Origin: Dictyostelium discoideum | Lineage: Eukaryota | Direction: 5' to 3' | NCBI GenBank assembly: GCA_000004695.1 | Contig: CM000152.2 | Location: 5,216,001 to 5,280,000 of the forward strand | DNA length: 64,000 nucleotides | Program-made: the position numbers and the translations under genes | Shown: positions 1 to 64,000 of the stretch, one piece after another | Position numbering within the stretch: the first letter of the stretch is position 1 | Layout of the letters: the number at the start of each line of letters is the position of its first letter | The notes under the pieces: generated by a model | What the model was told of the DNA's origin: nothing | The model's database searches: none | What the model saw: only the letters and a program-made list of their open reading frames with translations

Positions 1-7
1 AAATAAA

Positions 8-60
<53 letters not shown>

Positions 61-100
61 ACAAATAAATAAATAAATAAATAAAAAATGGGACTTATAC
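1..100. repeat. (AAAT)n microsatellite at the window edge
   Basis: Directly visible: aaataaat units repeated about 25 times. Confidence 0.9.
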
Positions 101-751
101 TAATTAAGAAATACAAAAAAAAAAAATAAAAGAAGAAATTGGAAAATAAATATAAAAAATAAAAATAAAAAATAAAAAAATAAAAATAAATAAAAAAAAG
201 AGAATGACTCCCAGTGTTGCAAAATCAGCATTTTTAACGTTAAAATTAATAATTAAAAAAAAAAAAAAAAGAATTTTTTTTTTTTCCATTTCTTTAATTT
301 TTTTTTTATTTTTTTTATTTTTTTTATTTATTTAGAAATCAAAACAAACAAAAAAAAAAAAAAAAAAAGGTAAGATTTCTTCGTTTGACTTTAAAGAAAA
401 AAAAAAAAAAAAAAAAAAAAATTTAAAAAATAAAAATAAAAATAAAAATTCAAAAATTTTTTAAAGTGGGCAACAACATCACAAAAAAAAATTTTTTTTT
501 TTTTTTTTTTTTTTTAATTTTTCATTTTGTTTTTTATCACTTGTTCTTATCTTTCTTTTTTTTTTTTTTATTTTTTTTATTTTTTTTATAATTTTTTTAA
601 TTAATATTAATATTAATATATTATTCAGCAAAAGAAGAATATTATAGCAATTTTTTTTTTTTTAAAAAAAAAAACAAAAAACAAAGAAAAAAAAAAAAAA
701 AAAAAAAAAAAAAACAAAAAACAAAAAACAAAAAAATATATACAAATAAAG

Positions 752-1021
752 ATGAATTTCGATCAAAGTGAAGATAGAGATGGTGTTAGATTCTCTTGGA
801 ATGTTTGGCCAACATCAAGAGTTGAAGCAACTAAAAATTTATTAGTTCCATTAGGTTGTCTTTATACTCCATTACATCAAAGTCCAGAAATTACACAAGT
901 ACCATATCCACCACTTCGTTGTAAAGGTATTTGTAATGCAATTTTAAATCCATATTGGTATGTAATTCTATTAATTTACCATTATTAGTATTATGATAAT
1001 AGATGATAATAATAATTTAAG

Positions 1022-1112
<91 letters not shown>

Positions 1113-3266
1113 AATAAAAATAAAATAAAAAAAAAATAAAAAAAAATTGGAAAAATACTAAAATTAAAATTAAAATTAAAATTAAAATTAAAATTAAAAT
1201 TAAAATTAAAATTAAATAGTACTATAGCACCACCATATAAAACATGGGTTTGCCCATTTTGTTTACAACATAATCAATTTCCACCACATTATGCAGGTAT
1301 TTCAGATTTAAATAGACCAGCGGAATTATTACCACATGTAACTACAATTGAATATCAATTACCAACAGCAGAAACACCATTACCAATCTATTTATTTGTA
1401 GTTGATGTTTGTGTGCCAGATGATGAATTACAATCATTGACAGATTCATTGACAATGTCATTATCATTGATTCCAGAGAATTCCTATGTTGGTTTGATTA
1501 CATTTGGATCAATGGTACAATTGTATGAATTAGGATTCACAAGTTGTCCAAAGTCCTATGTATTCCGTGGTGATCCACCTACCAATACATTTAAGATCGC
1601 CAATTTGATGCAAAAGGTTGGTTCACCAGAGACAATGAATTTACAAAGCAAACGTTTCCTCGTACCAGTTAGTGAATGCGAATTCCATTTGACATCAATT
1701 CTCGAGGAGATTCAAAAGGACCCATGTAGAGTAGCTTCCGATAAACGTCCATTACGTGCCACCGGTATGGCATTCTCTGTGGCAAATGCTTTGCTCTCAA
1801 CCGTCGCTTCGAATATGGGTGGTAGAATTATGGCTTTCATTGGTGGTCCTGCTACAACTGGTCCTGGTTTGGTTGTTTCGGAAGATCTTCGTGAACCAAT
1901 TCGTTCACATCATGAAGTGATCAAAGGTAAGACTAAATACACTAGTAAAGCATATCAATTCTATAAATCAATCGGTGAGAGATCAGTTGCCAGTGGTCAT
2001 GCCATTGATATATTCTCTTGTTCATTGGATCAAGTGGGTCTCTATGAAATGAGAGAGATGGTCAAATTGACCGGTGGTTATATGGTGTTGGCCGATAGTT
2101 TCGATCATCCAATGTTCACTCAATCCTTCCAAAAGATTTTCACTCGTGAAGATAATGCATTCAAAATGGGTTACAATGCAGAGGTACAAGTTTGCACATC
2201 CATGTCATTGAAGGTTTGTGGTGCCATTGGTCATATGTCTTCCAGAAACAACAAGACCTCTTGCGTGGGGGAGAATGAAATTGGCATTGGTGGCACTAGC
2301 AGTTGGAAGGTTTGTGCTCTCGATCAAAATTCAACATTTGCCTTTTACTTTGAAATTGCCAACACTCAACAAAATGCTCCAGAACAATTGGGTTTGGTTC
2401 AATTCATAACCTCTTATCAAAATAGTTTAGGTAAACAAATCTTACGTGTTTCCACCATTAGAAGAGAGTGGGTACAACATACAATGGAACAACAACAAAA
2501 TATAACCATGTTGGCAAATGGTTTCGATCAGGAAACCTCTGCCGTCTTGATGGCACGTTTGGCAGTGTTCAAAGCTGAGACAGAAGAGTTGCCAGATATC
2601 ACTAGATGGTTGGATAAGATGTTGATTAAATTGGTCTCTAAATATGCCGACTATAGAAGAGATGATCCAACCTCTTTCAAATTGGTTTCAAACTTCTCCA
2701 TCTATCCTCACTTTATGTTCCATCTCAGAAGAAGTAGTTTCCTTCAAGTTTTCAATTCAAGTCCTGATGAATCAAGTTTCTATAGATTCATGTTAAATCG
2801 TGAAAACGTTTCCAACTCTTTGATTATGATTCAACCAACCCTAGAGAAATACTCGTTCAGTGGTCCACCTCATCCAGAGGTCTTGAGTGCAAGTTCAATC
2901 TCCATCGATAGTATCCTCTTGTTGGATACTTTCTTCCATGTTCTCATTTTCCATGGTGAAACTATAGCTCAATGGAGAAAAGCTGGCTACGATAAAGATC
3001 CACAACATCAAAACTTTAGAGACCTCTTACAAGCTCCAAGGGATGATGCTGCTCATATCCTTAAAGAACGTTTCCCTTATCCTCGTTATATAGTTTGTGA
3101 TCAACACTCTGGTGAAGCTCGTTTCCTTTTAGCAACTATCGATCCAAATATAACTCACACTAGTAATACACCTCAAGATCCTTCAAAAGGTGAAATCGTT
3201 TTCACTGATGATGTAAATTTACATGTCTTTTTGGAACATTTAAAAAAGTTTGCAGTTCAATCTTAA
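752..3266 (+). CDS. sec23: COPII coat protein Sec23, 2 exons (752..957, 1220..3266)
   Basis: Exon 1 '[20 protein letters not shown]...[14 protein letters not shown]' and exon 2 '(C)[38 protein letters not shown]...' match the conserved Sec23 N-terminal zinc-finger region (human '[44 protein letters not shown]'). The donor GTATGT at 958 and acceptor AG at 1218-1219 (phase 2) rebuild the conserved 'NPYC'. Exon 2 is GC-enriched with strong codon bias. Total about 750 aa, as expected for Sec23. Confidence 0.9.
1027..1110. repeat. (GAT)n microsatellite (about 28 units) inside the sec23 intron
   Basis: Perfect gatgatgat... run. Confidence 0.95.
1161..1216. repeat. (AAATTA)n about 9 units, ending at the sec23 intron acceptor
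   Basis: Visible 'aaattaaaattaaaatta...' run. The final 'aaattaaatag' provides the acceptor. Confidence 0.9.
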
Positions 3267-3596
3267 ATAATAAAAATAATAATAATAATAATAATAGTAG
3301 TAATAATAATAAAAAGAACAATTTCTATAAAAAATATATTTTTAATAAGAGAAAAACTGCTAAAATAAAATTATCATCAACTACAACAACTACAACAACA
3401 ACAACTACTACAACATCAACTCCATTTAAAAAATTCTTTTTTAAAAATAAAAAGGATTCTAATAAATGATTTAAAAAAAAAAAACTAAAAAAACACAAAA
3501 AAAACATATAATTTGGTCTTTCTTTTCTTTTCTTTTTTTTTTTTTTTTATATTACAACTTATATCTTTTTGATTTTATTATTTTCAATATTATTTA

Positions 3597-4032
3597 TTAA
3601 CAAATTCCAGATTCATCTTTTGGATCTGGTGGTGGTTTCATTTGAATTTGATATTTAGGAATATTATATTTCTTTTTTTCATATGGTATACTGCAATAAA
3701 AAAAAAAAAAAAAAAAAGAATTAGAAATGAATTCTTAATGCCTTTTTTTTTTTTAAAAAATGTTTTACATACTTATAATGAAGTGCAGTTAACATTCTTG
3801 ATCTAGCTTCTTCAATTTTATCATTTATAATTTCGGTGTCTGTTAAATCTTTATTCTTTTGAAATGTGGATCTTGTTTCATATCTAATGTCTTCTCTTTG
3901 TGAATCTGATTCCCATTTATTTGCTAATCTTAATATACTTCTATACATATATAAGGCTTTGTTTCTTTGTGATAACTGAGAAAAATATGTATGATCTATT
4001 GCATTGTATGCTGTGAGGACTTTTTTTGACAT
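3597..4032 (-). CDS. LYR-motif protein, LYRM1-like (Complex1_LYR family), 2 exons complement(3597..3690, 3773..4032)
   Basis: 'KALYMYRSILRLANKWESD...STFQKNKDLTDTEIINDKIEEARSRMLTALHYK' aligns with human LYRM1 'LGLYRSIFRLARKWQA...[38 protein letters not shown]'. The conserved 'HY(K/N)IPY' C-terminus is recovered only by splicing: donor GTATGT at 3772..3767 (minus) and acceptor 'ttattgcag' at 3699..3691, giving '...HYNIPYEKKKYNIPKYQIQMKPPPDPKDESGIC*'. Confidence 0.65.
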
Positions 4033-5447
4033 TATTGTTTTGTTGAATTCTCGTTGTTTAAATTAAAAAAAAAAATTAAAAAATAAAACAAAAAAAAAAA
4101 AAATAAAAAAAAAAAAAAATAAAAAAAAAATAAAATTAAATTAATTAAAATTAAATTAATTAAAAAAAATAAAAAAGGAAAAAGAAAAAAAAAAGTAATA
4201 AAAAATAAAGGAATAAGGAAAAAAATAAGAAAAAACAAAAAAAAAAAAAGGAAAATTTATTTTACCAAAGTTAATTACTTAGAATTTTTTTTTTTTTTTT
4301 TTTTTTTTTGTTTGAAAAATAAAAATTTGATTAGGAATTACTGATTTCATTTCTTAATGATTATTTTTTAAAAAAAATTAAAAAATAAGGGTAAAATGGT
4401 TTAAAATAGGGAATAGAGAGAGAGTTTGGAAAAAAAATTAAATAATTAAAATCAAAAATTCTAATCATTTTTTATTTCTAGATTATTTTTAACACTATAA
4501 TTCATATAGTTAAATAAAATTAGTTAAAAATTCTGGCTAAATTATTGATCATGTTATATCAGAATCTTGAAATAGAAAAATTATTATAATAAAAGTTTTT
4601 ACTTTTTATACTTGAGTTTTAAAATTATGTTTTCAACTTTCAATAACCGTGATTTTCAAAATAATAATTACTCTGGTTATGAAAATTAAAAAAAATTTGA
4701 AAATCACATAAACATTGATCCTATAATTTTTTATTTTTTTCTTGAGTTATTCTCATCACCATACGTTTTGTTCAGTTCCCAGCTACCAATAATTTTTTTT
4801 TTTTTTTTTTGGCAATTTAAGAAAAAAAAAAAAAAAAAAATTTCTAAAGCTAAAAGATATTTTCATTACCAAAAAAAAAAAACAAGGTCGCCTGTAAATA
4901 AAGAAAAAAAAAAATTTTTTTTTTTTTTGATGGTGAGTTATTTTTGGAAGAATTGACCTAAAAAAAAAAAAATAAAAAATAAAAAAAACTTGTGTTGGGA
5001 TTTTTTTTGTGCAGAGTTTTACGAAATCTTAATTTCTCAGGGGAAATTAATATTTTTTCCTAGGTCTTGAAAAAAAAACAAAATAGTTTTTTTTTTTTTA
5101 AAATTCGCTTCAAAATATATTACCAAATCTAAATATATTATCAAGAAAATAAAAAAAAAAAAAAAAAAAAAAAATAAAATAAAATTTTCTTCAATTTCTA
5201 AAATAAAAACTCCCAATTCCTCAAGATGATTTTTGGTAAAAAATAACTTTAAGAGAAATCATTTTTATTTTATTTTATTTTATTATTATTATTTTTTTTT
5301 TTTTTTTTCTTGGTCAATTAAAAAAAAAAAAAGTATAAATTAAGTTGGAAAAAAATTTCTTTTCTAAAAAACAATAAATAATATATTCCAAAAAACAAAA
5401 ACAAATATTAAAAACAAATATTAAAAAAAAAAAATCAATAAAATAAA

Positions 5448-5843
5448 ATGAAATTCTTATCAACTTTAATCCTTTTATTATCAGTCTTAGCTTTAGTTAG
5501 AGGTGAACAATACAACAAATTCACAGTTGATTTAAACGGTGTTTGTACTAATAGCGGTTCTCTTGATACTTGTACCAACCAATGTGGAAATGCCGGTGGT
5601 TCATTCCAAATCTCTCAAAGTGGTGGCGAATATCAATATGAACAATACGCTACTAAGGATTGTGATCTTATGGCTTCATTAACAAGCAAATTCGCCTGTC
5701 TTGCTGACGAGGCACCAGTCACTTTAGGTTTAGGTAATATTAAAATTACTTGTCAAGACCCATCAAATTCAGCATCTTCTCCATTAACCACTGCTGTCTT
5801 ATTTGTTGTTGCTTTTGCTGCCGCCATTGCTTTATTATTATAA
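5448..5843 (+). CDS. small secreted Cys-rich protein with GPI-anchor-like C-terminus (ponticulin-like family candidate)
   Basis: N-terminal signal peptide 'MKFLSTLILLLSVLALVRG', 8 Cys in the mature part, and a C-terminal 'SASSPLTTAVLFVVAFAAAIALLL' hydrophobic tail after a small-residue omega-like region. Size (131 aa) and layout resemble the Dictyostelium ponticulin-like family. The family assignment is inference. Confidence 0.5.
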   Translation: MKFLSTLILLLSVLALVRGEQYNKFTVDLNGVCTNSGSLDTCTNQCGNAGGSFQISQSGGEYQYEQYATKDCDLMASLTSKFACLADEAPVTLGLGNIKITCQDPSNSASSPLTTAVLFVVAFAAAIALLL

Positions 5844-6746
5844 ATTTTAAATTTAAATTAATATTTAAAAAATAATAAATAAAATATATAAACTATTAAG
5901 AGAAATATAAAAATTAAATATATATATATATTTAAATATGGGGTGGGCTTCCATTGTATTTTTAGAAGAACATCAACTTTATTTATATTGATTTATATAA
6001 AAATTATGTTTTTTTTTTTTTTTTTTTAATTTAACAAATTACCACAATTTCGAAACAATTTATTAAATTTTAATCTTTTATTATAGTAATTGGCAAAAAA
6101 AAAGAGTACAGATGATGATGATTTAGAACATTTGAACAAGTGGAAACAGATTTCACTTGTTTGGTCTGTGGAAAAACATTGAACTCACATACCATTAGTG
6201 AATTGGTTGGGCAACTTAAAAGATAAATAAAATATTAGATGAATTAGAAAATTGCATATGGGCGACCAATATTAGAGGCCAATATTAAAAAATTAATATA
6301 ATAATAATAAAAGAAAAGTTAATTAATATAAAATATACCATATAAAAATTCACGCGTTTAACAAAATGCCACAATTTGAATTTGTTGTGCATAATTTTTT
6401 TTTTTTTTATGTTTATTACATTAAATCAAATTTAAAATTATAAGATTATTTAATTCTTTTTTTTTAAATTATCCACTATAGTAAATCCTTGTTACTATCA
6501 AGAATATGATATTATTTAAAATATGAATATTATCTTTGTTGATAGCTTGAGTGATAGCATAAGTTGTTATTTTAAATTGATTGGATAATATTGGATAAAA
6601 TAAAATAAAATTGGAAATTTCATTCCTAAATCAAATTTTTTCTATTAATCTTTTTTTTTAAATCTATCTATTAATTTTGTTTTTTTTTATTTTTTTATTT
6701 TTTTATTCAAATTATTACCACACTCCTTTAAAAGTCCACCCCTCCG

Positions 6747-6784
<38 letters not shown>

Positions 6785-6836
6785 AAAAAATTAAAATTTT
6801 TAAAAAAAAAAAAATTCATAATTAAAAAACGACTAA

Positions 6837-8029
6837 ATGAATAGAAATAATAGTAATGGAGTTGGGAGCAGTACTGGTGCAGGTTCAAGTCAATCAGGAA
6901 TAGATAATAACAACAACAATAATAATAATAGTAATAATAATAATAATAGACAACAAGATGAATCACCAAATAGTAAAAAAGTAGTTAAAAAACAACAACA
7001 AACAATTGGTGAAAGAAGAGAGTTAAGAAAGAAATATAGAACATTAATTCAAGATGTTTCAGGTAACAAATCAGAATTGATATTACCATCATCGGATGGA
7101 TTATTAAGAAGTTTAAAGAAAGCTGATAATCTTTATAACAATGTTCTTCAAGCAAGAGAAGCAGTATTGGATTCAGAGTTATTAGCATTGGCGAGTCAAT
7201 TTGGTGTTGAACAAGCTCAAAAGTTTAAAGTATCCTTAAACGGATTCGATAGTTTTGGTTTAGTAAATCGTTACAAAGAGAGATTAACTTTTTATACTGA
7301 TGAAAATAATAACAATAATTCTACAATCAATAAAACTGGTTGGGAAAAGTTATCACAATTATATCATACTCATTTTCATACCGTACCAGATTTCGATTTC
7401 ATGTATGGTCCAATCAATTTCGAACCCGAAGAGAAAAAAGTTAGAGCACCACGTAAACTAACTCAAAAAGATCAACCTGTTGGTGCTGCAAAACATGCTG
7501 AAAAAGTAAATATTATATATATATATACATATAATATATAACATATACATATAAAAATATTAATATTTATATATATATATTTATATATAAATAGATTACA
7601 GATACATCAAATCAAGTTGAATCAGAGACAACAAGTAGTAGAGTTCAAGTAATGAAACAATATATTGAGAAAAATCCAGGTAAAAGTTTTATAGATTTAG
7701 TTGTTGATGAAACATCATTTGCACAAACTGTAGAAAATATATTTTATTTCTCTTTTCTATTAAAGGATGGTCATGTAAAAATTGCAAAAGATAATGAGGA
7801 AATGATTATTCAAACAACTTTACCACCTGAAGAAAAAGATTATCAATCAAAGAATGCACAATTAACTCATTCCGTTGTAAAATTAGATTTTAATACTTGG
7901 AATGATTTAAAAGATATATCAGATTTATCTTTTCATATGGAAGAAGAATTACAACAATTTAAAAATAGAAGAGGTGGTGGTGGTGGTGGTGGTTCATCAA
8001 CTCAAACTCATACTTCTACTAGAAAGTAG
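6837..8029 (+). CDS. nse4: Nse4/EID3-family non-SMC element 4 of the SMC5/6 complex, 2 exons (6837..7505, 7595..8029)
   Basis: The C-terminal exon 'FIDLVVDETSFAQTVENIFYFSFLLKDGHVKIAKD' matches the Nse4 C-terminal domain (human '[21 protein letters not shown]'). Exon 1 has an Asn-rich N-terminus, then 'ERRELRKKYRTLIQDV...LLRSLKKADNLYNNV', typical of the Nse4 N-terminal helix. Intron: GTAAAT donor at 7506 and 'aaatag' acceptor ending at 7594, phase 0. Confidence 0.75.
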
Positions 8030-8389
8030 AGAAGAAAAAAGAAAAAAAAATTTTGTACAAAATTAAATCAAAATTTTTATTTTTTTTTTATTTTTTTTTT
8101 TAGTATGAAATAAACAATTTATGAAAATAATTGTATAATAATTGTTGTAGTAAATTGGTAGCAATAGCATATTATTATTATTATTATTATTAGTAATAAT
8201 AATAGTGATAATATTATTATTATTATAATAATGGAAATCCAATGTTGTTATTTTTTACAAGTTATTTTTTATACATATTAATATTTAAATACGGTAATAT
8301 TAAATTATTTTTCATTAAAATTTGTTTCTATTAATAATAAATCACAGAGATTATTTTAGTTAATTATTATTGATAAAAAATATGTACCA

Positions 8390-8450
8390 CACTCACTTTT
8401 CTCTGACCCCCACATATTTTAACACCACCACACACCCACACTTTAAAGCA
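8390..8450 (+). promoter_or_regulatory. CA/C-rich element ('ccacactcac...cacacccacac') about 400 bp upstream of the 8852 gene
   Basis: A C-rich island in otherwise >85% AT DNA. It resembles the CA-rich/G-box (GBF-type, 'CACACCC') promoter elements of Dictyostelium developmental genes. No binding data are available here. Confidence 0.3.
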
Positions 8451-8802
8451 TATTTTATAACATTTTTTTATTTTTTTTATTTTTTATTTATTTTTTTTTT
8501 TTAATTTATTTTATTATTATTATTATTATATGTGAACTTTAATTCTATTTTAAATTTTTTTTTTTATTAATTATTTTTTTTTTTTTTTTTATAATTTGTT
8601 TTTTTTTAACGTGTAATAATCTTTTTTTTTTTTTTTTATTATATCATAATCCTTAATCAATCAAATAAAAAAAAGTGAATAGAAAAAAAAAAAAACCACA
8701 CAATATATAAAAATAAATTAAAATAAAATAAAATAAAACAAACAGTTATATTAATTTTTTTATCTATTTATTTAATATTAATTAGTTATCTTATATTAAA
8801 AA

Positions 8803-8844
<42 letters not shown>

Positions 8845-8851
8845 AAAAAAA

Positions 8852-9898
8852 ATGGCAACAACAAAATCATTAAATTTAATTGGTAAAGAATCATTATTAA
8901 CACATAAAGAAGAAGTTGAAAGACAACAAGGTGAAATTGAAATTAATGAAGATGATGAACATTTGGGTATATTACATTTAAAAAAGGAAGAATTAATTGA
9001 TACAATTAGAGATATTAGAGATGAATTTTTCGATTTACAAGATACACATGATCAATTAAAAGAAAAGTATAAAGAAAAAGTTAAAGAAGTTGAAAATAAT
9101 AGAAAACTATTAACAGAGAGAGAAGACCTACTATTACAATTACAATGGGATCCAACTGAAGATTCATCATTTATTCAACAAATGGGTGCATCAGATACAA
9201 ATCATGCAAATGAATTGAAAATGAAAGCTATGATGGACCAAATGAGGGTAATGGAGAGAGGTGTCTACGAAAGGGATGAAAAAATTAAACAAATGGAGAA
9301 ACTAATTGAACAATTCACTCTAAATCAAATTAATAGTGGTCGTGAACCAACTCAAATCACTTATTCTCAATTTACTACCATTCCACCAACTCCAACACCA
9401 ACACAATTACAACACCAAAAACAACAACAACAACAGCAAGAGGCAGATCAAAAAGATCAAAAAGAACTACCAATATTAAATGGAGCTTCAGTTTCATCTT
9501 CAAATTCGTCACCTTTAAATAGAGGTCCTTCATTTTCTACAAGTGTTGAAGATTCTCCATCCCAATTTGATAATATTTCAAATTATCCATTATCAAAGAA
9601 AATCATTGATAATATTGAACAGGCTGTAAATGTAATTGTACCATCATCACCAAGTAATCCTTTAAATAGGTCAAATTCTACTGGATTTTGGAGATCACCT
9701 TCAAATTTCTTTTCAAATTTATTAGGTAGAACTAATGATGTTAATGATGAAAATAATAATAATAATAACAATAATAATGAAAATCAAGATAATGTTGATA
9801 ACGATGAAAATGATGACGATGATTTTGCATCATTAGATACCAAACCTTTCTCTGTTCCTGTAGAATTACCTCCAAATTTATCTGCTGCCAGACCATAA
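8852..9898 (+). CDS. hypothetical coiled-coil protein with Asn/Asp-rich acidic C-terminus
   Basis: 348-aa ORF with coding-type codon usage. The N-terminal half is heptad-like and charged ('EELIDTIRDIRDEFFDLQDTHDQLKEKYKEKVKEVENNRKLLTEREDLL'). I recognise no confident family. Confidence 0.6.
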   Translation: MATTKSLNLIGKESLLTHKEEVERQQGEIEINEDDEHLGILHLKKEELIDTIRDIRDEFFDLQDTHDQLKEKYKEKVKEVENNRKLLTEREDLLLQLQWDPTEDSSFIQQMGASDTNHANELKMKAMMDQMRVMERGVYERDEKIKQMEKLIEQFTLNQINSGREPTQITYSQFTTIPPTPTPTQLQHQKQQQQQQEADQKDQKELPILNGASVSSSNSSPLNRGPSFSTSVEDSPSQFDNISNYPLSKKIIDNIEQAVNVIVPSSPSNPLNRSNSTGFWRSPSNFFSNLLGRTNDVNDENNNNNNNNNENQDNVDNDENDDDDFASLDTKPFSVPVELPPNLSAARP

Positions 9899-10168
9899 AT
9901 TATTAACTTTTTTAAACTGTTTTTTTAAAATAAAAATAAATTATTTTTTTAAATAAAATATTTATCTCCAAACAATAAAATTAATAATAAAAATAATAAT
10001 AATAAAAGAATATTGTTGTTTATTTTTTTTTGTAAAAGAAAATTTGTTTTATTTATTTATATGTATGTTTTTTTTTTTTTTTTTTTTAATTTAAAAAAAA
10101 AAAAAAAAAGAATTTAGATTTTATTTATTGTTGATTTTGTTTATATATATATAAATTAATTTAATTTG

Positions 10169-10351
10169 TTAAGAAAAATTTGTTAAAGAACCAAATAATG
10201 ATGGTGGTTGTACATTTGTTACTGTTACAGCATTATTATTTAAAGATCTACTAAAATTTTTAATAGTTTTATCATTTAAACCAAGTTCAGCATTTAAAGA
10301 AATAATAGTTGCTTTCTTTTTATTTGATAAACCAGGAAACATATTTCCCAT
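10169..10351 (-). CDS. candidate small protein (60 aa), unknown function
   Basis: ORF with Dictyostelium-like codon choice (ggt, cca, tca) flanked by poly(A)/poly(T). No homology recognised. Confidence 0.3.
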   Translation of the reverse strand: MGNMFPGLSNKKKATIISLNAELGLNDKTIKNFSRSLNNNAVTVTNVQPPSLFGSLTNFS

Positions 10352-10530
10352 TTTTTAAATATTTTTGATTAACTTTTTTTTTTTTTTTTTTTAAATGTTT
10401 GTAAATAGATATTGTTATTTTTTATTTTTTTTATTTTTTATTTTTTTATTTTTATTTTTATTTTTTTTATATATTTTTTTTTAATAATAGTTATAAATAA
10501 ATAAATAAATATAATTGGATTAATAAATAA

Positions 10531-10570
<40 letters not shown>

Positions 10571-11596
10571 AAATATAGATATAGTAAAATTAAGTAAAAA
10601 TAAATAAATTGAAAAAATATTAAGTATAAATAAATAATTTAAATAACCCAATAATAATAAAAATAATAAAAATATTTAAATGATATAAATTTTTTGGGAT
10701 TAAAACATATATTGATATAGGTATATGTAAGAAAATAACCAATAAAAATAATATATAAATAAATTTTTAAATATTATTTTTTTATAAAAAAAAAAAAAAA
10801 AAAATAATTTGGAATTAAAAACACAAACTAACTGATTTTCATTGAGAGATTGGAGAAATTGTAATTGTTTTTTTGAATAAAATTTAAAGTAAGTCAGAAT
10901 AGTATAGTATCTCTTATATAAAAAAAATATATAATATAATATAATTTTAAATTGAATTGAATAAAACGAAATTTTAAAATAATAATATTTTTTTTTTTTT
11001 TAAAATTTAAAAATTACAAAAAATATAATTTAAATCAAATATTTAAGATATACACATATTATTATTTTTATTTTTATTTTCATTATTATTATTATTATTA
11101 TTTCAAAATTTTTTTTATTTATTTTATATGTTTATGAGGATTCTAAATTATTTTAAAATTTCGTTTATCACTAAATTTAAAATTGAAAAGATTTTGATTA
11201 CTTTTATTATTATTATAATTTTAATAAAATCTGTACAAACACTTTTTGCTTGTATGTATAAACACTTTAATTTTTTTTGTATAATTTTTTTAACTTTTCA
11301 ATTTTTGTGGTTTTGTAAATTGCATAATATAAATTACATATTATAAATATTTTTTTTATGATGTATTAAATTTAAATTATTAAAATTATTTTTTTTTAAA
11401 ATAAAAAAAAAAAAAATATATATGTTTAAATCAAAAAAGTTTCAAAATTTAATTTAAAAAATTAGAATATTAAATTTGAGTGTTTATTATTTTATTTTAA
11501 AAATGCTGGATAATCATTTTTTTTTATTAATATATCGTTAATTTATTATTTTCGAATTTATGTGAATGATATAATATAATTTATATATATATATAT

Positions 11597-11892
11597 TTAG
11601 AATTTCTTTTTATATAGAGCGACAATATTTCCATTTTTATCAACAATAATTGGTGCACCTGGCAAAGCAGGATCCCATGTGAATGCAACACAATTTGATG
11701 TTTGAGCTAGACTTGTACTTAAACCATCGTATACTGTTGTGGAAAAATTAATTGATTTTGAATTACCAGTCATTGACATTAATGATTCTATAAAAAAAAT
11801 AAAAATTTTATTATTTGGAAGATTAATATTAAAAAATAAAAAATAAAAATAAAAAAAAGAAATAAAAAAGAACACTTACTTAAAATTGACAT
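11597..11892 (-). CDS. small 2-exon gene, complement(11597..11787, 11880..11892); 13-nt first exon 'MSIL' plus phase-1 intron
   Basis: The exon-2 ORF ('SLMSMTGNSKSINFSTTVYDGLSTSLAQTSNCVAFTWDPALPGAPIIVDKNGNIVAL') has GC-enriched, coding-type codon usage. Upstream, 'ATGTCAATTTTAA' is followed by a perfect GTAAGT donor (11879..11874), and a 'ttttatag' acceptor ends at 11788. This gives MSILK-SLMSM... (68 aa). No homology recognised. Confidence 0.4.
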
Positions 11893-13902
11893 TTTTTTTA
11901 ATATTTGTTTTTTTTTTTAATTGAATGTTTTTTTAATTAAATGTAGATGTTCTTTTAATTTAATGATTTATTTATTTTTAAAAAAAAAGAGTTTAAATAT
12001 TTTTTTTTTTTATAATTATTTTTTTTTTTTAAAAAATACAAATTTAATAAATATTAAAAAAAATATTATTTTTGTGTAGATTATGTTTTGGGGAAAAACA
12101 ACCTTCAAAGAAATTTTGTTGATAAGGGTGTATTTATAATGTGATGTGTTTCTAATCTATCATTTTGACTATTTATTACAAATAATTATTGATTTTGTTT
12201 TTTAAAAAAATCTCATGGCATGTGATAATTATACAACCCTATCATAATTATTATTTTCAATTATTTTATTGTTATTATGTTTATTTAGATCCTCAATAAT
12301 TTTTTTTTTTAAAAACAAAAAAAAAAAAAAAAAAAAAAAAAAACCAACCCCAACTCACACACACAAACACTCAAACATTAAAATTGTAAAAATATAAATA
12401 CAAACGAAGTTGATCTTATTGCATATGTCATCTTGTACCACCTCACCCACCATAGAATATTTATTATTGAAAATCATTATTCATTTTAATATTTTTTTTT
12501 TTTTCAGTTAAATTAAATAATATTGTTTTACAAAACTATCACAATTTAACCCAAAACAATAAAAAAAATTACCCACAAATTTCAAAAAAAAATAATATTT
12601 GAGATATATAAAATTAATGATTCTTTTAACAACAACAACAATAACAATACCCCCCATAAATTTTTTTTTTTTTAAAAAAAAAAAAAAACAATTATTGGGA
12701 GCGTTAATAATTAATGATATTCTATTAATTTGCCTTGGTATATCTCAATTTAAAATAACAATAGTAAAAAACAAGTATTCAAAAATAAATATTTAAATAA
12801 ATAAATTAATAAATAAATAAATAAATATATAAATAAATGAAAATCATTTTGAACTACTTTTTAAAAGTTTTTTTTTTTTTTTTTTTTTAAACAGTATTGA
12901 TAAATAATTTCTGAAATTTAACCACATGAAATAAAAAACAATAATACACGTTTTTCTTTACTAATATGATGTTATATTTAAATTTTTATTTTTAATATCC
13001 ACATAGATCCATGACAAAGAGAACTGGTTGTTTTATTATCTATTTTCTGTTTTTTTATTTTTTTTTTTTATTTTTTTTTTACTAAATAACTAAAATGTCC
13101 AAAATGTAAACCATCTATGAGGGTTATAATAACTTTTGCACCTTTCTGAAATTTTATTGAATTTAAAATAATTTGTATTATCATTTTCAATAAAAATTAT
13201 ATTAAGATTTTGATTTAATTCTACATCTCTATTGATTTTCCAATTATTATTTTGTGTTGTGATTATTTCTTTTTGTTTTTTTTAAAATAATGAAAATAAT
13301 AATAATAATAATTATTAAAAAAGAATTAATATTTTATTAATTTATTTTTTTTATTTATTTATTTATTGTTTCTATTAATAGAATTAAAATTTAATAATCC
13401 AATTTTACAATCAATAAAAAGAACAAATTCTTTTAAAATTTAACTTACTTAATATAGACATGTAATTTTTTTTTTTTTTTTTTTTTAATTCTATTAGGTA
13501 AATTATTATTATTATTTTTTTTTTTTGCTATTTATAAATTATTGATTTATTTTAAAAAAAATAAAAATAAAAAAATAAAAAATAATATCAAAATAAAAAA
13601 AAAAAATTTTATAAATTATAAAATCATTTTTTAAAATGTAATAAATATTAATTGATAAATAATAAACATGAAAATATACATACCAATATAAATTAGGCAA
13701 TTTATTTAAGAGCTGTATTTTATGAAAGTATAGTTTTATTTTTTAAAAAAAAAAAATAGAAATAAAATTAAAAATATATAAATAAATATTTAAAAAGTAC
13801 TCTTGTAAATTAGTATATTTTATTCATTGATAAATGATTTGATAATTTTTTTAAAAAAAAAAATATTAATTAAAAATAAAAAATAATAATCTGCGTTTTC
13901 CA

Positions 13903-13944
<42 letters not shown>

Positions 13945-14176
13945 ATACAAATACATTAATTATTATTAATGAATTGAAATAAAAAAATAAAAAAATAAAT
14001 AAATAAAAAAGAATAAAAGAAAGAAATTCTCAAATAAAAAAAAAAACTATAAAATAAAAAATTTCAACCACATTTAATATATTAAAAATAATAAATAAAT
14101 AAATAAATATTTAAATAAATATTAATTAAATAAATTAATTAATTAATAAAATATATAAATAATAATACAAAATAAA

Positions 14177-14887
14177 ATGTCAAACAATAAAGAAAGTTTA
14201 GAAAGAATTATTAAAGGTATTCAAAATAATCAAATCTTAAAAGTATTTGAAGAATTTTATCATGACGAAATTGTTATGTATGAAAATGGAGATTCAAGCA
14301 ATCGTGTTGGTAAAGCTGCAAATCGTAAAGCTGAAGAATCCTTTGTTAATAATGCAACAATCAATGAAGCAAGGGTATTAAAAACCATAGTCGATGGTGA
14401 TAACACTGCCTATGAAATGTACATGGACTTCACATATGGTGGTCATCCGGTCAAGAAGACACAATGGGCTTTCCAACAATGGTCAAATGGTAAAATTATC
14501 AAAGAAGAGTTTGTAGATGTTAAAAAACCACCAACACCTGAACCATCAAAAAATGTTGAATCAAATCTTCAAGCAATTATCAAAGGTATTCAACAAGGTA
14601 AAATCTTGGAAGTCTTTGAAAAGTATTATCATAATGATGTTATCATGTATGAAAAAGGTGATTCAAGCAATCGTGTTGGTAAAGCTGCAAATCGTAAAGC
14701 TGAAGAGTCCTTTGTTAATAATGCAACAATCAATGAAGCAAAACTATTAAAAGTATTAGTCGATGGTGATAACACTGCATATGAAATGTATATGGACTTC
14801 ACATATGGTGGTCATCCGGTCAAGAAGACTCAATGGGCTGTTCAACAATGGTCAAATGATTTGGTTATTAAAGAAGAATTTTATTGA
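14177..14887 (+). CDS. protein made of two tandem SnoaL/NTF2-like (ketosteroid-isomerase-like) domains
   Basis: Two ~110-aa repeats, 'IIKGIQNNQILKVFEEFYHDEIVMYENGDSSNRVGKAANRKAEESFVNNATINEA..LK..VDGDNTAYEMYMDFTYGGHPVKKTQWAFQQWSNGKIIKEEF'. The pattern fits the SnoaL-like polyketide-cyclase/NTF2 fold. The two halves are also near-identical at nucleotide level (for example 'gattcaagcaatcgtgttggtaaagctgcaaatcgtaaagctgaaga' at about 14291 and again at about 14660). Confidence 0.6.
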   Translation: MSNNKESLERIIKGIQNNQILKVFEEFYHDEIVMYENGDSSNRVGKAANRKAEESFVNNATINEARVLKTIVDGDNTAYEMYMDFTYGGHPVKKTQWAFQQWSNGKIIKEEFVDVKKPPTPEPSKNVESNLQAIIKGIQQGKILEVFEKYYHNDVIMYEKGDSSNRVGKAANRKAEESFVNNATINEAKLLKVLVDGDNTAYEMYMDFTYGGHPVKKTQWAVQQWSNDLVIKEEFY

Positions 14888-15138
14888 ATTATAAAAATAA
14901 AAATTGTAAATTAAATTATAAAAATAAAAATAAAAATTGTAAATTAAATTAATTTAATGGCTAAAAATAACTTTTTTTATTTTATTTTATTTTAATTTTT
15001 TTTTTTTTTTTTTTTTTCAATCAAAAAAACAATAAATAAAAAAAAAAAAAACTATTTTTTAAAACCATTACATTTTGTTAAAACCATCATTGAAATTAAT
15101 TAAAATATAATTTTGACACAGGAAAAGAAAAAAAAAAA

Positions 15139-16227
15139 ATGAAATGTTTTATAAAGGATATAATTAGAAATAAATATTTATTTAAAAGGATTCTATTTGA
15201 AGTTAGAATGTTAGTTTATAAAGAGATAAATAGTGTTGGGTGGTACATTTCACGTAACAAAGAAGATATACTAATTGAAAAGGTATATAGAAACCATTAT
15301 CTATCATTTAATAATGAGCAATTGTTAAGATTATTTAAAACAGTTAAAAGCTCTTTCTTTGATAATGATGATGGTGACGAACTATCAAACAATGACCATA
15401 TACTTGAAATCAATTCCTTCTATAAAATCTTTTTTAAAAATTATAAAATTATTGACCTTGATAAAAATGATAAAACAAATAATAATGATTCAATTAAAAG
15501 TAATATTGTTGGAAATAATATACCAAATTTATTAAATTTAAACAGTACAAAATTTTCAAGATCAAATCAATCACCTGTATTACAAAAAACCATAAAGGAA
15601 ATCATAGATTTAGCATTACAATCTAATAATATAAACATTATTCAAATATCAATTAATAATAACAACAGTAGTATAATTACATGGGAAACACTTTTAAGTG
15701 CTGTATCTTATGGCTCATTTAAAGCATTTAGATACCTTTATGAAAACTTTTTTAAACAGCAACAACAACAACCTATATCAAGTACACATCAAGATAAAAT
15801 GTGGAAAAATTTAGGTGATATTAGTATCAAGAAGAGGTGTAAATTTATTAGATACTTTATAACTGAAATAAACCTATTTCCAACAACTAATAAAATGGTA
15901 ACATATACAACAAATGCTACCAAAACAACAACAGTAACAACGCTAACAACAATTAAAAAAATATTTGATGTTCCTCTATTTAATCAAGGATTTAAACTAT
16001 CAAATTTAATTGATTTTTGCACTTCAATTGTATTATTAATCAACATTGAAAAGATAGATACAACTGATAATGAAGATTCATTATTATTATCTTTAAATGA
16101 TATTCAAGAAATTGAGTCCAATAAAACAAAAACACAATTAAATTCATTAATTGATAATATCTCAAATGATGATAAATCAATTCAGATACTATCTAAATTT
16201 TTTATTTCAATAAACAATAATAATAAT

Positions 16228-16317
<90 letters not shown>

Positions 16318-18051
16318 TTTAATAAAATAATTTATTGGTTAAAATATAATTCAAATGATTTAGAATATCTTGAATCATTTGATATTAATGTACATACAAC
16401 TCATCAACTAGCATTTAAATTCGGTAATTTTGAATTATTTAAAAAATGGTTACTTTATTGTTTTGATAATGATTTAAACTCAATTTTAATGAATTATCTT
16501 CAATCTGTTTATCAATTTAACCCAACACCAAAACAAAAGCAACAGCAACACCAACAACCACAACCACCTCCTTTATTTGAATATTGTAAAAATGATGAAA
16601 AATCTCAAATTAAATTTATTAATGATTATATTAGTTTATTTTTATCATTAAATAATAATAGAATGGATAATGAATATAAAGAATATTTAAAATCTATGGG
16701 TATATTGTATCTATTATTTGGTTTAATAAAATTCAATAATTTAAAACTTTTAAAAATAATGTTTCAACATATACATAATCAAGATTTTATTTATAAATTT
16801 GAAAAATCTCAAAAAATTATCTTTCAAAATTTAATTGAGCATATAAAATCAATTGAAATTTTAGATTTTATAAATTCAAATTATTCAAAATATCTAAATG
16901 AAGATGGTTGTGAAAAAACTTTTGAAATTAAATGTTTAGATCCATTGAATATTAATATATTGGAACATTTAGAATCAATATTACCAAATGGATTTGAAAT
17001 TAAAATTAAAGAATTAAATTCATCATTACTTTTTCACATATTAAACAACTCAAATAATACAACAAAAGTAAAAATTGAAGAATTTGAATCAATATCCTTC
17101 TCTGTAAGATCAAATAATGAATTACAAACTATAATTAAAATATTATCATTGGATAAATATCATTTTAAATATCATTTATATAGACCATTTAAACATCCAA
17201 AAGATTTGAAAAATGAAAATGAAAATGAAAATGATTATTATTTCAATCATTTTAGAGACTATTCACCATTTAGAATCTCATTATTTAAATGGATTTTTAA
17301 TAATAGAAAAGAACATTTACATAGTAGCAATGGTAGATTAGAAATTGAAAAGAGTGACCTTAATGAATTACTTTATTTAATTGGTGAATTTAATGATCTA
17401 ATAACAATAGAAAAACAAGATGATAGTTCATTACGTTATGTCTATCAGAGAATTGGTGAAAAAGGTGATTTTAAAACATTAAAGTTATTATTACAATCTT
17501 TTAAAATTTCAAATGAAAATTTAAATAGATTATTGTATAGTTCCGCTGAATTTGGTAGATTAGAAATATTTCAATATTTAAAGAAATCATATCCAAATAT
17601 TTTTCAATCTTTCTTTGATGATGGTGGTTGTAGTAGTATTAGTAGTAGTAGTAGTATTGGTAGTGCTATCAATATGTATGGTGTTAATTTTGGTGTCAGT
17701 GGTGCTGGTGGTATTGATCAAACAATTGTTGAAGATAATAATAATAGAATAAAATCAACAAATTTGAATGAAATCGAATCATATAGTAAATATTATTTTT
17801 ATGATTTAAATAAAAGATGTGATTTTAGTCAAACTGATACAATCCTTGTCACCAATCAATCCTTTAAATCCTTTTCCCCATTGAAAATCCAAGAATTATT
17901 AAAAGATCAAGAATCAAAGTTTAACTTTTTAACTCAAAGAACTGGTTTCACTTCGACCTGGGATGGTAGAAATAGAAGTACTCCAAATTCAATTCAAAAA
18001 TGTTGTATGAAAAATAATCATAAAAATTTATTTCAATTTTTAAAACAATAA
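15139..18051 (+). CDS. large hypothetical protein (970 aa) with an internal poly-Asn tract
   Basis: Long uninterrupted ORF with coding-type codon usage. (AAT)n at about 16231..16318 encodes about 35 Asn. No family recognised. Confidence 0.65.
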
Positions 18052-18115
18052 AAATAATTAAAACCATGTGTACTGTGCACATTAAATTGAAAACTATCAA
18101 TTGTTTTTATTTTTA

Positions 18116-18439
18116 TTATCTTTTTTTTTTTCTATATTGTTTATTAATATGATTTTTAAAAATAATGATTTCTTCTTGAACGATGTGGTTATAGGAGGTA
18201 GAGACTTGACTGTGCTGATCAATTGAAATGTAGTAATGACCTTTGGTTGAGAATTTACCATGGTGGTGGTGCTCTAATGATAAATAAGATTCACAGAGTT
18301 TATTGAACCATGGAAGCAAAGCCATGGTGGTTCGTTCATATTCCATATTTATGATTGGATCTTTCATTTTTCGTTGCATTTGTATTTTTCTTTCTTTTTT
18401 TTGTTGTTGAAGTGGTGCTACTTGTTGATGATTGTTCAT
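18116..18439 (-). CDS. candidate 107-aa protein in an unusually GC-enriched patch
   Basis: ORF 'MNNHQQVAPLQQQKKERK...LEHHHHGKFSTKGHYYISIDQHSQVSTSYNHIVQEE'. Many C-ending codons (acc, ttc, gtc, agc) suggest selection for coding. No homology recognised. Confidence 0.4.
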   Translation of the reverse strand: MNNHQQVAPLQQQKKERKIQMQRKMKDPIINMEYERTTMALLPWFNKLCESYLSLEHHHHGKFSTKGHYYISIDQHSQVSTSYNHIVQEEIIIFKNHINKQYRKKKR

Positions 18440-18910
18440 TATTATTAATGATCGCCAATAAACGATTCAATAGAGTTTTTACCTCTTTGATTGGTTTAAC
18501 TAGTTTCTGAGAGAAAAATCCATCGAATAATCAGTTTCAATTGCAAAAATTCTCTTGAATTGGATGCTCGATTAATCTTTTATTTGTTGATCTTTGTCCA
18601 TTTCATTTCTTCAAATCAATCTTTTATGCTAATTAATTAATAATTTATATATATTTTTTATTGTGTTTTATTTAATAAATTTTTTTATTTTTTTTATTTG
18701 TAAGATAACAGTGGGGGTAAAATTTGAATTGGAAAAAAATAAAAAAATAAATAAAAAATTAAATTATTTCAATTGAAAAAAATAAAAAAATAAATAAAAA
18801 GAAAGATTTTTTTATTTTTATTTTTTTTCATTTTTTTTTTTTTTTTTTTTTATTTTATTTTTTAATTTTTTTTTTTTTATTTTCAAAACAACAACCTTGT
18901 ACCACCAAAA

Positions 18911-19112
18911 ATGATAAAAACTATTTTAAAAAACTCTTACATCCAAAAAGAAATTACTACACACTCAGCAACAGTTATTTTCAGTCATGGCTTAGGTGAT
19001 AGTGGTGCTGGTTGGATTGAAGTAATGGAAGAGATTCAAAGTAGAAACAATGGTCACATTAGATTCATTTGTCCAAATGCGTAGGTCTTTATTTTTACTA
19101 TCTAAAAACCAC

Positions 19113-19201
<89 letters not shown>

Positions 19202-19930
19202 TAATAATAATGAAAGCAACAACAATAGCTTTACAATGACTTCAATATTCTAATAGTTTTTTTAAAAAATAATTAAAGACCAATTCAAGCAGTTACACTT
19301 AATGGTGGATTTAAAATGCCATCATGGTATGATATTAAATCATTATCATCAAGAGGTGATGAAGATCCAGCTCAAGTTGATGAATCAAAGAATATAATTG
19401 AAACTATTATCAAACATGAAATGGAAGAAGAGAAAATTCCAGCTGAAAGAATTATAATTGGTGGTGTATGTGTTTTTAATATTAATATACAGATAGATAG
19501 ATAGATAGATAGATAGAAATATATATAATATATAATATATAATTTCAAAATAATTTAGGTTTATAAAAATTAATACAATATAATATATACAATATACAAT
19601 ATACAGTTTTCACAAGGTGCAGCATTATCATTATATACATTTTATTCACAAACTGAAACCAAATTAGGTGGTTGTATTGCATTATCAGGTTATTTACCAT
19701 TGGCAACTAAATTTGTAGCAAATTCATTAAATAAAGAACAACCATTACTCATGATCCACGGTGATTGTGATCAAGTAGTTCGTCATCAATGGGGTAAATT
19801 ATCATTCGACCATTTAAAAAGTCAAGGTATTAATGGTGAATTTATAACATTAAAAGGTTTAGGTCATCATTCAAGTCCAGAGGAAATTGATTTAATGACA
19901 AAGTTTATTTCTAAAACATTACCAAAATAA
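18911..19930 (+). CDS. acyl-protein thioesterase / lysophospholipase (LYPLA1/APT1 family), 3 exons (18911..19080, 19279..19466, 19607..19930)
   Basis: 'ATVIFSHGLGDSGAGWIEVMEEI...IRFICPNA | PIQAVTLNGGFKMPSWYDIKSL...ERIIIGG | FSQGAALSLYTFYSQ...LLMIHGDCDQVV...GLGHHSSPEE' matches human APT1 ('FLHGLGDTGHGW...[29 protein letters not shown]...RIILGGFSQGGALSLY...QCHGDCDPLV'). The GFSQG nucleophile elbow and catalytic D/H are present. Introns: GTAGGT at 19081 to AG at 19278; GTATGT at 19467 to 'atacag' ending at 19606. Confidence 0.85.
19110..19205. repeat. (AAT)n about 30 units inside APT1 intron 1; (AGAT)n at about 19495..19520 inside intron 2
   Basis: Directly visible. Confidence 0.9.
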
Positions 19931-20310
19931 AAATAAAAATAAAAATAAAAATAAAAATAATAAAAATAAAAAAATAAAAATAAAAATAAAACATTACCAA
20001 AATAAAAAAAAAAAAAAAAAAAATAGACAGACGAGTCAATAACAGTCATTACCCAGTCAAAATCTATTTTTAAATCGTTCACCATAATTTCCCACTTTTT
20101 TTTTTTTCTTTTAATTTTAATTTTTTAATTTTGTAAAAAAAAAATAGATTTTTTTATTTTTTTTTTTTTTTTCTTAATTTTATAAATTTATTTTTTTTTT
20201 TTTTTTTTTTTTATAATTCAAATTAAGTCAACTCAATTTAATTTTAATTTCATATTTTATAATTATTAATTATTTTTTTTTAAAAAAAAAAAAAAAGAAA
20301 ACAAAATAGA

Positions 20311-20972
20311 ATGTCAGTAGATCAAGAATTAATTGAAACTCAAAAGAATTGGATCCCATTAGAAGCAAATCCAGAAGTATTAACAACATTTATGCAAAGT
20401 TTAGGAGTTTCTAAAGATTGGGAATTCTGTGATATATATGGTATTGATGAAGGTTTACTTGAAATGGTACCATCACCATGTGTAGCTGTAATTTTATTAT
20501 TCCCAATCACCAATGAAGTATGTATTTTTATTTTTATTTTTATTTTTATTTTTATTTTAATTTTAATTTTAATTTTCAAATTCATTCATTCTCAAATAAT
20601 TAATAATTTTATACTAAATTTAGTATGAAGATAAAAGATATAAATTAGAGAAAGAGATTGAAGAGAAAGGTCAAGTTTTATCAGATAAAGTTTATTTTAT
20701 GAAACAATATATTGGAAATGCATGTGGTACAATTGGTGTGATTCATTCAGTATTAAACAATGCAAATGTTATTGAATTTAATGAAAATGGTTTCTTTAAA
20801 CAATTTTTAGATAAAACCACATCACTTTCAACTGAAGAGAGAGCAATCTCACTTTTGAAAAATAGTGAAATCGAAAAATCTCATGAAATCTCTGCACTTC
20901 AAGGTCAAAGTAATGTACCACAAGAAGATGAACCTGTAGTTTTACATTTTGTTTCATTTGTTCATGTATGTA

Positions 20973-21033
<61 letters not shown>

Positions 21034-21319
21034 GTTAATAATTAATAAATTAATAAATTTTTACTAATAATTAATTTAATAATTAATTATTTAATAATAG
21101 GTTGATGGACATTTATATGAATTAGATGGTAGAAAACCATTTGCAATTAATCATGGTGAATCAAGTGCTGAAACATTATTAAAAGATACAGCTAATGTTT
21201 TACAAAAGATGATTGATGAAGATCCAAAAGAAATTAGATTTAATTTAATGGGTTTGGTTAAAAAACCAAATGAAGAAAGTGAGGAAGAAGAAGAAAAAGA
21301 AAAAGAAGAAACAAAATAA
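20311..21319 (+). CDS. ubiquitin C-terminal hydrolase, UCH-L3-like (peptidase C12), 3 exons (20311..20517, 20624..20965, 21101..21319)
   Basis: '[23 protein letters not shown]', the active-site '[17 protein letters not shown]', and '[10 protein letters not shown]|[22 protein letters not shown]' match UCHL3 ('[31 protein letters not shown]'). Introns: GTATGT at 20518 to 'tttag' ending at 20623; GTATGT at 20966 to 'aatag' ending at 21100. Each intron contains a microsatellite ((TTTTTA)n; (AAT)n). Confidence 0.85.
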
Positions 21320-21461
21320 ATAAATAATAATTATTTCTTTTTTTTTTTTTTTTTTTTATAATTAATATTTTTTCTTTTTTTTTTTTTTTTTTATAATTAT
21401 TATTATTAACTTAATATTTAATTATTTTTTTTTATTAAAATATCATTTAAAGATAAGAAGG

Positions 21462-21510
<49 letters not shown>

Positions 21511-21564
21511 AAGGCTAACCTTCCTTTTTTTTTTTTATTTTATTTTATTTTATTTTAATTTAAT

Positions 21565-22371
21565 TTAATTTTTAAAAGAATCATCTAATTTTTCAACAAT
21601 TCTATAATAAGATTTCCATTCTTTTTTACCATTTCCTTGTTTGGTGAAAGAAGCAGCTGTACGAGTTGAAAAATCTCTAATTTGTTTATCTGGAATATCT
21701 AATTTTGAAATATCACCACCAACCATTGATAACATTTTAACTTGGATTTCACAAGTTTTAACGAGTTGATAGAGGAAAAAGAAAGCTTCTTCGATGGAAT
21801 TACCACATGAAACGATACCGTGATTACGGAGAATTAAATTCTTATTTACAGGTCCCAACGATTTAACGATACGTTCTTGTTCTTGAGCATTGATTGAAAT
21901 ACCTTCATAGTTGTGATAAGAGATATCACCAATAATAAAAGAGTTTTGACTGATTGGTAATAAACCTTCCTTATAGCATGCTACTGCAACAGTATCTTCT
22001 TGATGTACATGCATTGTTGCGAGAATGTCAGGACGAGCTTTATGAATTGCACCATGAATTACATAACCAGTTTTGTTGATACCCAAATCGGTACTACCGG
22101 CATCGATGATCTTTCCATCCATATCGATTGTTACCAAACTTGTTGCTGTAACCTCATCAAATCTCATTCCAAATGCATTCAATAACATATGATCCGTACC
22201 TGGTACTCTTGCTGTTAAATGATTATAAATCAATTCATCCCATCCTAAATGTGCGACCATTCTATAAGTTGCTGCCAATTTGACACGAACTAAATATTCT
22301 TCATCTGAATATTTAGTTTTATTAACTAATGAAAGGTCATCACTACTTGTAAATTTATTATTTGAAATCAT
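21565..22371 (-). CDS. class II aldolase/adducin-domain protein
   Basis: 268-aa single-exon ORF 'VRVKLAATYRMVAHLGWDELIYNHLTARVPGTDHMLLNAFGMRFDEVTATSLV...HVHQEDTVAVACYKEGLLPISQNSFIIG'. This is the aldolase_II fold family with its conserved His-rich metal site. Confidence 0.8.
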   Translation of the reverse strand: MISNNKFTSSDDLSLVNKTKYSDEEYLVRVKLAATYRMVAHLGWDELIYNHLTARVPGTDHMLLNAFGMRFDEVTATSLVTIDMDGKIIDAGSTDLGINKTGYVIHGAIHKARPDILATMHVHQEDTVAVACYKEGLLPISQNSFIIGDISYHNYEGISINAQEQERIVKSLGPVNKNLILRNHGIVSCGNSIEEAFFFLYQLVKTCEIQVKMLSMVGGDISKLDIPDKQIRDFSTRTAASFTKQGNGKKEWKSYYRIVEKLDDSFKN

Positions 22372-22886
22372 TTTTATATTAAATTTTATTTTTTTTATTT
22401 ATTTTATTTGTTTTGATTTTATAATGATTAAGATTTAAAAAAAATAAAATTGAATATTAAATTAAAAAAAAAAAAAAAACAATGTTTTGTTATTTTTTTC
22501 ATTTTTTTTTTTTTTTTTTAAGTAGTTTTATACTGACAAAAATTTAATTTTAAAAAAATAAAAAAAATAAAAAAAAATAAAAAAAATAAAAAAAAAATAA
22601 AAAAAATAAAAAAAAATAAAAAAAAATAAAAAAAATATAAAAAAATAATTTGTATTTTAAAATAAAAAAAATAATTAACTCCCTGTCCCATCATTTTTTA
22701 TGTTTTTTAATAATCAAAAAATTAAAATAATATTCAATAATATCTATATTTTTTAAAAGGAAAAAAAAAAAAAAAATTTAATATTATATTTATTTTTTTT
22801 TTTCCAAACCAATCAAAAAAGTTTAGTATACTCAAAGGGGGTAAACTATAGGAATGTATCGTTTTTTTTTTTTTTTTTTTAAAAAA

Positions 22887-22989
<103 letters not shown>

Positions 22990-22994
22990 GATTT

Positions 22995-23031
<37 letters not shown>

Positions 23032-23268
23032 AAAACAAATCTGAATATTCTCTCTCTCCCCCCAACCTAACCCAATCTCTTCTTATTTTTTTTTTACACC
23101 TAAATTAATCTTATTATTTGAGATAATTACTAATATATATTTTTTTTTATTTATTTTTTAATTTTTTTTTTCTAAACACTTTAAAAAATATGATTTTTTT
23201 TTTCTAAACACTTTAAAAAATATGATTTTTTTTTTTTTTATTATTATTAATTTTTAAAAATAAAATAA

Positions 23269-23384
<116 letters not shown>

Positions 23385-23390
<6 letters not shown>

Positions 23391-24075
23391 ATTAGACATA
23401 ATAGATTCAATCTCAGATATTTCTTTTGGAGCTAAATGAGTTAAAACTAATGGTGAATTATTAAGATTAGGTATTACTACATCATCTTCTACACGAATTG
23501 AAATACCACGATATTTTTCAGGAACATTTGAGTCATATTTTGAAATATAGATACCAGGTTCAATTGTTATGATCATACCAGGTTCTAAGGTTACACCATA
23601 ATCGAAATCTAAAGTATCATGAGTATCCATACCCAAGTAATGACCAATTGAATGTGGATAATAAAGTCTATAATCGTTTGGATTACTTTCATTGATAATA
23701 CCTAACCGTTTAAGATGGGCTTGAATTAACTCTACAGATTTCAAATGAATTGAATTTATAGTTTCACCAGGTTTACATAACTCAATACATTTCTTATTTA
23801 CATCCAATACCGCTTGATAAACCTCACTTTGTGCTTCTGTAAATTTACCACTAACCGGAAATGTACGAGTGATATCACTAGTGTAGCCCCAATATTCGCA
23901 GCCTGCATCCATCAATAATAAATCACAATAATTTAAAAGCTGATTATTTTGAATATAATGTAATGTATGACCATTGTCACCACCTGCGACAACTGGTGGA
24001 TATGACATACGTTGTGCACCCTTATCCTTAACACACCATTCAAAATATGCAGATACTTGATACTCATTCAATGGC

Positions 24076-24110
<35 letters not shown>

Positions 24111-24944
24111 GGTGCCTGTGTATTTCATAGTTTCATGAAACGACGTTCCAGCAATTTCACCACTTTTTAACATCATTTTAATTTCAGCATCAGATTTAAT
24201 TAATCTAATTTGTTGTAATAATGATTCTACAGTGTAAAATTTAATATTTTCTAAAAATGGTTCTAATTTATTTGATAATTGATTCCATGGTGTTGTGTTA
24301 CAATAGAGTTTACCATCAGTGGTTGATTTTAATAGTTTACCTAGTATTGGGATATCTCTATTTGTTAAATTATAACCGAAATCAATTCCAAAATATTTTT
24401 TTACATTTTCACCACCACATCGTGCACCATCCCATTTCTCTTTTTCTTCATTACGTTCACGTACGAATAGATATGATTGATGATCAAGTTCTGATGTTTT
24501 CACTAATACCAACACTGCTTCTGGTTCATTGAATCCTGTTAAATAATTGAAATTTGTATTTTGTCTAAATGACCAAGGTATATCATAAGACATCATTGGC
24601 TCTGGTGGTGTAAATATAACAACAACACTACCAATTGGGAAATTTTTCATTAATTTCTCTCTTCTATCTTTAAATTCTTTCATTTTTATACCTTTTGTAA
24701 TTTCATTTTTATCTAATAAATATGGATGTGTTTCAAATGTTGCTTGTCCAATTGATAATGGTTTTTTTAATTTATTATTATTAGTATTATTAGTTGAATA
24801 AAATCTATTTAAATTTAATGATGAGGAAAACATTTTTGCATTTTTAATTAAACAATTTGTTTTAATTTTTGATGATGTTGATGATAATGATGATGATGAT
24901 TTTGAAATAATGAATTTATTTAATTTGCATATATTATTCATCAT
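23385..24944 (-). CDS. Xaa-Pro aminopeptidase (M24B; XPNPEP3/mitochondrial aminopeptidase P-like)
   Basis: 'DAGCEYWGYTSDITRTFPVSGKFTEAQSEVYQAVL', 'HSIGHYLGMDTHD' and 'GMIITIEPGIY' are the pita-bread metal ligands of M24B. The Ser/Asn/Lys-rich N-terminus is consistent with a mitochondrial presequence. An in-frame (GAT)n at about 24071..24104 encodes a poly-Ser insertion. Confidence 0.85.
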
Positions 24945-25502
24945 TGTAATATAATGGATTTTCCCAATTCAAAGAAAAATAATTTTACAAAAATGAAATA
25001 AAAAAAAAAAAAAAAGTCGCAAAATTTTACAAAAAGCAAAAAAAAATAAAAAATAAAAAATAAAAAATAAAAAATAAAAAATAAATTAAATAATATATTA
25101 AAAATTAAAACTAATTTTCAGTGTTGGTTAAAAAATTAAAAGAAGTCTAAAAAAAAAATAAATAAAAAAAAAATTTAAAAAAAAATATAAAAAAAGGCTT
25201 TGGCTAAGATACAAAACCAAGGCAATCAATCACCTCCAATTTATTTTTTTTATTTTTAATTTATTTTTTGTAATTTTTTTTTTTTTTTTTTTTAATTTTT
25301 TTTTTTTTTTTTTTTTGAAATTCATCAAATTTCTGAAAAACACAGAGAACTTAAATTATCTTTTTTATTCTCTCTTTTTTATTCAAATAATTAGTAATAA
25401 ATTAAATTTTAAGGTTGAATAATATTATATAAATAATAATAATAATAATAAAAGTAAAAAAGAAATATTAATAAATCTCGAGATTTATATACATATAAAA
25501 AT

Positions 25503-25557
25503 ATGACAACAAGTGTTAGGGCATCTAAACAGCAACAACATACAAAATCTCAACATG

Positions 25558-25589
<32 letters not shown>

Positions 25590-27356
25590 ACAGAAACTAC
25601 TATAAAAGATGATAATAAAAATGGGAAAGGGAATTATAATTTTAAATCATTTTTATTAATTCTTTTTTCAGCAATACTCATTAGAATAATTTTATTTTAC
25701 CAAGGTTTTGATCAACTATTTTCAAATAGAAATGAAATTACAACACCTTTAACAAGTTTTAAAAGATGTATGTAATTTATAATAATAATAATAATAATAA
25801 AAATAGTTTATTAATTATTATTTTTTTTTTTTTTTATTATAAAAAAAGTGGTTGAAGGATTACATTTAAGAGAATTGGGATTATCACCATATGCAGGATC
25901 AGCATATCATCAACCACCATTGGTTTTATTATTATTTTATCCATTTGTAAATAGTATTAATATTAGTAATAATAATAATAATAGTGGTGATGGTAATAAT
26001 TATTTAATATTTGGAATATTTGAAAAATCACAAATTTTATTTTTAATAATTGATTGTATAATTGCAATAGTGTTAAGAGAGATTGCAAAACAAATACCAA
26101 GAGTATTGCCAAAGGAGATGAAACCGATATCGGCCAATAGTAATCTACCAAATATAACAGCTGCATTATACTTGTTTAACCCATTCACAATTTTCACATG
26201 TATTGGTATGAGTACTATAAATTTAACAAATTTAGCCATAGTTTTGTCATTGTATTATTCGTTGAAAGGCATGATATTTCAATCGGTTTTCTCTGTGGCA
26301 ATGGCTTCCTATCTATCGATTTATCCAGTGGTTTTAATTTTTCCATGTGCTTTAATCTTAAAACATCATTTCTTTCCACCTCAACAAACTCAACCTGTAG
26401 CTCAAAATCAGTTACCATCTGATCAATCAAAACAATTAAAACAATTACTTGAAAGAAATGAAAGACCAATGTTATTACTATTTTATTTTAGAATTTTAAT
26501 CTTTTTCCTCCTTTCAATATCTTCCCTCTTTTATCTATCTTTTACTTTTTTAAATAGTTGGGAATTCTTTGAAAAATCTTATAAATTTACATTTTTCGTT
26601 GAAGATTTAACTCCAAATATTGGTAATGTATTTTATTTATTATTAAAATATATATTTATATATTTATATATATATAACATATATATTAATATTTTGTTTA
26701 TTTTTGGTATAGGTTTATTTTGGTATTATTTTATTGAAGTATTCGATCATTTTAGAAATTTATTTTTATTTATATTTCAATATCATGTATTTATCTATTG
26801 TATACCATTAGCAATAAGATTAAAAGATCATCCATTATTTTATTTTTGGTCATTATGTGCAATCATTGCAACTTTTAAATCTTATCCAGCATTGGGTGAT
26901 ACTGCATTACATGTCTCATTATTACCATTACTCTATCAACCATTGAAAGGTGTAAAATATAGTTTCATTGTTATTGTTGTCGCTATTTTCGTTACAGTTT
27001 TAGCACCAATCCTTTGGCAAATGTGGATTTATCAAGGTACTGGAAATGCAAACTTTTATTATACAATTAATTTGGTTTTCACTATCGCCCAAGTTTTATT
27101 GATAGTTGATTCTTTATCTGTACTTTTAAAATTAGATTATGTAAATAAAATTAATTTAAAAAATAAATTATTAGAAAATAATCAAATTGAACAACAACAA
27201 CAACAACAACAACACCAACAAGAAAAAGAAAAAGAACAACAAGAAAAAGAACAACAAGAAGAACAACAAGATGAAAAAACTGATCTTGAAAGTAGTAGTC
27301 AAAAAATTGATGATAATAATAATGAAAATAATAGTGAAGAAAATGAAGAAAAGTAA
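25503..27356 (+). CDS. GPI transamidase subunit PIG-U (Cdc91/Gab1 family); 2 certain exons (25503..25767, 25849..27356) plus a probable third in-frame intron at 26623..26712
   Basis: 'ITTPLTSFKR|LVEGLHLRELGLSPYAGSAYHQPPLVLL' matches human PIGU '[36 protein letters not shown]'. 'DLTPNIG...LFWYYFIEVFDHF...IPLAIRLKDHP...FKSYPALGDTAL' matches '[20 protein letters not shown]...IPLAIKLKEHP...FKSYPTVGDVAL'. Intron 1: GTATGT at 25768 to AG at 25847-25848 (phase 1). The C-terminal Gln/Glu-rich tail is a low-complexity extension. Confidence 0.8.
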
Positions 27357-27941
27357 ATAAAACAAAATAAAACAAAATTAAATAAAATAGCAATTAAATA
27401 AATAAAAAATTAATAATAGTTATTTAATTTTTTTTTTTTTTTTATTTTTATTTATTATTTTATATAATCTTTTTTTATTATTTTTGGAGACAGCCTATTT
27501 ACATAAACCAAAGAAAGGGCAATAGTAAAATAATTATTACTAAATCTTTAAATACTAAACAAGTACTAATCAATTGTGTAAAAATTAATTTTTATACAAA
27601 ATTGACCCTTTAATACATTTATTTTTATTTTTTATTCTAAATGTGGTTTCTTTTAAAAATATTAAAAAAAAAAGATAATCATACTTTATTTGTTTTTTAT
27701 TTTTTTTATTTTTTTTTTTTTATAAAAGTACCTTTTTTTTAATTAATTTAAAAAGAAGAAAATAATTTAAAATTATAAACTTTACTAATTTATTAATGTT
27801 TTTATTAATATTTTAATTAATATTTTTATTAATATTTTTAATAAAAAATAAATAAAAATAAAAAAAAAGAAATATATATAGAGTTTTTTTTTTTTTTTTT
27901 TTTATTTTTAAAAAGATATTAAAAAATTTGGATAATTTTAA

Positions 27942-28281
27942 ATGACTATCATTGGTATGTTTTTTAATTTTTTTTTTTTTTTTTTTTTTTTTTTCAAATA
28001 AAAACTAAATATTTAAAAGTAAAATTACTAATTAATTATTTTTAAAAAAAGGAAATCTTTCTTGTATAAATCATGTTGGATTAGGTAATTTTTCCAAAAA
28101 ATCCTCAAACTATTCAAATTTTTCAAATTCTATTTCTTTTGGAAAAAATCAAAACTCTGACCAAATAATTGATGCTGTTCTTGGATTAATTATAAGAGAT
28201 GGTGGTATTGTTGATGGTTTGTTTGGTAATGGAAGTTCATTGAATAAATTTTTCTCACAATTTTTTGGAAAATCAAGTTAA
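27942..28281 (+). CDS. small HssA/B-like-type protein, 2 exons (27942..27954, 28052..28281): 'MTII' micro-exon plus phase-1 intron
   Basis: 'ATGACTATCATTG' is followed by GTATGT (27955), and an 'aaaaaag' acceptor ends at 28051. The product is 'MTIIGNLSCINHVGLGNFSKKSSNYSNFSNSISFGKNQNSDQIIDAVLGLIIRDGGIVDGLFGNGSSLNKFFSQFFGKSS'. The MTI(L/I)-start, 13-nt first exon and ~80-90 aa Ser/Gly/Asn-rich product are the signature layout of the Dictyostelium hssA/2C/7E family. The family call is inference. Confidence 0.5.
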
Positions 28282-29291
28282 TAAAATAAAAATTTATTTA
28301 TATTTATTAATAAAACAATTAAATTTGACACTTTTTTTTTTTTTTTTTTTAACGATTTAATTTTATTTATTTTTAATAAGAATACAGTATATAAAAATAG
28401 ATCACTAGGAAATAATACAAAATTATATAAAAAAATAAAAAAACTGTTTTGGACTTTTTTTTTTTTTTTTTTTATTTATAAGGTAATAATTTCATTTTGA
28501 AATTTAATTATTTATAGTTCATTTTTTGCAATTGTTTTTATTTTTGGTAAAATAACAATTTTATCAATAGATTGTCCTTCAAAAAAAAAAATTAAAAAAA
28601 AATTAAAATTAATTTTATTTTCAAAACAATATTAAGCTACAGATTAAATAATAACAAAGCAAATCTAGAATAGTTAGAATATTAAAAAATAAATAGTTAA
28701 AAAGAAATTTTTTTTTTTTAATTAAGATATCACAACAACTACAGTTAGTAATTATAATTTGAAAGACGCATGCAATTTGAAGACAAAGTATCACATTATA
28801 CGATACTTAATTTTGTTATCATATCATTCAGTAACACGTTTATATAATAAATGGCAATGTTATACATACATATATATTAGAGATAAAATTAAATTATAAA
28901 ATAAATAAATTGCAATAACGACACATTTTTATGAATTATATATATGATATAAATAATTAATTAAATAAATAAAGATAATTTATAAAATAAATAATTTAAT
29001 TATAAAATAACCGATAAAATAAATAATCATTAAATTATAAATTAAATAAATTATAATAACGACATGTAAATGAAAGTATATTAAATAAATAAATAATAAT
29101 TTATTTAAAAAATAATTTAATAATCAAATAATTTAGTATATAAATAATTTTAAAACCAAATGACTTTGAAAAAAAAAAATTATAAATAGTTTAGTAAATA
29201 AATAGTTTAATAAACAAATAATTCAATAAATAATAGTTTTGAGCAACAACAAATAAATTATATTGTAATAAATTATATTACATTCTCAAAG

Positions 29292-29465
29292 ATGAACGAT
29301 CAAAAAAATATTTCAATCAATGAAGCTATCAAGCAATTTCCACAAGAATTCAACAATCGTATTGGATTCGAATTAAATAGAATAAACACCAACCTTAGAT
29401 TCTCACATTTCGAGGAACAAAGAGGGAATATGTTTTTTTTAATGTCAAATTTGAATGTTTGAAAA
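29292..29465 (+). CDS. candidate small protein (57 aa) not in the ORF track (<60 aa)
   Basis: 'MNDQKNISINEAIKQFPQEFNNRIGFELNRINTNLRFSHFEEQRGNMFFLMSNLNV*'. Wobble positions are C-enriched (atc, aag, ttc, aac, cgt, acc, ctt, gag), atypical of non-coding DNA here. Confidence 0.3.
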
Positions 29466-29781
29466 AATAAAATTAAAAAAAAAAAAAAAAAAAAAAACAA
29501 ATAAAATATTCCACATTTAATTCATTTATTATTTGGATTTAAAAGAAAAAATAATAAAAAATTAAAGAAAAAAAAAGAATTCAATTCAATACAATCAATT
29601 TTTATATTAAAAATATATTAAATCAACTGTGTAAAAAAAAAAAAAAAAATTAAAAATAAAAATGAAAAAAAATTATAAAAAAAAAAAAAAAAAAAAAACC
29701 TTTTAAAATAATCCAGATTTAATTCATTTATTATTTAATTTGAAAACTTTAATAAAAAATAAAAATCTCATATGTCGTTTT

Positions 29782-29813
<32 letters not shown>

Positions 29814-29885
29814 CAATTTTTTTTTTTTTTTTTTTTTTATTACTTTTTTTTTTTTTTTTTTTTTTTTTATAACAAATAAATAAAA

Positions 29886-31937
29886 ATGAATAAAAATAAT
29901 AAATCTTTTAATAATGAAGAATCAGTATCACCAGAATTAACAGGATCAGTGATGTTTGATTCTACAGATTGGATTAAATTAAAAACTTTACAATTATTTT
30001 CAATTATAGATTCATTCAAGATTAGTTTATTTCTAGATGAACAAGTTACTCTAGTGATTGATAGACAAATTAGTGGACCATTTAGTTTAATATTTACATT
30101 ACAACAATTAAATGAAAGAGGAATTCATAACTTAACATATTTTGAAGATTTAAAAGTTACCGATAAAACTAAATCAATTATTTTCCTTTGTAGGCCACGT
30201 TTAGAATTAATTCAAAAGATTTCACAATTTATACAACAACAAAAACAAAACTCTTTAAAATATCATTTAATTGCAATACCAAATTTAGATGCTTCTTCAA
30301 ATTATTTATTAGAATCTGAAGGTTTATTAGATTGTAATTATCAAATTATAATTTTATTATTACACTTTTTTTTTTTAATTAAATCTTTATTAATTTTAAT
30401 TTTAATTTTAATTAATAATAAATAATAAATAATGAGATTAGATTTAAAAATTGAATCATATGATTTTGGATTTATACCATATGATAATGATTTATTTTCA
30501 ATGGAAATTGGTGATTTTTATTCAAGATGTTTTGTAGAGAATGATAATTATCAATTAAATTCAATTGGTAAAAGTTTTATAAAATTACAACAACTCTATG
30601 GACCATTTAAAACTATAGTTGGTAAAGGTAGTAAATCTTTAATAATTTCAGAACATATTCAACAACTTCAAACCTTAATACCACCAATTGAACAAAGTAA
30701 ATTGAAAACATTGATTCTTATTGATCGTACAGTCGATTTAATACCATTACTATGTACACAACAAACCTATCAAGGCTTAATTGATGAAGAAATTAAAATT
30801 TCAAATAGTCAATCAATTATCATTGAAAAGGATATTGAAATTAGGGAACAAGTGTTAGTAAGTCCACCAACTCAAGAACCAAAGAAATTTGAAGAACGTG
30901 TTGTTAGAATTGAAAAAGAAAAGAAAAAGTTACCATTATCACCATTTTCAGATTTATTCTATCAACAAGTTAAAGATTTATCATTTTCAAGTGTACCAAC
31001 GATGTTATATTTAAATGCACAATCAATTTCCAATGGTATGAATGAATTAAAGAAATCCAATAGTCAACTATTATCTCTACCTGAAATTAAGAAACTTTTA
31101 TCAAAAATACCAGATGTAAATAAAAAACAACAACTTTTAGAACTTCATACTGAAATTGTTCAAGAATTATTAAAACGTGTAAATTCTGATGACTTTCATC
31201 AAAAAATATCCATAGAGTTTGAAATGTTATTTCAAATGTCAAATAATTTTATTGGTAGTAATGGTAATACTGCTTCATCAGTTTTAGACTTTATTGAGAA
31301 TTTAATCATTAGAAAGAAACCAATGTATCAAGTTTTACGTTTACTATCAATTTGTTGTTTAACCGTTGGTATTAAAGATCAAAAACAATATGAAAATATT
31401 TTAAAATCATTTATTCATGTTTATGGTATTCAAGAAATGACAACTTTAATGAGATTAGAAAAAGCTGGTTTACTTGGAAATAATAATAATAATAATAATT
31501 TAAAATTTAAATTATCTTCACAATTATTTAAAAATTTTAATTTAATAATTGACAATAATGAAAATAGTAGTAGTAGTGGTAAAGAAAATGATAATGATAA
31601 ATTAAAAGAATATGATCAAGTTTATCAAGGTTATATACCTTTAATTACAAGAATCATTGAAGAAGGTCAAAAAAATAAACAACAAGGTTGGTTCAATAAA
31701 AGTTTAGAATCAAAATTAAATTGTATCGATCAACCATTTTTCATTAAAGAATTACAAACTACCTCAAATTATGATATAAACTCTTTCACTATGGTAATGT
31801 TTGTTGGTGGTGTTTCATTTGCTGAAATCTCTTCTTTAAGAACTTTAAAAAAGAAATATGGTAGGGGAAGTGGATATGATTTCATTTTTGGTACAACCTC
31901 TTTAATTAATGGTGATAATTTTTTAAAAAATTTATAA
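29886..31937 (+). CDS. vps33: Sec1/Munc18-family protein Vps33; 2 exons (29886..about 30333, about 30442..31937)
   Basis: 'ISGPFSLIFTLQQLNERGIHNLTYFEDLK...KSIIFLCRPRLELIQKI...YHLIAIPNLDASSNYLLESEGLLD' aligns with human VPS33A '[27 protein letters not shown]...KNIIFFVRPRLELMDII...[24 protein letters not shown]'. 'ESYDFGFIPYDNDLFSME' aligns with 'EYSLDLIPFDGDLLSME'. The intron is AT-rich (donor GTAATT at about 30334, acceptor 'gattag' at about 30441). The exact junction is uncertain; an alternative donor lies at 30322. Confidence 0.8.
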
Positions 31938-31956
31938 ATCAAAAAATAAAATATAT

Positions 31957-31965
<9 letters not shown>

Positions 31966-32039
<74 letters not shown>

Positions 32040-32060
32040 TTTGTTTGTTTGTTTGTTTGT
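31966..32060. repeat. (ATTT)n about 19 units followed by (GTTT)4, just 3' of vps33
   Basis: Directly visible. Confidence 0.95.
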
Positions 32061-32123
32061 TTAAAAATATTTTTTTGATTTAATTATTTATTTATTTAAT
32101 TTTTTTTTTTTTTTTTTTTTTTT

Positions 32124-33332
<1,209 letters not shown>

Positions 33333-33512
33333 TTTATTTTGTAATAATTATTTATTAAAATTAAAAAAAAAAAAAAATTTGATATTTTAGATTATTAAAA
33401 TCTAAAAAAAAAAAAATTTATTTTAACATATTATTATTTTAAATTCCAAAAAAAAAAGAGTAGATCGACCAAATATCAAGATATTTTTTTTTTTTTTTTT
33501 TTTATATTAATA

Positions 33513-33559
<47 letters not shown>

Positions 33560-33749
33560 CAGATAAGAGTGTTGAATTTGAATTTATTTAAATAATTTAT
33601 TTAATTATTTATTTTTATATAATTTCAAAAATCTATTTACATTTATGTTCATATTAAAATTTATATATATATATTATTTTTTAAAAAAAAGGTATTTGAA
33701 TTGTTTTTTTTTTTTTTTTTTTAAGTTGTGTTATTTTTGTTGTTTTTTT

Positions 33750-34385
33750 TTAAAAAGCTCTTGCAGTTGGTGAACCAACAATACCTTCTTTTGATTTTAA
33801 TTTTGGAGAAGATGATAATTTCAAATTATCTTTTTCAATTTGTTGATGAAGGGAATGTTGAGTTGAGATTTGTTTTGGAGAGAAATTTACTTTAATTGGA
33901 TGAACATGATTGTTACAACTATAGTCAATATGAGTTGAATAGTCTCTTGATTTTGACAAGATTGATGGATCAGCTTGATATTCTAATAATGGTACGATTT
34001 GTTGAATATTTGTCCATTTGAATCTTAATTCATCGATTGATTTCAATGGTTTTCCTGGCAAATAAGAGTCAACATTGCTAAAGACGAATGTATCATAGGC
34101 ATCATAAACACTATCACTAATGTAACCCAATAAACCACCACCACTTGAAATGACACTAAAGTCATGATCGACTTTCAATGTGAATTTAATATATGATCCA
34201 CTTGGGAAATTGTGAATGAATCCTTTCAATTCTCTAGTTACTCTTTCCAAACCTCTCATTTTAAAGATTTCTCTAATTACCATGACCATCTCTTTAATAT
34301 CTTTGGTTGATAATTGTTCTTTCTTTATAATGAAATCACCAGTCTTTCTTTTGAGTGAAATTGATGTAGTGTAAATATTATTCAT
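33750..34385 (-). CDS. hypothetical protein (211 aa)
   Basis: Single ORF with coding-type codon usage. No family recognised. Confidence 0.5.
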   Translation of the reverse strand: MNNIYTTSISLKRKTGDFIIKKEQLSTKDIKEMVMVIREIFKMRGLERVTRELKGFIHNFPSGSYIKFTLKVDHDFSVISSGGGLLGYISDSVYDAYDTFVFSNVDSYLPGKPLKSIDELRFKWTNIQQIVPLLEYQADPSILSKSRDYSTHIDYSCNNHVHPIKVNFSPKQISTQHSLHQQIEKDNLKLSSSPKLKSKEGIVGSPTARAF

Positions 34386-34645
34386 TTTTTTTTATTATTT
34401 TCTTTGGTTTTAGTTTTTTTAAAAAAAAAAAATTTTAATTCTTGGAATTTACTTTTGAGGGAAAAAAAAAGAGAAAAAAAAAAAAAAGAAAAATATGTTA
34501 ATAATTATTTTATTTTAGGTAATATTAGAAATTATATTTGGAATTTTTATTTTAAGAAGAAAATATAAAATAAAAAAAAATAAAAAAAAAACTAAAAGAA
34601 TTATTAATAGTAAATAAAATAATTACATTATATATGTAATGTTTT

Positions 34646-34694
<49 letters not shown>

Positions 34695-35108
34695 TTTATT
34701 ATTATTTAATTAAACTGCTATTGTTTCTACTGTTATTGTTAATAAAAGATTAAGATATAAAAAAATTGTGTCTGTATAAAATAAATAATAAAATGAAATG
34801 AAATGAAAAAAAAAAAAAAAAAAAAGTCACTTAAATAGAATTATTTGTTGCTGAGGTTTTTTTTTTTTATTTTTTTATTTTTTTATTTTTTTTTTTTTAC
34901 TATTTTTTATTATTTATTTTATTATTTTTTTAAATTTAATGAAATGGGTGGAAATTTAAAAATAATGAAATTGAATTATATTACACACCAACACAATTTG
35001 CTTTGTATTTAATAAAAAAAAGAAGGGTTACAAAAATTTTAACTAATCAAATTAGGGTAATTGTGCCTTTTGGGGGTATATTTTTTTTATTTTTTTTTTT
35101 TTATTTAT

Positions 35109-35143
<35 letters not shown>

Positions 35144-36277
35144 CAATACCACACAATAATAATAATTAAAAAGTTTTGTTTTTTGTTTTGTTTTGTTTTG
35201 TTTTTTTTTCCCATGTGAAATTGTTATTAGCAATGTTTAAATATGAAAAGATAAAAACAAAAATATTATTACTTTTTTTATATATGTTTTTCAATTTATT
35301 GAATTTATATTGTAAAATATATTAATTATGGTGTGTATAAAAATTATTATATATAAGTGAGTGTGAATATTGTGAAACTATTTACTATTTTCATTAAAAA
35401 AAACCCCATCCTTGTCATGTAAATTTAATCTTTAATTCCAATTAGTATACAAATTGTTGTTGTTGCTTTTTTTATATTAATTTTTATATACTATTTTTGT
35501 ATTTTTTGATATGATGACACATGTGATTTAATATGTAGTAGTATGGTAAAGTTTGAAATTTACTTTCACTACCTCCAATATGTTTGGGGTAAAAAAAAAA
35601 AAAAATAAAAAATTAAAAAAAAAAAAATAAAAAATAAAAAATAAAAAAAAAATAAAAATTTTACTACTATTTTAAGATATAATTTAATTATTCTGTGTTA
35701 TGTTGTTTGTTTTTTTTTTTTTTTTTTCATGAATTGGTATGATGGTATAAAAATGGGAATATATTGAAATTTTTTAAAACTAATCATGATTATATTATTA
35801 AGTTTTTTTTTTAATTGACATAGAATAAAAAAAAAATTTAAAAAAAAAGGGACATAACGGAATAGTTACAACTATTATTATATTGGTTATAACATTTTTT
35901 TTTTTTTTTTTTTATTTTATTTTTAAAATTTATTTAATTTTGATTACTTTTTTTTTTTACCTTTGTGCAAAATATTTTTATTTTTAAATTACAATATAAG
36001 AATGCCCGTATTTATCCTTTTTCTTTTCCTTGTTTTTTTTTTCTTTTTTTTTTATTTTTTTTTTTTTTTTTTTTTTTAATTTGAGGTTTTTTTTTTTTTT
36101 TTTTCAAGATTTCAGTTTTTAAAAAAAAAAATAAAAAAATATAAAAAAATTCCTTATCAGGAATTTTTACTAATATAGAACACCAATAAAAAAATAATAA
36201 TAATAATAATAATAAAACAGAAATCCTATGACAAAAAAAATCGGAAAGGATGGTTTGGTGATACTATTACACCGTTA

Positions 36278-36320
<43 letters not shown>

Positions 36321-37353
36321 TTTATAAAAAAAACATACAATGAAATAAAATATATAAGAATAAATTAATAGATGATCATTAAATAAAAAAAACATTATAT
36401 TTAAAAAAATAAAATAAAATAAAATAAAATAAAATAAAATAAAATAAAATAAAATAAAATAAAATAAAATAAACAAAATAAAAATAAAATAAAATAAAAA
36501 ATAAGTTAAAAAAAAAAAAAATAATAATAATTGAATAAATAAATAAAAGATGGAATGAGATAAAATTTCCTAACAAATAAATAATTACCTTTTTTCTGGT
36601 AAAAGATTTGGATGACAAATAAAAACTTTTTTTTTTTTTTTTTTTATGAGGAGAAAAAAGAAATTTTAAAAAAAAAAAAAAAAAAAATAAAAATAAAATA
36701 AATATTAAAATTTTGAAATTTCCCCATTCAATTTCGGAAATAAAAATCTAGAATAGTCTATTTGAAACGACAACCATTTTGATTTTAATAGGCATTTCGG
36801 CTTGAGTGGGGAATAAAATTTACTTTTTTTTTTTTTTTTTTTTTTAAAAAAATATTATTTTTTTTAAAAAAAAAAAAAAAAACTAATCACCAATCTTTTT
36901 GATTGTAAATTTAGAGAAAAATACCCTGACCTTCTTACAAACTTTTTTTGAGTTTTGAATTCATACCCATAAAAATTGTATTCATTGATTGAAAAGCCCA
37001 ATAATGATCATTATTTTTTTATTTTTAATAATTAAATTTAATTTTTTTTTTTTTTTTTTTTTTTTTGCAACACACCACCACAAAAATAGAAAAAAAAAAA
37101 AAAAAATTTGATAATAGAAAAAAAATTAAAAAATATAAAAAAAAAATAAAAAAAAAAAAAAAAAAAAATTTAAAAATAGAAATTTGTAAATTGAAATGAT
37201 AAATCATTTCCTTTACGATTTTTATCACCCAAAAATGAATAAATGATCACCCATTATTTTATTGTAAATTGTAGTTGGAGGAGTTGTTTTATCTTTTTTA
37301 AAAAATTTTTTTTTAATCGTAGTATGGAAAATAAAAAATATTACAAAACATTT

Positions 37354-37525
37354 TTAATTTTGAACTTCATTAGGAATAATATTATTAATATTATTATTAT
37401 CATCATTATTATTAATATTGTTATTACCATTATTATTATTAATATTATTATTAGGTTGCTCATTATTGTCATTGTTATTGTTATTGTTATTGTTATTGTT
37501 ATTGTTATTGTTATTGTCATTATTG

Positions 37526-37608
<83 letters not shown>

Positions 37609-37790
37609 TTGTTGATCATTTGGTCTATATGTAGGAAGGAGAGAGGTTAACATTGTCGAAAAAAATAGTACAATTTCTGATAAAAAGTCTTGTGGTCTTT
37701 GTTGAGGTTCTGCTCTTGGTTGTTGGTTTTGATTATTATTATTTTCATTGTTTATATTATTATTTATATTATCATTGTCATTATTATTTA

Positions 37791-37875
<85 letters not shown>

Positions 37876-38386
37876 TGGTTGTGGTTGTGGGTGTTGATTG
37901 TTATTATTATTATTATTATTATTATTGTTGTTGTTATTATTGTTTGGTCTTGGTAAAGGTGCAAAAAATATATTATAGCTGTTGTGGTAAAATAATGGTT
38001 GATTAGTAAAAAGAATAATAAATATATATAAACGTAGGTTCAATAAAAAAAAAAAAAAAAAAACCTTACATATAATAAAGTGCAATGCAAACGCCAACAG
38101 TTATCATTCTTTCCATTGAACCACCTTGTAAAAACAATGCTAAAAAGATAAACTTTACAATATTTCTAAGATTAATTCTAAATACTCTGACTCTTGGTTG
38201 TGCTGCTGCTGGTGCTGCCACAGCTGGTGCTGCTTGAGGTTGAGCAGGTGCTGCTGCTGTTGGTTGTTGTCTTGGCTGTTGTTGTTGCTGCTGTTGATCT
38301 AATCTTTGTCTTATTTGTTGAAGAGCTTGAAATTCAGCTTGTAAATGTGCTCTGTGTTGTAAACTACCATGACGATGATGGTTCAT
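37354..38386 (-). CDS. Asn/Gln/Ala-rich hypothetical protein with a central hydrophobic segment; at least 2 exons (5' end uncertain)
   Basis: Upstream ORF '...LQAEFQALQQIRQRLDQQQQQQQPRQQPTAAAPAQPQAAPAVAAPAAAQPRVRVFRINLRNIVKFIFLALFLQGGSMERMITVGVCIALYY' ends at a GTAAGG donor (about 38066 minus). An AT-rich intron runs to a 'ccacaacag' acceptor (about 37990). The next exon, 'SYNIFFAPLPRPNNNN...', has two long (AAT)n poly-Asn tracts. The frame is open upstream of the first Met as far as about 38620, so the true start may lie further 5'. Confidence 0.4.
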
Positions 38387-38614
38387 TGGTTGTGGTCTTA
38401 AATTTATAAGTTCTTGACGATTTAATTGTTGTTGTAAATATAATTGTTGATTTATTCTAAGACATTGGTCAGTTTTACTTAATTTTTCTTTTGATGTATT
38501 TTTCGATGATGATGATGCTGAATCCCCATCTGATGATGGGAAATAATAAAATGATTCTGGTGAGTTTATAAAAGAGTTATTATTTCTTAATAAAATTATA
38601 TCCCTTTGTGTATT

Positions 38615-38659
<45 letters not shown>

Positions 38660-38736
38660 AATTTGTAAATTGTTAATAAAATATAAAGTTTTTTTTTTTT
38701 TTTTAAAAAATAAATAAATAAATAAATAAAAAAAAC

Positions 38737-39100
38737 TTACATTAAACTTAATAATCTATTTAATGTATTTTGATCTAAACTTTCAATATCAATATTTAAA
38801 TCATTTAAAATTAATTTTGAATTTTCTTTTTTCTTTGATGAGTAACGTTGTAATTTGGTGAATTCTTGTTCTAAATATTTATGAGATTGTGAAAAGTGTT
38901 CTCTTAATTCGCTTAAATCTTTTTGATTCACATCATTTGAATCTTTATCGCTATCATTAATTGTATTGTTTTCATTTGCAAATGATTCTGCTATTGTTGT
39001 AGTTTGTAATGGTGATGATAATACTGGTGATGATGTAGATGATGATGAAGATGATGAAGGTGAAGCTGTTGTAGTAGTAGTAGTTGTAGTAGTTGTAGTT

Positions 39101-39132
<32 letters not shown>

Positions 39133-39651
39133 TGGTGATAATGATGGTGAAGTTGAAGAAGTAGCAGTAGTATTAGTATTAGTAGTTGTTGTTGGAAAAT
39201 TATCATTAAATGGATTTGGTATATTGAATGCATTTGAATATAAACCATTATTGCTATTGCTGTTACCATTATTATTACTATCACTATTATTTATTGTAGC
39301 ACTTGTTGAATTTGGTGATAATGATGGTGAAGTATTTGAATTTGAATTTACAGTTAAAGAATTTGGAGGTGATGGTGAAATTATTTTCTTTTTTAAAATT
39401 AAATGAATTGTATGAACAGATGAAGAGGTTGGTCTTTGTTTAAATACTTGATCCAACACTTGTTCATCTTCTAACATTTTACCTGCGAATATAAGCTTTT
39501 GGTCTGATATCAATGGTTTCTTATCATGTTGTTTGTTAATTATCTCTTTTAATTGATATACTGTACATGTATTATTTATATCCAATGATAAATGCTCTTC
39601 ATCTCCAAATAATACAATTTTAACTTGAACCAACTCCTCGTTGCTTGACAT
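38737..39651 (-). CDS. ubiquitin-like-domain protein with Ser/Thr/Asn-rich low-complexity middle
   Basis: N-terminus 'VQVKIVLFGDEEHLSLDINNTCTVYQLKEIINKQHDKKPLISDQKLIFAGKMLEDEQVLDQV' has the beta-grasp/ubiquitin-like pattern. The C-terminal 60 aa are helical and conserved-looking. Confidence 0.6.
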
Positions 39652-40429
39652 TTTTTTTTTTTTTTGAATTTATTTTAAGTTTTTTTTTTTTTTTTTGTAT
39701 TTTTTTTTTGGTATTTTTTTTATTTATCTCTTTTTTATTTATCTCTTTTTTATTTATTATCTCTTTTTTATTTATCTCTTTTTTATATTATCTCTTTTTA
39801 AAATTTATCTCTTTTCAAATCAATTTTTTTTTTTTTTTAATTTAAATTTATGAAGAACCAAAAAAAAAAAAAAAATAATAAAAAAAAAATAAAAAAATAA
39901 AAAATTTTTAAAAAAAAAAAAATAAAAAAAAAAAAAATTTGTGTGACGATGGTGGTATCTTTTTTTTTTTATTATCCAGAAATTTTTATTATTTCCATTT
40001 ATGGATTTTTTAAGTAATCCAAATATGTGTTTGGTTTTATTTGAATGATAACACTTTAATAAATCCTTGATCAGAAAATCAATCTATTTAAAAATGATAT
40101 GTATTGCTTTGGTTTTTAATAATTTTTTTTTTTTTTAAGGATTTTTGATCAAGAAAAATATTAAAAATAAAGAAATAAAAAAGCGCCAAACAAACTGAGT
40201 TAGTTTTTTTTTTTATGATAAAATTTATTTTTTAAAATGGATTTGGTTAATTTCTTTAATTCTATTTATTTATTTATTTATTTTTTTTTTTATTTTTTTT
40301 TTTCTTTTTTTTTTTCTTAACATCACAATCACAAATATCATAAATTTTTTTTCTAATTTTTAATTTTTTTTTTCTTAATGATCATAAAAAAAAAATAAAT
40401 AAAGAATTTTAAAAAAATAATGATAGCAT

Positions 40430-40463
<34 letters not shown>

Positions 40464-40783
40464 ATAACAATTTTCATAATGCAAAATAATCCAAACAGAA
40501 ATAAAATAGATATTTTTTCATTTAACTTTTCAATTTTGTTTTTTTTTTTTTTTTTTTTTAAATTTTATCTCAAAAAATTGATTTTTTCACTTATTTATGG
40601 CAAAGGGGCAGTTAAACGTCTAACGAAAAAGATTTGGAAATTTATTTTTTTTTTAATTTTTTTTTTTTTAATTTGTTTTTTTTCAATTTTTTTTTTCGAG
40701 TTTTGTTAGATTCATTTTTTTAAAATTTTTTTTTTTTTTGTTAGAAAGTTAATCTCACAACTCTAATATATATATATAATAAA

Positions 40784-41636
40784 ATGAATAAGTTAACAAT
40801 TTTATTCTTAATTTTGGCTTTAATTTCAGTCATTTATGCTCAACACAAATGTAAGTTATTTTCATTTTTTTTTTTTTGTTACTGTTTTGGAATTCCTTTT
40901 TTTTTTTTTTTTTACCAAGTGGTACGAAAAGACGGAAATTAAAATTTTTTTTTTTAAAAAAAAAAAAAAAATCAGAAAAAAGATTTCGGTGTTAACATTT
41001 ATTTAAATAATGGTTTTTTTTTATTTTCTTTTATTTTATTTTATCTTAATTTAAATCAATATAGTCCCATCATCATCTGAAGATTCATCATCAAATGATT
41101 CAAATAGCCAAGTAACTGGTTCACAATCATACTCTGGTTCACAATCCGATTCAAACTCAGGATCAGAATCCCACACAATTAACACCGGTTCATCATATTC
41201 TGGTTCTGGTTCTGGTTCAAGTGGTATTTCAGGCGGTTGTAAGTATTCTTTAAATTCCTTAATAAGGAAAGAAAAAAAAAAAAAAAAAAAAAGAATTGTA
41301 GAAATTAACCAAATTCATTTTAAAAAAAATAGCTGGTTCAGGTTCAGGTTCAGGTTCAGGCTCAGGTAGCGGTTCAGGTTCAGGTTCAGGTGCTGTCAGT
41401 GGTTCACAATCAGGTTCAGGTGCTGTCAGTGGTTCACAATCAGGTTCAGGTGCTGTTAGTGGTTCACAATGTAATTATATTTTGAATTAAAATTAAAAAA
41501 TAAAGATATGTATTGACTCAAATTTTTTATTTTCTTATTTTAGCTGGTGTCCAAACTGGTTCACAATCAGGTGCTGGTAGTGCTTCAGGTGCTTTCACTG
41601 GTAACCCATGTAAGTATACTTTAAATATTTTTTAAT

Positions 41637-41689
<53 letters not shown>

Positions 41690-41884
41690 CAAGATAAATT
41701 AAAAAGCACATTGAAACTAACAATTAATTTATTATTACTTTTATTCTCTCTTTAAATAGCTGGTTCTCAATCTCAAGAAATTAATACTGGTTCATCATAC
41801 AGTGGTAGTGGTAGTGGTGCCCCAACTGGTGCCGCTACTGGTTCAGGTTCAGGTTCAGGTTCATCAGGAACAGTTTACTATTAA
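40784..41884 (+). CDS. secreted Ser/Gly-repeat protein; 5 exons (40784..40850, 41065..41258, 41333..41470, 41544..41609, 41760..41884), all introns phase 1
   Basis: Signal peptide '[22 protein letters not shown]'. Every exon ends '...T|GTAAGT' (one GTAATT) and every downstream exon begins 'AG|CTGGT', rebuilding a Ser codon. Exon 3 encodes '(GSGSGS)n [27 protein letters not shown]'. The protein ends '...[13 protein letters not shown]'. Intron 4 contains (TA)23 (41641..41686). Confidence 0.65.
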
Positions 41885-42025
41885 ATAAATTTTAAATTAT
41901 AACGAAATCATATTTTTCCAGTTTTCAAAACTTGGTCACGAAACAGTACTATTTCTTGACGATTTTTTATTTAATTATTGATGATACATTTATAGTTTTT
42001 ATAATTTTTTTAAAGAATTTATTAT

Positions 42026-45000
42026 TTAATTTTTAAAGATATAGTTTATATGATTTTGAATGATTTTTTCATTAACCATTCCTCCTTCATATGAGTTCAT
42101 TGATTGTAATAATTCTTTAGTTTTCTTTGAAACACCAAATCCATGACCCAAGTTATAAACACCATTGAGTCTATCTAATGAATGGAATGTTTTGAACTTT
42201 ATACATGATAGAATCTTTGATTGATTAATGATATTCTTCCATTGTTCATATTCAACCATTTCACATCCATATTGCTTTTCCAAGAATGAGAATGATGATT
42301 TAATTGATGAAACTTCACTATTTAAACTATAGATATTTAATTGATTTGAAGATGATTTATTCCAACATTTTTCATTTCCAATCATTTTAATTGTATTTAA
42401 ACCTATCCAACCAATTGGTGATGTTAATATGTTTTTATCAATATTTGGATACTTTTTAACTGCATAACATGATTGAATAATTAGTTGGAAGAAATCAGAA
42501 TCATGACCAATACCTGTTTCTTCATGTGAAAATATAATTGGTAGTCTAATTAACATTGATGGAATACCTCTTTTTGCTGCTTCTCTAAATAAATTTTCAA
42601 CAACTACTTTACTTTTCATATAACCACCTGGTAAATTATTAATATTTTCAATTGTTGGTATTACTGTTTCTTCATCAAATTCTTTACAATTTGGTGATTC
42701 AAAGAATACTGATATTGAACTAAATCCTACAATTGGTTTTTGATAATCACCAGTTGTTGAAAGTTTAATCAATTCAATTAAACCACCAATATTTACAACT
42801 TTACTCTCTTCATAATTTGATGCCAAATTAATATCGGCACCTGAATTAATTATTAAATTAATTTGGTTTGAAACAAAACCAAAATCTAATTTTGATAATC
42901 CTAATAATGGTGATGCTAAATTACCAACGATTACTTTAACTTTTGATAATTCAAATTCATTGTGAAAGTGATATAGTTTATGATGTTTCAAATTATTAAT
43001 TATTGCATTGATTGGATTTGGTTCTGATTTTTTATTTCTAATTAAACAATATACAACTGAACAGTTTGGTGATTTAATTAAGTTTGATAATAAATGAACA
43101 CCTAAAAATCCTGTTGCACCAGTTAAAAATACTTTTGAGTCATTTCTAAAATCAATTGGATTCATTTTAATTGCTTGAATTGATTCATCTAATTTCATTT
43201 CATTTCTCCAATATTCTAAACTTGGTGCTGAATCTTTTTTAATAATTTTTTTTGATTTTCCTTTAGTTTCATTTGAATCTAGTTTTTTGATTTGTTCTAA
43301 AATAATTTGAATATTTACTCCAATTGTATTATTTTGTAATTGTTGAAGTGTAATTACATTTGATTTATTTTCTTTATCAATGAAATTCTTTAATTGTACT
43401 GAAGTTAATGAATCTGCTCCATATTCACCTAAACGAATATCTGTGTTGATCTTTGATTGTTCAATTGATAAGAGTTCTGAAATTTTATTCAAAAATTTCA
43501 TTTGGATACTCTCTGAAATACTAATATTTTCACCACCATTATTATCATTATCTTTTTCCTTGATAGAATTTAAAATGAAATCTAATCTTTGGAAAGTTGA
43601 TGTTTCTGATGCGAATTTCTTAATTGAATCATAGTTAAATTTACTAACAATTAAATTTGAATATTTATTTGAATTTTGAAGTTGTAAATCTAATGAACCT
43701 AAAATTATATTTGTTGGAATTGGAATGAAACCTTGATCATCTAACATTTTTGAAACTGAATCATTTCTTGATACGAAACCTGATGATTTAATTGTTCCCC
43801 AATTTGTGCACGTTGATGGTAAACCAATTGATTTACGATATCTTGATAGTGAATCTAATACTAAATTTGCAGAAACATAAGTACATTGGTTGAATGAGCC
43901 AAATAATGATGCAATCGATGATGCCATAACAAATTGTTTTAATTTCCATGATTTCTCAATTGAGATTTCATGTAAATTAATTGCACCCATCGTTTTAGCA
44001 TTATGTGAAATATCTAATGATTCAATATCGATTTCTTCTACTTCTTTAGTTACTTGAGTGAACGCGTAATGGAATATTGAATCAATGTTATCAATATTTG
44101 GATTTTCTAATAAAATTTGATTAATTGATTTTCTCATTTCAATTGAATCACCAACATCTACGATCTTGAAATGGAACTTGGTGTTATTATCCTTTCTTGA
44201 TATTGTTTTATTGATTAATAGTTCTAACTCCCATTTTAATGATGATTTTGATAAAATGATAATGTTTTCAAATGATTCTGTTGGAGGTGAATATTTAATT
44301 AACCATTTTAAGATTTCTAAAATAATACCTGATTGACCTGTAATAATTATATTTTTACCAATTATATTTTTTGTATCAATTTTGAAATCATATTTTAATA
44401 TTGTATGATTCTTTTCATTGTTATCTGATTCAATGAGTTGATTTAATAATCCATCACTACCGATACTACCATTTGAACAACTATGATCTAATACAATTTT
44501 ACCAATATGTTTTCTTTGATTAATATATTCAATTGCTTCTTTGACATTTTCAATCTGGAATGTTGTTATCGGAATTAGTTTCACTTTGTTTTCATTTAAA
44601 GCATTTGAAATAGATTTTAATAATCTTGAAACTACTCTTTTATTAATATGCATAAATTCGATATTATGATAACTCTTGTTAAATTTGAAATTGTTGAAAT
44701 TTAAAAATTCATTGTTATTTAAATGGGTGATTGAGAGATCAATGATTTTACCTCTTTCTTTTAAACATAAAAAGTTTGAATGTGTAAATTCATTTGGTAA
44801 TGTATTTATAATTAAATCTACTCCGTTGAATTTACCAGTTGTACCATAAAGTTGATTTAATTTTGATTTGATTTCATTTACATAGTTTTTATTTCTTGAT
44901 GAATAAATTCCAGTTATGAATGATCCATAATTATCAATTAAATATTGTTCTTTATCTTTTGAACCTACTGTGACGAAAATTGGTGATTTATGACCTTTCC

Positions 45001-48000
45001 ATTTTAATATTTCTAATGTTGCTAAACCAATACCACCTGTTGCTGAGTGAATTAAAATGACTTCATCATCATCGATATTAAAATTACCAATGTTGAACAT
45101 ACCATGAAGACATGTTGAAAAAATGATTGGTAATGACGCTGCTTCAATATGACTAATATTATTTGGTTTATGTGAAACATAAAGTACATCAGTTATAACA
45201 TGAGATGCAGTTGCATCGTGTGATACACCAAAAACATTATCGCCTACTTTAAATTCACAATTTTTATTTTCATCAGATATTCTTGTGATAATACCTGAAA
45301 ATTCGAGACCAAGTGGATTTTTAGATATTGATACATTTTCATCAATAACAACTAAACCACGATAAATTAAATAATCTTTATAATTAATACCTGTTGCTAA
45401 AACTTTGACTTCAATTTCATTCTTTTTTAATTTCTTTGGTTTTGATGCTAATTTATATTCTAAATTTGTTGAATCTAAGAGTGTCATAAAATCATTATCT
45501 TCGAATGAATTTGAATTGAAGTTTGATTTTATATTCTTTTCATTCTTTAATATTTCATAATAAATTGAATTATTTCTAATTATATATTCTCTTTGAATAT
45601 GGTTATTTGAATTTTCAATCAATTGATTAATGATTTTATTTAATAATGATGATATCGATAATTGATTATCAAAATCGATTGAATATAGATTTAAACTTGG
45701 AAATTCATTAAAGTATCTTGATGCACCTATTATTGATGATGATAAATAGTTTTTGATTTGTGAATCAATAGTAATTAATACATGTTTACATGTTAAACTA
45801 TGTTTTAAAAGTTGTTGATTAATTTCAATATATTCCATTGTAATTTGTTTGAAATTATTCATTTCTAATTGTTCCATTGATTTAATAAAGTAAATTATTG
45901 AATCATTTGTTATTGAAGGTAATAGTTGATTAAATTCATTAATATTTGATATTGTTGTTTGTTTGCGATTGGTATGATTATTTGAAATTAATTTCTTAAA
46001 TTCATTTGTATATTTTGAATGTTTTTCACAATAAATGATAATATTATCATTTTTATTGTTTGGAACAACTGTTAATTCATTTGATAATATTGTAGATTTT
46101 TGTGATTGTATTACTTTGTTCGATTTCTGAATTTTGTTCTCATTAAAACCTACACCGATTAAATTATTGATATTAAATCGGATACCAATATCATCTTCAA
46201 TTATTAATAATAATAATCCATTTGAAGAAAGAATATTAAATATTGGTTTGATGATTGTTTCATCATTATTATTATTAATGATAATATCATAGTATGATGG
46301 TTTTAACTGGGTTATATCATTTTTAAAGATTAAACTTGAATCGTGTAAAGTTGGAAGTTTATCATTTGAATTATCAATAATTGTAAATTCTATATCGATT
46401 TCTTGTAAACTATTATCGAAAATTTGATTTAATGCTTCAATGATTTGTTTTGATAGTTCTGAATCTGAAAATGATTGTAAAATTCTAAAAACAATCTTTT
46501 CATTTATTATTGGTTTGATTGTTTGTTTAATAATTTCTGTAACTGTGTTGCTGCTGCCACTGCTGCTAGAAGTTTCATTATTATCAATGGATAAAATATT
46601 AACTAATGAATCTTTACATTGTAAATTATTTGTAAATAGTTCATTTGTAGGATTATTAAGTAATAATTCATCAATCAATGGAAGAGTTGAACGGAATGAT
46701 ATATGTTCTATTTCTAATAACTTTGTACCATCTTCTAATAAAACTAAAACTGATGATTTATAGCTATCTGCTTCCAAGGAGATGAATTTTGCTTGACAAT
46801 AGATATTCTTATATTTTAATTTGTCAGTTGGTATATTTTCAGAATAAACTTTTAAACCTTCAAGTCTTTCAAATACAAACTGGCTTGAATTTGTAATGAA
46901 TCCAGTGATGGCTTGTATACAGTTATCTAATAGCGCTATATTGAAAAATGATTTGTCAAATGTTTGATAAACAGGTTTACCATTGATATCAAAGTTTTCG
47001 TAGTTTATTTGTATTCTTGCAATTGTAAGATCATTGCCAAAGTGAAATTCTTCAATTCCTTGGAAAGTTCCTAAATGAGTGATACCTGATCTTAATTTAG
47101 AGTACTTATAAACTTCTTGTTTGGAAAGGGTAGTAAAATTACATTCTGATAGCAATTGATTTATATTATATTTAGATGAGTGATTATTATTATTATTATT
47201 ATTATTATCTTTTAATGATATAAGTTGAAAGTTACCAGTACATGTTTGAACCCATTGATTTGCTTTATTGTCTTTTATGTTGAATGTAACTCTATAATCA
47301 GTGTTACCTAATTGATAAACGTTGGTTTGTAAAATATGTTTGACATTTTCTTTTAAAACAAATGGTGCTAAAAATTCCAAGTTATTAATTACAATATCTT
47401 TATTTGGGTAAAGTTTCATAATATTATCAGCATATCCAATACCTGGGAAGTAATATTTTCCTTTTACAATATGGTCTTTTAAATATTTGAATGGATTTCT
47501 ATTTATATCGATTATTGATTCATATGATTTGTTATTTGATGAATAGTTAATCATTGATTTACCTAAGTTGTTGAAAACGTTTGGTCCATTTAATCTATAT
47601 TGTTCAAAGTTAATATCAACTTTCCAATAGTATTGTTCATCGAATTGATAGTTTGGTAAAATTATAGTGCTATTGTTTCTAATGGAATTGACATCATCAT
47701 CATTGTGATTGAATTGGCATTTAAAGTTTATATCATAACCTAAACAATAAATTTGTGAAATTGTTGAATGAATTTCATCTAAATCATTGGAGTTCTTTTT
47801 GTTTGTTGATGTTAATACTGAAACTGAATTAAAGTAACTTGATGATTTTGGTATCATTTGTTTTAAATAAAATGATAAACTTGGATGTGGTGAAACTTCA
47901 ATAAATATTAATTCATTACCAAGTTTATTATTTTCAATGTGTTGATATAAATTTGAAATAGTTTGAGAGAATCTGACAGGTTGTATTATATTTTCATAAA

Positions 48001-50453
48001 CATAACTTGAATTGAATGGAGTAGTTTCATGATTAAATAAATTAGTTGTAACTGTTGAAAATGTTGGAATTGTTGATTGTCTTGATGGTATTTCTAATGG
48101 TAAAATTTCATTTTTGGTTGAGTTTTGGCTACTTGTGTGGAATGATGATAATGAACCTAAAAATGCGCAAAAGATATTATTTTCTTTTAAGTCTAATGAT
48201 ATCTCTTTTAAAATATTTTCATTACCTGCAATTACAATTGATGTTGGTGAATTATAGCATGCAACTTCAATTGTTGGATATTTATTTGAATAAAGTTCAA
48301 TAAATTCTGAATGACTGATATTGACTGATAACATTTTACCACATCCATTTGTATTATTTTGAGAAATTGATCTGTGGTAAATTAATTTACAAACTGTTTG
48401 GAAATCTACCATACCTGAACAATATGATGTTGCTATTTCACCTAAACTATGACCAACAATGAATGATACATTGATACCCCAATGTTTGTATAGTTCAAAT
48501 AATGATATTTGTAACATTAATATCGATGGTTGAGCGATTATTGGTTGATGGATTGATATAATGTCATCATCTTTAATTGATCTTAATTTATCTAAAACTG
48601 AGTATCCATAGTATTTACTTAACTCTTTATTGAATTTGTCCATCGATGATCTGAATATTGGTTCACATTCATAAAGTTGTTGAGCCATTTTATTCCATTG
48701 TGAACCTTGACCTCCGAAAACAATAACAATCAATGGTTGATTTCTTTTAATTGTAATATTTGAGGATTTGTCATTGCTTGTTTTAAAGTACTTGTTTTTA
48801 GTTTTTAATTGATCCCAATTACTTGAAATTAAAACTGATCTTTGATATAGTTTCTTTGATTTTGAATAAATTTGATTCTTAACAAACTCTTTGAATGAAT
48901 TTGTAGAAAGATTATTATCATTTATTATTAAGTCTTCATAATTTTTTAATGATTTTACTGAATTGGCTGAAAATGGTATTAAAAATATTTGTTGTTGCGA
49001 TTCAATTGGATAACTAGGGTTATTACCATTTAGACTGATTGAGTGTTCAATAAATTGTGATAAAATTAAACAACAATTTGAGCCAGTTACACCAAAGTTA
49101 TTAATAACCATTGATACTGGTTTTTCATTAATATTTGTAAATGGTATTGCTTCTGTTACAACTTTAATATTCCAATCTTTAAAGTTAATCTTTGGATTTG
49201 GTTGATCAAAATTAACATTTGGTGCATAATGTTTATTTTTAAACATTAAACAACATTTGATTAATGATGCAACACCTAATATTAATATTAATATTTATAA
49301 AAAAAAGAGTTAAAAATTAATATATATATTTTTTTTTTATATGGTTTATAAATGGTTATAGCTTACCACTTGCAGCTTCACAATGACCAATATTAGATTT
49401 GAGTGATCCAATGAGTAATGGTTTAGATGGTGTTGATGTTGTTGATGAATTTAGAGCCATTGATACACCTTCTACTTCAATTGGATCACCTGTTGGTGTT
49501 CCTGTACCATGACATTCTACGAAACTAATATCTGATGCTTTCATATTTGCACTTTTCAATGCTAATTTGATATTATCAGATTGTGATTGTTTGGATGGTG
49601 AATAAAAGTTTGATTTATCATTTAAACCACCTCCATCGACATTTGAACTAAATGAATTAATTACACAATAAATATTATTACCATCTCTAATTGCGTCTGA
49701 TAATGGTTTTAAAATTACAATACCACAACTCTCTGCACGAATGTAACCATCTGCTTCTGAATCAAATGGTTTACATTTACCTTTTTTACTTAACATATTT
49801 AAAAATGAAAATGATTTTGAAACGTATGGATCAAGTAATAAACTGGCACCACCCACAATTGATAGATTTGAAGTACCATTTTGAATTGATTGAAAACCCA
49901 TTGTAATTGAATTCAATGATGAAGAACATGCTGTATCAATTGTCATTGATGGACCTCTGATATCATATGAAAATGATAATCTATTTGAAATGGTATGAAG
50001 AACATTTGATGCGAAATAATTTTCAGATGTTTCATTAAAGTCTCTATTTGTTGTTGAATAATCTAATGTTGAGCAACCAATGAAACAAGATGTATTTGAA
50101 CCTCTAATATCGATTGGATCGATGAATGCATCTTCTAATGCTTCCCATGTACACTTTAATAGTAATCTTGTTTGTGGATCCATTAGGGGTACTTCTGATG
50201 GATTGATTGCGAAATGAACTGGATCGAAATCACTCCATTCTTTTAATGGTAATAATCCACCAAATTTATTATTAACTTCACCGAGTAAATTGATATTGTC
50301 ACTCCATCTTTCTGATGTTTCAACAATACCACTGAATCCATTCTTTAAATTATTCCATAAATGTGAAACACTACCATTATTAATTGATTCTTTACCTTGT
50401 GGAATTCTAAATCCAATACCTACAATGGCAATTTCTTTATTTCCAAATTCCAT
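42026..50453 (-). CDS. type I iterative polyketide synthase, copy A (2778 aa); complement(42026..49275, 49367..50453); KS-AT-DH-linker-ER-KR-ACP-R
   Basis: KS: Cys '[13 protein letters not shown]' (about 49930) plus '[12 protein letters not shown]' and 'GHCEAASG'. A 91-nt intron (donor GTAAGC at 49366..49361, acceptor 'ttag' at 49279..49276, phase 1) lies just before '[19 protein letters not shown]'. AT: 'GQGSQW' and 'GHSLGE' (about 48440). DH: 'HxxxGxxxxP' as '[15 protein letters not shown]' (about 47460). ER (MDR): '[15 protein letters not shown]' (about 45035). KR: '[17 protein letters not shown]' (about 44335). ACP: '[14 protein letters not shown]' (about 43410). C-terminal reductase: '[18 protein letters not shown]' (about 43115) with about 390 aa beyond it. 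There is no obvious SAM motif in the about 600-aa DH-ER spacer. Confidence 0.9.
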
Positions 50454-50996
50454 TTTCTTTTAATACACTAAAAACATTGATTCCAATAGTTGCTGATTAC
50501 ATAACGAAGGGAATGAGAGTGGACAATTAATTTTTAATCTTTTTATTTAAAAATATGGTGCTTTTTTGTTTTGTAAGGAATGTTAGAAATTATTACTATT
50601 TATTTATTTATTTTTATTTATATTTTAATATTATTACCATAAACACTTGTGTAAATAAATACATACATATAAATTATTTTTGTTAATTTTTTAAAAAGAA
50701 AAAAAAAAATTTTAAAAAAAAAAATTTAAAAAAAAAATGAAAAAAGAAAAAAAGAAAAAAATTATTAATAAAAAAAAAAAAAAAAAATAGAAAAAATATT
50801 ATTTAATAATAATTTAGTGGTGGTTTAAAACAATATATTTAATTTTATACTATATGATTGTTTAAAACAATTTGGAAATTATATTCTTTAATTTTTGGTT
50901 AATTTTTTTTTTTTTTTTTTTATCTTATTTTTTTTTTTTTTATAATTATTCTAATTAATTTAATATTATGATTTAAAAATAAAAAATTAATATTTG

Positions 50997-51080
50997 AAAA
51001 GTGATTGGTGGTAAAAAAAAAAAAAAGTGATTGGTGGTAAAAAAAACTTACTTAACTTTTTTTTTTTTTCTTTTTTACCA
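50997..51080. repeat. direct repeat 'gtgattggtggtaaaaaaaa' x2 plus inverted copy 'ttttttaccaccaatc' (hairpin-capable), about 550 bp upstream of the PKS-A ATG
   Basis: Directly visible. Non-AT core 'gattggtgg / ccaccaatc'. Confidence 0.6.
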
Positions 51081-52487
51081 CCAATCTCTTTTCATATATT
51101 AATTTTATATTTTTAAATCATAATATTAAATTAAAAAAAAATAAATTTATTTGCACAGAAAACTTAACAAAATATTAAAATATAATAAATAAAATTTAAT
51201 TTTAATAAAAGCTGTTAGTTCTTTTTTTAAATTAATAAATTTTATTAAAAAATAAGATAAAAATTAAAAAAAAAAAAAAAAATATATATTCAAAAATTAA
51301 ACTTATTTTATAATTAAAAAAAAAAAACATATTTTATTAAAATATAATTAATACTAAAAAATAAGATAATATAGGAATGTTAAAAATTAATTAAATAATA
51401 AATATTTAAAATTTATTATTTAATAAAAATTATTAAAAAATAAGATTTATTATAAAAATGTAACTTTAAAAAAAAAAATAATAAAATATATTGAAAAATA
51501 AGATGTATAATAAAAAAAAAAAATTTAAACATTTTATAATTTTAGATTTTATTATTAAACATCTTTAAAAATAAGATAAAAAATTCGTATGATAAATTTT
51601 AATAATTATAATCTTCTTTTGTTGGCTATAAAAGTAAGTTTTTAATTTTATTTTTATATTTAATAATATCTATTATTGTTTCGTTTTAATTTATTTTTAT
51701 TTTTTTTAATTTTTGTTTTTATAATTATACAATATCTATTATTATTATTTTTAATTTTTATTTTTATATCTATTATTAATTCATTTTAATTTTTTTTTTT
51801 TTTTTTAATTTTTATTTTTATTATAATGTAAAAAATTATGGTCACCCAAGTAGAAAATTAAAAGAAATAAATTTGTAAAAAAAAAGAAGCATTATTTTAT
51901 AATTCTTTATCTCTTTCTTTTAAAATAGTACCTTTTGTTCTTTTAATTTTTATTTTTTTCACGTAACAATGATAGTTCTAATTACGTTTGTGTTGGCATT
52001 CTTAATTTCCAAGTTACGTTCAATTTGAGAAATGTTTCAGTCTTGAAACAGAAAATCATTTAAACCATTGCCTTGTAACCCTTACCAAAGGCAGAGAAGA
52101 AAACATTAATTACTCTTCAAGAATGGGTCAAAAATAGATATAATGTAAATTATTTATGTATTATTCAATATACTAATTTTTAAAAAAAAAATATCATTTT
52201 TTATACTAATTAAAAACTAATATCATTTTTTTTCTCCATATTATATATTTTTTATTATTTTATATATTAAATATATTATAATATAAAAATATTATATTAA
52301 TTTTTAACAATTTTCTTTGGGCTCTATAAAGCTCCCCACAAAACCATTTCCAAGTCAATCTCCTGCTGATTCTGCTGGTAAATGAATCAGATTCCGATTT
52401 AAATTAACCAAGCAATAAATTTTTTTTTTTTTATTATCAACTGTCTCATCAACTTCCAACAACAATTTCCTCCATTATTTGTATCAT

Positions 52488-52600
52488 TATTGTATCATCA
52501 CTGTTTCATTATAATAAATAATAATAATAAAATTTTCCAATATTTTTTTTTATTATTTATTATAATGAAACGGTAATGATACAATAATGATGAAACAGTA
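52488..52600. repeat. imperfect about 45-bp inverted repeat ('tgtatcattattgtatcatcactgtttcattataataaataat ... attatttattataatgaaacggtaatgatacaataatgatgaaacagtaatgataca'), 200-300 bp 3' of PKS-B
   Basis: Directly visible. Arms are about 80-90% complementary with a short spacer. Confidence 0.55.
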
Positions 52601-52802
52601 ATGATACAATTATCAATCAATAATCATATCTTAGTTAAACTAATTAATTTTTATAATAATTCATAATATTTGTAAATATTAAATTAAAAAAAAAAAAAAA
52701 AAAAAAAATAATTTAAAAATAAATATGGATAATAAAAATTTAGGTGGTGTAAAAAAGGTGCTTTGGATTTTAAGAAAAATGAAAAAACTAAGATTTGTTT
52801 AT

Positions 52803-55800
52803 TTAATTTTTAAAAATATAGTTTATATGATTTTGAATCATTTTTTCATTGACCATTCCTCCTTCATATGAGTTCATTGATTGTAATAATTCTTTAGTTT
52901 TCTTTGAAACTCCAAATCCATGACCCAAGTTATAAATGTTATATAAATCATCTAATGAATGGAATGTTTTTAATTTTATACATGATAGAATCTTTGATTG
53001 ATTAATGATATTCTTCCATTGTTCATATTCAACCATTTCACATCCATATTGCTTTTCCAAGAATGAGAATGAAGGGTTCATTGCTGAAACTTCACTATTT
53101 AAACTATAGATATTTAATTGATTTGAAGATGATTTATTCCAACATTTTTCATTTCCAATCATTTTAATTGTATTTAAACCTATCCAACCAATTGGTGATG
53201 TTAATATGTTTTTATCAATTTTTGGATACTTTTTAACTGCATAACATGATTGAATGATTAACTGCAAGAAATCAGAATCATGACCAATACCTGTTTCTTC
53301 ATGTGAGAATATAATTGGTGGTCTAATTAACATTGATGGAATACCTCTTTTTGCTGCTTCTCTAAATAAATTTTCAACAACTACTTTACTTTTCATATAA
53401 CCACCTGGTAAATTATTAATATTTTCAATTGTTGGTATTACTGTTTCTTCATCAAATTCTTTACAATTTGGTGCATTAAAGAATACTGATATTGAACTAA
53501 ATCCTACGATTGGTTTTTGATAATCACCAGTTGTTGAAAGTTTAATTAATTCAATGAAACCACCAATATTTACAACTTTACTCTCTTCATAATTTGATGC
53601 CAAATTAATATCGGCACCTGAATTAATTATTAAATTGATTTGATTTGAAATATAATCAAAATCTAATTTTGATAATCCTAATAATGGTGATGCTAAATTA
53701 CCAACTATAACTTTAACTTTTGATAATTCAAATTCATTGTGAAGTTGATATAGTTTATGATGTTTCAAATTATTAATTATTGCATTGATTGGATTTGATT
53801 CTGATTTTTTATTTCTAATTAAACAATATACAACTGAACAATTTGGTGATTTAATTAAGTTTGATAATAAATGAACACCTAAAAATCCTGTTGCGCCTGT
53901 TAAAAATACTTTTGAATCATTTCTAAAATCAATTGGATTCATTTTAATTGCTTGAATTGATTCATCTAATTTCATTTCATTTCTCCAATATTCTAAAGTT
54001 GGTGCTGAATCTTTTTTAATAATATATTTTGATTTTCCTTTAGTTTCATTTGAATCTAGTTTTTTGATTTGTTCTAAAATAATTTGAATATTTACTCCAA
54101 TTGTATTATTTTGTAATTGTTGAAGTGTAATTACATTTGATTTATTTTCTTTATCAATGAAATTCTTTAGTTGTACTGAAGTTAATGAATCTGCTCCATA
54201 ATCACTTAAACGAATATCTGTGTTGATCTTTGATTGTTCAATTGATAAGAGTTCTGAAATTTTATATAAAAATTTCATTTGGATACTTTCTGATATACTA
54301 ATATTTTCACCACCATTACTGTCATTATCTTTTTCTTTGATTGAATTTAAAATGAAATCTAATTTTTGGAAAGTTGATGTTTCTGATGCGAATTTCTTAA
54401 TTGAATCATAGTTAAATTTACTAACAATTAAATTTGAGTATTTATTTGAATTTTGAAGTTGTAAATCTAATGAACCTAAAATTATATTTGTTGGAATTGG
54501 AATGAAACCTTGATCATCTAACATTTTTGAAACTGAATCATTTCTTGATACGAAACCTGATGATTTAATTGTTCCCCAATTTGTGCATGTTGATGGTAAA
54601 CCAATTGATTTACGATATCTTGATAATGAATCTAATACTAAATTTGCAGAAACATAACTACATTGGTTGAATGAGCCAAATAATGATGCAATCGATGATG
54701 CCATAACAAATTGTTTTAATTTCCATGATTTCTCAATTGAAATTTCATGTAAATTAATTGCACCCATCGTTTTAGCATTATGTGAAATATTTAATGATTC
54801 AATATCGATTTCTTCTACTTCTTTAGTTACTTGAGTGAATGCATAATGGAATATTGAATCAATGTTATCAATGGTTGGATTTTCTAATAAAATTTGATTA
54901 ATTGATTTTCTCATTTCAATTGGATCACCAACATCCACACTATTGAAATGGAATTTAGTGTTATTATCCTTTCTTGATATTGTTTTATTGATTAATAGTT
55001 CTAACTCCCATTTTAATGATGATTTTGATAAAATGATAATGTTTTCAAGTGATCCTGTTGGAGGTTTTGAAGGTGAATATTTAATTAGCCATTTTAAGAT
55101 TTCTAAAATAATACCTGATTGACCTGTAATAATTATATTTTTACCAATTGTATTTATTGTATCGATATTAAAATCATATTTTAATATTGTGTGATTCTTT
55201 TCATTGTTATCTGATTCAATGAGTTGATTTAATAATCCATCACTACCGATACTACCATTTGAACAACTATGATCTAATACAATTTTACCAATATGTTTTC
55301 TTTGATTAATATATTCAATTGCTTCTTTGACATCTTCAATCTGGAATGTTGTTATTGGAATTAGTTTTAATTTATTTTCATTTAAAGCATTTGAAATGGA
55401 TTTTAATAATCTTGAAACTACTTTTTTATTAATATGCATAAATTCAATATTATGATAACTCTTGTTGAATTTGAAATTGTTGAAATTTAAAAATTCATTA
55501 TTATTTAAATGGGTGATTGAGAGATCAATGATTTTACCTCTTTCTTTTAAACATAAAAAGTTTGAATGTGTAAATTCATTTGGTAATGTATTTATAATTA
55601 AATCTACTCCGTTGAATTTACCAGTTGTACCATAAAGTTGATTTAATTTTGATTTGATTTCATTGACATAGTTTTTATTTCTTGATGAGTAAATTCCAGT
55701 TATGAATGATCCATAATTATCAATTAAATATTGTTCTTTATCTTTTGAACCTACTGTGACGAAAACTGGTGATTTATGACCTTTCCATTTTAGTATTTCC

Positions 55801-58800
55801 AATGCTGCTAAACCAATACCACCTGTTGCTGAGTGAATTAAAATTACTTCATCATCATCGATATTAAAATTACCAATGTTGAACATACCATGAAGACATG
55901 TTGAAAAAATGATTGGTAATGATGCTGCTTCAATATGACTAATATTATTCGGTTTATGTGAAATCCAAAATGCATCAGTTATAACATGAGATGCAGTTGA
56001 ATCGTGTGATACACCAAATACATTATCGCCTACTTTAAATTCACAATTTTGATTTTCATCAGATATTCTTGTGATAATACCTGAAAATTCGAGACCAAGT
56101 GGATTTTTAGATATTGATATATTTTCATCAATAATGACTAAACCACGATAAATTAAATAATCTTTATAATTAATACCTGTTGCTAAAACTTTGACTTCAA
56201 TTTCATTCTTTTTTAATTTCTTTGGTTTTGATGCTAATTTATATTCTAAATTTGTTGAATCTAAGAGTGTCATAAAATCATTATCTTCGAATGAATTTGA
56301 ATTGAAGTTTGATTTTATATTCTTTTCATTCTTTAATATTTCATAATAAATTGAATTATTTCTAATTATATATTCTCTTTGAATATGGTTATTTGAATTT
56401 TCAATCAATTGATTAATGATTTTATTTAATAATGATGATACTGATAATTGATTATCAAAATCGATTGAATATAGATTTAAACTTGGAAATTCATTAAAGT
56501 ATCTTGCTGTACCTATTATTGATGATGATAAATAGTTTTTGATTTGTGAATCAATAGTAATTAATACATGTTTACATGTTAAACTATGTTTTAAAAGTTG
56601 TTGATTAATTTCAATATATTCCATTGTAATTTGTTTGAAATTATTCATTTCTAATTGTTCCATTGATTTAATAAAGTAAATTATTGAATCATTTGTTATT
56701 GAAGGTAATAGTTGATTAAATTCATTACTATTCGATATTATTTGCTTGGAATTGGTATGATTATTTGAAATTAATTTCATAAATTCATTTGTATATTTTG
56801 AATGTTTTTCACAATAAATGATAATATTATCATTTTTATTGTTTGGAACAACTGTTAATTCATTTGATAATATTGTTGATTTTTGTGATTGTATTACTTT
56901 ATTTGAATTTTGAATTTTGTTTTCATTAAAACCTACATTGATTAAATTATTGATATTAAATTGAATACCAATATCATCTCCAACTATTAATAATAGTCCA
57001 TTTGAAGAAAGAATATTAAATATTGATTTGATGATTGTTTCATCATCACCATCATTATTATTATTAATGATAATATCATAGTATGATGGTTTTAACTGGG
57101 TTATATCATTTTTAAAGATTAAACTTGAATCGTGTAAAGTTGGAAGTTTATCATTTGAATTATCAATGATTGTAAATTCAATATCGATTTCTTGTAAACT
57201 ATTATCATCGAAAATTTGATTTAATGCTCCAATGATTTGTTTTGATAATTCTAAATCTGAAAATGATTGTAAAATTCTAAAAATAATTTTTTCATTAATA
57301 ATTGGTTTGATTGTTTGTTTAATAATTTCTGTAACTGTATTGCTGCTGCTGCTGCTAAAAGTTTGATTATTATCAATGGATAAAATATTAACTAATGAAT
57401 CTTTACATTGTAAGTTATTTGTAAATAATTCAGTTGTAGGATTATTAATTAATAATTCATCAATCAATGGAAGAGTTGAATGGAATGATAAATGTTCTAT
57501 TTCCAATAACTTTGTACCATCTTCTAATAAAACTAAAACTGATGATATATAGCTATCTGATTCCAAGGAGATGAATTTTGATTGACAATAGATATTTTTA
57601 TATTTTAATTTGTCAGTTGGTATATTTTCAGAATAAACTTTTAAACCTTCAAGTCTTTCAAATACAAACTGGCTTGAATTTGTAATGAATCCAATAATGG
57701 CTTGTGCGCAATTATCTAATAGCGCTGTATTGAAAAATGATTTGTCAAATGTTTGATAAACAGGTTTACCATTGATATCAAAGTTTTCGTAGTTTATTTG
57801 TATTCTTGCAATTGTAAGATCATTGCCAAAGTGAAATTCTTCAATTCCTTGGAAAGTTCCTAAATGAGTGATACCTGATCTTAATTTAATGTACTTGTAT
57901 GCATCTTGTTTTGAAAGAGTTGTAAAATAACATTCTGATAGTAATTGATTTATATCATATTTTGATGAGTTATGATCTTTTAATGATATAAGTTGAAAGT
58001 TACCAGTACATGTTTGAACCCATTGATTTGTTTTATTATCTTTTATGTTGAATGTGACTCTATAATCAGTGTTACCTAATTGATAAACGTTGGTTTGTAA
58101 AGTATGTTTGACATTTTCTTTTAAAACAAATGGTGCTAAAAATTCCAAGTTATTAATTACAATATCTTGATTTGGGTAAAGTTTCATAATATTATCAGCA
58201 TATCCAATACCTGGGAAGTAATATTTTCCTTTTACAATATGGTCTTTTAAATATTTGAATGGATTTCTATTTATATCGATTATTGATTCATATGATTTGT
58301 TATTTGATGAATAGTTAATCATTGATTTACCTAAGTTGTTGAAAACGTTTGGTCCATTTAATCTATATTGTTCAAAGTTAATATCAACTTTCCAATAGTG
58401 TTGTTCGTCGAATTGATAGTTTGGTAAACTGATATTGACCTTGCTGTTTCTAATGGAACTGACATCATCATTGTGATTGAATTGACACTTGAAGTTTACA
58501 TCATAACCTAAACAATAAATTTGTGAAATTGTTGAATGAACTTCATCTAAATCATTGGAGTTTTTTTTGTTTGTTGATGTTAATACTGAAACTGAATTAA
58601 AGTAACTTGATGATTTTGGTATCATTTGTTTTAAATAAAATGATAAACTTGGATGTGGTGAAACTTCAATAAATATTAATTCATTACCAAGTTTATTATT
58701 TTCAATGTGTTGATATAAATTTGAAATAGTTTGAGAGAATCTGACAGGTTGTATTATATTTTCATAAACATAACTTGAATTGAATGGAGTAGTTTCATGA

Positions 58801-61315
58801 TTAAATAAATTGGTTGTAACTGTTGAAAATGTTGGAATTGTTGATTGTCTTGATGGTATATCTAATGGTAAAATTTCATTTTTAGTTGAATGTTGACTAC
58901 TTGTGTGGAATGATGATAATGAACCTAAAAATGCACAAAAGATATTATTTTCTTTTAAATCTAATGATATCTCTTTTAAAATATTTTCATTACCTGCAAT
59001 TACAATTGATGTTGGTGAATTATAACATGCAACTTCAATTGTTGGATATTTATTTGAATAAAGTTCAATAAATTCTGAATGACTGATATTGACTGATAAC
59101 ATTTTACCACAACCGTTTGTATTATTTTGAGAAATTGATCTGTGGTAAATTAATTTGCAAACTGTTTGGAAATCTACCATACCTGAACAATATGATGTTG
59201 CGATTTCACCTAAACTATGACCAACAATGAATGATACATTGATACCCCAATGTTTGTATAGTTCAAATAATGATATTTGTAACATTAATATTGATGGTTG
59301 AGCGATTATTGGTTGATGTATTGATATAATATCATCATCTTTAATTGATCTTAATTTATCTAAAACTGAGTATCCATAGTATTTACTTAACTCTTTATTG
59401 AATTTATCCATCGATGATCGGAATATTGGTTCACATTCATAAAGTTGTTGAGCCATTTTATTCCATTGTGAACCTTGACCTCCGAAAACAATAACAACTA
59501 ATGGTTGATTTCTTTTAATAGTAATATTTGAGGATTTGTCATTATTTGTTTTAAAGTACTTGTTTTTAGTTTTTAATTGATCCCAATTAATTGAAATTAA
59601 AACTGATCTTTGATATAATTTCTTTGATTTTGAGTAAATTTGATTCTTAACAAACTCTTTGAATGAATTTGTAGAAAGATTATTATCATTTATTATTAAG
59701 TCTTCATAATTTTTTAATGATTTTACTGAATTGGCTGAAAATGGTATTAAAAATCTTTGTTGTTGTTGTGATTCAATTGGATAACTAGGGTTATTACCAT
59801 TTTGATTGATTGTTCAATAAACTGTGATAAAACTAAACAACAATTTGAACCAGTTACACCAAAGTTATTAATAACCATTGATACTGGTTTTTCATTAATA
59901 TTTGTAAATGGTATTGCTTCTGTTACAACTTTAATATTCCAATCTTTAAAGTTAATCTTTGGATTTGGTTGATCAAAATTAACATTTGGTGCATAATGTT
60001 TATTTTTAAACATTAAACAACATTTGATTAATGATCCAACACCTGAAATTAATATTTATAAAATAAAAAAAAAGTTAGAATTAATATTTTTGGTTTTTTT
60101 TATTTTATTTTATAAATGGTTATAACTTACCACTTGCAGCTTCACTATGACCAATATTAGATTTGAGTGATCCAATGAGTAATGGTTTAGATGGTGTTGA
60201 TGTTTTTGATGAATTTAGAGCCATTGATATGCCTTCTACTTCAATTGGGTCACCTGTTGGTGTTCCTGTACCATGACATTCTACGAAACTAATATCTGAT
60301 GCTTTCATATTTGCACTTTTCAATGCTAATTTGATATTATCAGATTGTGATTGTTTGGATGGTGAATAAAAGTTTGATTTATCATTTAAACCACCTCCAT
60401 CGACATTTGAACTAAATGAATTAATTACACAATAAATATTATTACCATCTCTAATTGCGTCTGATAATGGTTTTAAAATTACAATACCACAACTCTCTGC
60501 ACGAATGTAACCATCTGCTTCTGAATCAAATGGTTTACATTTACCTTTTTTACTTAGCATATTTAAAAATGAAAATGATTTTGAAATGTATGGATCTATA
60601 TAAATAAATGTATATAATAATTAAAAAAAAAAGAAAAAGAAAATTGAAGAATAAAAATAAAATAATAAATGTTTAAATTCTGAATTAACATACCAAGTAA
60701 TAAACTGACACCACCCACAATTGATAGATTTGAAGTACCATTTTGAATTGATTGAAAACCCATTGCAATTGAATTCAATGATGAAGAACATGCTGTATCA
60801 ATTGTCATTGATGGACCTCTGATATCATATGAAAATGATAATCTATTTGAAATGGTATGAAGAACATTTGATGCGAAATAATTTTCAGATGTTTCATTAA
60901 AGTCTCTATTTGTTGTTGAATAATCTAATGTTGAGCAACCAATGAAACAAGATGTATTTGAACCTCTAATATCGATTGGATCGATGAATGCATCTTCTAA
61001 TGCTTCCCATGTACACTTTAATAGTAATCTTGTTTGTGGATCCATTAGGGGTACTTCTGATGGATTGATTGCGAAATGAACTGGATCGAAATCACTCCAT
61101 TCTTTTAATGGTAATAATCCACCAAATTTATTATTAACTTCACCGAGTAAATTGATATTGTCACTCCATCTTTCTGATGTTTCAACAATACCACTGAATC
61201 CATTCTTTAAATTATTCCATAAATGTGAAACACTACCATTATTAATTGATTCTTTACCTTGTGGAATTCTAAATCCAATACCTACAATCGCAATTTCTTT
61301 ATTTTTAAATTCCAT
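52803..61315 (-). pseudogene. type I PKS copy B: near-identical paralog of copy A, 3 exons with a frameshifting 4-nt deletion in exon 3. Exons about 60694..61315 and 60130..60595; exon 3 is the two fragments 59812..60042 and 52803..59811, broken by the frameshift at 59811/59812
   Basis: Line-by-line, the sequence matches copy A with 0-4 differences per 60 nt (offset about 10.8 kb). Same domain motifs (KS 'GHSEAASG', AT 'GHSLGE', R '[10 protein letters not shown]'). Relative to A it has (i) an extra 98-nt intron 60596..60693 (GTATGT...tatatag) splitting 'LLL|D|PY' in the KS domain; (ii) the shared KS-C-terminal intron 60043..60129; (iii) a 4-nt deletion at about 59811/59812 (A 'GAACACTCAATCAGTCTAAATGG' vs B 'GAACAATCAATCAAAATGG', minus strand). 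This puts '[10 protein letters not shown]' into a frame that stops after '[18 protein letters not shown]'. The remaining 2217-codon ORF (52803..59456 and open up to about 59811) is in another frame. No plausible intron rescues it. The pseudogene call assumes the sequence is correct. Confidence 0.7.
60596..60693 (-). other. copy-B-specific phase-1 intron within the KS domain (absent from copy A)
   Basis: B has 98 extra AT-rich nt that begin GTATGTTAATTC and end TTTATATAG exactly between codons that are contiguous in A ('TTACTTG|ATCCATAC'). Confidence 0.75.
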
Positions 61316-61932
61316 TTTTTTTTTTTTTTTTTTTTTTTAGTACACCAAAAATAAAAATAAAATAAAAAAAAATAAAACAATTTATACCATTTAAAAATAT
61401 TACTATTTTGAAGGACCAAAGTGAGAAATGAAAACTTTGCTCTTGATAGTTATGATTACATTCCAAAGGGGGCTGATTATTAATTAATTTTAAATCTTTT
61501 GGTTATAAAAAAAAAAAAATAAAATTGAGAATTTTTAAAAAAAAAAAATTAAAAAAGAAAATAAAAAAAAATTAAAAAAAAAAATTAAAAAATCTCCAAA
61601 AATATCTTATTACCTAATTATCATCGGGAAAAAAAAAAGTTGATTAGAAACAAAAATTATTTTAAATTTTTATTGGAGCCTGTGGTTTTTGCAAGATATT
61701 TTAAATAACACTTTGAAACCAAAAGTTGTAATTAGTAAAAATAAAAAAAAAAAAAATAGAAGATTATATTTGGGCAAATAAAAAAAAAAATTTTATGGTA
61801 TTAAATTAAATATTTAATTTAGCCATGAGATTTAAATAATTTAAGATTTATTTTTTACACTTTGGGATTTTTTTTTATTTTTTTATTTCCGGAACTCTTT
61901 TAATTAAGGATGTTGTAGGGAATTTTCAATAA

Positions 61933-61993
61933 AATTTCACTACAGTAGCGTAGTGAATTTTATTATTTAATTTCACTACAGTAGCGTAGTGAA
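61933..61993. repeat. tandem direct repeat of a 23-bp GC-containing unit 'tttcactacagtagcgtagtgaa' (2 copies, 14-bp spacer)
   Basis: Directly visible. It lies between the PKS-B 5' region and the retroelement fragment. Function unknown. Confidence 0.8.
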
Positions 61994-62420
61994 AAAAAAA
62001 AATCACTGACCCTAAATTTTTTTTTTTTTCAAAAAACAAATAAAGTTTATTAAATTATTATCTTTTATTTGATTATTAGTTCTATTTAAGTTTTTTTATT
62101 TTTTTTTTTTTATTTTATTTTTTTTTTTTTTTATTTTATTTTTTTTTTTTTTTTTTGCGCCAAAATTTTTTTTTTTTTTCCCCAACAAAACTTTTTTTTT
62201 TTTTTTTTTTTTTTTTATTTTCATTTTCCCAAAATGAAACAAGATAAATTATTTAAAATTTATTGAAGATAATAATTTTGAAAATACTAAACATAAAAAT
62301 TATAAATTTTTACATGATGAGTAAATATTTTTCCTTACCATAACACAATCATTTTTTAAATTCTGACCAATAAAAAACAGAAACAGAAAAGAAAAATTAT
62401 TTAGAATTGAAAAAAAAGTC

Positions 62421-64000
62421 ATGAATTGTGGCGGAGATAGAAATATATCAAAAGAAGTGTGTTTAGAAGTAATTAATGATTATAGAATGGTATCACTCTG
62501 GGAAGAAATGCATAAAGGTCATATAGGAAGAGATGCAACCTATGGGAACTACAAGACTAAATATTATAATATGGGATTGTATTCTTTTGTATCTGATGCA
62601 GTAGATACGTGTGACATTTGCCAACGAAATAGAATAAAAGGTTTGGTATCAATCATTTTTTATATGATGTTTTGTAACTTTTATATTAAAACTCTGTGAA
62701 AGTATGGCACTGCGATAATGGACGTGAATTTAAAAACAAAGTCCAAAAAGAATTCCTAAAACTTTTTCCAGGCTCCAAGTCAGCACATGGAGCTCCTCGT
62801 ACACCAACAACTCAAGGTATGGTAGAAAGATTGAATCGAACTATCAAGGAGAGGATCTCAAAATTAAAACAACAAGAGTATGATATTGTGAACAATATAA
62901 ATTATCGATATGTTTATTAATTAATCATTTATAAATAAATTTTAGTTTTCTTGATGGTACTTCTAGGTCTCTTTCTGAACTATTAAAACAAGCTTTGTAT
63001 GATTACAATAATACAAAAACAAGAACAATTAAAATGACACCATCTCAAGCTGTTGGTATTGTACCTTTGTTTATTAATGTGCAATCAGAACAAGACTCTC
63101 AATCAATTGGTGTTTCAGATGTTTCAAAAGAAGAAATAACAGCTATTATTCTTGAAAATCTCACAAGTTACCAAAATCAATGGAATTCAAAACCACCAAA
63201 GGGATTGAAAGTTGGTGATACTGTACTCTTTCTAGAAATTAAAAAAAATAATGTAAGTAATTAAAACATAAAGATTAATAATATATGAAACAGTAATAAT
63301 TAACAAATTTTATATTTAATTCTAATAGAAAATATTGATTTTGTGTAAAATTCATAAGGTAATACAGGAAGACACTAAACAACTTTATAAACTTGAATTT
63401 TTGGAAGATGGAATCAATAGCCTTCAAAAAAAAGGTTTATACTCTGGTTTTGTAGGAGGTAACAAGTTGGTTCTTTATAAACAATCAACAGTTGATATTT
63501 TTAGAACATCGCCAAACATACAAAAAGATATTGATTCTTTTACTTCTGGTCTTTATTTAAATAATGATGGGAAAGTTATTGAATTTCTGGTTCAGTTTAT
63601 TAAAAATCTTGGTAAGGATTTATCCAATTTCAACTTGCATCAATTGGTAACACAAAATGATCCATTTAGGGTTTTGGAAGATGCTCTTAACAATCCATCA
63701 AATATTCCACCTATCATTAACGATAATCCATTTCAACACAAACTCAATAATGAAATGGAACAAGAAGAAATACTCCCATTTTTAAATAATAATCCAACAG
63801 CGCCAAATTTAATGAATTGTTTGAGAAAGGATATGAATTTAAAAGAAATAGTACCACCAATACCTCAAGTGCAAATAATACCATCATATACTATACCACA
63901 ATCTGGTAGTGGTATAGTAACAACTGTTAAACGTCTCAGAGGCCGTCCTCATAAGATACCAATTGTTAATAAACCTCCTTTAAAATCACATTCTAAACCA
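62421..64000 (+). mobile_element. degenerate, 5'-truncated Ty3/gypsy-type LTR-retrotransposon pol fragment (integrase zinc finger, DDE core remnant, C-terminal region); continues beyond the window
   Basis: 'HKGHIGRDATYGNY...CDICQRNRIKG' is the integrase HHCC zinc-binding motif. 'WHCDNGREFKN...HGAPRTPTTQGMVERLNRTIKE' is the rve-core DDE region (second D and E). The ORF is broken into at least 3 frames (62421..62699, 62696..62920, 62995..63264, then an open frame to 64000 ending '...KRLRGRPHKIPIV', AT-hook-like). Only about 20 aa separate the zinc finger from the 'HCDNGREF' motif, implying an internal deletion. No RT/RNase H or LTR lies upstream within 61340..62420. Confidence 0.65.

Follow-up and report, generated by a model that had tools for sequence, protein, structure and literature searches.

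Serine residues modified with GlcNAc-1-P are documented on proteins of Dictyostelium discoideum, and the proteins carrying it have a Ser-rich repetitive acceptor region and pass through the secretory pathway. Among them are cprG/CP7 and relatives, lysosomal cysteine proteinases whose Ser-rich GlcNAc-1-P domains were reportedly described by Mehta in 1996 and by Ord in 1997; the serine-rich domain of cprG in particular is said by Ord and co-workers, also in 1997, to contain GlcNAc-1-P. Here we describe a gene at positions 40784-41884 (+ strand) of a 64,000-nt window of the D. discoideum genome (contig CM000152.2), the product of which has a Ser-rich repetitive stretch after its predicted signal peptide, as is the case for GlcNAc-1-P Ser-rich proteins. 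It shares with cprG/CP7 the organism and the secretory pathway, and both have long Ser-rich low-complexity stretches, which in cprG/CP7 form an insert in a papain-family enzyme whereas here they make up the whole mature protein.

Other systems resemble the protein in composition. Vertebrate serglycin is also small, with a signal peptide and a central Ser-Gly run, and purely carries dense Ser-linked chains, but the likeness is an analogy only: no homology was found (no match to Serglycin, PF04360, at a Pfam E-value of 1 or below), the gene structure differs, and we know of no description of vertebrate-type glycosaminoglycan chains in Dictyostelium. Proteophosphoglycans of Entamoeba and Leishmania are Ser-rich backbones with phosphodiester-linked glycans, and Entamoeba is likewise an amoebozoan, but the Entamoeba proteins are much larger than the 189-aa protein described here. 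The hssA/2C/7E proteins of Dictyostelium (about 90-100 aa) are similarly small and Gly/Ser-rich but have no signal peptide and contain Cys, whereas our protein has a predicted signal peptide and no Cys. Mucin-like and glue proteins (New_glue, PF21827) likewise consist of a signal peptide followed by short repetitive sequence rich in hydroxy-amino acids; our protein scored 15 bits against a threshold of 31 and is rich in Ser and Gly, not in Thr and Pro. Spore-coat proteins of the SP60/SP70/SP96 type are defined by Cys-rich repeat modules and by expression restricted to prespore cells, and the resemblance to spore-coat or matrix proteins suggested in the original prediction is not supported, the protein having neither Cys nor any Pfam family match. 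The major Entamoeba proteophosphoglycans are GPI-anchored according to a title cited in PMC6994554; unlike these, our protein lacks a hydrophobic C-terminus.

In its gene structure, the locus recalls the 1-1 exon modules of metazoans, where internal exons are likewise flanked by phase-1 introns, a first intron falls just past the signal peptide of an extracellular product, and the number of exons varies between species with the frame intact. Unlike those modules, the cassettes found here are of low complexity, seemingly occur in one gene only and reside in an intron-poor amoebozoan.

Gene structure and conservation

Once GT-AG introns are removed from 40784-41884, an uninterrupted ATG-to-stop ORF results. 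Splicing of 40784-40850, 41065-41238, 41333-41470, 41544-41609 and 41760-41884 gives a 570-nt ORF (189 aa plus stop) made of five exons, the four intervening GT-AG introns being uniformly phase 1, and among splice enumerations constrained to a GTA donor, an AG acceptor and an AT-rich intron of 55-450 nt this was the sole model giving 189 aa. The NCBI assembly GCA_054883475.1 annotates a 189-residue product over the identical 1101-nt span, and the five-exon phase-1 gene model that had been predicted is thus borne out. The region lies on D. discoideum chromosome 3 (AX4/AX2 lineage) and contains a genuine protein-coding gene, already annotated but uncharacterised, whose position in the gene order indicates that it is probably DDB_G0282025.

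Exon 1 (40784..40850, +) runs from the ATG through the 19-residue predicted signal peptide and QHK to base 1 of codon 23, and is 85-100% identical in orthologues. It is followed by intron 1 (40851..41064, +; 214 nt, GC 16%), which lies three codons past the predicted signal-peptide cleavage site, at a position common to five genomes. Exon 2 (41065..41238, +; 174 nt) encodes an acidic Ser-rich region with one N-D-S sequon and the first of two 13-residue modules, and intron 2 (41239..41332, +; 94 nt) carries a putative branch site ATTAAC. Exon 3 (41333..41470, +; 138 nt) encodes a (GS)n run followed by three copies of a 30-nt unit, and is separated by intron 3 (41471..41543, +; 73 nt) from exon 4 (41544..41609, +; 66 nt), which encodes 22 residues and is 80-100% identical in orthologues. 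Intron 4 (41610..41759, +; 150 nt) has a putative branch site ACTAAC and a (TA)24 tract at 41639-41686, and exon 5 (41760..41884, +) encodes the second 13-residue module, a further (GS)n run and the conserved C-terminus GTVYY, with the stop codon at 41882-41884. The three internal exons are each divisible by 3 and 1-1 symmetric. GC content is 40-51% in exons 2-5, 22% in exon 1 and 12-16% in the introns.

The four introns had been thought to interrupt a Ser codon in the same way behind a GTAAGT donor. This applies to introns 2-4 as regards the codon, Ser TCT being split as T/GTAAGT..AATAG/CT in introns 2 and 4 and as T/GTAATT..TTTAG/CT in intron 3, but intron 1 (T/GTAAGT...TATAG/TC) splits Phe TTC; the GTAAGT donor is common to introns 1, 2 and 4 but not to intron 3.

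Orthologues flanked likewise by the final PKS of the array and a ubiquitin-domain gene were found in four other genomes (D. discoideum ACTFIW, 192 aa; D. cf. discoideum ACTFIZ, 191 aa; D. citrinum, 191 aa; D. firmibasis, 186 aa). Homology-guided models with all introns in phase 1 reproduced each annotated length, and the syntenic orthologues reached these lengths only with such models. The D. firmibasis annotation was made with MAKER from Trinity transcripts and the D. discoideum proteome (PMC11193728), and the lineages compared diverged about 50-100 My ago (PMC12745789). The D. discoideum and D. citrinum genomes have five exons and D. firmibasis has six, always in phase 1; the D. firmibasis internal exons are 216, 48, 33 and 54 nt long with five phase-1 introns, the extra one falling within the counterpart of exon 3; judged from these genomes alone, it could have been gained in D. 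firmibasis or lost on the line to D. discoideum. Apart from this intron, position and phase of the introns are shared throughout the clade formed by D. discoideum, D. citrinum and D. firmibasis.

Sequence divergence follows the same boundaries. Exons 1, 2, 4 and 5 are 90-95% identical to D. citrinum and 79-85% identical to D. firmibasis, against 62-76% and 60-67% for the introns. All 43 gap runs in exons were multiples of 3, compared to 27-42% of those in introns, and dN/dS was 0.29-0.52 across the orthologue comparisons. Introns 2 and 4 carry motifs resembling the TTAAC/CTAAC branch site that are conserved among genomes of the D. discoideum clade, whereas the D. citrinum and D. firmibasis versions are degenerate. 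These comparative signals support the predicted partition into exons and introns.

Intron phase, exon repeats and their origin

At a phase-1 frequency of 0.25-0.35, four introns would all be in phase 1 by chance in about 0.4-1.5% of cases. Uniform phase alone is only mildly unusual, and less so at the local rate, because phase 1 is common in neighbouring genes (4/6 of the introns inferred there). The outstanding trait of the gene is instead its intron density, with 4 introns in 0.57 kb of CDS, or about 7 per kb, compared to about 0.4 per kb in the neighbours. In addition, three of the junctions have the same codon and flanking context in common.

Exons 2-5 had been described as repeat cassettes, and real repeats are indeed present: exon 3, the length of which differs in frame among strains, contains (GGTTCA)9.5 at 41335-41391, giving rise to its (GS)n run, and its 30-nt unit is present three times with 98% identity at 41380-41470. 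The description does not hold for exon 2, which is mostly non-repetitive Ser-rich sequence; its only recurring part is the tail of 13 residues, which recurs in exon 5. Similarity also extends across exon borders, since the exon 3/intron 3 junction matches the exon 4/intron 4 junction at 77% over 43 nt, and exon 4 opens with a divergent version of the unit repeated in exon 3. The first 18 nt of introns 2 and 4 are 94% identical from the donor onwards, and past the donor hexamer these two introns agree at 13/20 positions as compared to 7-10/20 in other intron pairs. All detectable similarity is confined within the gene.

The junction-crossing repeats, the copy of the exon 3 unit in exon 4 and the varying exon number thus support the earlier suggestion that modules were duplicated. 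There is a good, though not proven, case that the architecture arose by within-gene tandem duplication of a unit composed of a symmetric 1-1 exon plus the intron that follows it; the matches across the junctions are short and AT-rich, so that their support is moderate. The gene has unusually many introns of the same phase probably because such an exon-plus-intron unit was copied inside it. Each copy of the cassette would start with (T)CT GGT, thus Ser-Gly, and stop one base into a Ser codon; the exon lengths would subsequently have been altered as the GGTTCA and 30-nt repeats slipped in frame, while intron 1 would be a separate 'signal-peptide' intron.

Conserved non-coding blocks and gene neighbourhood

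A five-genome alignment of the 450 nt located 5' of the gene revealed two candidate promoter elements, TTTTATCTCAAAAAATTGAT (40563..40582, +), which is nearly invariant amid divergent AT-rich DNA, and AACGTCTAACGAAA (40615..40628, +), which is identical in five of five genomes, D. firmibasis included, and holds one of four same-strand ACGAAA copies. The block TCGAGTTTTGTTAGATTC (40696..40713, +) is also conserved in this alignment, as is GTTAGAAAGTTAATCTCACAACTC (40740..40763, +), a leader that follows an oligo-T run. An oligo-T run and then a leader is the typical layout of a Dictyostelium promoter, and GTTAGAAAGTTAATCTCACAACTC likely represents the transcription start or 5' UTR. Within intron 1, the block ACGAAAAGACGGAAATTAAA (40924..40943, +) is conserved in five of five genomes, whereas identity over the rest of the intron falls to 60-69% in D. 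citrinum and D. firmibasis. We found neither a conserved reading frame nor an Rfam match for ACGAAAAGACGGAAATTAAA, which may be a candidate regulatory element; the Rfam scan of 40300-42100 gave a chance-level match only. A CArG-like sequence in intron 2, CCTTAATAAGG, was dropped from consideration, as it has 7 instead of 6 central A/T positions and is not conserved. At the 3' end, AATAAA can be read directly at 41884..41889 (+), overlapping the stop codon, and is likely the poly(A) signal.

The gene adjoins pks19/pks21 on chromosome 3. Its tail-to-tail neighbour pks19 (DDB_G0282027; 42026..50453, - strand) encodes 2778 aa with one phase-1 intron at 49276-49366 and is not part of the gene; 141 nt separate the stop codons of the two converging genes. 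The distance to the last PKS stop codon is 141-179 nt in all five genomes with full loci, and the adjacency stays while the PKS copy number of the array varies. The original prediction called this adjacency probably coincidental, which is still reasonable: it is kept in five of five full loci as synteny would predict, since the genomes are close relatives with extensive synteny (PMC12745789).

Protein product and database searches

The N-terminus of the 189-aa product (MNK, a 14-residue hydrophobic core, then VIYA/QHK) is a textbook signal peptide by the usual heuristic of a charged n-region, a hydrophobic h-region 10 or more residues long and small amino acids at -1/-3. The best 11-residue Kyte-Doolittle window scores 3.3 and windows elsewhere score at most 0.4, so there is no second hydrophobic segment. 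The remaining 170 aa consist of 37% Ser and 26% Gly, and both the signal peptide and the Ser/Gly character of the product had been correctly anticipated. The protein has 1 Lys, no Arg, no Cys, one sequon and five Tyr; the mature polypeptide contains 35 Ser-Gly dipeptides, is acidic (pI about 4.3) and is probably disordered, and it includes two INTGSSYSG modules and the C-terminal GTVYY, the latter being invariant across orthologues. The product would enter the ER via a cleavable signal peptide and, as no transmembrane or GPI-type segment was found in the protein sequence, should leave as a soluble 170-aa polypeptide.

An exact look-up of the protein and of the four orthologue models in a protein collection found all of them absent, while a control neighbour, DDB_G0282021, was present. 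Since the collection lacks even the annotated orthologues, protein-database negatives are uninformative for this gene. This applies to the homology searches with the full protein (8000 low-complexity candidates) and with its N-terminal 69 aa (4 candidates), in which none scored, as well as to phmmer, in which the peptide of exon 2 had 0 matches among 1.84 billion cluster representatives. A Pfam search of the protein gave nothing over threshold. In tblastn without low-complexity masking, the window and all loci returned the gene, its orthologues and Ser-rich tracts of other genes only. No paralogue was found in the window, in nine related loci or in the protein searches, the database part being weak evidence. 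The paper texts searched did not mention DDB_G0282023, DDB_G0282025, DDB_G0282027 or peptide strings of the protein, and the inferred ID is missing from expression and proteome supplements that list pks19 and/or DDB_G0282021. With one Lys and no Arg, the mature protein would be missed by tryptic proteomics, and proteins of this type, absent also from a large clustered protein collection, are easy to overlook systematically. The Ser-rich tracts returned by tblastn include one in the neighbouring ubiquitin-domain gene.

Discussion

Taken as a whole, we consider it somewhat probable that this real gene expanded by within-gene cassette duplication and that its secreted product carries dense Ser-linked modification as a scaffold. 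From the sequence alone, the most likely function is that of a scaffold that is secreted, acidic and disordered. Such a scaffold would bear GlcNAc-1-P-Ser phosphoglycosylation or O-GlcNAc-type mucin glycosylation, and the modified protein would become a hydrated polyanionic component of the secreted matrix or the endolysosomal lumen.

Another possibility is that the protein remains unmodified and acts as a structural or adhesive, sericin/silk- or glue-like component of the slime sheath, stalk tube or spore coat, its Ser/Gly repeats forming hydrogen-bonded sheets or a sticky coacervate with Tyr available for cross-linking. A signal peptide with GS-rich repeats would suit this role, and so would the five Tyr, including those of the invariant GTVYY and the two INTGSSYSG modules, and the similarity, below threshold, to New_glue, a family of Drosophila (15 bits, E = 0.02). 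However, that score is far under the 31-bit cut-off and comes mainly from the signal peptide, the protein is without the Cys-rich or cellulose-binding modules that known Dictyostelium coat and sheath proteins have, and a protein with 37% Ser is unlikely to pass the Dictyostelium secretory pathway unmodified, which leaves a structural role unlikely. We find it decidedly unlikely that the several features combine in an amoebozoan serglycin-like or proteophosphoglycan-like dedicated scaffold of variable length and shared regulation. The sole role of that scaffold may be to carry dense GlcNAc-1-P or O-glycan chains on its Ser-Gly repeats, the 1-1 exons may let its length vary by in-frame skipping or by gain and loss of cassettes, and the pks19/pks21 adjacency together with the ACGAAA-containing blocks upstream and in intron 1 might reflect the shared regulation. 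A functional tie to the pks19/pks21 array, for instance with the protein secreted to carry or embed the polyketide and the tail-to-tail arrangement kept for co-regulation, appears quite improbable; the adjacency in all five full loci despite varying PKS copy number and the response of pks19 to bacteria in published RNA-seq (PMC7078664, supplement) speak for it, but adjacency is what synteny among close relatives would give by default, the gene on the upstream side is conserved to the same degree and convergent genes share no promoter.

The remaining two alternatives concern the origin and the reality of the gene. Exon shuffling, which the original prediction offered beside duplication, would make the 1-1 exons mobile modules exchanged with other genes as in metazoan extracellular proteins. 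Phase-1 introns do flank every internal exon, and mobile domains of animals favour phase-1 introns (PMC3488318), but no similar module was found elsewhere in the window or in the nine related loci, about 215 kb in total; protein searches likewise found none (a weak negative, given the gaps of the collection noted above), the exons are low-complexity repeats and not folded domains, and the detectable similarity lies entirely within the gene, so that we hold this origin to be very improbable. It is hardly credible that the gene model is a prediction artefact in which a non-coding microsatellite tract of hexanucleotide and 30-nt repeats was stitched into an ORF. The very low sequence complexity and the failure of homologue searches to retrieve anything from a collection lacking even the annotated orthologues would be expected of an artefact, whereas the ATG/signal-peptide exon, all splice sites, the frame and the C-terminus are kept across lineages, exon indels are always multiples of 3 with dN/dS < 1, and the locus has conserved promoter-proximal blocks and AATAAA at its stop codon.

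Apart from its unusual intron density, the gene is of an ordinary kind, and the value of the present analysis is modest in that a hard-to-predict low-complexity gene model was confirmed by comparative evidence. If the protein were indeed a major phosphoglycosylation substrate, it would offer a simple handle on Ser-GlcNAc-1-P biology in Dictyostelium. The gene also appears to be a clean, small, non-animal example of a secreted protein growing by the copying of symmetric phase-1 exon-plus-intron cassettes, in a genome where the intron density of the genes next to it is about 0.4 per kb of CDS.

Gene Model and Conservation of the Ser/Gly Gene

Splicing of the window sequence yielded a plus-strand gene of five exons (40784-40850, 41065-41238, 41333-41470, 41544-41609, and 41760-41884) with a 570-nt CDS encoding 189 aa, here called the Ser/Gly gene. 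Its four introns (214, 94, 73, and 150 nt) are all in phase 1 and contain 12-16% GC compared to 40-51% in exons 2-5, within a window of about 22% GC carrying many poly-N/poly-T coding tracts. A constrained enumeration of GT-AG combinations gave exactly one 189-aa model, and a 189-residue product is called over the identical 1101-nt span in the public assembly GCA_054883475.1, thus confirming the five-exon, all-phase-1 structure of the original prediction. The Ser/Gly repeats were confirmed as well, consisting of (GGTTCA)9.5 and a 30-nt unit present three times with 98% identity, which encodes a 10-aa unit in three copies. The claim that all four introns interrupt a Ser codon alike behind a GTAAGT donor was only partly correct: the context T/GTAAKT...AG/CTGG (slashes mark splice sites) within a Ser TCT codon is common to introns 2-4 only, whereas intron 1 (T/GTAAGT...TATAG/TC) splits Phe TTC, and the donor of intron 3 is GTAATT. 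Apart from these two details, the predicted gene model is right. Intron 4 also carries a (TA)24 microsatellite (41639-41686) that is absent from the same intron in the D. discoideum genome ACTFIW and the other genomes, and which looks like a strain-specific expansion.

Syntenic loci were fetched using the PKS orthologues as anchors, giving four complete and two partial loci. The complete loci encode orthologues of 186 aa in D. firmibasis (L009:14631-15966, minus strand; six exons separated by five phase-1 introns), 191 aa in D. citrinum (L010), 192 aa in D. discoideum ACTFIW (L011), and 191 aa in D. cf. discoideum ACTFIZ (L012), while the partial loci L004 (again the ACTFIW gene) and L008 (genome ACTFIR) carry a 192-aa gene at the corresponding position. 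In each genome, the Ser/Gly gene is flanked by a ubiquitin-domain gene and by the final PKS of the array, on which it converges. Homology-guided models with phase-1 introns throughout recovered each annotated product length, and intron positions are conserved in the alignment of the orthologues.

A gene with such repetitive exons might be suspected of being a prediction artefact, and the annotation of D. firmibasis came from MAKER, run on Trinity transcripts together with the proteome of D. discoideum (PMC11193728), so that its model rests on either a transcript or an annotated D. discoideum protein. At larger distances, exons are better conserved than introns, with identities of 90-95% (81% in the repeat-rich exon 3) versus 62-76% in D. 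citrinum, and 79-85% (67% in exon 3) versus 60-67% in D. firmibasis. Every one of the 43 gap runs that fall in exons has a length divisible by three, compared to 27-42% of those in introns; dN/dS of the orthologues against the window is 0.29-0.52, and strains differ by in-frame indels of 6-15 nt in exons 3 and 5. The distance between AX4 and D. firmibasis is described as roughly that between human and mouse, 50-100 My (PMC12745789). Taken together, the orthologous models, the exon conservation, the gap pattern, dN/dS, the annotation basis, and the divergence make an annotation artefact very unlikely.

Origin of the Exon Cassettes

The original prediction had read the uniform exon phase as a signature of exon shuffling or duplication, and similarities within the gene support the latter. 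The junction of exon 3 with intron 3 resembles that of exon 4 with intron 4, matching at 77% across 43 nt. Introns 2 and 4 share 94% identity in an 18-nt stretch of their donor regions, and GTAAKTATWYTTTRAAT is found at the donors of introns 2, 3, and 4 but not of intron 1. Moreover, the exon 3 unit of 30 nt recurs in diverged form at the start of exon 4, and the last part of exon 2 resembles the first part of exon 5 (72% across 57 nt). Exons 3, 4, and 5 all open with (T)CT GGT (Ser-Gly), and exons 2, 3, and 4 close with the first base of a Ser codon. The simplest reading is that a symmetric exon and its intron would have been tandemly duplicated as one piece, with in-frame slippage of the repeats thereafter; we are confident in this reading but do not regard it as proven, because the matching stretches are short and AT-rich. 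In D. firmibasis, the equivalent of exon 3 consists of two exons split by an extra phase-1 intron with the same AATAG/CTG acceptor, which could be a gain or a loss.

Shuffling of cassettes between genes, on the other hand, found no support in protein homology searches or in the window and syntenic loci searched. Neither the 189-aa protein nor any of its four annotated orthologues is in the clustered protein collection, which does contain neighbouring proteins of these assemblies; proteins of very low complexity seem to be left out of it, so that homology searches are blind to this class and the absence of homologues means little beyond the loci fetched by synteny. Uniform phase is itself an automatic consequence of cassette copying, and alone is a weak signal since phase 1 is not rare locally: the inferred intron phases of the neighbours are 1 in pks19, 1 in a Sec1-family gene, 1 and 1 in a PIG-U gene (ambiguous model), and 2 and 2 in the ubiquitin-domain gene. 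The unusual trait is intron density, about 7 per kb of CDS compared to about 0.4 in the neighbours (6 introns in ~16 kb).

Predicted Product

As predicted, residues 1-19 form a canonical, cleavable signal peptide; there is no other hydrophobic segment and no TM or GPI-like tail. Ser makes up 37% and Gly 26% of the 170-aa mature protein, which has 35 Ser-Gly dipeptides and a pI of ~4.3, and the protein contains no Cys or Arg, five Tyr, one Lys, and one N-X-S sequon. Conserved islands among the orthologues comprise a 14-aa, two 13-aa, and an 11-aa module and a C-terminal GTVYY. The suggested resemblance to spore-coat proteins was not borne out, as Dictyostelium spore-coat proteins are associated with Cys-rich modules, which this protein lacks, and it matches no Pfam family. 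Its composition rather points to a disordered acidic scaffold, secreted or lumenal, and probably heavily modified on Ser. The closest mechanistic precedent for such a modification is the cysteine proteinase gene cprG of D. discoideum, in whose serine-rich domain Ord et al. reportedly located GlcNAc-1-P in 1997; serglycin and protozoan proteophosphoglycans are analogies, not relatives. Attachment of GlcNAc-1-P to Ser is documented in D. discoideum (PMC6994554). Public assemblies already list the gene as a hypothetical protein, and it is of a familiar kind, a small secreted low-complexity Ser/Gly-rich protein; what is noteworthy is its intron density, along with a cassette architecture that was kept for tens of millions of years.

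Regulatory Surroundings and Neighboring Genes

A 1.1-kb intergenic region separates the gene from the divergent ubiquitin-domain gene, and four blocks in it (40563-40582, 40615-40628, 40696-40713, and 40740-40763) are invariant or nearly so in a five-genome alignment, from D. discoideum to D. firmibasis. They comprise the G/C-containing TTTTATCTCAAAAAATTGAT, AACGTCTAACGAAA, and TCGAGTTTTGTTAGATTC and a conserved leader that follows an oligo-T run. Intron 1 likewise holds a 20-nt block, ACGAAAAGACGGAAATTAAA (40924-40943), that is conserved in all five genomes, while identity in the rest of this intron falls to 60-69% for D. citrinum and D. firmibasis. The hexamer ACGAAA has four sense-strand copies in 1.8 kb (in the intron 1 block and at 40623, 41902, and 41938), where ~0.3 would be expected, and 16 copies in the 64-kb window overall, making it, with the intron 1 block, a possible cis-regulatory motif. 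AATAAA overlaps the stop codon, and all these elements fit an expressed, regulated gene.

The large minus-strand ORFs beside the gene splice into a 2778-aa PKS, and the 2778-aa member of its 90%-identity cluster is pks19 (DDB_G0282027) of D. discoideum AX4, with the same sequence as KAM9950443.1. The predicted convergence was confirmed, the Ser/Gly gene ending 141 nt from the pks19 stop codon on the opposite strand. The single-exon neighbor at 33750-34385 is exactly DDB_G0282021 and is present in GCA_054883475.1, on the contig that also carries KAM9950443.1. These matches place the window on chromosome 3 of D. discoideum, in the AX4/AX2 lineage. From the gene order DDB_G0282021, ubiquitin-domain gene, Ser/Gly gene, pks19, and pks21 (DDB_G0282029), the Ser/Gly gene is probably DDB_G0282025, an identifier not found in the supplementary tables searched. 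In bacterial-exposure tables, pks19 is given as upregulated in some conditions (log2FC ~1.0 and 2.2), and DDB_G0282025 is not among the entries listed (PMC7078664).

The single intron of pks19 (49276-49366, minus strand) is in phase 1 (AGT G/GTAAGC...TTAG/GT GTT) and falls in the ketosynthase motif GHCEAASG/VASLIK. The PKS array (42026-61315, minus strand) has two copies, pks19 and pks21, in the window, ACTFIW, and ACTFIR. The D. citrinum stretch fetched (L010) contains at least three that are full-length, two of which flank an Arf-family GTPase gene, and ACTFIZ has at least five full-length copies plus fragments. The copies share 81-93% protein identity, and their number varies among L005, L007, L010, L012, and the window. 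The ubiquitin-domain gene (37354-39651, minus strand; 693 aa in the public annotation) has two inferred introns, both phase 2, and encodes a ubiquitin-like region at the N-terminus, behind which lie very long tracts of poly-Asn, poly-Thr, and Gln/Pro/Ala-rich sequence; the length of the protein ranges from 639 to 766 aa among the five genomes.

Follow-up and report, generated by a model that had tools for sequence, protein, structure and literature searches.

Genes at the locus

The window examined here, a 64,000-nucleotide stretch of the Dictyostelium discoideum genome, contains two polyketide synthase (PKS) genes in the same orientation (Table 1). The first of these, copy A, is the D. discoideum AX4 gene pks19 (DDB_G0282027), and its spliced translation is identical over 2,778 amino acids to the protein Q54T36/EAL66435.1 ('Probable polyketide synthase 19'). 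The second, copy B, is presumably a frameshifted pks20 pseudogene; the annotation places a bridged pks20 gene model and pks21 on the same contig, and a newer annotation of copy B (KAM9950444, P0128, 2,762 amino acids) spans the frameshift with an artificial intron. The third copy, pks21, lies just past the end of the window, head-to-tail with copies A and B, and pks19 and pks20 are very likely the final pair in an old head-to-tail array on chromosome 3, in the order pks21 -> pks20 -> pks19. The pair of genes described in an earlier, sequence-only reading of this DNA is real, but it belongs to a three-copy array.

The assignment of these genes to the reducing type I PKS class, also made in that reading, was supported by Pfam searches, in which ketosynthase (KS), AT, ER, KR, ACP and reductase domains were all found. 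The core domains occur in one polypeptide (PF00109/PF02801, E 1e-62 / 5e-31; PF00698, E 3e-39; PF23297 ACP, E 8e-30), the KR (PF08659, 93 bits) and ER (PF08240 and PF13602) matches lie above the Pfam cut-offs, and the C-terminal NAD_binding_4 reductase domain scores 153 bits, while the DH matches (PF21089, 25.9 bits; PF14765, 19.2 bits) fall slightly under the curated cut-offs. The motifs DTACSSS, GHSLGE and GADSL are readable in both copies A and B.

Table 1. Positions of genes, introns, shared blocks and flanking regions, in window coordinates
Feature	Position	Strand	Details
Copy A (pks19)	42026..50453	minus	ATG at 50453, TAA ending 42026; one intron; 2,778 aa
Domain order of copy A			KS-AT-(DH)-ER-KR-ACP-R (Pfam)
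Only intron of copy A (91 nt)	49276..49366	minus	GT..AG; splicing restores frame
Site of absent intron 1 in copy A	49832..49833	minus	base-precise; TTACTTG joined to ATCCATAC
Longest perfect A/B identity (523 nt)	49904..50427	minus	CDS positions 26-549; null 99.9th percentile 375 nt
A/B-similar block, copy A	42013..50461	minus	blastn HSP limits and boundary alignment
Copy B	52803..61315	minus	ATG at 61315, stop ending 52803; two introns; frame broken by 4-bp deletion
Copy B frameshift site	59797..59815	minus	one CAAT unit of CAATCAATCAAT lost (gaa caatcaatcaaaatgg)
Intron 2 of copy B (88 nt)	60043..60130	minus	
Intron 1 of copy B (98 nt)	60596..60693	minus	GTATGT..ATAG
A/B-similar block, copy B	52790..61323	minus	blastn; pks21 block has same limits
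pks20-pks19 spacer	50454..52802	minus	2.35 kb, about 16% GC
pks20-type promoter region	61316..61914	minus	orthologous to upstream of W_1040, Z_6582/Z_6585; unrelated to pks19, pks21 promoters
pks19 3' flank	40470..42025	minus	orthologous to 3' flank of last array gene in R, W; partly D. firmibasis

Extent and edges of the shared block

In blastn comparisons, copies A and B were found to match in two minus-strand segments (42013-49832 against 52790-60596, 95.81% over 7,852 nucleotides; and 49832-50461 against 60694-61323, 99.05% over 630 nucleotides), with starts 10,862 bp apart. The corresponding match of pks21 (positions 9997-18530 of L001) covers 61319-52790 of the window, such that the block limits are alike in all three AX4 copies. 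A global alignment of A and B gave 91-100% identity per 200 columns across most of the unit, and 74-88% where indels or intron 2 intervene; outside the unit, identity falls to 32-60% within a single 200-column step. Upstream, similarity stops about 8-30 nucleotides before the ATG, and a short motif (tttttagtgtattaaaag / tttttggtgtactaaaaa) is found at about -10 to -30; downstream, it stops 13 nucleotides after the TAA. No similarity above the level of shuffled sequence was detected in the 300 nucleotides beyond the block limits on either side (-31 to -330, 59.4% identity versus 55.3 +/- 1.9 for shuffles; +21 to +320, 49.7% versus 52.8 +/- 1.4). Blastn, global alignment and shuffling thus bear out the abrupt loss of similarity around the coding sequence that had been noted from the sequence, as well as the motif, the 3' limit, and the unrelated promoter and 3' region of each copy. 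The description 'nearly identical' held to the extent that the copies are highly similar, but at 96% rather than about 100%.

A simple segmental duplication was rejected, as similarity ends at these limits with no passage through the flanks, and divergence is not uniform. The suggestion that the pair might be an assembly artefact, with one gene expanded to two or a greater number collapsed, draws only on the general difficulty of repeats in an AT-rich genome, and is scarcely conceivable in view of a separate assembly (GCA_054883475.1) in which copies A and B recur along with the spacer between them and the frameshift: it is colinear with window positions 60453-31959 (99.73% over 28.5 kb) and 100% identical over 61911-56081 (5.8 kb of copy B). 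The copies themselves also differ by 276 substitutions, several indels, one intron and one frameshift.

Introns and a frameshift

The two copies differ in ways that the sequence-only reading did not note: a frameshift and an additional intron of 98 bp are present in copy B, and copy A is without intron 1. The single intron of copy A is the homologue of intron 2 in copy B and in pks21 (76-81% identity). Intron 1 is identical between pks20 and pks21 at 98 of 98 positions, while the orthologous introns of other strains show many substitutions and indels. It is present in pks20, pks21, R_584, W_1040, W_1041, Z, D. citrinum and both D. firmibasis copies, and absent from pks19, R_585 and W copy 1. 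The intron-less state is accordingly found at the pks19 position in AX4 but at the pks21 position in isolates R and W, and has therefore moved between array positions. The 4-bp deletion that breaks the frame of copy B is private to AX4 pks20, and GCA_054883475.1 carries it as well.

An origin of either gene as a processed (retroposed) copy was rejected, since the intron shared by the two genes has the same site in each, both introns persist in copy B, and the copies are adjacent. A related proposal, that homogenisation was templated by transcripts or cDNA through RNA-mediated repair (so that the block corresponds to the transcribed unit), would accommodate both the ends of the block, which lie near where a transcript would start and stop, and the existence of one allele with a base-perfect intron deletion. 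It is nevertheless very improbable: all copies retain introns, the intact copying of intron 1 between pks20 and pks21 requires a DNA template, and pks19 retains intron 2 just 465 nucleotides from the intron that was lost. A broader form, in which the block is bounded by the transcription unit and homogenisation is partly transcription-coupled, or templated by transcript or cDNA from any paralogue, would explain the limits at about 10-30 nucleotides from the ATG and about 13 nucleotides from the stop, together with the moving intron-1-less allele, and is also considered improbable.

Flanking sequences and copy number among isolates

The array occupies a syntenic position in four taxa, and its copy number varies from 2 to 5 among isolates. 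Isolate R has two copies with a chimeric combination of flanks, W has three, and Z has five plus one internally deleted copy; D. citrinum has three copies, and D. firmibasis two plus a 727-bp relic. For these last two species, the data fit an independent duplication at this locus as well as they fit homogenisation of an ancestral array.

Comparison of flanks, using one assembly per isolate and isolates that differ appreciably (coding sequence by about 4%, promoters by 10-20%), demonstrated that three promoter classes (P19, P20 and P21) and one 3' class (D19) recur across isolates, whereas the flanks of the AX4 paralogues are mutually unalignable. The pks19 promoter is 89-90% identical to those of R_584 and W_1041; the pks20 promoter is 79-85% identical to that of W_1040 and 73-88% to those of Z_6582/6585; and the pks21 promoter is 78-90% identical to that of R_585, with some of the short AT-rich flank 'orthology' in these comparisons resting on alignments of 73-85% identity. 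The 3' flank of pks19 matches those of R_584/W_1041 at 82% over 620 nucleotides and that of Fir_6238 in patches of 75-91%, and a single continuous 94% HSP extends from the gene into this flank.

Within the pks20-pks19 spacer, the pks19-proximal segment of about 890 bp (50456-51348), including the pks19-type promoter, is colinear with the entire 0.9-kb spacer of R and W (69-70% over about 900 bp, E 1e-111 to 1e-122), and its pks19-proximal 340-370 bp reach about 90% identity. When the spacers of the other strains and species were compared with the AX4 array by low-stringency blastn, this was the only match clearly above the AT-rich noise (56-65% identity) that made up most of the results. No gene was called in the pks20-pks19 spacer, and neither the spacers nor the outer flanks of AX4 yielded PKS relics. 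The absence of tRNA genes from the 39-64 kb interval of the window leaves no sign of a tRNA-targeted retroelement in the spacer between A and B. Dispersed matches of about 120 nucleotides at 23.2 kb and 32.6 kb of the window consist of (ATT)n microsatellite.

Because pks20-, pks19- and pks21-type promoters all have orthologues in other isolates, the array positions are older than those lineages. This observation bears directly on the recent duplication raised in the sequence-only reading, taken here as an event in the AX4 lineage that placed the coding region, give or take about 20 nucleotides, behind unrelated sequence. Although pks19 and pks20 are mutual nearest relatives in the whole-gene tree (bootstrap 100%) and their dS is merely 0.081, such an event is highly improbable: the orthologues of the pks20 promoter upstream of W_1040 and Z_6582/6585 mark an old position, identical limits in all three AX4 copies would require three independent events with the same ends, and divergence is strongly uneven, with a phylogeny that shifts along the gene. 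A version in which close relatives are missing the extra copy was likewise rejected, being contradicted by the pks20-type promoter in W and Z and by the three copies in W.

Divergence and phylogeny along the genes

Whole-gene p-distances among AX4 paralogues (3.3-4.2%) are not larger than those among positional orthologues (3.3-4.3%). When neighbour-joining (NJ) trees, bootstrapped with a numpy implementation, were built from segments of the alignment, the three AX4 copies were monophyletic in alignment columns 0-1100 (bootstrap 100%) and 5000-5500 (96%), while in columns 3500-4000 the genes grouped by position (pks21 with R_585, 100%; pks19 with R_584 and W_1041, 100%). Site patterns are clustered (198 runs versus 284.6 +/- 9.8 expected; longest run 32; runs test, P<1e-4), the differences are strongly non-uniform (index of dispersion 3.2), and 18 derived bases are common to all three AX4 copies and found in none of the eight other copies, which are invariant at those sites. 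The longest perfect identity between A and B (Table 1) falls in a 5' tract, about 1.1 kb long, over which the three AX4 copies have all been homogenised.

Pairwise alignment with estimation of dS and dN, which the sequence-only reading had put forward as a check, gave dS values from 0.008 to 0.33 along the gene (0.08-0.09 overall between paralogues) and a dN/dS of 0.24-0.30, indicating that the coding sequence is under constraint. Such constraint is the basis for an alternative in which the duplication is old and purifying selection alone, without conversion, has held the coding sequences similar while the flanks decayed. That explanation is extremely improbable, given that dS is just 0.08 overall and 0.008-0.024 in codons 1-400, that the non-coding intron 1 is 100% identical between pks20 and pks21, that derived bases are common to all AX4 paralogues, and that in several tracts the paralogues are closer to one another than to their positional orthologues.

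Probable concerted evolution of the array

The coding bodies of pks19, pks20 and pks21 have, in all likelihood, been homogenised by interlocus gene conversion and unequal crossing-over, and have thus evolved in concert. Of the two processes offered in the sequence-only reading, it is ongoing conversion confined to the coding unit that is supported by the mosaic phylogeny, the derived bases shared among paralogues, the identical intron and the orthology of flanks; these features, like the variation in copy number, are directly observed. According to this model, which was built by comparing present-day sequences: (i) the three positions, with their distinct promoters and 3' flanks, would predate the split of AX4 from other isolates of the D. 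discoideum clade; (ii) their transcribed and coding bodies would overwrite one another repeatedly through interlocus (non-allelic) gene conversion; and (iii) unequal crossing-over would alter the number of copies. The direction and order of individual events can be proposed from the sequence: an intron-less patch of pks21 type may have overwritten intron 1 of pks19, after which pks20 may have overwritten 1.07 kb or more of pks21, including its intron 1. The pseudogene pks20 probably still swaps sequence with its functional neighbours, and the clustering of copies by strain and species is probably due at least partly to gene conversion.

Conversion would be expected to start and resolve only within homology, of which the AT-rich, indel-prone flanks retain none; tracts would therefore stop inside or at the edge of the coding sequence, and the block would seem to hug it. 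The boundary thus appears to be set by missing flank homology and not by selection. The competing view accepts conversion and attributes the sharp limits to selection, in that any tract reaching a promoter or a 3' region would abolish the regulation specific to that paralogue and be removed. Each position does retain its own promoter class across isolates, and the newest tracts stop within the first ~30-85 nucleotides of the coding sequence and not in the promoter; developmental expression, moreover, reportedly differs among PKS genes, which was counted in favour of this view. Selection on the limits is nonetheless unlikely, if appreciably less so than the other alternatives, as pks20, a pseudogene, has the same limits, and the block elsewhere reaches 200-300 nucleotides into flanks (upstream in Fir, 86.7%; downstream in Z, 93.6%, and in Cit, 88%), a behaviour of other lineages that fits homology-limited mechanics.

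Relation to known systems and implications

D. discoideum reportedly has 45 PKS genes, about 5 of them pseudogenes, and these are said to include clusters of 2-5 very similar genes with promoters far more divergent than the genes. The present locus belongs to that same set, copy A being pks19 itself and pks21 its array neighbour, and this cluster pattern is exactly the one noted in the sequence-only reading; the genes, and the general pattern of similar PKS genes with dissimilar promoters, are thus already known from the description of the family. Full-text searches of the available literature turned up nothing specific on pks19 and no paper that connects the PKS genes of Dictyostelium with gene conversion.

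Concerted evolution of tandem genes by interlocus gene conversion is well established in molecular evolution, with the primate gamma-globin pair and Drosophila hsp70 as classic cases, and pks19-21 is a clear and ordinary example. The array resembles those cases in its mosaic tracts, its derived substitutions shared by paralogues, its homogenised introns, the abrupt end of homology near the gene borders, and a copy number altered by unequal crossing-over. It differs from them in the unusual length of the unit (8.4 kb), in the continued participation of a member that is already a pseudogene, and in the movement of an intron presence/absence state between array positions. The tgrB/tgrC allorecognition locus, described from the same genomes (PMC12745789), likewise has a gene family shaped by local duplication, recombination and rearrangement, but there the genes diversify, with unalignable swapped regions, whereas pks19-21 are homogenised between syntenic flanks.

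The addition made here is local, modest and twofold: the near-identity of pks19-21 does not signal recent gene birth, and sequence exchange probably still involves the pseudogene pks20, with an intron presence/absence state having passed between paralogues. The lack of one-to-one PKS orthologues between species has previously been read as species-specific expansion (Sucgang et al. 2011; PMC3188802). In contrast to that reading, the array described here is syntenic in four taxa, and its positions in the D. discoideum clade are old, with similarity that was probably maintained by conversion. A weaker corollary of the reading in which the block is bounded by the transcription unit, namely that the tree-based 'lineage-specific expansion' of PKS genes in dictyostelids would in large part represent concerted evolution of old arrays, is more likely than that reading itself. 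The pks19-21 array counsels caution toward tree-based claims of independent PKS expansion in each dictyostelid species (PMC3188802).

Extent of similarity between the two copies

Comparison by blastn of the regions surrounding two polyketide synthase (PKS) genes, copy A (pks19) and copy B (presumably the pks20 pseudogene), returned matches of 95.81% over 7,852 nt (42013-49832 against 52790-60596) and of 99.05% over 630 nt (49832-50461 against 60694-61323), while the remaining matches between the regions corresponded only to short AT-rich repeats. In a global alignment, identity inside the unit was 91-100% per 200 columns in most windows, was lowered to 74-88% in some of them by indels or intron 2, and fell to background within one 200-column window outside the unit. 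At the level of individual bases, similarity starts approximately 8 nt before the ATG, a vestigial motif sitting further out at roughly -10 to -30, and ends 13 nt past the TAA. Just beyond those limits the likeness is no greater than that of shuffled sequence, both over 300 nt upstream (59.4% versus 55.3 +/- 1.9) and over 300 nt downstream (49.7% versus 52.8 +/- 1.4). Since the flanks lie at that level and the similarity ends at the gene edges, the three comparisons agree in confirming what the sequence-only reading had noticed, namely two near-identical PKS genes that abruptly cease to resemble one another outside their coding sequences. The surrounding DNA is AT-rich (GC 13-32% per 2 kb), and its long (ATT)n microsatellites were a source of spurious 94-99% matches to other loci.

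Features of the two PKS copies and their surroundings
Feature	Position	Strand	Remarks
Copy A (pks19)	ATG 50453 to TAA 42026	minus	1 intron; 2,778 aa
Copy A intron	49366-49276	minus	91 nt; gene model
Copy A ORF pieces	42026-49246, 49356-50453	minus	ORF list; split by introns or frame breaks
Copy B	ATG 61315 to stop 52803	minus	two introns and a frameshift
Copy B intron homologous to that of copy A	60130-60043	minus	gene model
Copy B additional intron (intron 1)	60693-60596	minus	98 nt, GTATGT...ATAG; gene model
Copy B ORF pieces	52803-59456, 60596-61315	minus	ORF list; split by introns or frame breaks
Copy B CAAT deletion	59812-59805 (site 59797-59815)	minus	4 bp
(AAT)7 indel, 21 nt	~47182-47202 (A), ~57971 (B)		
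(ATT)n microsatellites	23248-23393, 32558-32680		
Retroelement fragment	61915-64000		~600 bp upstream of pks20
Integrase ORFs in that fragment	62421-62699, 62696-62920	plus	
Duplicated motif	near 61.98-62.06 kb		by the retroelement fragment

Gene identity, pseudogenisation and assembly

The protein of copy A is identical to the 'Probable polyketide synthase 19' of D. discoideum AX4 (DDB_G0282027, Q54T36). According to the protein look-up and the contig context, there is a third copy, pks21 (DDB_G0282029), just past the window end on the upstream side with respect to transcription, so that the array reads pks21, pks20 (copy B), pks19. Pfam domains of the PKS protein comprise KS, KS-C, AT, ER (ADH_N, ADH_zinc_N_2), KR, ACP and a C-terminal NAD_binding_4 reductase, with DH hits scoring just under the cut-off and no methyltransferase domain among the hits. 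Apart from the frameshift in copy B, both copies retain intact KS, AT, ACP and R-domain motifs. Copy A lacks intron 1 exactly, reading TTACTTG directly followed by ATCCATAC. The copies also differ by several in-frame indels of 3-9 nt and by a run of eight Asn residues that is found in pks19 versus none in pks20, corresponding to the (AAT)7 indel. The KS motif reads GHCEAASG in pks19 (49410 region) versus GHSEAASG in pks20 (60170 region), a Cys/Ser difference that adjoins the conserved KS histidine; the T giving Cys is found in pks19 and in R_584 (one of the copies in isolate R), other copies carry the pks20 (Ser) base, and the pks21 codon differs at two bases.

Copy B has lost one CAAT unit of CAATCAATCAAT, within a short tetranucleotide repeat, which disrupts the frame near codon 445. 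Because the deletion is private to the AX4/AX2 copy and the site is intact in pks19, in pks21 and in W_1040, the positional orthologue from isolate W, the pseudogenisation of pks20 looks recent in these alignments. A new annotation of copy B predicts a 2,762-aa protein in which an artificial intron spans the frameshift, and pks20 is absent from the numbering used by UniProt; a 2007 survey of the family reportedly listed about five PKS pseudogenes.

A separate D. discoideum assembly (GCA_054883475.1) runs colinear to window 60453-31959, with 99.73% identity across 28.5 kb, and is 100% identical to 61911-56081, frameshift included, which disposes of the earlier suggestion that the tandem copies are an assembly artefact. 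We infer that it represents the Nanopore and Illumina assembly of AX2-214 from PMC12745789, since its pks19 and that of AX4 are identical and since AX2 and AX4 are near-identical (PMC12745789). The window is identical to this assembly as far as 61911-61914, between pks21 and pks20, and unrelated past there; this break represents either a structural difference or a misassembly of the reference. The retroelement fragment upstream of pks20 contains an Integrase_H2C2 domain (E 6e-9) and a weak rve_3 match, and 'AATTTCACTACAGTAGCGTAGTGAA' is duplicated close by.

The array in other isolates and species

The same locus harbors two copies in D. discoideum R (ACTFIR), three in W (ACTFIW), two annotated copies in D. 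cf. discoideum Y (ACTFIY), five together with one internally deleted copy in D. cf. discoideum Z (ACTFIZ), three in D. citrinum, and two plus a 727-bp R-domain relic in D. firmibasis. Outer flanks were recovered for AX4, strain R and D. firmibasis, and in all of these one and the same Vault-domain gene borders the array on one side and a common set of downstream genes borders it on the other; what is visible in D. citrinum is the three copies and their spacers only. Copies within a genome (98% amino acid identity in D. firmibasis, 97-98% in D. citrinum) are more alike than copies from different species (82-88%). The third W copy, of pks21 type, is unannotated and occupies positions 1-8443 of locus L009, at the contig start, where it is cut off 11 nt after the ATG; because the protein set does not include it, protein-based counts understate the size of the array. 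The D. firmibasis relic (locus L002, 7879-8600) derives from the reductase-domain region, lies upstream of the first copy and is 92-93% identical to the intact copies, while the deleted Z copy (locus L007, ~20616-21662) joins the initial 266 nt of coding sequence to positions ~6638-7414; both are array debris.

Age of the array positions

Flanks of 600 nt on either side of each copy were compared, and this was treated as the decisive test. Promoter identity to R_584 and W_1041 is 89-90% for pks19; the promoter of pks20 resembles that of W_1040 (79-85%) and those of the isolate Z copies Z_6582 and Z_6585 (73-88%), and the promoter of pks21 resembles that of R_585 (78-90%). The pks19 3' flank is 82% identical to those of R_584 and W_1041 over 620 nt and also matches the last D. 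firmibasis copy in patches. The entire 0.9-kb spacer of R and W aligns colinearly with the 890 bp nearest pks19 in the AX4 pks20-pks19 spacer (E 1e-111 to 1e-122). Pairwise comparison of the AX4 paralogue flanks revealed nothing in common beyond -8 to -30 and +13. This orthology across isolates, together with the unlikeness of paralogous flanks in AX4, indicates that the three array positions, each with its own flanks, predate the split of AX4 from isolates R, W and Z, and so argues against the recent duplication that had been offered as one explanation. Divergence of coding sequence among the AX4 paralogues (3.3-4.2%) is no greater than that to their positional orthologues (3.3-4.3%).

Mosaic relationships and probable conversion tracts

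Divergence along the AX4 copies is non-uniform. Overall dS is 0.081 (A-B), 0.094 (A-pks21) and 0.083 (B-pks21), with dN/dS of 0.24-0.30. Along the gene dS is lowest in codons 1-400 (0.008-0.024, all three pairs) and highest in codons 1000-1200, where it reaches 0.29-0.34 for pks21; identity of intron 2 among the three copies is only 76-81%. Differences between A and B show overdispersion (index 3.2), the two are identical over at most 523 nt at a stretch (null 99.9th percentile 375), and three-copy site patterns form 198 runs versus 284.6 +/- 9.8 expected, the longest being 32 (P<1e-4).

Neighbor-joining bootstraps for individual alignment segments placed the AX4 trio in one clade in columns 0-1100 (100%) and 5000-5500 (96%), and grouped copies by position in columns 3500-4000 (pks21 with R_585, 100%; pks19 with R_584 and W_1041, 100%), where pks21 and R_585 are 11.4% from the rest and 1.7% from each other. 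At 18 sites the three AX4 copies have in common a base absent from the eight other copies, which are invariant there. Thus gene conversion, the remaining explanation in the sequence-only reading, is favored by segment trees that switch, by these common AX4 bases and by flanks that are orthologous by position. The first 27 nt of pks21 are position-specific (ATGAAATTAGAAATC, as in R_585), and beyond them pks21 equals pks20 for more than 1.07 kb, intron 1 included; to judge from the alignment, a conversion tract can be seen here, and its 5' end falls within the coding sequence.

Intron 1 is missing in AX4 pks19 and present in its positional orthologues R_584 and W_1041 (84 and 80 nt), and is missing in the copies that R and W carry at the pks21 position and present in AX4 pks21, where it matches that of pks20 exactly (98/98). 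Beside the missing intron, pks19 carries C607, G760 and T790, which agree with the intron-less type of R_585 and W copy 1 and not with the type at the pks19 position. The intron state has changed array position, and the simplest reading is a two-step copying, in which an intron-less pks21-type patch would have been copied into pks19 and the 5' end of pks21 then overwritten by pks20.

Copy-number change and implications for the PKS family

In strain R the interval from the Vault gene to the downstream genes contains just two copies. The first of them combines a pks21-type promoter with a 3' flank like that of W_1040 (88% over 630 nt), the arrangement that would result if positions 1 and 2 had crossed over. 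Some adjacent copies in Z, D. citrinum and D. firmibasis have 200-300 nt of flank in common (80-94%), which fits younger duplications by unequal exchange. Taken together, pks19-21 very probably represent an old tandem array undergoing concerted evolution through non-allelic gene conversion and unequal crossing-over. The similar block would hug the coding sequence because conversion tracts find no homology in the flanks into which to extend; selection keeping the promoters distinct may contribute to those limits.

The genes themselves are already annotated, and the finding is real, well explained and modest. Zucko et al., in a 2007 family survey cited by PMC3188802, are said to have described clustered PKS genes that closely resemble one another while their promoters diverge far more, and no paper tying Dictyostelium PKS genes to gene conversion was found in the literature searched. 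Between species, the relationships could reflect either independent lineage-specific expansion or homogenisation of an old array. PMC3188802 attributes the absence of interspecific PKS orthologues to lineage-specific expansion; the pks19-21 locus demonstrates that homogenisation can give rise to the same tree pattern.

What the first reader, a model, noticed from the sequence alone, without database searches (positions are those of the whole stretch)
42026..50453. PKS architecture ends in an NAD(P)-dependent thioester-reductase (R) domain after the ACP
After the phosphopantetheine site 'GADSL' (about 43410) comes a Rossmann '[14 protein letters not shown]' motif and about 390 more residues ('...[26 protein letters not shown]...'). 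This is the layout of terminal reductase (NAD_binding_4 / SDR-e) release domains. Chain release would be reductive (aldehyde or alcohol product), not by thioesterase or a Steely-type chalcone-synthase fusion. The about 600-aa DH-ER spacer lacks a recognisable SAM-binding motif, so it may be a structural psi-MT/linker. The product class is unknown.
Basis: partly seen in the sequence, partly recalled or inferred. Interest (0 to 1): 0.6.

Follow-up and report, generated by a model that had tools for sequence, protein, structure and literature searches.

The report
Dictyostelium pks19 with terminal thioester reductase
This is the already annotated Dictyostelium discoideum polyketide synthase gene pks19, and its reductase release domain after the carrier domain is real and looks functional, but a published survey already reports such domains in about half of this organism's polyketide synthases.

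Summary
Window 42026-50453 (minus strand) holds a two-exon gene with a 91-nt intron at 49276-49366. Its 2778-aa product matches D. discoideum AX4 XP_640415.1 / DDB_G0282027 / UniProt Q54T36, 'Probable polyketide synthase 19', residue for residue.

Pfam gives the order KS-AT-DH-(gap)-ER-KR-ACP-NAD_binding_4. The C-terminal domain is a thioester reductase:
- PF07993 matches at E=1e-44.
- The closest solved relative is the myxalamid MxaA R domain (E=3.6e-32; TM 0.81-0.86 to the predicted structure).
- The NADPH loop TGATGFLG, Arg2442 and the Ser2548/Tyr2581/Lys2585 triad are intact and near-invariant in dictyostelid relatives.

The DH-ER spacer is about 420 aa, not 600. It is a truncated methyltransferase remnant plus the KR structural subdomain. 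The SAM glycine loop has been replaced and the lid deleted.

All other catalytic motifs are intact. The likely product is therefore an unbranched, reduced acyl chain released as an aldehyde or alcohol. That is inferred, not shown.

None of this is new. A 2025 paper states that 19 of the 40 D. discoideum PKSs carry probable thioester reductases and marks those that lack the MT. The product of pks19 remains unknown. Interest is low.

The parts
49367..50453 (-). pks19 exon 1 (codons 1-362 plus the first base of codon 363); start codon at 50453-50451
   Evidence: ORF list and splice reconstruction; the spliced product is an exact match to XP_640415.1
49276..49366 (-). 91-nt intron (GTAAGC...ATTAG) inside the KS domain
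   Evidence: removing it restores '[18 protein letters not shown]' and gives the database protein exactly
42026..49275 (-). pks19 exon 2, through the stop codon (42026-42028)
49205..50438 (-). Ketosynthase (residues 6-386; Cys176 in DTACSSS, HGTGT 315-319, NIGH 354-357); spans the intron
   Evidence: PF00109 E=1.3e-62 and PF02801 E=4.6e-31; motifs
47846..48721 (-). Acyltransferase (residues 548-839; GHSLG 637-641, Arg 25 residues after the Ser, SFH motif)
   Evidence: PF00698 E=3.1e-39; motifs and reading of the sequence
46688..47533 (-). Dehydratase (residues about 944-1225; [10 protein letters not shown] 964-973, DNCIQ 1146-1150)
   Evidence: PF21089 and PF14765 hits, weak and below gathering score; catalytic motifs present
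46100..46558 (-). Degenerate, truncated methyltransferase core (psi-MT, residues about 1269-1421). Motif I 'ILEFGGGTxSL' of MT-bearing paralogues is replaced by '[10 protein letters not shown]'; the N-terminal lid and the post-motif-III segment are deleted.
   Evidence: No Pfam hit at E<=10; alignment with paralogues; AF2 model with a seven-strand alpha/beta core; Foldseek hits to class I methyltransferases and to Pks16 9nju; lowest conservation of all domains
45521..46045 (-). KR structural subdomain (psi-KR, residues about 1440-1614)
   Evidence: AF2 model; Foldseek to Pks16 9nju (TMq 0.67 over the whole spacer), insect FAS modifying region and DEBS module 1
44489..45424 (-). Enoylreductase (residues 1647-1958; NADPH motif HSATGGIG 1772-1779)
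   Evidence: PF08240 and PF13602; motif
43787..44350 (-). Ketoreductase catalytic subdomain (residues 2005-2192; TGQSG 2008-2012, YVSAN 2162-2166)
   Evidence: PF08659 E=2.5e-26; motifs
43262..43522 (-). Acyl carrier protein (residues 2281-2367; phosphopantetheine Ser2318 in GADSL, window 43420-43406)
   Evidence: PF23297 E=8e-30; motif
42029..43138 (-). Terminal thioester reductase (R/TR) domain, residues about 2409-2778. It has a Rossmann subdomain (TGATGFLG 2414-2421, Arg2442, Ser2548, Tyr2581, Lys2585) and a C-terminal substrate subdomain.
   Evidence: PF07993 E=1e-44; TIGR01746 E=5.6e-47; MxaA R E=3.6e-32 with aligned 'GGYaqSKwvaE'; AF2 pLDDT 89.9; TM 0.81-0.86 to 4w4t/4u7w and 8v1x; residues conserved in A2

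Best explanation
The region is the D. discoideum gene pks19. It encodes an iterative, highly reducing, FAS-like type I polyketide synthase with the domain order KS-AT-DH-psiMT-psiKR-ER-KR-ACP-R.

Proposed mechanism. The AT loads malonyl units onto the ACP (Ser2318). The KS extends the chain, and KR, DH and ER reduce each beta-carbon. The methyltransferase is a truncated remnant that cannot bind SAM, so the chain is unbranched. The finished acyl-S-ACP thioester enters the C-terminal R domain. There NADPH, held by TGATGFLG and Arg2442, delivers hydride, and Tyr2581/Lys2585/Ser2548 act as the SDR triad. The chain leaves as an aldehyde, or as the primary alcohol after a second hydride.

What is shown: gene identity, domain order, the fold of the R domain and spacer, and the presence and conservation of catalytic residues.

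What is inferred: that each domain is active, that release is reductive, whether reduction is two- or four-electron, and the chain length and product.
For: - Exact identity to XP_640415.1 / Q54T36 'Probable polyketide synthase 19'.
- Pfam domain order, with PF07993 at residues 2413-2644, E=1e-44.
- R domain: TIGR01746 E=5.6e-47; best solved relative MxaA R, E=3.6e-32, aligned over residues 40-340 of the 408-aa fragment including the S/T, Y and K positions.
- AF2 model pLDDT 89.9, pTM 0.91. TM 0.81-0.86 to MxaA R and 0.81/0.85 to the S. coelicolor PKS thioreductase, followed by the CAR, M. tuberculosis and archaeal NRPS R domains.
- T2414, G2415, G2418, G2421, R2442, S2548, Y2581 and K2585 are invariant or >=90% conserved in 26 dictyostelid PKS-R proteins.
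- The R N-subdomain is 84-88% identical in the D. citrinum and D. firmibasis orthologues. That matches ER and DH and is well above the psi-MT (67-79%).
- KS, AT, DH, ER, KR and ACP catalytic motifs are all present.
- psi-MT status.
- Literature: 19 of the 40 DdPKSs have a post-ACP domain 'most likely monomeric thioester reductases' (PMC12828403). R domains are defined by GxxGxxG plus an S-Y-K triad, and the myxalamid R performs a four-electron reduction (PMC2835699).
Against: - No experimental data exist for pks19. No paper in the searched library mentions it, and only three D. discoideum pks genes have characterised functions (PMC12625978).
- The TIGR01746 score (160.8 bits) is below NCBIfam's curated cutoff of 213.35.
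- About half of the family, including the fatty acid synthase Pks16, has no release domain at all. A trans-acting release route must therefore exist in this organism and could also serve pks19.
- The DH Pfam hits are below gathering score.
- The tandem paralogue next door is frameshifted, so this small array may be partly decaying.
- Sequence cannot tell aldehyde from alcohol release.
Confidence: 0.75

Rival explanations
1. The R domain is structurally intact but is not the physiological release step. The chain is released by a trans-acting hydrolase or acyltransferase, as must happen for the R-less Dictyostelium PKSs. The R domain would then be idle, or serve only as a docking or structural element.
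For: 68 of the best 120 dictyostelid homologues lack PF07993 yet presumably release products. Pks16 and Pks5 have no release domain (PMC12828403; PMC9618038). AlphaFold 3 could not place the offloading domains relative to the synthase core (PMC12828403).
Against: The cofactor loop and catalytic triad are fully conserved across dictyostelid groups. Conservation of the domain equals that of the catalytic domains and is well above the degenerate psi-MT. A useless domain would be expected to decay as the MT has.
Confidence: 0.12
2. The domain is a redox-incompetent R* type that releases the chain by Dieckmann or Claisen-type cyclisation, as in fungal PKS-NRPS tetramate synthetases. The product would then be a cyclised compound rather than a reduced one.
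For: R-like domains with the same fold do this in some fungal megasynthases (established knowledge; a PKS-NRPS, psoA, appears among the weaker PDB hits, E about 7e-7).
Against: The catalytic Tyr, Lys and Ser are all present, and so are the NADPH loop and the Arg that binds the 2'-phosphate. There is no NRPS module to supply an aminoacyl nucleophile. A fully reducing KR/DH/ER set leaves no beta-dicarbonyl for Dieckmann chemistry. The closest solved relatives are redox-active R domains.
Confidence: 0.03
3. pks19 is a silent or decaying member of a recently duplicated tandem array and makes no product under any condition. The intact motifs would simply reflect the youth of the duplication.
For: The adjacent copy is 96-97% identical in DNA and carries a 4-nt frameshifting deletion. 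Copy number varies between strains: five >90%-identical copies lie on one contig of D. cf. discoideum. No publication mentions pks19.
Against: The 2778-codon reading frame is open with no lesion. Full-length orthologues at 83-84% identity exist in D. citrinum and D. firmibasis with the same architecture. This indicates purifying selection since the species diverged.
Confidence: 0.08

Closest known systems
Dictyostelium discoideum iterative type I PKS family (40 DdPKSs; Pks16 cryo-EM structure 9NJU), subgroup with a C-terminal thioester reductase
   Same: It is a member: an exact match to pks19. It has the same KS-AT-DH-(MT)-KRs-ER-KRc-ACP core. The spacer superposes on Pks16 (TMq 0.67). 52 of the best 120 dictyostelid homologues also carry PF07993. 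PMC12828403 reports 19 DdPKSs with probable TR domains and marks those without an MT or MT lid.
   Different: Nothing distinguishes it from the published description of the family. Within the family it belongs to the minority clade whose MT has lost both the lid and the SAM loop. Its product is unknown.
MxaA terminal R domain of the myxalamid PKS-NRPS (Stigmatella aurantiaca; PDB 4U7W/4W4T)
   Same: It is the best solved relative by sequence (E=3.6e-32) and by fold (TM 0.81-0.86). It has the same TGATGFLG loop, the same 'GGYxxSKxxxE' motif, and the same two-subdomain layout directly after a carrier domain.
   Different: MxaA follows an NRPS PCP in a bacterial modular assembly line and reduces a peptidyl/polyketide thioester to an alcohol by four electrons (PMC2835699). 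Here the domain follows the ACP of a eukaryotic iterative FAS-like PKS. Foldseek reports only 23-24% identity over the whole domain. The number of reductions here is unknown.
CpkC-type PKS thioreductase of Streptomyces coelicolor (PDB 8V1X) and carboxylic acid reductase R domains (5MSO, 5MSP and related entries)
   Same: Same fold and motifs (E=8.9e-22 and 4e-12 by sequence; TM 0.81/0.85 and about 0.75). All act on phosphopantetheine-bound acyl thioesters.
   Different: They are more distant in sequence than MxaA. They sit in a bacterial modular PKS or in a stand-alone A-PCP-R enzyme rather than in an iterative fully reducing synthase.
Fatty acyl-CoA reductases (FAR, 'male sterility' proteins; e.g. 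rice DPW 7EOZ)
   Same: They share Pfam PF07993 and the Rossmann/SDR chemistry, and would yield a similar product class (fatty aldehyde or alcohol).
   Different: The match is much weaker (E=2.6e-5; TMq 0.65-0.69). FARs act on free acyl-CoA or acyl-ACP as separate enzymes. No FAR C-terminal 'Sterile' domain was reported by Pfam.

Membership tests
Terminal thioester reductase (R/TR) domain of PKS/NRPS (PF07993 NAD_binding_4; TIGR01746; extended SDR) | Profile match above the family threshold | tested here: met
   PF07993: 153.1 bits against a 20.1-bit gathering score, E=1e-44
Terminal thioester reductase (R/TR) domain of PKS/NRPS (PF07993 NAD_binding_4; TIGR01746; extended SDR) | NCBIfam TIGR01746 'thioester reductase domain' above its curated cutoff | tested here: not met
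   TIGR01746 is the best NCBIfam hit at E=5.6e-47, but 160.8 bits is below the 213.35-bit cutoff. The model and its cutoff are tuned for bacterial and archaeal annotation. The match covers profile positions 1-300 of 371.
Terminal thioester reductase (R/TR) domain of PKS/NRPS (PF07993 NAD_binding_4; TIGR01746; extended SDR) | Located at the C-terminus, immediately after a carrier protein domain | tested here: met
   ACP is residues 2281-2367 and R is residues 2409-2778 (the protein end), joined by a linker of about 40 aa
Terminal thioester reductase (R/TR) domain of PKS/NRPS (PF07993 NAD_binding_4; TIGR01746; extended SDR) | Glycine-rich NAD(P)H loop TGxxGxxG | tested here: met
   TGATGFLG at 2414-2421. 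T, G, G, G are >=90% conserved in 26 relatives, and CLxR Arg2442 is conserved.
Terminal thioester reductase (R/TR) domain of PKS/NRPS (PF07993 NAD_binding_4; TIGR01746; extended SDR) | Ser/Thr-Tyr-Lys catalytic triad (Y-x3-K) | tested here: met
   S2548, Y2581 and K2585. They align with 'vSTvSV' and 'GGYaqSK' of MxaA and are near-invariant in A2. The definition of the triad is taken from PMC2835699.
Terminal thioester reductase (R/TR) domain of PKS/NRPS (PF07993 NAD_binding_4; TIGR01746; extended SDR) | Two-subdomain R-domain fold (Rossmann plus C-terminal substrate subdomain) | tested here: met
   AF2 pLDDT 89.9. The first 25 Foldseek hits are all thioester or carboxylate reductase R domains, with TM up to 0.86 over about 405 columns.
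Terminal thioester reductase (R/TR) domain of PKS/NRPS (PF07993 NAD_binding_4; TIGR01746; extended SDR) | NADPH-dependent reduction of the carrier-bound thioester | not testable with these tools
   Needs an enzyme assay or metabolite analysis
Dictyostelid iterative highly reducing type I PKS (DdPKS family) | KS-AT-DH-(MT)-ER-KR-ACP order with catalytic motifs, and a sequence belonging to the family | tested here: met
   Exact match to pks19; Pfam order; motifs; all 120 best homologues are dictyostelid PKSs
PKS C-methyltransferase domain (PF08242 / class I SAM-MT) | Profile match and glycine-rich SAM-binding motif I | tested here: not met
   No Pfam family at E<=10 on residues 1211-1650. 'ILEFGGGTxSL' of MT-bearing paralogues reads '[10 protein letters not shown]' here. 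About 130 aa of lid and about 35 aa after motif III are missing.
PKS C-methyltransferase domain (PF08242 / class I SAM-MT) | Class I methyltransferase alpha/beta fold | tested here: inconclusive
   The model of residues 1269-1421 has an alternating beta/alpha core. Foldseek finds CheR, MnmC, PrmA and spermidine synthase at E=1e-4 to 1e-2 over 160-220 columns, with TMq only 0.22-0.27 because the query also contains the psi-KR. This fits a remnant, not an active MT.
Redox-incompetent R* (Dieckmann cyclase) domains | Loss of the catalytic Tyr and/or a degenerate NADPH motif | tested here: not met
   Tyr2581 and an intact TGATGFLG are present
Steely hybrid FAS-type III PKS | C-terminal chalcone synthase domain | tested here: not met
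   No chalcone/stilbene synthase family among the Pfam hits. The C-terminus is fully accounted for by the R domain.
Thioesterase-terminated FAS/PKS | C-terminal alpha/beta-hydrolase TE domain | tested here: not met
   No thioesterase family among the Pfam hits

The most novel reading that the evidence does not exclude
The pks19-type enzymes have all reducing domains intact, a dead methyltransferase and a competent R domain. They could be dedicated de novo fatty-aldehyde or fatty-alcohol synthases. That would give Dictyostelium a route to long-chain alcohols, for ether lipids, wax esters or a signalling lipid, that bypasses free fatty acids and the peroxisomal FAR. A lipid paper has already guessed that the residual ether lipid in a FAR-deficient mutant comes from 'one of the many polyketide synthases' (PMC7375469).
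Probability: 0.2. Interest if true: 0.4.

Novelty: already known. Interest (0 to 1): 0.12.

Why it matters
As a domain annotation it adds nothing. The gene model is in GenBank and UniProt, and the presence of thioester reductases on 19 of the 40 D. discoideum PKSs has been published, together with which ones lack the MT.

What remains open is chemical: what pks19 makes. Only three of the 40 synthases have known products. The anatomy worked out here narrows the prediction to an unmethylated, reduced chain ending in an aldehyde or alcohol. It also names the point mutants that would test this (Y2581F, K2585A).

Tried and rejected
- Pfam on the spacer alone at E<=10 gave no family at all, so the psi-MT call had to rest on alignment and fold.
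- Literature searches for 'pks19' and for DDB_G0282027, DDB_G0282029 and Q54T36 found nothing.
- The supplements of PMC12828403 held as text do not mention Pks19, Pks20 or thioester reductase. I could therefore not confirm from text that Fig. 4A labels Pks19 specifically.
- The two key family papers (Zucko 2007, PMID 17660200; Ghosh 2008, PMID 18252726) are not held.
- A regex tally of MT motif I across homologues was too strict: it missed 'FGGGTAS'. I discarded it in favour of the precomputed Pfam lists.
- I looked for tailoring genes next to pks19. The flanks encode housekeeping proteins: Sec23/24, Sec1, PIG-U, aminopeptidase P, class II aldolase and a ubiquitin-like protein. There is no biosynthetic cluster to constrain the product.
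- I did not run a database-wide search with the R domain alone. It would not have changed the verdict and is costly.
- Aldehyde versus alcohol release cannot be decided from sequence. I considered using the closest relative (MxaA, four-electron) as a predictor but rejected that as unreliable at about 24-36% identity.


Full report
**What the window is.** The window is about 22% G+C throughout. Reading the junction shows a GT..AG intron of 91 nt at 49276-49366. Removing it restores the ketosynthase motif '[18 protein letters not shown]' and gives one 2778-codon frame. An exact-sequence look-up finds this protein as XP_640415.1 / EAL66435.1, DDB_G0282027. This is UniProt Q54T36, 'Probable polyketide synthase 19' of Dictyostelium discoideum AX4. 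The gene model is therefore already in the public record.

**Checking the observation.**
- GADSL, the phosphopantetheine site, is residues 2315-2319, window 43420-43406.
- TGATGFLG is residues 2414-2421, window 43123-43100.
- GGYMKSK is residues 2579-2585, window 42628-42608.

Pfam on the whole protein gives these domains:

| Domain | Residues | Pfam evidence |
|---|---|---|
| KS | 6-386 | PF00109 E=1.3e-62; PF02801 E=4.6e-31 |
| AT | 548-839 | PF00698 E=3.1e-39 |
| DH | about 944-1225 | weak, below gathering score |
| ER | 1647-1958 | PF08240, PF13602 |
| KR | 2005-2192 | PF08659 E=2.5e-26 |
| ACP | 2281-2367 | PF23297 E=8e-30 |
| NAD_binding_4 | 2413-2644 | PF07993 E=1e-44, 153 bits against a 20-bit cutoff |

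No thioesterase, chalcone synthase or methyltransferase family appears. The DH-ER gap is about 420 residues rather than 600. About 365 residues rather than 390 follow the Rossmann motif.

**The R domain.**
- The best NCBIfam model is TIGR01746, 'thioester reductase domain' (E=5.6e-47). Its 160.8 bits fall short of that model's strict 213-bit cutoff.
- Among solved structures, the best sequence match is the terminal R domain of the myxalamid synthetase MxaA (4U7W, E=3.6e-32). The alignment runs over 300 residues and places 'FSSISV' on 'VSTVSV' and '[11 protein letters not shown]' on 'GGYAQSKWVAE'.
- Next come a Streptomyces PKS thioreductase (8V1X, 8.9e-22), NRPS R domains and carboxylic acid reductases. 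A plant fatty acyl-CoA reductase is far behind (2.6e-5).
- An AlphaFold2 model of residues 2371-2778, built on an alignment with 25 dictyostelid relatives, is confident (pLDDT 89.9, pTM 0.91). It superposes over its whole length on MxaA R (TM 0.81-0.86) and on 8V1X (0.81/0.85). The next hits are all thioester or carboxylate reductases.
- In the 26-sequence alignment, the cofactor loop (T2414, G2415, G2418, G2421), the CLxR arginine (R2442) and the triad (S2548, Y2581, K2585) are invariant or at least 90% conserved.
- These are the features that define active R domains: GxxGxxG plus S-Y-K (PMC2835699).

**The spacer.** Residues 1226-1646 give no Pfam match even at E<=10. I aligned them with paralogues that do carry PF08242 methyltransferase domains. 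Three differences stand out:
- pks19 lacks about 130 residues of N-terminal helical 'lid'.
- It lacks about 35 residues after motif III.
- It reads '[10 protein letters not shown]' where the active paralogues have the SAM-binding loop 'ILEFGGGTxSL'.

The AlphaFold2 model (pLDDT 79.9) still shows an alternating beta/alpha core at 1269-1421, followed by a second alpha/beta unit at 1440-1614. Foldseek places the whole piece on the MT0/KRs region of the Pks16 cryo-EM structure (9NJU, E=5e-20, TMq 0.67). It places the first half on class I methyltransferases (CheR, MnmC, PrmA, spermidine synthase; E 1e-4 to 1e-2) and the second half on the DEBS and insect FAS modifying regions. The remnant is also the least conserved part of the protein: 67-79% identity to the D. 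firmibasis and D. citrinum orthologues, against 84-92% for KS, AT, ER, KR and the R Rossmann subdomain.

**How it most likely works.** KS (Cys in DTACSSS, HGTGT, NIGH), AT (GHSLG with Arg at +25), DH (HxxxGxxxxP, DxxxQ), ER (HSATGGIG), KR (TGQSG, YxSAN) and ACP (GADSL) all keep their catalytic signatures. The enzyme should therefore behave like a fatty-acid-synthase-type iterative PKS and build an unbranched, largely reduced chain. The thioester would then be reduced by the R domain with NADPH, which releases an aldehyde, or an alcohol after a second hydride. This is an inference from domain identity and conservation. Chain length, degree of reduction in each cycle, and two- versus four-electron release cannot be read from the sequence.

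I considered three rivals:
- The R domain is not the release step and a trans-acting enzyme releases the chain. This is plausible because more than half of the family has no release domain. It is disfavoured by the strong conservation of the catalytic residues.
- The domain is a non-redox Dieckmann-type R*. This is disfavoured by the intact Tyr and NADPH loop, the lack of an NRPS module and the fully reducing chemistry.
- The gene is silent. This is disfavoured by the intact frame and by full-length orthologues at 83-84% identity in sister species.

**Comparison with what is known.** All 120 best database homologues are dictyostelid PKSs. By my count of the precomputed Pfam lists, 52 of them carry PF07993. 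These include proteins from D. purpureum, Acytostelium, Heterostelium, Cavenderia and Polysphondylium, and roughly half of the 52 show no methyltransferase family. The ACP-R ending is thus old and common in social amoebae.

The 2025 Pks16 cryo-EM paper says so explicitly. Of the 40 DdPKSs, 21 have an offloading enzyme after the ACP. [quoted passage not shown] Its Figure 4A marks which synthases have a TR and which lack the MT or its lid (PMC12828403). I could not read the figure. The text and the held supplements do not name Pks19. Even so, the architecture found here is exactly what that survey describes.

No paper in the library mentions pks19 or its locus tag. A 2025 global study states that only three D. 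discoideum pks genes have characterised functions (PMC12625978). A lipid paper speculates that residual ether lipid in a FAR-deficient mutant comes from one of the PKSs (PMC7375469). A FAS-like synthase with a terminal reductase, such as pks19, is the kind of enzyme that could supply it.

**Surroundings.** Genes flanking pks19 are housekeeping genes: Sec23/24, Sec1, PIG-U, aminopeptidase P, class II aldolase and a ubiquitin-like protein. No cluster of tailoring enzymes helps predict the product.

Directly upstream, at 52803-61315 on the minus strand, lies a second copy. It is 96-97% identical in DNA across the coding region, with the same R domain motifs. It differs in two ways:
- It has a 98-nt GT..AG intron (60596-60693) that pks19 lacks precisely.
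- It has a 4-nt deletion near 59803 that shifts the frame and leads to a stop shortly after the KS.

The same DNA is present in a second D. discoideum assembly, where an automatic annotation nevertheless reports a 2762-aa product. That length is reproduced only by skipping 38 nt. The one 38-nt skip I found with GT..AG ends is 'GTTTAT...CCCTAG', and it is homologous to coding sequence in pks19. I read this as an annotation workaround for a pseudogene, but it is untested.

**Verdict.** It concerns an annotated gene of a model organism, and both its terminal reductase and its degenerate methyltransferase fit a published family-wide description. The only open question is the product.

Noticed in passing
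window 52803-61315, minus strand: This is a second, tandem copy of the PKS, 96-97% identical in DNA to pks19, with the same ACP-R ending. A 4-nt deletion near 59803 ('GTCT' missing relative to pks19) shifts the frame, and stops follow shortly after the KS domain. A second D. discoideum assembly has the identical DNA but is annotated with a 2762-aa product. That length requires skipping an implausibly short 38-nt GT..AG segment that is homologous to pks19 coding sequence. It is probably a pseudogene (pks20, from memory).
   Followed up: partly
window 60596-60693 (neighbour) versus 49833/49834 (pks19): The neighbour copy has a 98-nt GT..AG intron in the KS domain, between 'LLL' and 'DPY'. pks19 lacks it precisely, although the flanking exons are about 98-99% identical. 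This is an intron presence/absence difference between very recent paralogues.
   Followed up: partly
Proteins P0002-P0006 (D. cf. discoideum, locus tags ACTFIZ_006578 to 006586, one 2.1-Mb contig): Five paralogues more than 90% identical to pks19 lie close together in another strain or species, against two copies (one broken) in this window. The tandem array varies in copy number.
   Followed up: no
window 14177-14887, plus strand: A 236-aa ORF matches SnoaL-like (NTF2-fold, 'polyketide cyclase') domains: PF12680 E=3.3e-10 and PF07366 E=3.9e-7. It lies about 28 kb from pks19 with housekeeping genes in between, so a functional link is doubtful.
   Followed up: no
window 10001-14000: An extremely A+T-rich stretch (13-14% G+C, against about 22% for the window) with no ORF of 150 aa or more. 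It is presumably intergenic or repetitive DNA.
   Followed up: no
window 46440-46763, plus strand: A 107-aa ORF lies antisense to the pks19 psi-MT region. It is most likely a chance ORF inside the coding sequence.
   Followed up: no

Follow-up and report, generated by a model that had tools for sequence, protein, structure and literature searches.

The window, i.e., the whole 64,000-nt stretch of Dictyostelium discoideum DNA analysed here, includes two members, copies A and B, of a tandem polyketide synthase (PKS) array whose order on chromosome 3 is pks21 - B - pks19. The features of the locus, in window coordinates, are as follows:

42026..50453, minus strand: copy A, pks19 (DDB_G0282027, Q54T36), intact, 2778 aa, exact protein match
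52803..61315, minus strand: copy B, probable unprocessed pseudogene in the 'pks20' slot, tandem paralog of pks19 and pks21
60694..61315, minus strand: exon 1 of B, with the ATG at 61315..61313
60596..60693, minus strand: intron 1 of B, 98 nt, GTATGT...ATATAG, 11% GC
60131..60595, minus strand: exon 2 of B
60043..60130, minus strand: intron 2 of B, 88 nt, GTAAGT...TTTCAG, 11% GC, the same intron as in A
52803..60042, minus strand: exon 3 of B, frameshift-bearing, with the ancestral frame off by one base from 59801 downstream
52803..59456, minus strand: residual ORF 3' of the frameshift, AT through reductase domain, 2217 aa from the first in-frame ATG
61915..64000, plus strand: degenerate LTR-retrotransposon fragment, which begins ~600 nt upstream of the ATG of B and runs off the window end

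The domain order of the conceptual product of B (Pfam) is KS, linker, AT, DH, ER, KR, ACP, and a reductase release domain. This is the architecture of the highly reducing iterative type I PKSs with reductive release in the Dictyostelium pks family (KS, AT, DH, ER, KR, and ACP, with a terminal NAD_binding_4 reductase domain). The catalytic motifs, viz., DTACSSS, HGTGT, GHSE, GHSLGE, HxxxGxxxxP, GGIG, GADSL, and TGATGFLG, are all kept, but they are spread over two frames; the KS-terminal GHxEAASG motif is interrupted by intron 2. Once the 4 nt discussed below are put back, the conceptual translation runs to 2777 aa with zero further stops, in agreement with a preliminary description of this DNA, which held that B is intact over more than 8 kb apart from its lesion and keeps every catalytic motif. 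A global alignment of the minus strands of A (50500..42000) and B (61362..52777) has 8143 matches, 318 mismatches, and 13 indel events (~96% identity). Eleven of the 12 coding indels are multiples of 3 (3, 3, 3, 3, 21, 3, 3, 9, 3, 3, and 9 nt), and in this alignment the sole frame-breaking coding difference between the two copies is the loss of 4 nt in B.

Both flanking genes, pks19 and pks21 (DDB_G0282029, B0G138), described as 'Probable polyketide synthase 19/21', have the same domain order as B and 96–97% nucleotide identity to it; the three form one tandem array and have intron 2 in common. They differ from B in that only the latter carries the frameshift, and intron 1 is kept by B and pks21 but lost from pks19, whose sole intron is 91 nt long (49366..49276). 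The intron common to A and B shows one 3-nt indel in the pairwise alignment, where a further 98-nt block corresponds to the extra intron of B. This intron (60693..60596) is ancestral and precisely absent from copy A, and was not mentioned in the preliminary description. At a finer scale, B is a mosaic of pks19-like and pks21-like tracts. Its 96% identity to pks19 over 8.4 kb, the presence of both ancestral introns, and its position in the array are those of an unprocessed (duplicated) copy. Exact look-ups of its 2217-aa ORF, an 88-aa out-of-frame ORF, and the exon-1 ORF in a collection of 15 billion proteins gave no match, and a homology search with a 224-aa segment across the lesion site recovered only two distant PKS fragments, with none from read-level assemblies. 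A tRNA scan of the window found zero tRNAs.

The lesion lies in the linker between the KS and AT domains, where the following features were delineated:

59802..59812, minus strand: deletion site, a tract of 2.75 units, CAATCAATCAA, in the 12-copy alignment
49032..49035, minus strand: GTCT of A opposite the gap in B, where the local sequence of A has diverged to CACTCAATCAGTCTAAATGG
59750..59801, minus strand: out-of-frame stretch replacing the ancestral reading in the conceptual translation
59747..59749, minus strand: premature TAA stop, which follows ...NHNNNKDF and ends a 460-aa product
59757..59769, minus strand: length-variable (CAA)n polyglutamine tract, one unit longer in B than in A and varying in length in nearly every copy
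59785..59822, minus strand: 38-nt GT...AG segment, GTTTATTGAACAATCAATCAAAATGGTAATAACCCTAG, taken as an intron in the GenBank annotation of GCA_054883475.1

In the pairwise alignment, the gap falls opposite the GTCT of A, between B 59804 and 59803, as if GTCT had been lost from unique sequence. We rejected this view upon inclusion of pks21 and the wild-strain copy FIW_0, which reveal the repeat context: in both, the same tract reads CAATCAATCAATCAA, with 3.75 units, so that B is down by one 4-nt unit (CAATCAATCAATCAAAATGG in pks21 and FIW_0 against CAATCAATCAAAATGG in B). The exact placement of the deletion is ambiguous within the tract 59802..59812, which encompasses the position (~59811/59812) at which the preliminary description had placed the loss. 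Its further statements that the frame ends after 'NHNNNKDF*' and that the region is indel-prone are upheld by the TAA at 59749..59747 and by the distance of only ~35 nt between the (CAAT)n lesion and the length-variable (CAA)n tract. Two others needed amendment. The loss is indeed outside any homopolymer, yet it is within a tetranucleotide repeat; and of the two nearby in-frame indels reported, there is only one, the extra CAA in the (CAA)n tract 59769..59757, the supposed '+TTG' being the same event on the other strand.

The 12-copy alignment comprises B and 11 other copies from AX4/AX2, two wild D. discoideum strains, D. cf. discoideum, D. citrinum, and D. firmibasis. The reading frame at the lesion site is kept in all 11 of the others, which span three D. 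discoideum strains and three sister species, indicating that the deletion in B is the derived state. We propose that a short (CAAT)3 tract in the KS-AT linker was cut back by one 4-nt unit, with slipped-strand mispairing as the likeliest cause, either at replication or during a gene-conversion event, such events appearing to be frequent in the array. Slipped-strand mispairing at short tandem repeats is a general source of frameshift alleles. As in such systems, B has lost exactly one unit of a perfect 3.75-unit tetranucleotide tract, and this single-unit difference from pks21 and the wild-strain copy points to slippage; the present case differs from such systems in that the tract is very short, at three units. 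The variants of B that flank the lesion (59849..59803) are pks21-like, and the location of the lesion within this ~50-nt patch of a mosaic region suggests that it may stem from gene conversion rather than ordinary replication. The resulting one-base shift of the frame leads to the TAA 17 codons on. Translation would then stop at the 460-aa fragment, which corresponds to the KS domain and half of the KS-AT linker domain, leaving the AT, DH, ER, KR, ACP, and reductase domains unmade. Nothing in the sequence points to a separate translation of the 2217-aa residual ORF.

The remainder of B resembles a gene under purifying selection, which suggests that its inactivation is young. A search for a second disabling lesion (stop or frameshift) across its 8.3 kb found none. 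Its dN/dS values (0.25 for A-B and 0.28 for pks21-B) fall within the range of the intact paralog pairs (0.22–0.31), and its private substitutions comprise 16 nonsynonymous and 22 synonymous changes, against an expectation set by ~80% of sites being nonsynonymous (P = 3e-7 against neutrality). The relaxed constraint typical of a pseudogene is thus not seen in B. This is expected with a very recent lesion, and it dates the event rather than contradicting it: together, the retained motifs, the dN/dS values, and the 16:22 ratio of private changes indicate that inactivation is very recent. These observations, along with the kept frame of the other copies, bear out the earlier suggestion of a very young pseudogene. 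Given that B is a fine-scale mosaic, part of the selection signature in its private changes could stem from functional paralogs by way of gene conversion, and not from B itself having been functional until recently. On the strength of these sequence comparisons, we hold with considerable confidence that copy B, in the middle of the pks21 - B - pks19 array of highly reducing iterative type I PKSs, is a genuine unprocessed pseudogene whose inactivation is very recent, that it occupies the 'pks20' slot, and that it was disabled by the loss of one CAAT unit.

Among the alternatives, the first concerns a possible rescue by splicing. The single protein record for B is an automatic model from GCA_054883475.1, KAM9950444.1, in which B appears intact at 2762 aa by means of a 38-nt intron that steps over the frameshift, the junction in the protein falling directly after ...CCLVLSH. 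Were the segment 59822..59785 spliced as a nascent micro-intron, B would be a working PKS of this length that lacks 14 linker residues, and the locus would represent intron birth by intronization, i.e., from coding sequence, caught after a frameshift. The segment does have GT and AG termini, the former arising from an A-to-G change at 59822 common to B and pks21; its excision restores the frame exactly, and the residues that would be excised belong to a variable linker. Beyond its termini, its length, composition, and 5' splice site set it apart from typical D. discoideum introns. At 38 nt, it is shorter than the three real introns of A and B (88–98 nt), below the range of the introns seen here (76–284 nt), and far below the median for D. 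discoideum (104 bp, with a mean of 133 bp; PMC4683709). Its GC content (29%) is exon-like (25%) as opposed to the 11% of real introns, and its 5' site reads GTTTAT; the 12 aligned copies yielded 21 intron instances, each of which opens with GTAAG or GTATG. Moreover, all intact paralogs read the segment in frame as ordinary coding sequence, and the model comes from an automatic pipeline that also bypassed a 1-nt deletion in the middle copy of a wild-strain array (see below). We therefore consider such a rescue very unlikely, and the 38-nt intron is most likely an annotation artefact.

The second alternative, raised in the preliminary description, is a sequencing or assembly error, whereby the genome would have the 4 nt and B would be an intact 2777-aa gene. 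Such an error would account for a lone lesion in an otherwise perfect 8.3-kb gene, and the 96% identity among A, B, and pks21 could mislead an assembler. An artefact should not be reproduced in independently generated sequence, and the corresponding sequence in GCA_054883475.1 (L001) carries the exact deletion, being 100% identical to B over the part compared (60453..52803). At the same locus, 22 intergenic positions, mostly homopolymer lengths, set this sequence apart from the window, which argues that the two were obtained independently. The project behind this assembly generated de novo Nanopore and Illumina data with the lab strain AX2-214 among its strains (PMC12745789), and we infer that AX2-214 is the strain in question. 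The lesion site is no homopolymer, and the AX4 annotation has no protein for B. Both sources are consensus assemblies of closely related lab strains; given that the difference is a non-homopolymer one of 4 nt, a systematic artefact common to the two is very unlikely. As far as assemblies go, then, the error reading is refuted, and we accord it only a slight probability. With the deletion taken as real, it would have arisen before the AX2 and AX4 lab lineages diverged, and would have been carried by NC4, their common parent, or a strain close to it.

A third possibility is that B is not dead and that the 460-aa stand-alone KS is a new functional product, e.g., a trans-acting KS or a regulator of the paralogs. 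In the fragment, both the N- and the C-terminal KS domain are complete, and the Cys-His-His triad is present. Against this, there is no sign of selection for truncation, which occurs in one lineage only; the undecayed state of the downstream 6.9 kb speaks of recency rather than of a settled new gene, and the transcript would have a premature stop ~7 kb before its normal 3' end. We accordingly find this reading, too, highly improbable. Least tenable of all is translational recoding, in which a ribosome slipping by -1 on the T-run at the stop (GAT TTT TAA to ...TTT TTA ATA...) would resume the ancestral frame and yield a full-length enzyme in which a stretch of 17 linker residues is scrambled: the context U UUU UAA does let tRNA-Phe re-pair in the -1 frame, which is exactly the ancestral one, but we reject programmed -1 frameshifting and regard its likelihood as negligible, as T TTT TAA departs from the canonical X XXY YYZ heptamer, the downstream 107 nt have no significant structure (MFE -10.7 kcal/mol, z = -1.26, 18 of 200 shuffles folding as well), TTTTTAA is conserved in all intact paralogs, where it is simply read in frame as coding sequence, and no ortholog requires a frameshift, all other copies being in frame here.

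In AX4, B is already treated as non-coding: the protein collection has AX4 entries for pks19 and pks21 and none for B. To our knowledge, UniProt lacks PKS4, 11, 12, 20, and 43. The position of B between pks19 and pks21, the gap in the numbering, and these gaps in UniProt are the grounds on which we use the name 'pks20'. According to PMC9618038, D. discoideum has five pks pseudogenes with ORFs broken by stop codons, within a family of 45 loci, comprising 40 putative genes and the five stop-interrupted ones (see also Zucko et al., 2007, via PMC3188802). Like these five, B has an interrupted ORF in a type I iterative PKS locus; AX4 offers no protein record for it, it falls exactly in the pks19/pks21 numbering gap, and it fits as 'pks20', one of the five. 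It is thus almost certainly already catalogued as a pseudogene, and a literature search for pks20 and the DDB_G identifiers found no paper. The present analysis adds that the lesion is the loss of one CAAT unit, that a second lab-strain assembly carries it as well, and that it is young.

Comparison with the wild strains suggests that the fate of B is not an isolated one. No one-to-one wild-strain ortholog of B could be found by overall distance because the copies are mosaics, and its positional counterpart was given by promoter similarity only. In one wild strain, this counterpart (the ACTFIW middle copy) has an independent 1-nt deletion, which the automatic model KAM9958180.1 (2771 aa) appears to bypass; a second wild strain has only two copies in the array. 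The middle copy of the array, therefore, looks dispensable. Lineage-specific PKS expansions are known in dictyostelids (PMC3188802). As in other tandem arrays under birth-and-death and concerted evolution, copy number here ranges from 2 or 3 to at least 5 among strains and species, sequence is exchanged between copies, and middle copies have been disabled independently. We see no unusual difference from such arrays and regard the locus as a textbook instance.

Several consequences follow from reading B as a recent pseudogene. The reference sequence would be correct at the lesion site. KAM9950444.1 would be misannotated, being intact only via an implausible 38-nt intron, and KAM9958180.1 appears similar. 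Putting back 4 nt should yield a complete PKS, and the locus could serve as a natural "off" allele in natural-product work. The finding is in itself an ordinary one that matters little beyond housekeeping. For the family, it would mean that, among the reported D. discoideum pks pseudogenes, one was killed by a single repeat-unit slip so recently that the remaining 8.3 kb have stayed pristine. The locus also exemplifies copy-number change, gene conversion, and an intron-loss allele spreading between paralogs within a PKS array of a dictyostelid.

The window, in which GC content ranges over 13-31% (mostly ~20-25%, in 2-kb bins), carries two tandem PKS genes on the minus strand:

PKS copies A and B and the additional intron of B
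50453..42026, minus strand: copy A, with one 91-nt intron (49366..49276) and a 2778-aa translation
61315..52803, minus strand: copy B, 2.3 kb upstream of A
60693..60596, minus strand: intron 1 of B, 98 nt, GTATGT...ATATAG, 11% GC, precisely missing at A 49832/49833

The protein of A exactly matches the Dictyostelium discoideum AX4 "Probable polyketide synthase 19" (pks19; DDB_G0282027 / Q54T36). Comparison of the two copies by BLASTN and global MAFFT alignment gives 8143 matches, 318 mismatches, and 13 indel events: 11 coding indels are multiples of three, the intron common to both copies has one 3-nt indel, and just one coding difference breaks the frame, a 4-nt loss in B, which bears out the central claim of the preliminary description. 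The resulting frame ends at a TAA (59749..59747), with a predicted product of 460 aa, and the lesion falls within the linker domain KAsynt_C_assoc (Pfam) at about residue 443. With the 4 nt put back, B encodes a 2777-aa protein with no further stop, whose Pfam domains occur in the order KS, KS-AT linker, AT, DH, ER, KR, ACP, and NAD_binding_4. As previously claimed, its catalytic motifs are preserved, with all those checked being kept (KS Cys/His/His, AT GHSLGE, DH HxxxGxxxxP, ER, KR, and ACP GADSL), along with the reductase motifs TGATGFLG and YxxxK. Of two further in-frame indels formerly noted close by, one holds up as an extra CAA in the (CAA)n polyglutamine tract of the KS-AT linker (59757..59769), and the other is not a separate event. 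The length of this tract differs in nearly every copy and strain, and a second variable repeat, (AAT)n, is the source of a 21-nt indel near B 57971.

To place the lesion in context, we aligned 12 complete copies from D. discoideum (the AX4/AX2-type copies, including pks21, and the assemblies GCA_054859385.1 [ACTFIR] and GCA_054859355.1 [ACTFIW]) and from the outgroups D. cf. discoideum (a cryptic species), D. citrinum, and D. firmibasis. The sequence at the lesion site is TTGAA-CAATCAATCAATCAA-AATGG in both pks21 and the first ACTFIW copy, and TTGAA-CAATCAATCAA-AATGG in B; the lesion is therefore one unit dropped from a 3.75-unit CAAT repeat. The reading frame at this site is kept in every other copy, and the deletion is therefore derived in B. 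The pairwise view points instead to the loss of a unique 'GTCT', because A is locally diverged (CACTCAATCAGTCTAAATGG); we set this reading aside, as the repeat context is visible in pks21 and the first ACTFIW copy. Slipped-strand mispairing, during replication or gene conversion, would be the obvious mechanism for the loss of a CAAT unit. Directly around the lesion (59849..59803), the variants of B resemble pks21; shortly downstream (59792..59775), they resemble pks19.

The preliminary description had left room for an assembly or sequencing error. CM142509.1 of the assembly GCA_054883475.1 also codes for a pks19 protein identical in every residue; the 28.4-kb locus there aligns to window positions 60453..31959 with 22 differences, all intergenic and mostly in homopolymer lengths, which indicates that it was produced independently of the window sequence. 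Throughout A, and in B from 60453 down, it matches the window exactly, the 4-nt deletion included, and a one-off error is thereby effectively excluded at the level of assemblies. By its ACTFIT locus tags, this assembly is one of those deposited by Holland et al., PNAS 2025 (PMC12745789), who assembled nine wild isolates and AX2-214, a lab strain, de novo from Nanopore and Illumina data; the D. discoideum strains of that study are AX2-214, CR116C, and OT3A. Since ACTFIT is the only one of the three D. discoideum locus-tag sets among the protein hits with pks19 and pks21 identical to AX4, we infer that GCA_054883475.1 is strain AX2-214. AX2 and AX3/AX4 are separate derivations from NC4; hence, the deletion most likely dates back to NC4.

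Two other readings would have B still make a full-length product. The automatic model KAM9950444.1 (2762 aa) from GCA_054883475.1 bypasses the frameshift by excising 59822..59785 as a 38-nt GT...AG intron, the protein reading ...CCLVLSH at the junction. Genuine splicing of this segment is very improbable: its GC content of 29% is exon-like (25%), as against 11% in the real introns here; its 5' site is GTTTAT, where every intron of all 12 copies has GTAAG or GTATG; all intact paralogs read through it in frame as plain coding sequence; and it is far shorter than the D. discoideum introns, whose length has a median of 104 bp and averages 133 bp (PMC4683709). It is probably an annotation artefact that masks a pseudogene. 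Alternatively, ribosomes slipping by -1 on the T-run of the stop context (GAT TTT TAA) would regain the ancestral frame; this is less credible still, given the absence of a canonical heptamer at that stop, non-significant downstream structure (z = -1.26), and no conservation.

Regarding the age of the inactivation, the Nei-Gojobori dN/dS values of B (0.25 with A; 0.28 with pks21) fall among those of intact paralog pairs from the same arrays (0.22-0.31). Differences found only in B, relative to eight other discoideum-clade copies, comprise 22 synonymous and 16 nonsynonymous changes; with ~80% of sites nonsynonymous, so few nonsynonymous private changes would have P = 3e-7 under neutrality, and the N/S ratio of 0.73 is mid-range for intact copies (0.41-1.0). 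As no second lesion was found across its 8.3 kb, B was a live gene for essentially all of its private history, consistent with the very young pseudogene originally envisaged. Conversion from live paralogs may have brought in part of this "constraint" signal, because B, compared with A and with L004 10001..18517, is a fine-scale mosaic of alternating pks19-like and pks21-like tracts, some just tens of nucleotides long.

The array itself is variable, with two copies in ACTFIR, three each in ACTFIW and AX4/AX2, at least seven protein models over two assemblies (five in one) in D. cf. discoideum, at least three copies in the fetched D. citrinum locus, and two in D. firmibasis. As judged by promoter similarity, the middle ACTFIW copy (9414..17960 of its locus, L003) corresponds in position to B; its assembly sequence has its own frame-breaking 1-nt deletion, GATTATA-AGTT, outside any homopolymer (~L003 12690, ~residue 1025); its model, KAM9958180.1 (2771 aa), apparently bypasses this lesion. 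Given this independent deletion, the middle copy looks dispensable. The first ~1.2 kb (exons 1 and 2) form one haplotype in all three AX4 copies that differs from those of the wild strains, a sign of concerted evolution within the array. Intron 1 of B, missing from the earlier account, is present in pks21 and all outgroup copies and is ancestral; AX4 pks19 and, in both wild strains (ACTFIR, ACTFIW), the upstream copies lack exactly this stretch. These intron-less copies share flanking variants, which suggests one precise loss, later carried between paralogous positions by gene conversion; precise intron loss is frequent in D. discoideum (PMC4683709). Short PKS remnants lie in or beside the arrays of D. 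cf. discoideum (L005 20616..21662) and D. firmibasis (L007 7823..8430), one being a KS N-terminus fused to an ACP region and the other a reductase-domain fragment; these are apparently leftovers of earlier unequal exchanges. About 600 nt upstream of the B ATG lies a degenerate LTR-retrotransposon fragment:

LTR-retrotransposon fragment upstream of B
61915..64000: fragment, terminus TGTAGGGAATTTTC
62421..62699: Integrase_H2C2 ORF
62696..62920: rve_3-like ORF

Past the same breakpoint, the AX2-type assembly (L004 18518..22683) has unrelated sequence, including a DDE_3-like transposase remnant; the difference is either a lab-strain transposon polymorphism or a differing assembly of repeats.

In the AX2-type gene order, a vault-protein gene and pks21 (DDB_G0282029, B0G138, 2779 aa) are followed, after a spacer of 4.8 kb, by B and, after another of 2.3 kb, by pks19 and then a 189-aa gene; lying between pks21 and pks19, B fills the numbering gap "pks20". 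To our knowledge, PKS4, 11, 12, 20, and 43 are missing from UniProt. For AX4, the protein collection lists pks19 and pks21 and has no entry for B, whose sole protein there is the automatic model of the newer assembly (KAM9950444.1). Five pseudogenes with ORFs broken by stop codons have been counted in the D. discoideum pks family (PMC9618038), and B almost certainly corresponds to the pseudogene catalogued as pks20. The finding is in this respect already known, though we infer the name itself and the link of B to that entry. In sum, B is a genuine unprocessed pseudogene of very recent origin, which arose when one unit of a CAAT repeat was lost. Such a pseudogene is ordinary in a fast-turnover PKS array, and its chief use is in confirming the reference and correcting the newer automatic annotation.

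Follow-up and report, generated by a model that had tools for sequence, protein, structure and literature searches.

A probable precise intron loss, older than a species split, in tandem polyketide synthase genes of Dictyostelium discoideum

Two tandem polyketide synthase genes that differ by one intron

The window that we analysed, a stretch of 64,000 nt (64 kb) of Dictyostelium discoideum DNA, carries two tandem polyketide synthase (PKS) genes on the reverse strand, here called copies A and B. Copy A consists of exon 1 (49367–50453), a single intron of 91 nt (49276–49366; GTAAGC...ATTAG) and exon 2 (42026–49275), which runs to the stop codon. After splicing, its protein is identical to Probable polyketide synthase 19 of D. 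discoideum AX4 (UniProt Q54T36 / DDB_G0282027), identifying it as pks19, and a full list of PKS domains (KS, AT, KR, ACP and others) is on record for P0124, a member of the 90% cluster of the copy A protein. The raw open reading frames of copy A exon 1, copy B exon 1 and the long copy B frame had no exact match in the protein collection searched, and a homology search with the ketosynthase (KS) region returned matches shorter than about 800 aa, the best of them at 59% identity.

Copy B, which we take to be the annotated pks20 pseudogene, starts with an ATG at 61315, again on the reverse strand. Exon 1 (60694–61315) holds codons 1–207 and the first base of codon 208, corresponding to the N-terminal part of the ketosynthase; exon 2 (60131–60595) takes up the rest of codon 208 and ends with base one of codon 363; and exon 3 (52803–60042) reaches the stop codon with a single interruption, a frameshift caused by a 4-nt deletion within 59797–59821. 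This is the first lesion that the initial annotation had implied. Because the deletion is found in B alone among the eight pks19-like copies compared, it is probably recent.

Integrase-like retroelement fragments adjoin copy B at 62421–63264. Neither flanking gene that we considered on the other side provided a route to syntenic loci: the Ser/Gly-rich gene at 40784–41950 was rejected as a synteny anchor for its low complexity, and the left neighbour, a 304-aa ubiquitin-like reading frame at 38737–39651, had no homologue and no exact match, and a flank reached through it would have ended 182 nt before the copy A site. A search of the literature collection used here for Dictyostelium pks19, pks20 and their DDB identifiers found nothing.

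The two genes have one intron in common and differ in another. The common one follows GH(C/S)EAAS-G| in both copies, at 49366–49276 in A (the 91-nt intron above) and at 60130–60043 in B, where it is the second intron (60043–60130, reverse strand; 88 nt, GTAAGT...TTCAG); it also occurs in all the copies from 'D. cf. discoideum' considered below. The intron in which they differ, copy B intron 1, occupies 60596–60693 of the reverse strand, is 98 nt long (GTATGT...TATAG), has the ends GTATGTTAATTC...TTTATATAG and splits the Asp codon 208 (G|AT) after its first base, that is, in phase 1. It is composed of 60 T, 27 A, 7 C and 4 G (88.8% A+T), with a G+C content of 11.2%; the exons on either side have 31%, and copy B intron 2 has 11.4%. 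In both composition and length it is typical of introns in this organism: D. discoideum introns have a mean size of 146 nt (PMC3188802, Table 1), and the median length of conserved introns is about 77 nt (PMC4683709). At the homologous site copy A is uninterrupted, reading TTATTACTTG|ATCCATAC across the junction 49832|49831 (CTTG|ATCC). Subtracting the 98 nt from copy B yields the copy A junction exactly, with a boundary ambiguity of one base (a G common to both ends), and no indel is present in the flanking exons of copy A, so that the removal was exact. The initial annotation, which had described a canonical 98-nt AT-rich phase-1 insert in the KS domain of B, an uninterrupted copy A and a second intron common to both genes, is borne out on each of these points.

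Several observations indicate that the insert behaves as an intron. When it is spliced out, copy B matches PF00109 over positions 2–252 of 252, in a match that spans the splice junction and covers the full length of this KS domain, followed by PF02801 and PF16197; the DTACSSS, ECHGTGT and NIGHSE motifs are all present, and the host is a type I iterative polyketide synthase. When it is retained, the reading frame is lost, since 98 is not divisible by three, and a stop follows after 32 added codons, at position 206 of the 252 positions of the Pfam profile. The GT-AG boundaries are intact, and the GTATG donor is also found in introns at the same site in three more distant PKS loci (L002, L004 and L005). 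Downstream of the site, copies A and B differ with a pairwise dN/dS of 0.22 over 2,328 codons, a value that bounds the ratio of B itself well below 1 and shows purifying selection on the codons beyond the insert. For such selection to act, translation of copy B had to continue beyond the insert. An Rfam scan of 59900–61500 for an RNA hosted by the intron gave no match at E ≤ 1.

The initial annotation had raised the possibility that the insert is not spliced and represents a second inactivating lesion in B, to which may be added the related idea that B is a long-dead pseudogene whose splice signals no longer matter. The frameshift does disrupt B already, but it appears recent, the catalytic motifs and the KS match survive intact, the downstream codons have evolved under purifying selection, and the homologous introns, at a site conserved in intact paralogs, are spliced in the deposited models of intact genes; we consider this reading very improbable. 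Even less credible is an artefact of sequencing or assembly in copy B. The similarity of A and B could complicate assembly, and nothing more specific speaks for an artefact; against it stand perfect splice signals in the right phase and homologous introns at the same site in the independent assembly of a related species. Thus, the 98 nt are probably an ordinary U2-type (GT-AG) spliceosomal intron that copy B spliced. The best reading of copy B is of a gene that would have worked, and been spliced, for most of its history before the 4-nt deletion disabled it recently, and the analysis confirms that its annotation should contain two introns and just one frameshift, of recent origin.

Distribution of the intron among PKS relatives

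Eight distant paralogs from three species, with protein identities of 41–64%, have an intron in this Asp codon, again in phase 1: two copies at L001, two at L004, three in D. citrinum (L002) and one in D. purpureum (L005), the remaining species being D. discoideum. Most of these same-site introns have the GTATG donor in common. L001 had been considered as another tandem pair showing this presence/absence difference, but was rejected when the DNA revealed the intron in its first PKS too. The intron is missing from L003, another D. discoideum PKS, and from the most distant KS genes examined, namely those of T. lacteum (L007) and C. fasciculata (L008) and a divergent one of D. firmibasis (L006). 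In a tree of KS domains, A and B are sisters (100%) and all other members of their clade carry the intron, although the deep nodes of this tree are weak, with bootstrap values of 51–58%.

The array of pks19-like genes in D. cf. discoideum contains both states. Three genes (c6580, c6582 and c6585) carry an intron homologous to copy B intron 1, with alignment z-scores of 3.7–5.2 that lie above all 300 shuffles, and two (c6578 and c6586) are precisely as intron-less as copy A. Intron state could be read in seven copies, these five together with A and B, the locus of a further gene, c6581, beginning 42 nt past the site; the missing part, some 800 nt, corresponds to about 2029700–2030500 of contig JBTAPI010000107.1. 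Deposited protein models P0122, P0123 and P0126 splice the homologous intron and read GGVSLLLDPYIS across the site.

These distributions bear on polarity, which the initial annotation had left open between gain and precise loss. If 98 nt had been inserted in the lineage of B, copy A would preserve an ancestral uninterrupted state, as the uninterrupted L006, L007 and L008 might suggest, and 98 putative intron gains have been reported in Dictyostelium. Such a gain would, however, have to account for the same codon and phase being split in eight paralogs of three species and in three D. cf. discoideum copies. Nor does the insert have the hallmarks of a mobile sequence: any target-site duplication is limited to a single base, and the search for further copies that had been proposed at the outset found none above shuffle level in the 64-kb window and the eight loci L001–L008 (best non-self match 58 bits; shuffles, mean 56, maximum 67). 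Introner-like or transposon-derived intron gain is known from Micromonas and fungi, and resembles the present case in that a short GT...AG insert occurs in only one of A and B; the lack of further copies in that search, the missing target-site duplication and a position common to distant paralogs set the present case apart. Judging from its sequence, then, the copy B insert is not of the introner or transposon-derived class, and we regard a gain in B as a remote prospect. Because the intron interrupts the same codon in the same phase in distant PKS paralogs and in D. cf. discoideum copies, and is present in the sister copy B, it is probably ancestral, so that the difference is best polarised as a precise loss in A rather than a gain in B. 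Its absence from L006, L007 and L008 implies that the family had itself acquired the intron at an earlier stage.

Gene conversion and the age of the loss

Copies A and B are not uniformly similar. Their dS is 0.0075 over codons 1–207, 0.03 over codons 208–362 and 0.094 downstream, and two stretches without any difference, 522 and 307 nt long, lie on either side of an island at the intron site in which four differences in about 112 nt correspond to background divergence. This pattern is strong evidence of gene conversion between A and B, to which, as concerted evolution, they owe their high identity. The initial annotation, in speaking of paralogs this similar, was therefore misleading, as the similarity (dS 0.0075 upstream, 0.094 in the gene body) reflects homogenisation.

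Concerted evolution of tandem families by gene conversion is established for rDNA, globins and others. As in those families, the PKS paralogs within a species are closer to each other than to their orthologues in the other species along the whole gene, with mosaic identity and long identical runs. The PKS genes differ from them in that a 98-nt presence/absence character, together with one linked base, has outlasted homogenisation and exposes an older history. The linked base lies 9 nt past the intron site. Copy B, with the intron, has A there (60587, reverse strand; Ile), whereas copy A has G (49823, reverse strand; Val), the base also found in both intron-less D. cf. discoideum copies. Among 7,041 ungapped columns this is the only one that partitions all seven copies by intron state; 138 columns partition them by species, and the copies cluster by species in every segment of the gene. 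In the D. cf. discoideum array, c6578 and c6586 occupy the two extremes, yet they have variants in common that form a local island at the site, seven of the nine columns that unite them falling at −497 to +521 from it.

We propose that the intron was already present in the common ancestor of a large clade of type I PKS genes belonging to group 4 in Dictyostelium, and that copy A derives from a copy that lost it precisely. The loss would have happened only once, before D. discoideum and D. cf. discoideum split and when at least two tandem copies already stood at the locus. Since the split, gene conversion within each species would have homogenised the copies, while both intron states, each with its linked base at +9, were carried as alternatives in the array. 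We put the probability of this account as a whole (an ancestral intron, a single loss before the split and homogenisation of the arrays) at roughly 0.8. The case for one loss is made mainly by the one fully associated base at +9 and by the local island in D. cf. discoideum.

Clustering by species is equally what independent duplications in each species would produce, and this counts against a single shared loss. Copy A and the pair c6578/c6586 could then have lost the intron independently, each time precisely, after species-specific tandem duplications. Precise loss is frequent in the genus, and L003 likewise has no intron. This scenario, however, needs at least two independent exact deletions, each accompanied by the same A-to-G change at +9, in the one column among 7,041 to track the presence of the intron, just 9 nt from the site; moreover, genes at opposite ends of the array have the island in common, and gene conversion accounts for the clustering by species without independent duplication. 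We therefore judge recurrent loss to be improbable, and favour the single loss that predates the split.

Within-species intron presence/absence polymorphisms are known in Drosophila (jingwei), Daphnia and Arabidopsis. The present case is like them in that two states of one site coexist, but here the states reside in paralogous copies of one haploid genome and not in alleles. A tentative extension, possible but rather doubtful, is that the presence or absence of the intron forms an edge of, or barrier to, conversion tracts between tandem PKS copies and is not a mere passenger. Such a barrier would explain why both states persist across speciation, why an island at background divergence lies within otherwise identical sequence in AX4, and why, between the species, linkage to the intron has shrunk to the one base at +9. 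If it exists, the site would be a natural ruler for the endpoints of conversion tracts; it would also be one of few characters to mark the true ancestry of paralogs in this family, where concerted evolution accounts for part of the apparent 'species-specific expansions'.

Mechanism of the loss and its meaning for the PKS family

The initial annotation had regarded gain or precise loss as rare, but precise intron loss is common in Dictyostelium: Ma et al. (2015, PMC4683709) report 441 cases for D. discoideum and 202 for D. purpureum. Those losses were attributed to gene conversion by reverse-transcribed mRNA (PMC4683709), and the loss in copy A is like them in several respects: a short A+T-rich intron was deleted exactly, the flanking codons are unchanged, relatives keep the intron, and the genome is rich in retroelements, one integrase fragment adjoining copy B. 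It differs from them in that the survey compared one-to-one orthologues, while in the pks19 case the two states belong to tandem paralogs, in a family specific to the lineage. The most likely mechanism, as we infer it, is that the gene recombined with its reverse-transcribed spliced mRNA in a short tract that stopped before the next intron, 465 nt downstream.

The position of the lost intron fits this mechanism less well. The reverse-transcription model expects a loss bias against 5′ positions and the joint loss of neighbouring introns (PMC4683709), yet the lost intron is the 5′-most one, 622 nt (7.5%) into a coding sequence of 8.3 kb, and the next one, 465 nt downstream, persists in all eight copies; these predictions are, however, statistical trends and not absolute requirements. 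The departure from them is the chief point in favour of another route, namely a genomic deletion, whether through slippage during replication or through end joining, or else a conversion in which a paralog without the intron was the donor. A 1-nt repeat (G) does lie at the intron edges, and intron-less paralogs such as L003 do exist. But a base-exact deletion with only 1 nt of microhomology would be needed, and across the genus 2 imprecise losses were counted against 643 precise ones, leaving end joining unsupported (PMC4683709). Conversion from a donor diverged by 40–50% is excluded because the junction flanks of copy A are B-like, with four differences in about 112 nt, at background divergence. 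Loss without a cDNA intermediate is, in our judgement, unlikely, and recombination with a spliced transcript is preferred.

As a kind of event, this is already known, and it joins hundreds of precise intron losses recorded for the genus. Less usual is that both states survive in the gene arrays of two closely related amoebae. The loss of the 5′-most intron from an 8.3-kb gene, with one 465 nt away retained, would serve as a counter-example to the 3′-biased form of the cDNA model, and the intron state together with the base at +9 offers a simple marker of copy ancestry and of the limits of conversion tracts in the array. On the proposed history, the AX4 pair and the D. cf. discoideum genes, of which there are at least six, would be of greater age than their identity of 96–99% suggests. 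The PKS family has been described as lineage-specifically expanded (PMC3188802); if its genes are older than they look, published claims of lineage-specific expansion that derive from clustering by species may partly reflect gene conversion.

The tandem genes and their surroundings

The window is extremely A+T-rich and carries two tandem type I polyketide synthase (PKS) genes on the minus strand, at ~42 to 61.3 kb: pks19 (copy A) and a neighbouring paralog (copy B, starting at 61315) that is presumably the annotated pks20. Copy A comprises exon 1 (50453-49367), a 91-nt intron (49366-49276) and exon 2 (49275-42026), and its spliced product of 2,778 aa is an exact match to the AX4 'Probable polyketide synthase 19' (Q54T36, XP_640415.1, DDB_G0282027), which identifies the window as AX4 DNA. 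Alignable sequence between the two copies starts 8 nt before the ATG and runs to the stop codon, with 95.8-99% identity, a single large gap where B has 98 nt that A lacks, and about ten in-frame triplet indels, among them one of 21 nt, (AAT)7, in a run of Asn codons (A, 47182-47202; B, ~57971). Similarity ends at 50454-50461 and 61316-61340 on the 5' side, where an A25 run immediately precedes the copy B ATG, and at 42022-42026 and 52799-52803 at the stop; the flanks do not align. Homogenisation of A and B seems limited to the coding or the transcribed unit. Our literature search on these particular genes found no paper.

The surroundings hold three further features. Just upstream of copy B, at 62421-63264 on the plus strand, three broken integrase-core-like ORFs (HCDNGREF..., PRTPTTQGMVERLNRTIKE) look like a degraded retroelement. 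A 304-aa ORF at 38737-39651 (minus strand), whose N-terminus resembles ubiquitin and which contains long runs of Asn, Thr and Ser, had no match at E <= 1e-5 among 5.8 billion proteins and no exact match. That is unexpected for a gene of AX4, and the ORF may be absent from the protein collection or differ in its annotation. Between this ORF and pks19, what looks like a multi-exon gene (40784-41950, plus strand) encodes a signal peptide followed by Ser/Gly-rich repeats (GSGSGS... and a 10-letter repeat present three times).

The 98-nt insert in copy B

The insert (60693-60596, GTATGT...TATAG, 88.8% A+T) lies after the first base of Asp codon 208, in phase 1, at a site that is uninterrupted in copy A (between 49832 and 49831). 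Its edges are ambiguous by a single G, and removal with the GT...AG choice restores exactly the sequence of A. At 11.2%, its G+C content matches that of B's other intron (11.4%) and not that of the flanking exons (31%). That second intron is common to both copies, after GH(C/S)EAAS-G. Judging from the A/B alignment, the initial annotation described the insert, the uninterrupted site in A and the shared second intron accurately in every detail, and its core reading, a canonical intron in B that is precisely absent from A, is well supported.

Were the insert left unspliced, it would constitute a second lesion in B, since 98 is not a multiple of three and a stop codon enters the frame. We consider this very unlikely. 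The splice signals are intact, and the spliced B protein matches Pfam PF00109 over profile positions 2-252 of 252, continuously through residue 208, whereas the match of the read-through ORF ends at position 206. Over the 2,328 codons beyond the insert, comparison of A with B gives a pairwise dN/dS of 0.22; such purifying selection is incompatible with a B that could not be translated beyond codon 208 from the time the two diverged. Deposited protein models of the closest intron-bearing genes read GGVSLLLDPYIS across the site, so annotators splice the homologous intron in the closest, intact relatives. A sequence artefact is a negligible concern, because homologous introns occur in an independent assembly. 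An Rfam scan of the insert region gave no match. Base composition, the PF00109 match, dN/dS, conserved position and deposited models are independent lines that agree in showing, at the level of sequence, that the insert is a position-conserved intron.

The only reading-frame lesion in B is a 4-nt deletion within 59797-59821 (minus strand), at a CAATCAATCA-like repeat, which shifts the frame. This region is intact in all seven other pks19-like copies, namely A and six from D. cf. discoideum. A frameshift unique among eight copies, combined with a dN/dS of 0.22, suggests either a recent inactivation of B or an erroneous base call. Forty PKS genes have been reported in D. discoideum, five of them pseudogenes (PMC9618038).

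Gain or loss

We chose eight genomic loci (L001-L008) through fragmentary gene models matching a ketosynthase (KS) query and read their DNA at the homologous codon. An intron at the identical position and phase was found in a tandem PKS pair from a D. discoideum strain (L001), two genes at L004, three D. citrinum genes (L002) and one D. purpureum gene (L005), most of these introns starting with GTATG as in B. It was absent from one D. discoideum gene (L003), a divergent D. firmibasis gene (L006), a T. lacteum gene (L007) and a C. fasciculata gene (L008). In the first L001 gene the intron was seen on reading the DNA, tblastn having aligned straight through it. Neighbour-joining analysis of the KS region pairs A with B as sisters at 100% bootstrap, and all other members of their clade carry the intron, with deeper nodes weakly supported. 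Since A and B are nested among intron-bearing genes, the intron, as read from these sequences, predates the pair and was precisely lost from pks19. The initial annotation had proposed such a comparison to polarise the change, and the direction is now resolved. Gain in B is highly improbable: it is contradicted by the distribution among paralogs, and the search for further copies of the insert, also suggested initially, found no source in the window or L001-L008 (best non-self score 58 bits; shuffles, mean 56 and maximum 67).

The same loci showed other peculiarities. The same-position intron of D. citrinum contains (ATT)n tracts of ~150-240 nt (L002, 6300-6460 and 17047-17290), and the next intron an (ATA)n tract (11515-11605); tblastn translates both kinds as poly-Ile, so introns can escape protein-based mapping. 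The second L001 gene (9957-10920) is 5'-truncated: its coding similarity extends only ~75 nt to the 5' side of the conserved intron, beyond which the sequence is A+T-rich and non-coding, and the deposited model P0008 (278 aa) begins at that point. In the pks19 group, the second KS intron (49276-49366 and 60043-60130) follows GH(C/S)EAAS-G. In the clade of L002 (11433-11607), L004 (11513-11602) and L005 (11168-12923) it sits precisely 9 nt (3 codons) further upstream, after GH(T/L)E-G, with unchanged phase; the offset may reflect sliding of the intron or separate origins. Neither the L001 pair nor L003 has an intron at this second site.

Probable history of the loss in the tandem array

Clustering at 90% identity groups pks19 with five proteins of an assembly deposited as 'Dictyostelium cf. 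discoideum', in which at least six pks19-like genes stand in tandem on one contig. Three of these (c6580, c6582 and c6585) have an intron at the site that aligns with that of B, at 3.7-5.2 SD above shuffles and exceeding 300 of 300, and the genes at the two array ends (c6578 and c6586) lack it exactly as A does; c6581, whose locus starts 42 nt past the site, was left out of the scoring. Clustering is by species in every gene segment, A pairing with B and the D. cf. discoideum copies grouping together, with 138 columns fixed by species. Only one of 7,041 ungapped columns sorts the seven copies by intron state. At this position, 9 nt downstream of the site, the intron-less A, c6578 and c6586 have G (Val), and the intron-bearing B, c6580, c6582 and c6585 have A (Ile). 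We estimate the chance of a single such column falling within 9 nt of the site at ~0.3% (19 of ~7,000 columns). Within D. cf. discoideum, seven of the nine columns uniting the intron-less c6578 and c6586 fall between -497 and +521. Independent losses in each species would account for the clustering by species but would need repeated exact deletions and an identical substitution at +9, and we regard them as unlikely.

Within AX4, the synonymous divergence of A from B differs sharply from one part of the gene to another, with dS of 0.0075 for codons 1-207, 0.03 for codons 208-362 and 0.094 from codon 451 to the end; four differences fall within ~112 nt around the site, flanked by identical runs of 522 and 307 nt. 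Within each species, evolution of the copies is concerted. The intron was probably lost once, when the array already had at least two copies and before the two taxa separated, and gene conversion would then have homogenised the copies within each species. A conversion tract over the site would transfer the intron state along with the positions closest to it, so that only very tight linkage survives. Separately, the adjacent c6578 and c6580 have in common 70 derived columns absent from other copies, many concentrated ~+2,600 to +3,200 nt from the site; this stretch looks like a discrete conversion tract or an ancestral segment shared between neighbours.

The loss most probably occurred by recombination with reverse-transcribed spliced mRNA, the mechanism favoured for 643 precise losses in D. 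discoideum and D. purpureum (PMC4683709). Against that model the case is atypical, in that the 5'-most intron is gone and all eight copies retain the next one, 465 nt downstream, which requires a short conversion tract. A genomic deletion is a conceivable route, but one that would need exactness with just 1 nt of microhomology.

The pks19 intron loss is therefore a new example of a well-known process, now largely explained. It departs from ordinary cases in having occurred between tandem paralogs rather than orthologues, in that both intron states are common to two taxa despite concerted evolution, and in not following the positional trends of the cDNA model. This is a small evolutionary twist, worth a note and not a surprise. 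It also carries a caution: clustering of Dictyostelium PKS genes by species, which has been taken as lineage-specific expansion (PMC3188802), can also come from gene conversion.

Follow-up and report, generated by a model that had tools for sequence, protein, structure and literature searches.

The original 1999 paper on Tdd-4 by Wells reportedly described a '3.4-kb deleted version' of this element, 145-bp repeats, six introns and 15 SPXX repeats. Tdd-4 is a cut-and-paste element of the Ginger2/TDD DNA transposons, which encode an integrase-like transposase (Bao, Kapitonov & Jurka 2010, PMC2836005), and published Tdd-4 is 3,839 bp long with TGTNR termini and a 5-bp TSD (PMC2836005). Its Repbase/GenBank reference is AAFI02000006.1:352615-356458. 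Ginger2/TDD elements of animals and fungi combine an H2C2 + DDE integrase-like transposase without GPY/F with TGTNR termini and TIRs of 45-300 bp (PMC2836005). Their core shows only about 30% protein identity to that of Tdd (PMC2836005), and they generate 4-bp TSDs, whereas Tdd elements generate 5-bp TSDs. Gypsy/Ty3 integrases (Skipper, DGLT-A) resemble the Tdd-4 system in their HHCC finger, DD35E fold and TG..CA element ends; unlike Gypsy/Ty3 elements, Tdd-4 has no LTRs, gag, protease, RT or RNase H, is DNA-mediated, and possesses TIRs and spliceosomal introns.

We analyzed a window of 64,000 nucleotides from Dictyostelium discoideum AX4 chromosome 6, and its final 2,090 bp (61911-64000, + strand) proved to be the left part of a Tdd-4 element. 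It is practically certain that this segment represents the left 60% of a copy of the ~3.4-kb deleted, non-autonomous subfamily, carrying a disabled gene and having no demonstrable role in PKS duplication. What the first-pass annotation had recorded near PKS-B as an "integrase remnant" and a 23-bp repeat are two parts of one ordinary mobile element that is already known. The window copy differs in nothing of substance from the known 3.4-kb Tdd-4 form, with which it shares the TGTTG terminus, a TIR about 146 bp long in its core and about 310 bp when extended, the GT-AG intron positions and the SPXX tail in the full gene product.

For comparison, we used five TE-rich loci (L001-L005), of which L001 and L002 contain full-length Tdd-4 copies and L003 and L004 deleted ones, together with the TDD4 (XP_629668) and TDD5 reference proteins published by Bao et al. 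2010 (PMC2836005, Additional file 1). The window protein matched published TDD4 at 48/48 and 105/107 residues and was 94-100% identical to Tdd-4 copies; a 90% relative, DDB_G0282919, is named 'Tdd-4' in dictyBase-derived tables. Identity to TDD5 (corresponding to P0005) reached only 38-58%, and Tdd-5 was rejected as the identity of the window element, being far more distant than TDD4. Complete, colinear sister copies were present in L003 (4436-7861; 3,426 bp) and L004 (5920-9354; 3,435 bp), with 99.4-99.7% DNA identity. Both bear TIRs and 5-bp TSDs (CAAAT and GCTAA, respectively), as does the full-length copy in L002 with its TSD TCATC. The left end of the window copy comprises the following features:

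61906..61910, + strand: AAGGA, 5 bp abutting the left terminus, the expected TSD copy as predicted from the 5-bp TSDs of sister copies
61911..61927, + strand: left terminus TGTTGTAGGGAATTTTC (5'-TG end, TGTNR pattern), from which copies align exactly while their flanks differ
61911..62056, + strand: left TIR core of 146 bp, starting TGTTG, an inverted match to sister right ends
61933..61957, + strand: repeat unit 1 within the TIR, AATTTCACTACAGTAGCGTAGTGAA, whose palindromic stem is 8 bp long; putative transposase binding site
61969..61993, + strand: repeat unit 2 within the TIR, an exact copy of unit 1 placed 36 bp further downstream; putative transposase binding site
62157..62164, - strand: E2F-type consensus site TTTGGCGC (GCGCCAAA on the + strand), roughly 70 bp 5' of the native ATG

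The terminal 17-mer is present at every Tdd-4 end, and Tdd-5 ends preserve its first 16 nt almost unchanged. Against the reverse-complemented right ends of L002, L003 and L004, the left TIR core was identical at 142-144 of 146-147 aligned positions; weaker inverted similarity continues beyond it to about 62220, giving about 82% overall over 310-326 bp. The completeness of the window insertion is extrapolated from the sister copies, with the right end and the second TSD expected beyond 64000. Since window position 64000 corresponds to L004 position 8004 and that element ends at 9354, about 1.35 kb more is expected, which would hold the SPXX repeat block, the last intron, the last exon and the right TIR. 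The predicted right terminus would be an inverted TGTTGTAGGG ~1.35 kb past the window, in a TIR ending ...CCCTACAACA and followed by AAGGA, and the predicted pre-insertion (empty) site would read ...TTAATTAAGGA....

The transposase gene of the window copy reads outward from this end as follows:

62235..62320, + strand: exon 1 remnant with the native start codon at 62235 (MKQDK...), from alignment with L001-L004 and the N-termini of full-length proteins
62321..62380, + strand: intron 1 (GTAAAT...CAG) as in full-length gene models, deduced from the P0022 and P0023 N-termini (...FLHDE/NRKEK...)
62381..62640, + strand: exon 2, which encodes the HHCC (H2C2) zinc finger, by Pfam match and gene model
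62641..62702, + strand: hybrid 'intron' of 62 nt, the 5' part of native intron 2 plus the tail of exon 4, with the deletion junction at 62695/62696
62703..62877, + strand: exon encoding two DDE-triad residues, the second Asp (in CDNGREF) and the Glu (in MVERLNR)
62878..62945, + strand: GT..AG intron of 68 nt; spliced product 100% identical to DDB_G0292352
62946..63252, + strand: exon for the C-terminal part of the integrase-like core
63253..63328, + strand: GT..AG intron of 76 nt
63329..64000, + strand: exon for the C-terminal region, running off the end of the window

Two lesions separate this gene from the full-length copies. Compared with L001 and L002, exon 1 has lost 17 nt after 62248, producing a frameshift and an early stop, and the same 17-nt deletion is common to L003 and L004. 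The DDB_G0292352 model begins at the internal ATG 62421. Further downstream, 388 bp are missing relative to the full-length copies (junction ...AAAACTCT/GTGAAAG), which removes the region of the first catalytic Asp; the internal deletion proposed in the first-pass annotation is therefore genuine. Its frameshifts need correcting: the changes of frame between 62640 and 63330 are three GT..AG introns (62, 68 and 76 nt), and the true frameshift lies further upstream, at the 17-nt deletion. The hybrid intron is, according to the gene-model prediction, spliced via a cryptic AG. The spliced window product equals residues 1-458 of DDB_G0292352 with 100% identity over the full query length, and the introns are common to all Tdd-4 copies.

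The protein junction created by the 388-bp deletion, NRIKVWHCDNG, also occurs in five other genes, making six genes in total at different loci. The shared deletion marks a propagated ~3.4-kb non-autonomous Tdd-4 subfamily, and adding the missing 388 bp to the 3,435 bp of the L004 copy gives about 3.82 kb, against 3,839 bp for published Tdd-4. In the window protein, Pfam Integrase_H2C2 scored above the cutoff (E 6e-8), while rve_3 (E 4e-5) and rve matches were partial and below it; the full gene product (P0001) contains 16 SPXX motifs. The Tdd-4 transposase resembles retroviral or gypsy integrase in having an HHCC finger and a DDE core, followed at the C-terminus by a tail of SPXX repeats. The window copy retains the cis-acting left end next to a gene disabled twice, by the 17-nt frameshift and by the 388-bp deletion. 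With both lesions in the gene, it would be incapable of cutting and pasting itself, and full-length Tdd-4 transposase would be needed in trans for its movement.

Within the TIR, the exact 25-bp unit occurs twice, each time as the palindrome TTCACTAC-agtagc-GTAGTGAA, at a period of 36 bp with an 11-bp spacer. The duplicated unit first described as a 23-bp tandem repeat at 61933..61993 is hence real, although it is 25 bp long and not arranged head-to-tail; Tandem Repeats Finder did not report the pair. The 23-bp core matched the window twice against 0.00 expected from shuffles, and no further copy was found in the window when up to 3 mismatches were allowed. Outside the window, where the earlier annotation had recommended looking for other copies, the unit recurred in Tdd-4 ends of L002 and L005. 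It sits at nt 23-47 and 59-83 of each Tdd-4 TIR; L002 carries a pair at its left end and an inverted pair at its right, the nested Tdd-4 copy in L005 likewise has a pair at either end, and another L005 end has three.

Because the unit was found inverted in every Tdd-4 right end examined, it is probably a transposase binding site. The most likely role of the paired units is as putative binding sites that would place the enzyme on the conserved TG terminus. In IR/DR ends (Sleeping Beauty, Tc3) and subterminal-repeat ends (Ac, En/Spm, P), each inverted end carries binding-type motifs at fixed distances from the terminus. Tdd-4 likewise presents two direct motifs per inverted end, a likeness by analogy only; unlike those systems, its transposase family is unrelated, each unit is palindromic, and binding here is putative. 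Tdd-5 has the same layout, with an integrase-like transposase containing introns, and its TIR measures about 290 bp (L005 4200-4487 versus 12000-11716). Its terminal 16 nt are nearly alike, TGTT(G/C)TAGGGAATTTT, and corresponding positions of its TIR contain the partially similar motifs TTTC.C...AGTGAATTTT and CACT...AGTG. The Tdd-5 TIR lacks the exact 25-bp unit, and the Tdd-5 copy examined has no GCGCCAAA site.

The 'gcgcca' motif reported near 62158 is present as GCGCCA at 62157-62162, where it forms part of GCGCCAAA. Three matches to the E2F-type site occurred in the window against 0.16 expected. The site is kept at the equivalent place in 7/7 Tdd-4 5' ends and is absent from right ends. 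Tdd-4 is repressed by RblA, its expression being de-repressed, 25-fold up, in rblA-null cells (PMC3386910). A consensus E2F site at this distance from the ATG in all seven 5' ends would directly explain that published repression, and GCGCCAAA most likely acts in the transposase gene promoter as an element responsive to E2F/RblA.

The unit module (two, rarely three, per end) and the conservation of the E2F site in all seven 5' ends may be absent from the literature examined. Abundant deleted copies would supply a protein with the HHCC finger and C-terminal DNA-binding region that lacks the first catalytic Asp, and this product could act as a dominant transposition inhibitor. A broader proposal, tentative and rather doubtful as a whole, is that the Tdd-4 units and Tdd-5 motifs constitute a candidate Ginger2/TDD binding module, that the conserved E2F site would account for RblA repression and link transposition to S phase, and that the deleted-copy protein would serve as an inhibitor. 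Studies of end recognition by integrase-like DNA transposons, and of their control by RblA/E2F, gain concrete, cheap targets in these conserved TIR units and this E2F site.

The element's proximity to a duplicated gene had suggested that it could mark the duplication or a rearrangement breakpoint, or supply a promoter to PKS-B. Its left end lies 595 bp upstream of the PKS-B ATG (61315), and the distance of about 1.1 kb given in the first-pass annotation agrees with the interval from that codon to the predicted ATG at 62421. The repeat and the 'gcgcca' motif, which that annotation had placed between element and gene, both fall inside the element, since it starts at 61911. Similarity between PKS-A and PKS-B extends over 42013-50461 versus 52790-61323 and ends at about 61323-61350, 8-35 nt upstream of the ATG, leaving a gap of about 560-590 bp to the element. 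A role for the element in causing or marking the PKS-A/PKS-B breakpoint, or as the PKS-B promoter, is very unlikely: it draws on this proximity and on the unrelated upstream regions of the two genes, but the similarity stops short of the element, neither Tdd-4 nor another shared repeat was found at the other duplication limits (42013, 50461 and 52790), and the transposase gene is transcribed away from PKS-B. The similarity between the two genes is almost exactly confined to coding sequence, and gene conversion or older flanks fit better than a TE-mediated junction.

In the AX4 records examined, DDB_G0292352 is annotated as 'hypothetical protein / Integrase catalytic domain-containing protein' rather than as a transposon gene, and the gene ID had no mention in the literature searched, including the supplementary files checked. 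This ordinary protein-coding annotation, a reading frame that stays open through three introns, and the dictyBase label 'transposase/transposition inhibitor' for the Tdd-5 gene could suggest a domesticated, integrase-derived host gene with a cellular function, or a truncated transposition inhibitor, whose introns were acquired in the host. Such domestication is extremely unlikely, however, as DDB_G0292352 lies inside an intact transposon end, at least six near-identical copies with the same deletion occupy unrelated loci, each sister with its own TSD, the introns are those of the whole Tdd-4 family, and the native exon 1 is frameshifted. Any inhibitor role of the truncated product would belong to the transposon family, not to a host gene. 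By the standard of a GIN1-like domesticated gene, which is single-copy and without transposon ends, the locus fails, being multi-copy and retaining a transposon end.

The view of the locus as a decayed gypsy-type LTR retrotransposon (Skipper/DGLT-A-like) reduced to a frameshifted integrase fragment appeals to the Pfam Integrase_H2C2 and partial rve/rve_3 matches and to the absence of RT and RNase H nearby, but has next to no chance of being correct, given that the frame changes are GT-AG introns yielding one ORF, the left boundary is a TIR and not an LTR, with an inverted partner closing the sister copies within 5-bp TSDs, identity to published TDD4 is 98-100%, the gypsy-type pol integrase in L001 aligns in the finger alone, at just 29% across 62 aa (E 1.6e-4), and the GPY/F motif found in gypsy integrases is missing from Ginger2/TDD transposases (PMC2836005). 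The TIR and TSD structure of the sister copies refutes the gypsy/LTR class. The first-pass annotation had correctly seen a defective mobile element encoding an HHCC finger and part of a DDE core, and had mistaken its class: it is a Tdd-4 cut-and-paste DNA transposon. The integrase similarity is real and the repeat belongs to a repeat family, so neither of the outcomes named there as refuting occurred. Because the Tdd-4 transposase is itself integrase-like, RT, RNase H and LTRs are not to be expected, and the complete sister elements, 3.4 kb in total, contain no RT or RNase H. DDB_G0292352 is accordingly best annotated as the gene of a defective Tdd-4 copy and should be taken neither for a host gene nor for a relic of gypsy or the scar of a rearrangement, and a Dictyostelium integrase without RT or LTR should be tested first as Tdd-4 or Tdd-5.

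Other parts of the window had no repeats in common with the five comparison loci. No RNA genes emerged from an Rfam search of 61000-64000 at E ≤ 1, and scanning the entire window for tRNAs gave none. In a search for orthologues at a strict threshold, the PKS-B exon 1 protein gave a single match, from D. citrinum, at 57%.

Beside PKS-B, one of the two tandem polyketide synthase genes in the window, lies a non-autonomous copy of the DNA transposon Tdd-4 that has suffered an internal deletion; the element belongs to a known family already present in the reference genome. It lies in AT-rich DNA (~22% G+C across the 64 kb), arranged as follows.

61315, minus strand: ATG of the PKS-B gene
Within 61300-64000, between the PKS-B start and the integrase-like coding region: strongly AT-rich spacer
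From ~62235, plus strand: coding region with integrase motifs
62421-62640, 62703-62877, 62946-63252 and 63329-64000, plus strand: exons joined in the spliced gene

Joining these exons takes out three introns with GT..AG borders, 62, 68 and 76 nt long (G+C 13-23%, versus 30-38% in the exons). The frame changes that had earlier been read as frameshifts in an integrase correspond to these introns, and splicing restores a single frame of 458 open codons that continues past the window end. The integrase similarity itself was borne out, with a Pfam match to Integrase_H2C2 above the cutoff (E 6e-8) and partial matches to rve_3 and rve. Over its full length, the spliced product is 100% identical to residues 1-458 of DDB_G0292352 (XP_629717, Q54DC4) from D. 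discoideum AX4, which places the window on AX4 chromosome 6.

The left boundary of the element was defined by comparison with five loci (L001-L005) from new D. discoideum assemblies. Its left terminus is TGTTGTAGGGAATTTTC at window 61911, exactly where alignability of all copies starts; sequence upstream of it is unrelated among copies, and the same 17-mer recurs, inverted, at the distal end of every complete copy. Three copies are flanked by 5-bp direct repeats.

L002, 4722-10790: full-length copy, flanks TCATC/TCATC
L003, 4436-7861: 3,426-bp copy, flanks CAAAT/CAAAT
L004, 5920-9354: 3,435-bp copy, flanks GCTAA/GCTAA

These sister copies are terminal inverted repeat (TIR) elements with 5-bp target-site duplications (TSDs), in agreement with published Tdd-4. 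Across 146-147 aligned positions, the 146 bp at the left end of the window copy share 142-144 with the reverse complement of the L002, L003 and L004 right ends, and weaker inverted similarity (~82%) extends to ~62220. Window 61911-64000 is colinear with the L003 and L004 copies at 99.4-99.7% identity; extrapolating from them, the window copy would be expected to end ~1.35 kb beyond the window.

According to Bao, Kapitonov and Jurka (2010, PMC2836005), TDD-4 and TDD-5 of D. discoideum are DNA transposons that move by cut-and-paste, encode a transposase resembling gypsy integrases, generate 5-bp TSDs and have the TGTNR termini of the Ginger2 group to which they belong; the two are 3,839 and 3,783 bp long, respectively, and their TIRs measure 260 and 297 bp. 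Against the TDD4 reference protein (XP_629668; taken, like TDD5, from Additional file 1 of PMC2836005), the window product is identical at 48/48 and 105/107 residues flanking a missing block. At this site, between CQRNRIK and VWHCDNG, paralogues of 693-715 aa carry ~104 additional residues. An expression table from 2025 gives the name 'Tdd-4' (DDB_G0282919_TE) to a 90% relative, DDB_G0282919. That the open frame represents a domesticated host gene is unlikely, since the window copy still has a transposon end and belongs to a set of near-identical copies with TSDs of their own. Sequence identity rules out Tdd-5: its counterpart, the TDD5-type protein P0005, is just 38-58% identical to the window product. 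The gypsy-type assignment of the first-pass annotation is wrong, because the TIR/TSD structure, the introns and the TDD4 match all identify a Tdd-4 DNA transposon; a genuine gypsy-type pol in L001 matches the window protein weakly (29% over 62 aa).

The proposed internal deletion proved correct: relative to the full-length L002 copy, 388 bp are missing. The lost segment starts midway in native intron 2, takes in exon 3 and intron 3, and stops shortly before the end of exon 4, with the junction ...AAAACTCT|GTGAAAG at 62695/62696. Of the catalytic triad, the first Asp went with its segment (…LVYDLTS…CIDSFTKF…), leaving the second Asp, in CDNGREF, and the Glu, in MVERLNR. The first 'intron' of the gene model (62641-62702) is therefore a hybrid, with a cryptic AG as its predicted acceptor. 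L003 and L004 also share a second lesion with the window copy, the loss of 17 nt after 62248, which is absent from the full-length L001 and L002 copies; it frameshifts native exon 1 (ATG 62235), which accounts for the annotated ORF starting internally, at Met 62421. Six predicted proteins contain the junction peptide NRIKVWHCDNG, two from another strain and four from AX4 (DDB_G0292352, DDB_G0292954, DDB_G0276645 and DDB_G0282083, apparently on three different AX4 chromosomes), which indicates that the deleted form is a propagated non-autonomous subfamily and no product of local decay. Wells, in 1999, reportedly recovered Tdd-4 versions of both 3.8 kb and 3.4 kb and described TG..CA ends together with six introns and a run of 15 SPXX repeats. 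In the present data, 3,435 + 388 gives ~3.82 kb, full-length copies have introns at matching places, and the full DDB_G0292352 product (P0001) contains 16 SPXX motifs.

Within the TIR there are exactly two copies of AATTTCACTACAGTAGCGTAGTGAA (61933-61957 and 61969-61993), lying at nt 23-47 and 59-83 from the element terminus. The reported 23-bp repeat is thus real (2 exact matches versus 0.00 expected in 64 kb, and no third copy in the window with up to 3 mismatches), yet its two copies are directly repeated with a spacer between them, at a period of 36 bp, and form no head-to-tail tandem; Tandem Repeats Finder did not report the two 25-bp units. Each unit contains a perfect 8-bp palindrome, TTCACTAC/GTAGTGAA, flanking a 6-nt centre, and the terminal 90 nt, folded as single-stranded DNA, form two hairpins (-16 kcal/mol, z = -5.9). 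Further genomic copies were found in the Tdd-4 ends of L002-L005: the 22-bp core is present twice at the left end and twice, inverted, at the right end in L002, both units occur in the L003 and L004 right ends, and a nested Tdd-4 in L005 has two units at either end. Another L005 end (1232-1350) has three units, still with a 36-bp period, so unit number in the TIR is variable; the diverged L001 copy keeps the units with substitutions. Tdd-5 ends share the terminal 16 nt nearly unchanged, but at matching positions carry the related motifs TTTC.C…AGTGAATTTT and CACT…AGTG instead of the exact 25-bp unit. On the simplest reading, the terminal 16-17 nt would be the cleavage-site end of Tdd-4 and the paired units candidate transposase binding sites.

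The repeat and a 'gcgcca' motif had been placed between the element and PKS-B; both instead lie inside Tdd-4. The motif is part of GCGCCAAA at 62157-62164, the reverse complement of TTTGGCGC, which fits the canonical E2F site TTTSSCGC. In either orientation it has 3 matches in the window versus 0.16 expected. The site, ~70 bp upstream of the native ATG, is found at the equivalent position in 7/7 available Tdd-4 5' ends and in none of the right ends examined. In an rblA disruptant, 19 Tdd-4 elements were collectively 25-fold up-regulated, and a consensus E2F element was mentioned solely for Tdd-5 (Strasser et al. 2012, PMC3386910). Given the conserved site and this up-regulation, it is reasonable to infer that TTTGGCGC has a predicted function in an E2F/RblA-controlled transposase promoter. 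The other two matches lie at 63800-63807, within the Tdd-4 coding region, where sister copies preserve it as coding sequence, and at 40183-40190, ~1.8 kb past the PKS-A stop codon.

The idea that the element marks a breakpoint of the PKS duplication found no support. The aligned stretches of PKS-A (42013-50461) and PKS-B (52790-61323) are 95.8-99% identical, and their similarity ends 8-35 nt upstream of the ATGs, with unrelated regions further upstream. The Tdd-4 end lies 595 bp from the PKS-B ATG, ~560-590 bp outside that limit, with the transposase gene and PKS-B in divergent orientation; elsewhere in the window there is no Tdd-4 or other repeat common to L001-L005. Any link between the element and the duplication is unsupported. 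The first-pass annotation was largely accurate as observation and mistaken in element class.

The PKS similarity covers almost exactly the coding sequence, extending ~16 nt beyond the stop codon and 8-35 nt upstream of the ATG, and the flanks are unrelated, which suggests gene conversion that homogenised the coding sequence, or an old duplication with quickly diverging AT-rich flanks. PKS-B has a 97-nt GT..AG intron at 60597-60693 (GTATGTTAAT...TATATAG), and at the corresponding PKS-A site (~49832) the coding sequence is uninterrupted (...TTATTACTTG|ATCCATAC...) and 99% identical around it, implying recent gain in PKS-B or precise loss in PKS-A. At PKS-B ~59765-59805 (PKS-A ~49000-49040), B lacks 4 nt and has 3 extra nt close by, and the long ORF changes frame at this point (ORF segments: A 2, B 4); PKS-B may be a pseudogene, require an extra small intron or contain a sequence error.

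Other repeats were also observed. L005 4200-12000 is a Tdd-5 copy with ~290-bp TIRs (86% identical); it and Tdd-4 have nearly matching terminal 16-nt sequences, although their transposases are only ~40% identical. Nested within it, at 8300-10041, is a 1.7-kb, internally deleted Tdd-4. A ~757-bp TIR element with ends CACAGCAAAG...CTTCGCTGTG and a TA duplication at one site, absent from the window, occurs in copies 98-99% identical.

L002, 5112-5867 and 7299-8056: nested in a Tdd-4 copy
L005, 4609-5368, 6068-6826 and 10677-11435: nested in a Tdd-5 copy

Short tandem repeats are found in its interior, as are segments resembling tRNA (e.g. GGTCGGGGGATCGAATCCC), and it may represent a small non-autonomous transposon of Tc1/mariner type, such as DDT-S. 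In the window, two tandem copies of a 307-bp segment lie at 14206-14512 and 14575-14881 (period 369 bp, 87% identity), and G+C is highest at 1001-3000 (33-39%, versus the ~22% average).
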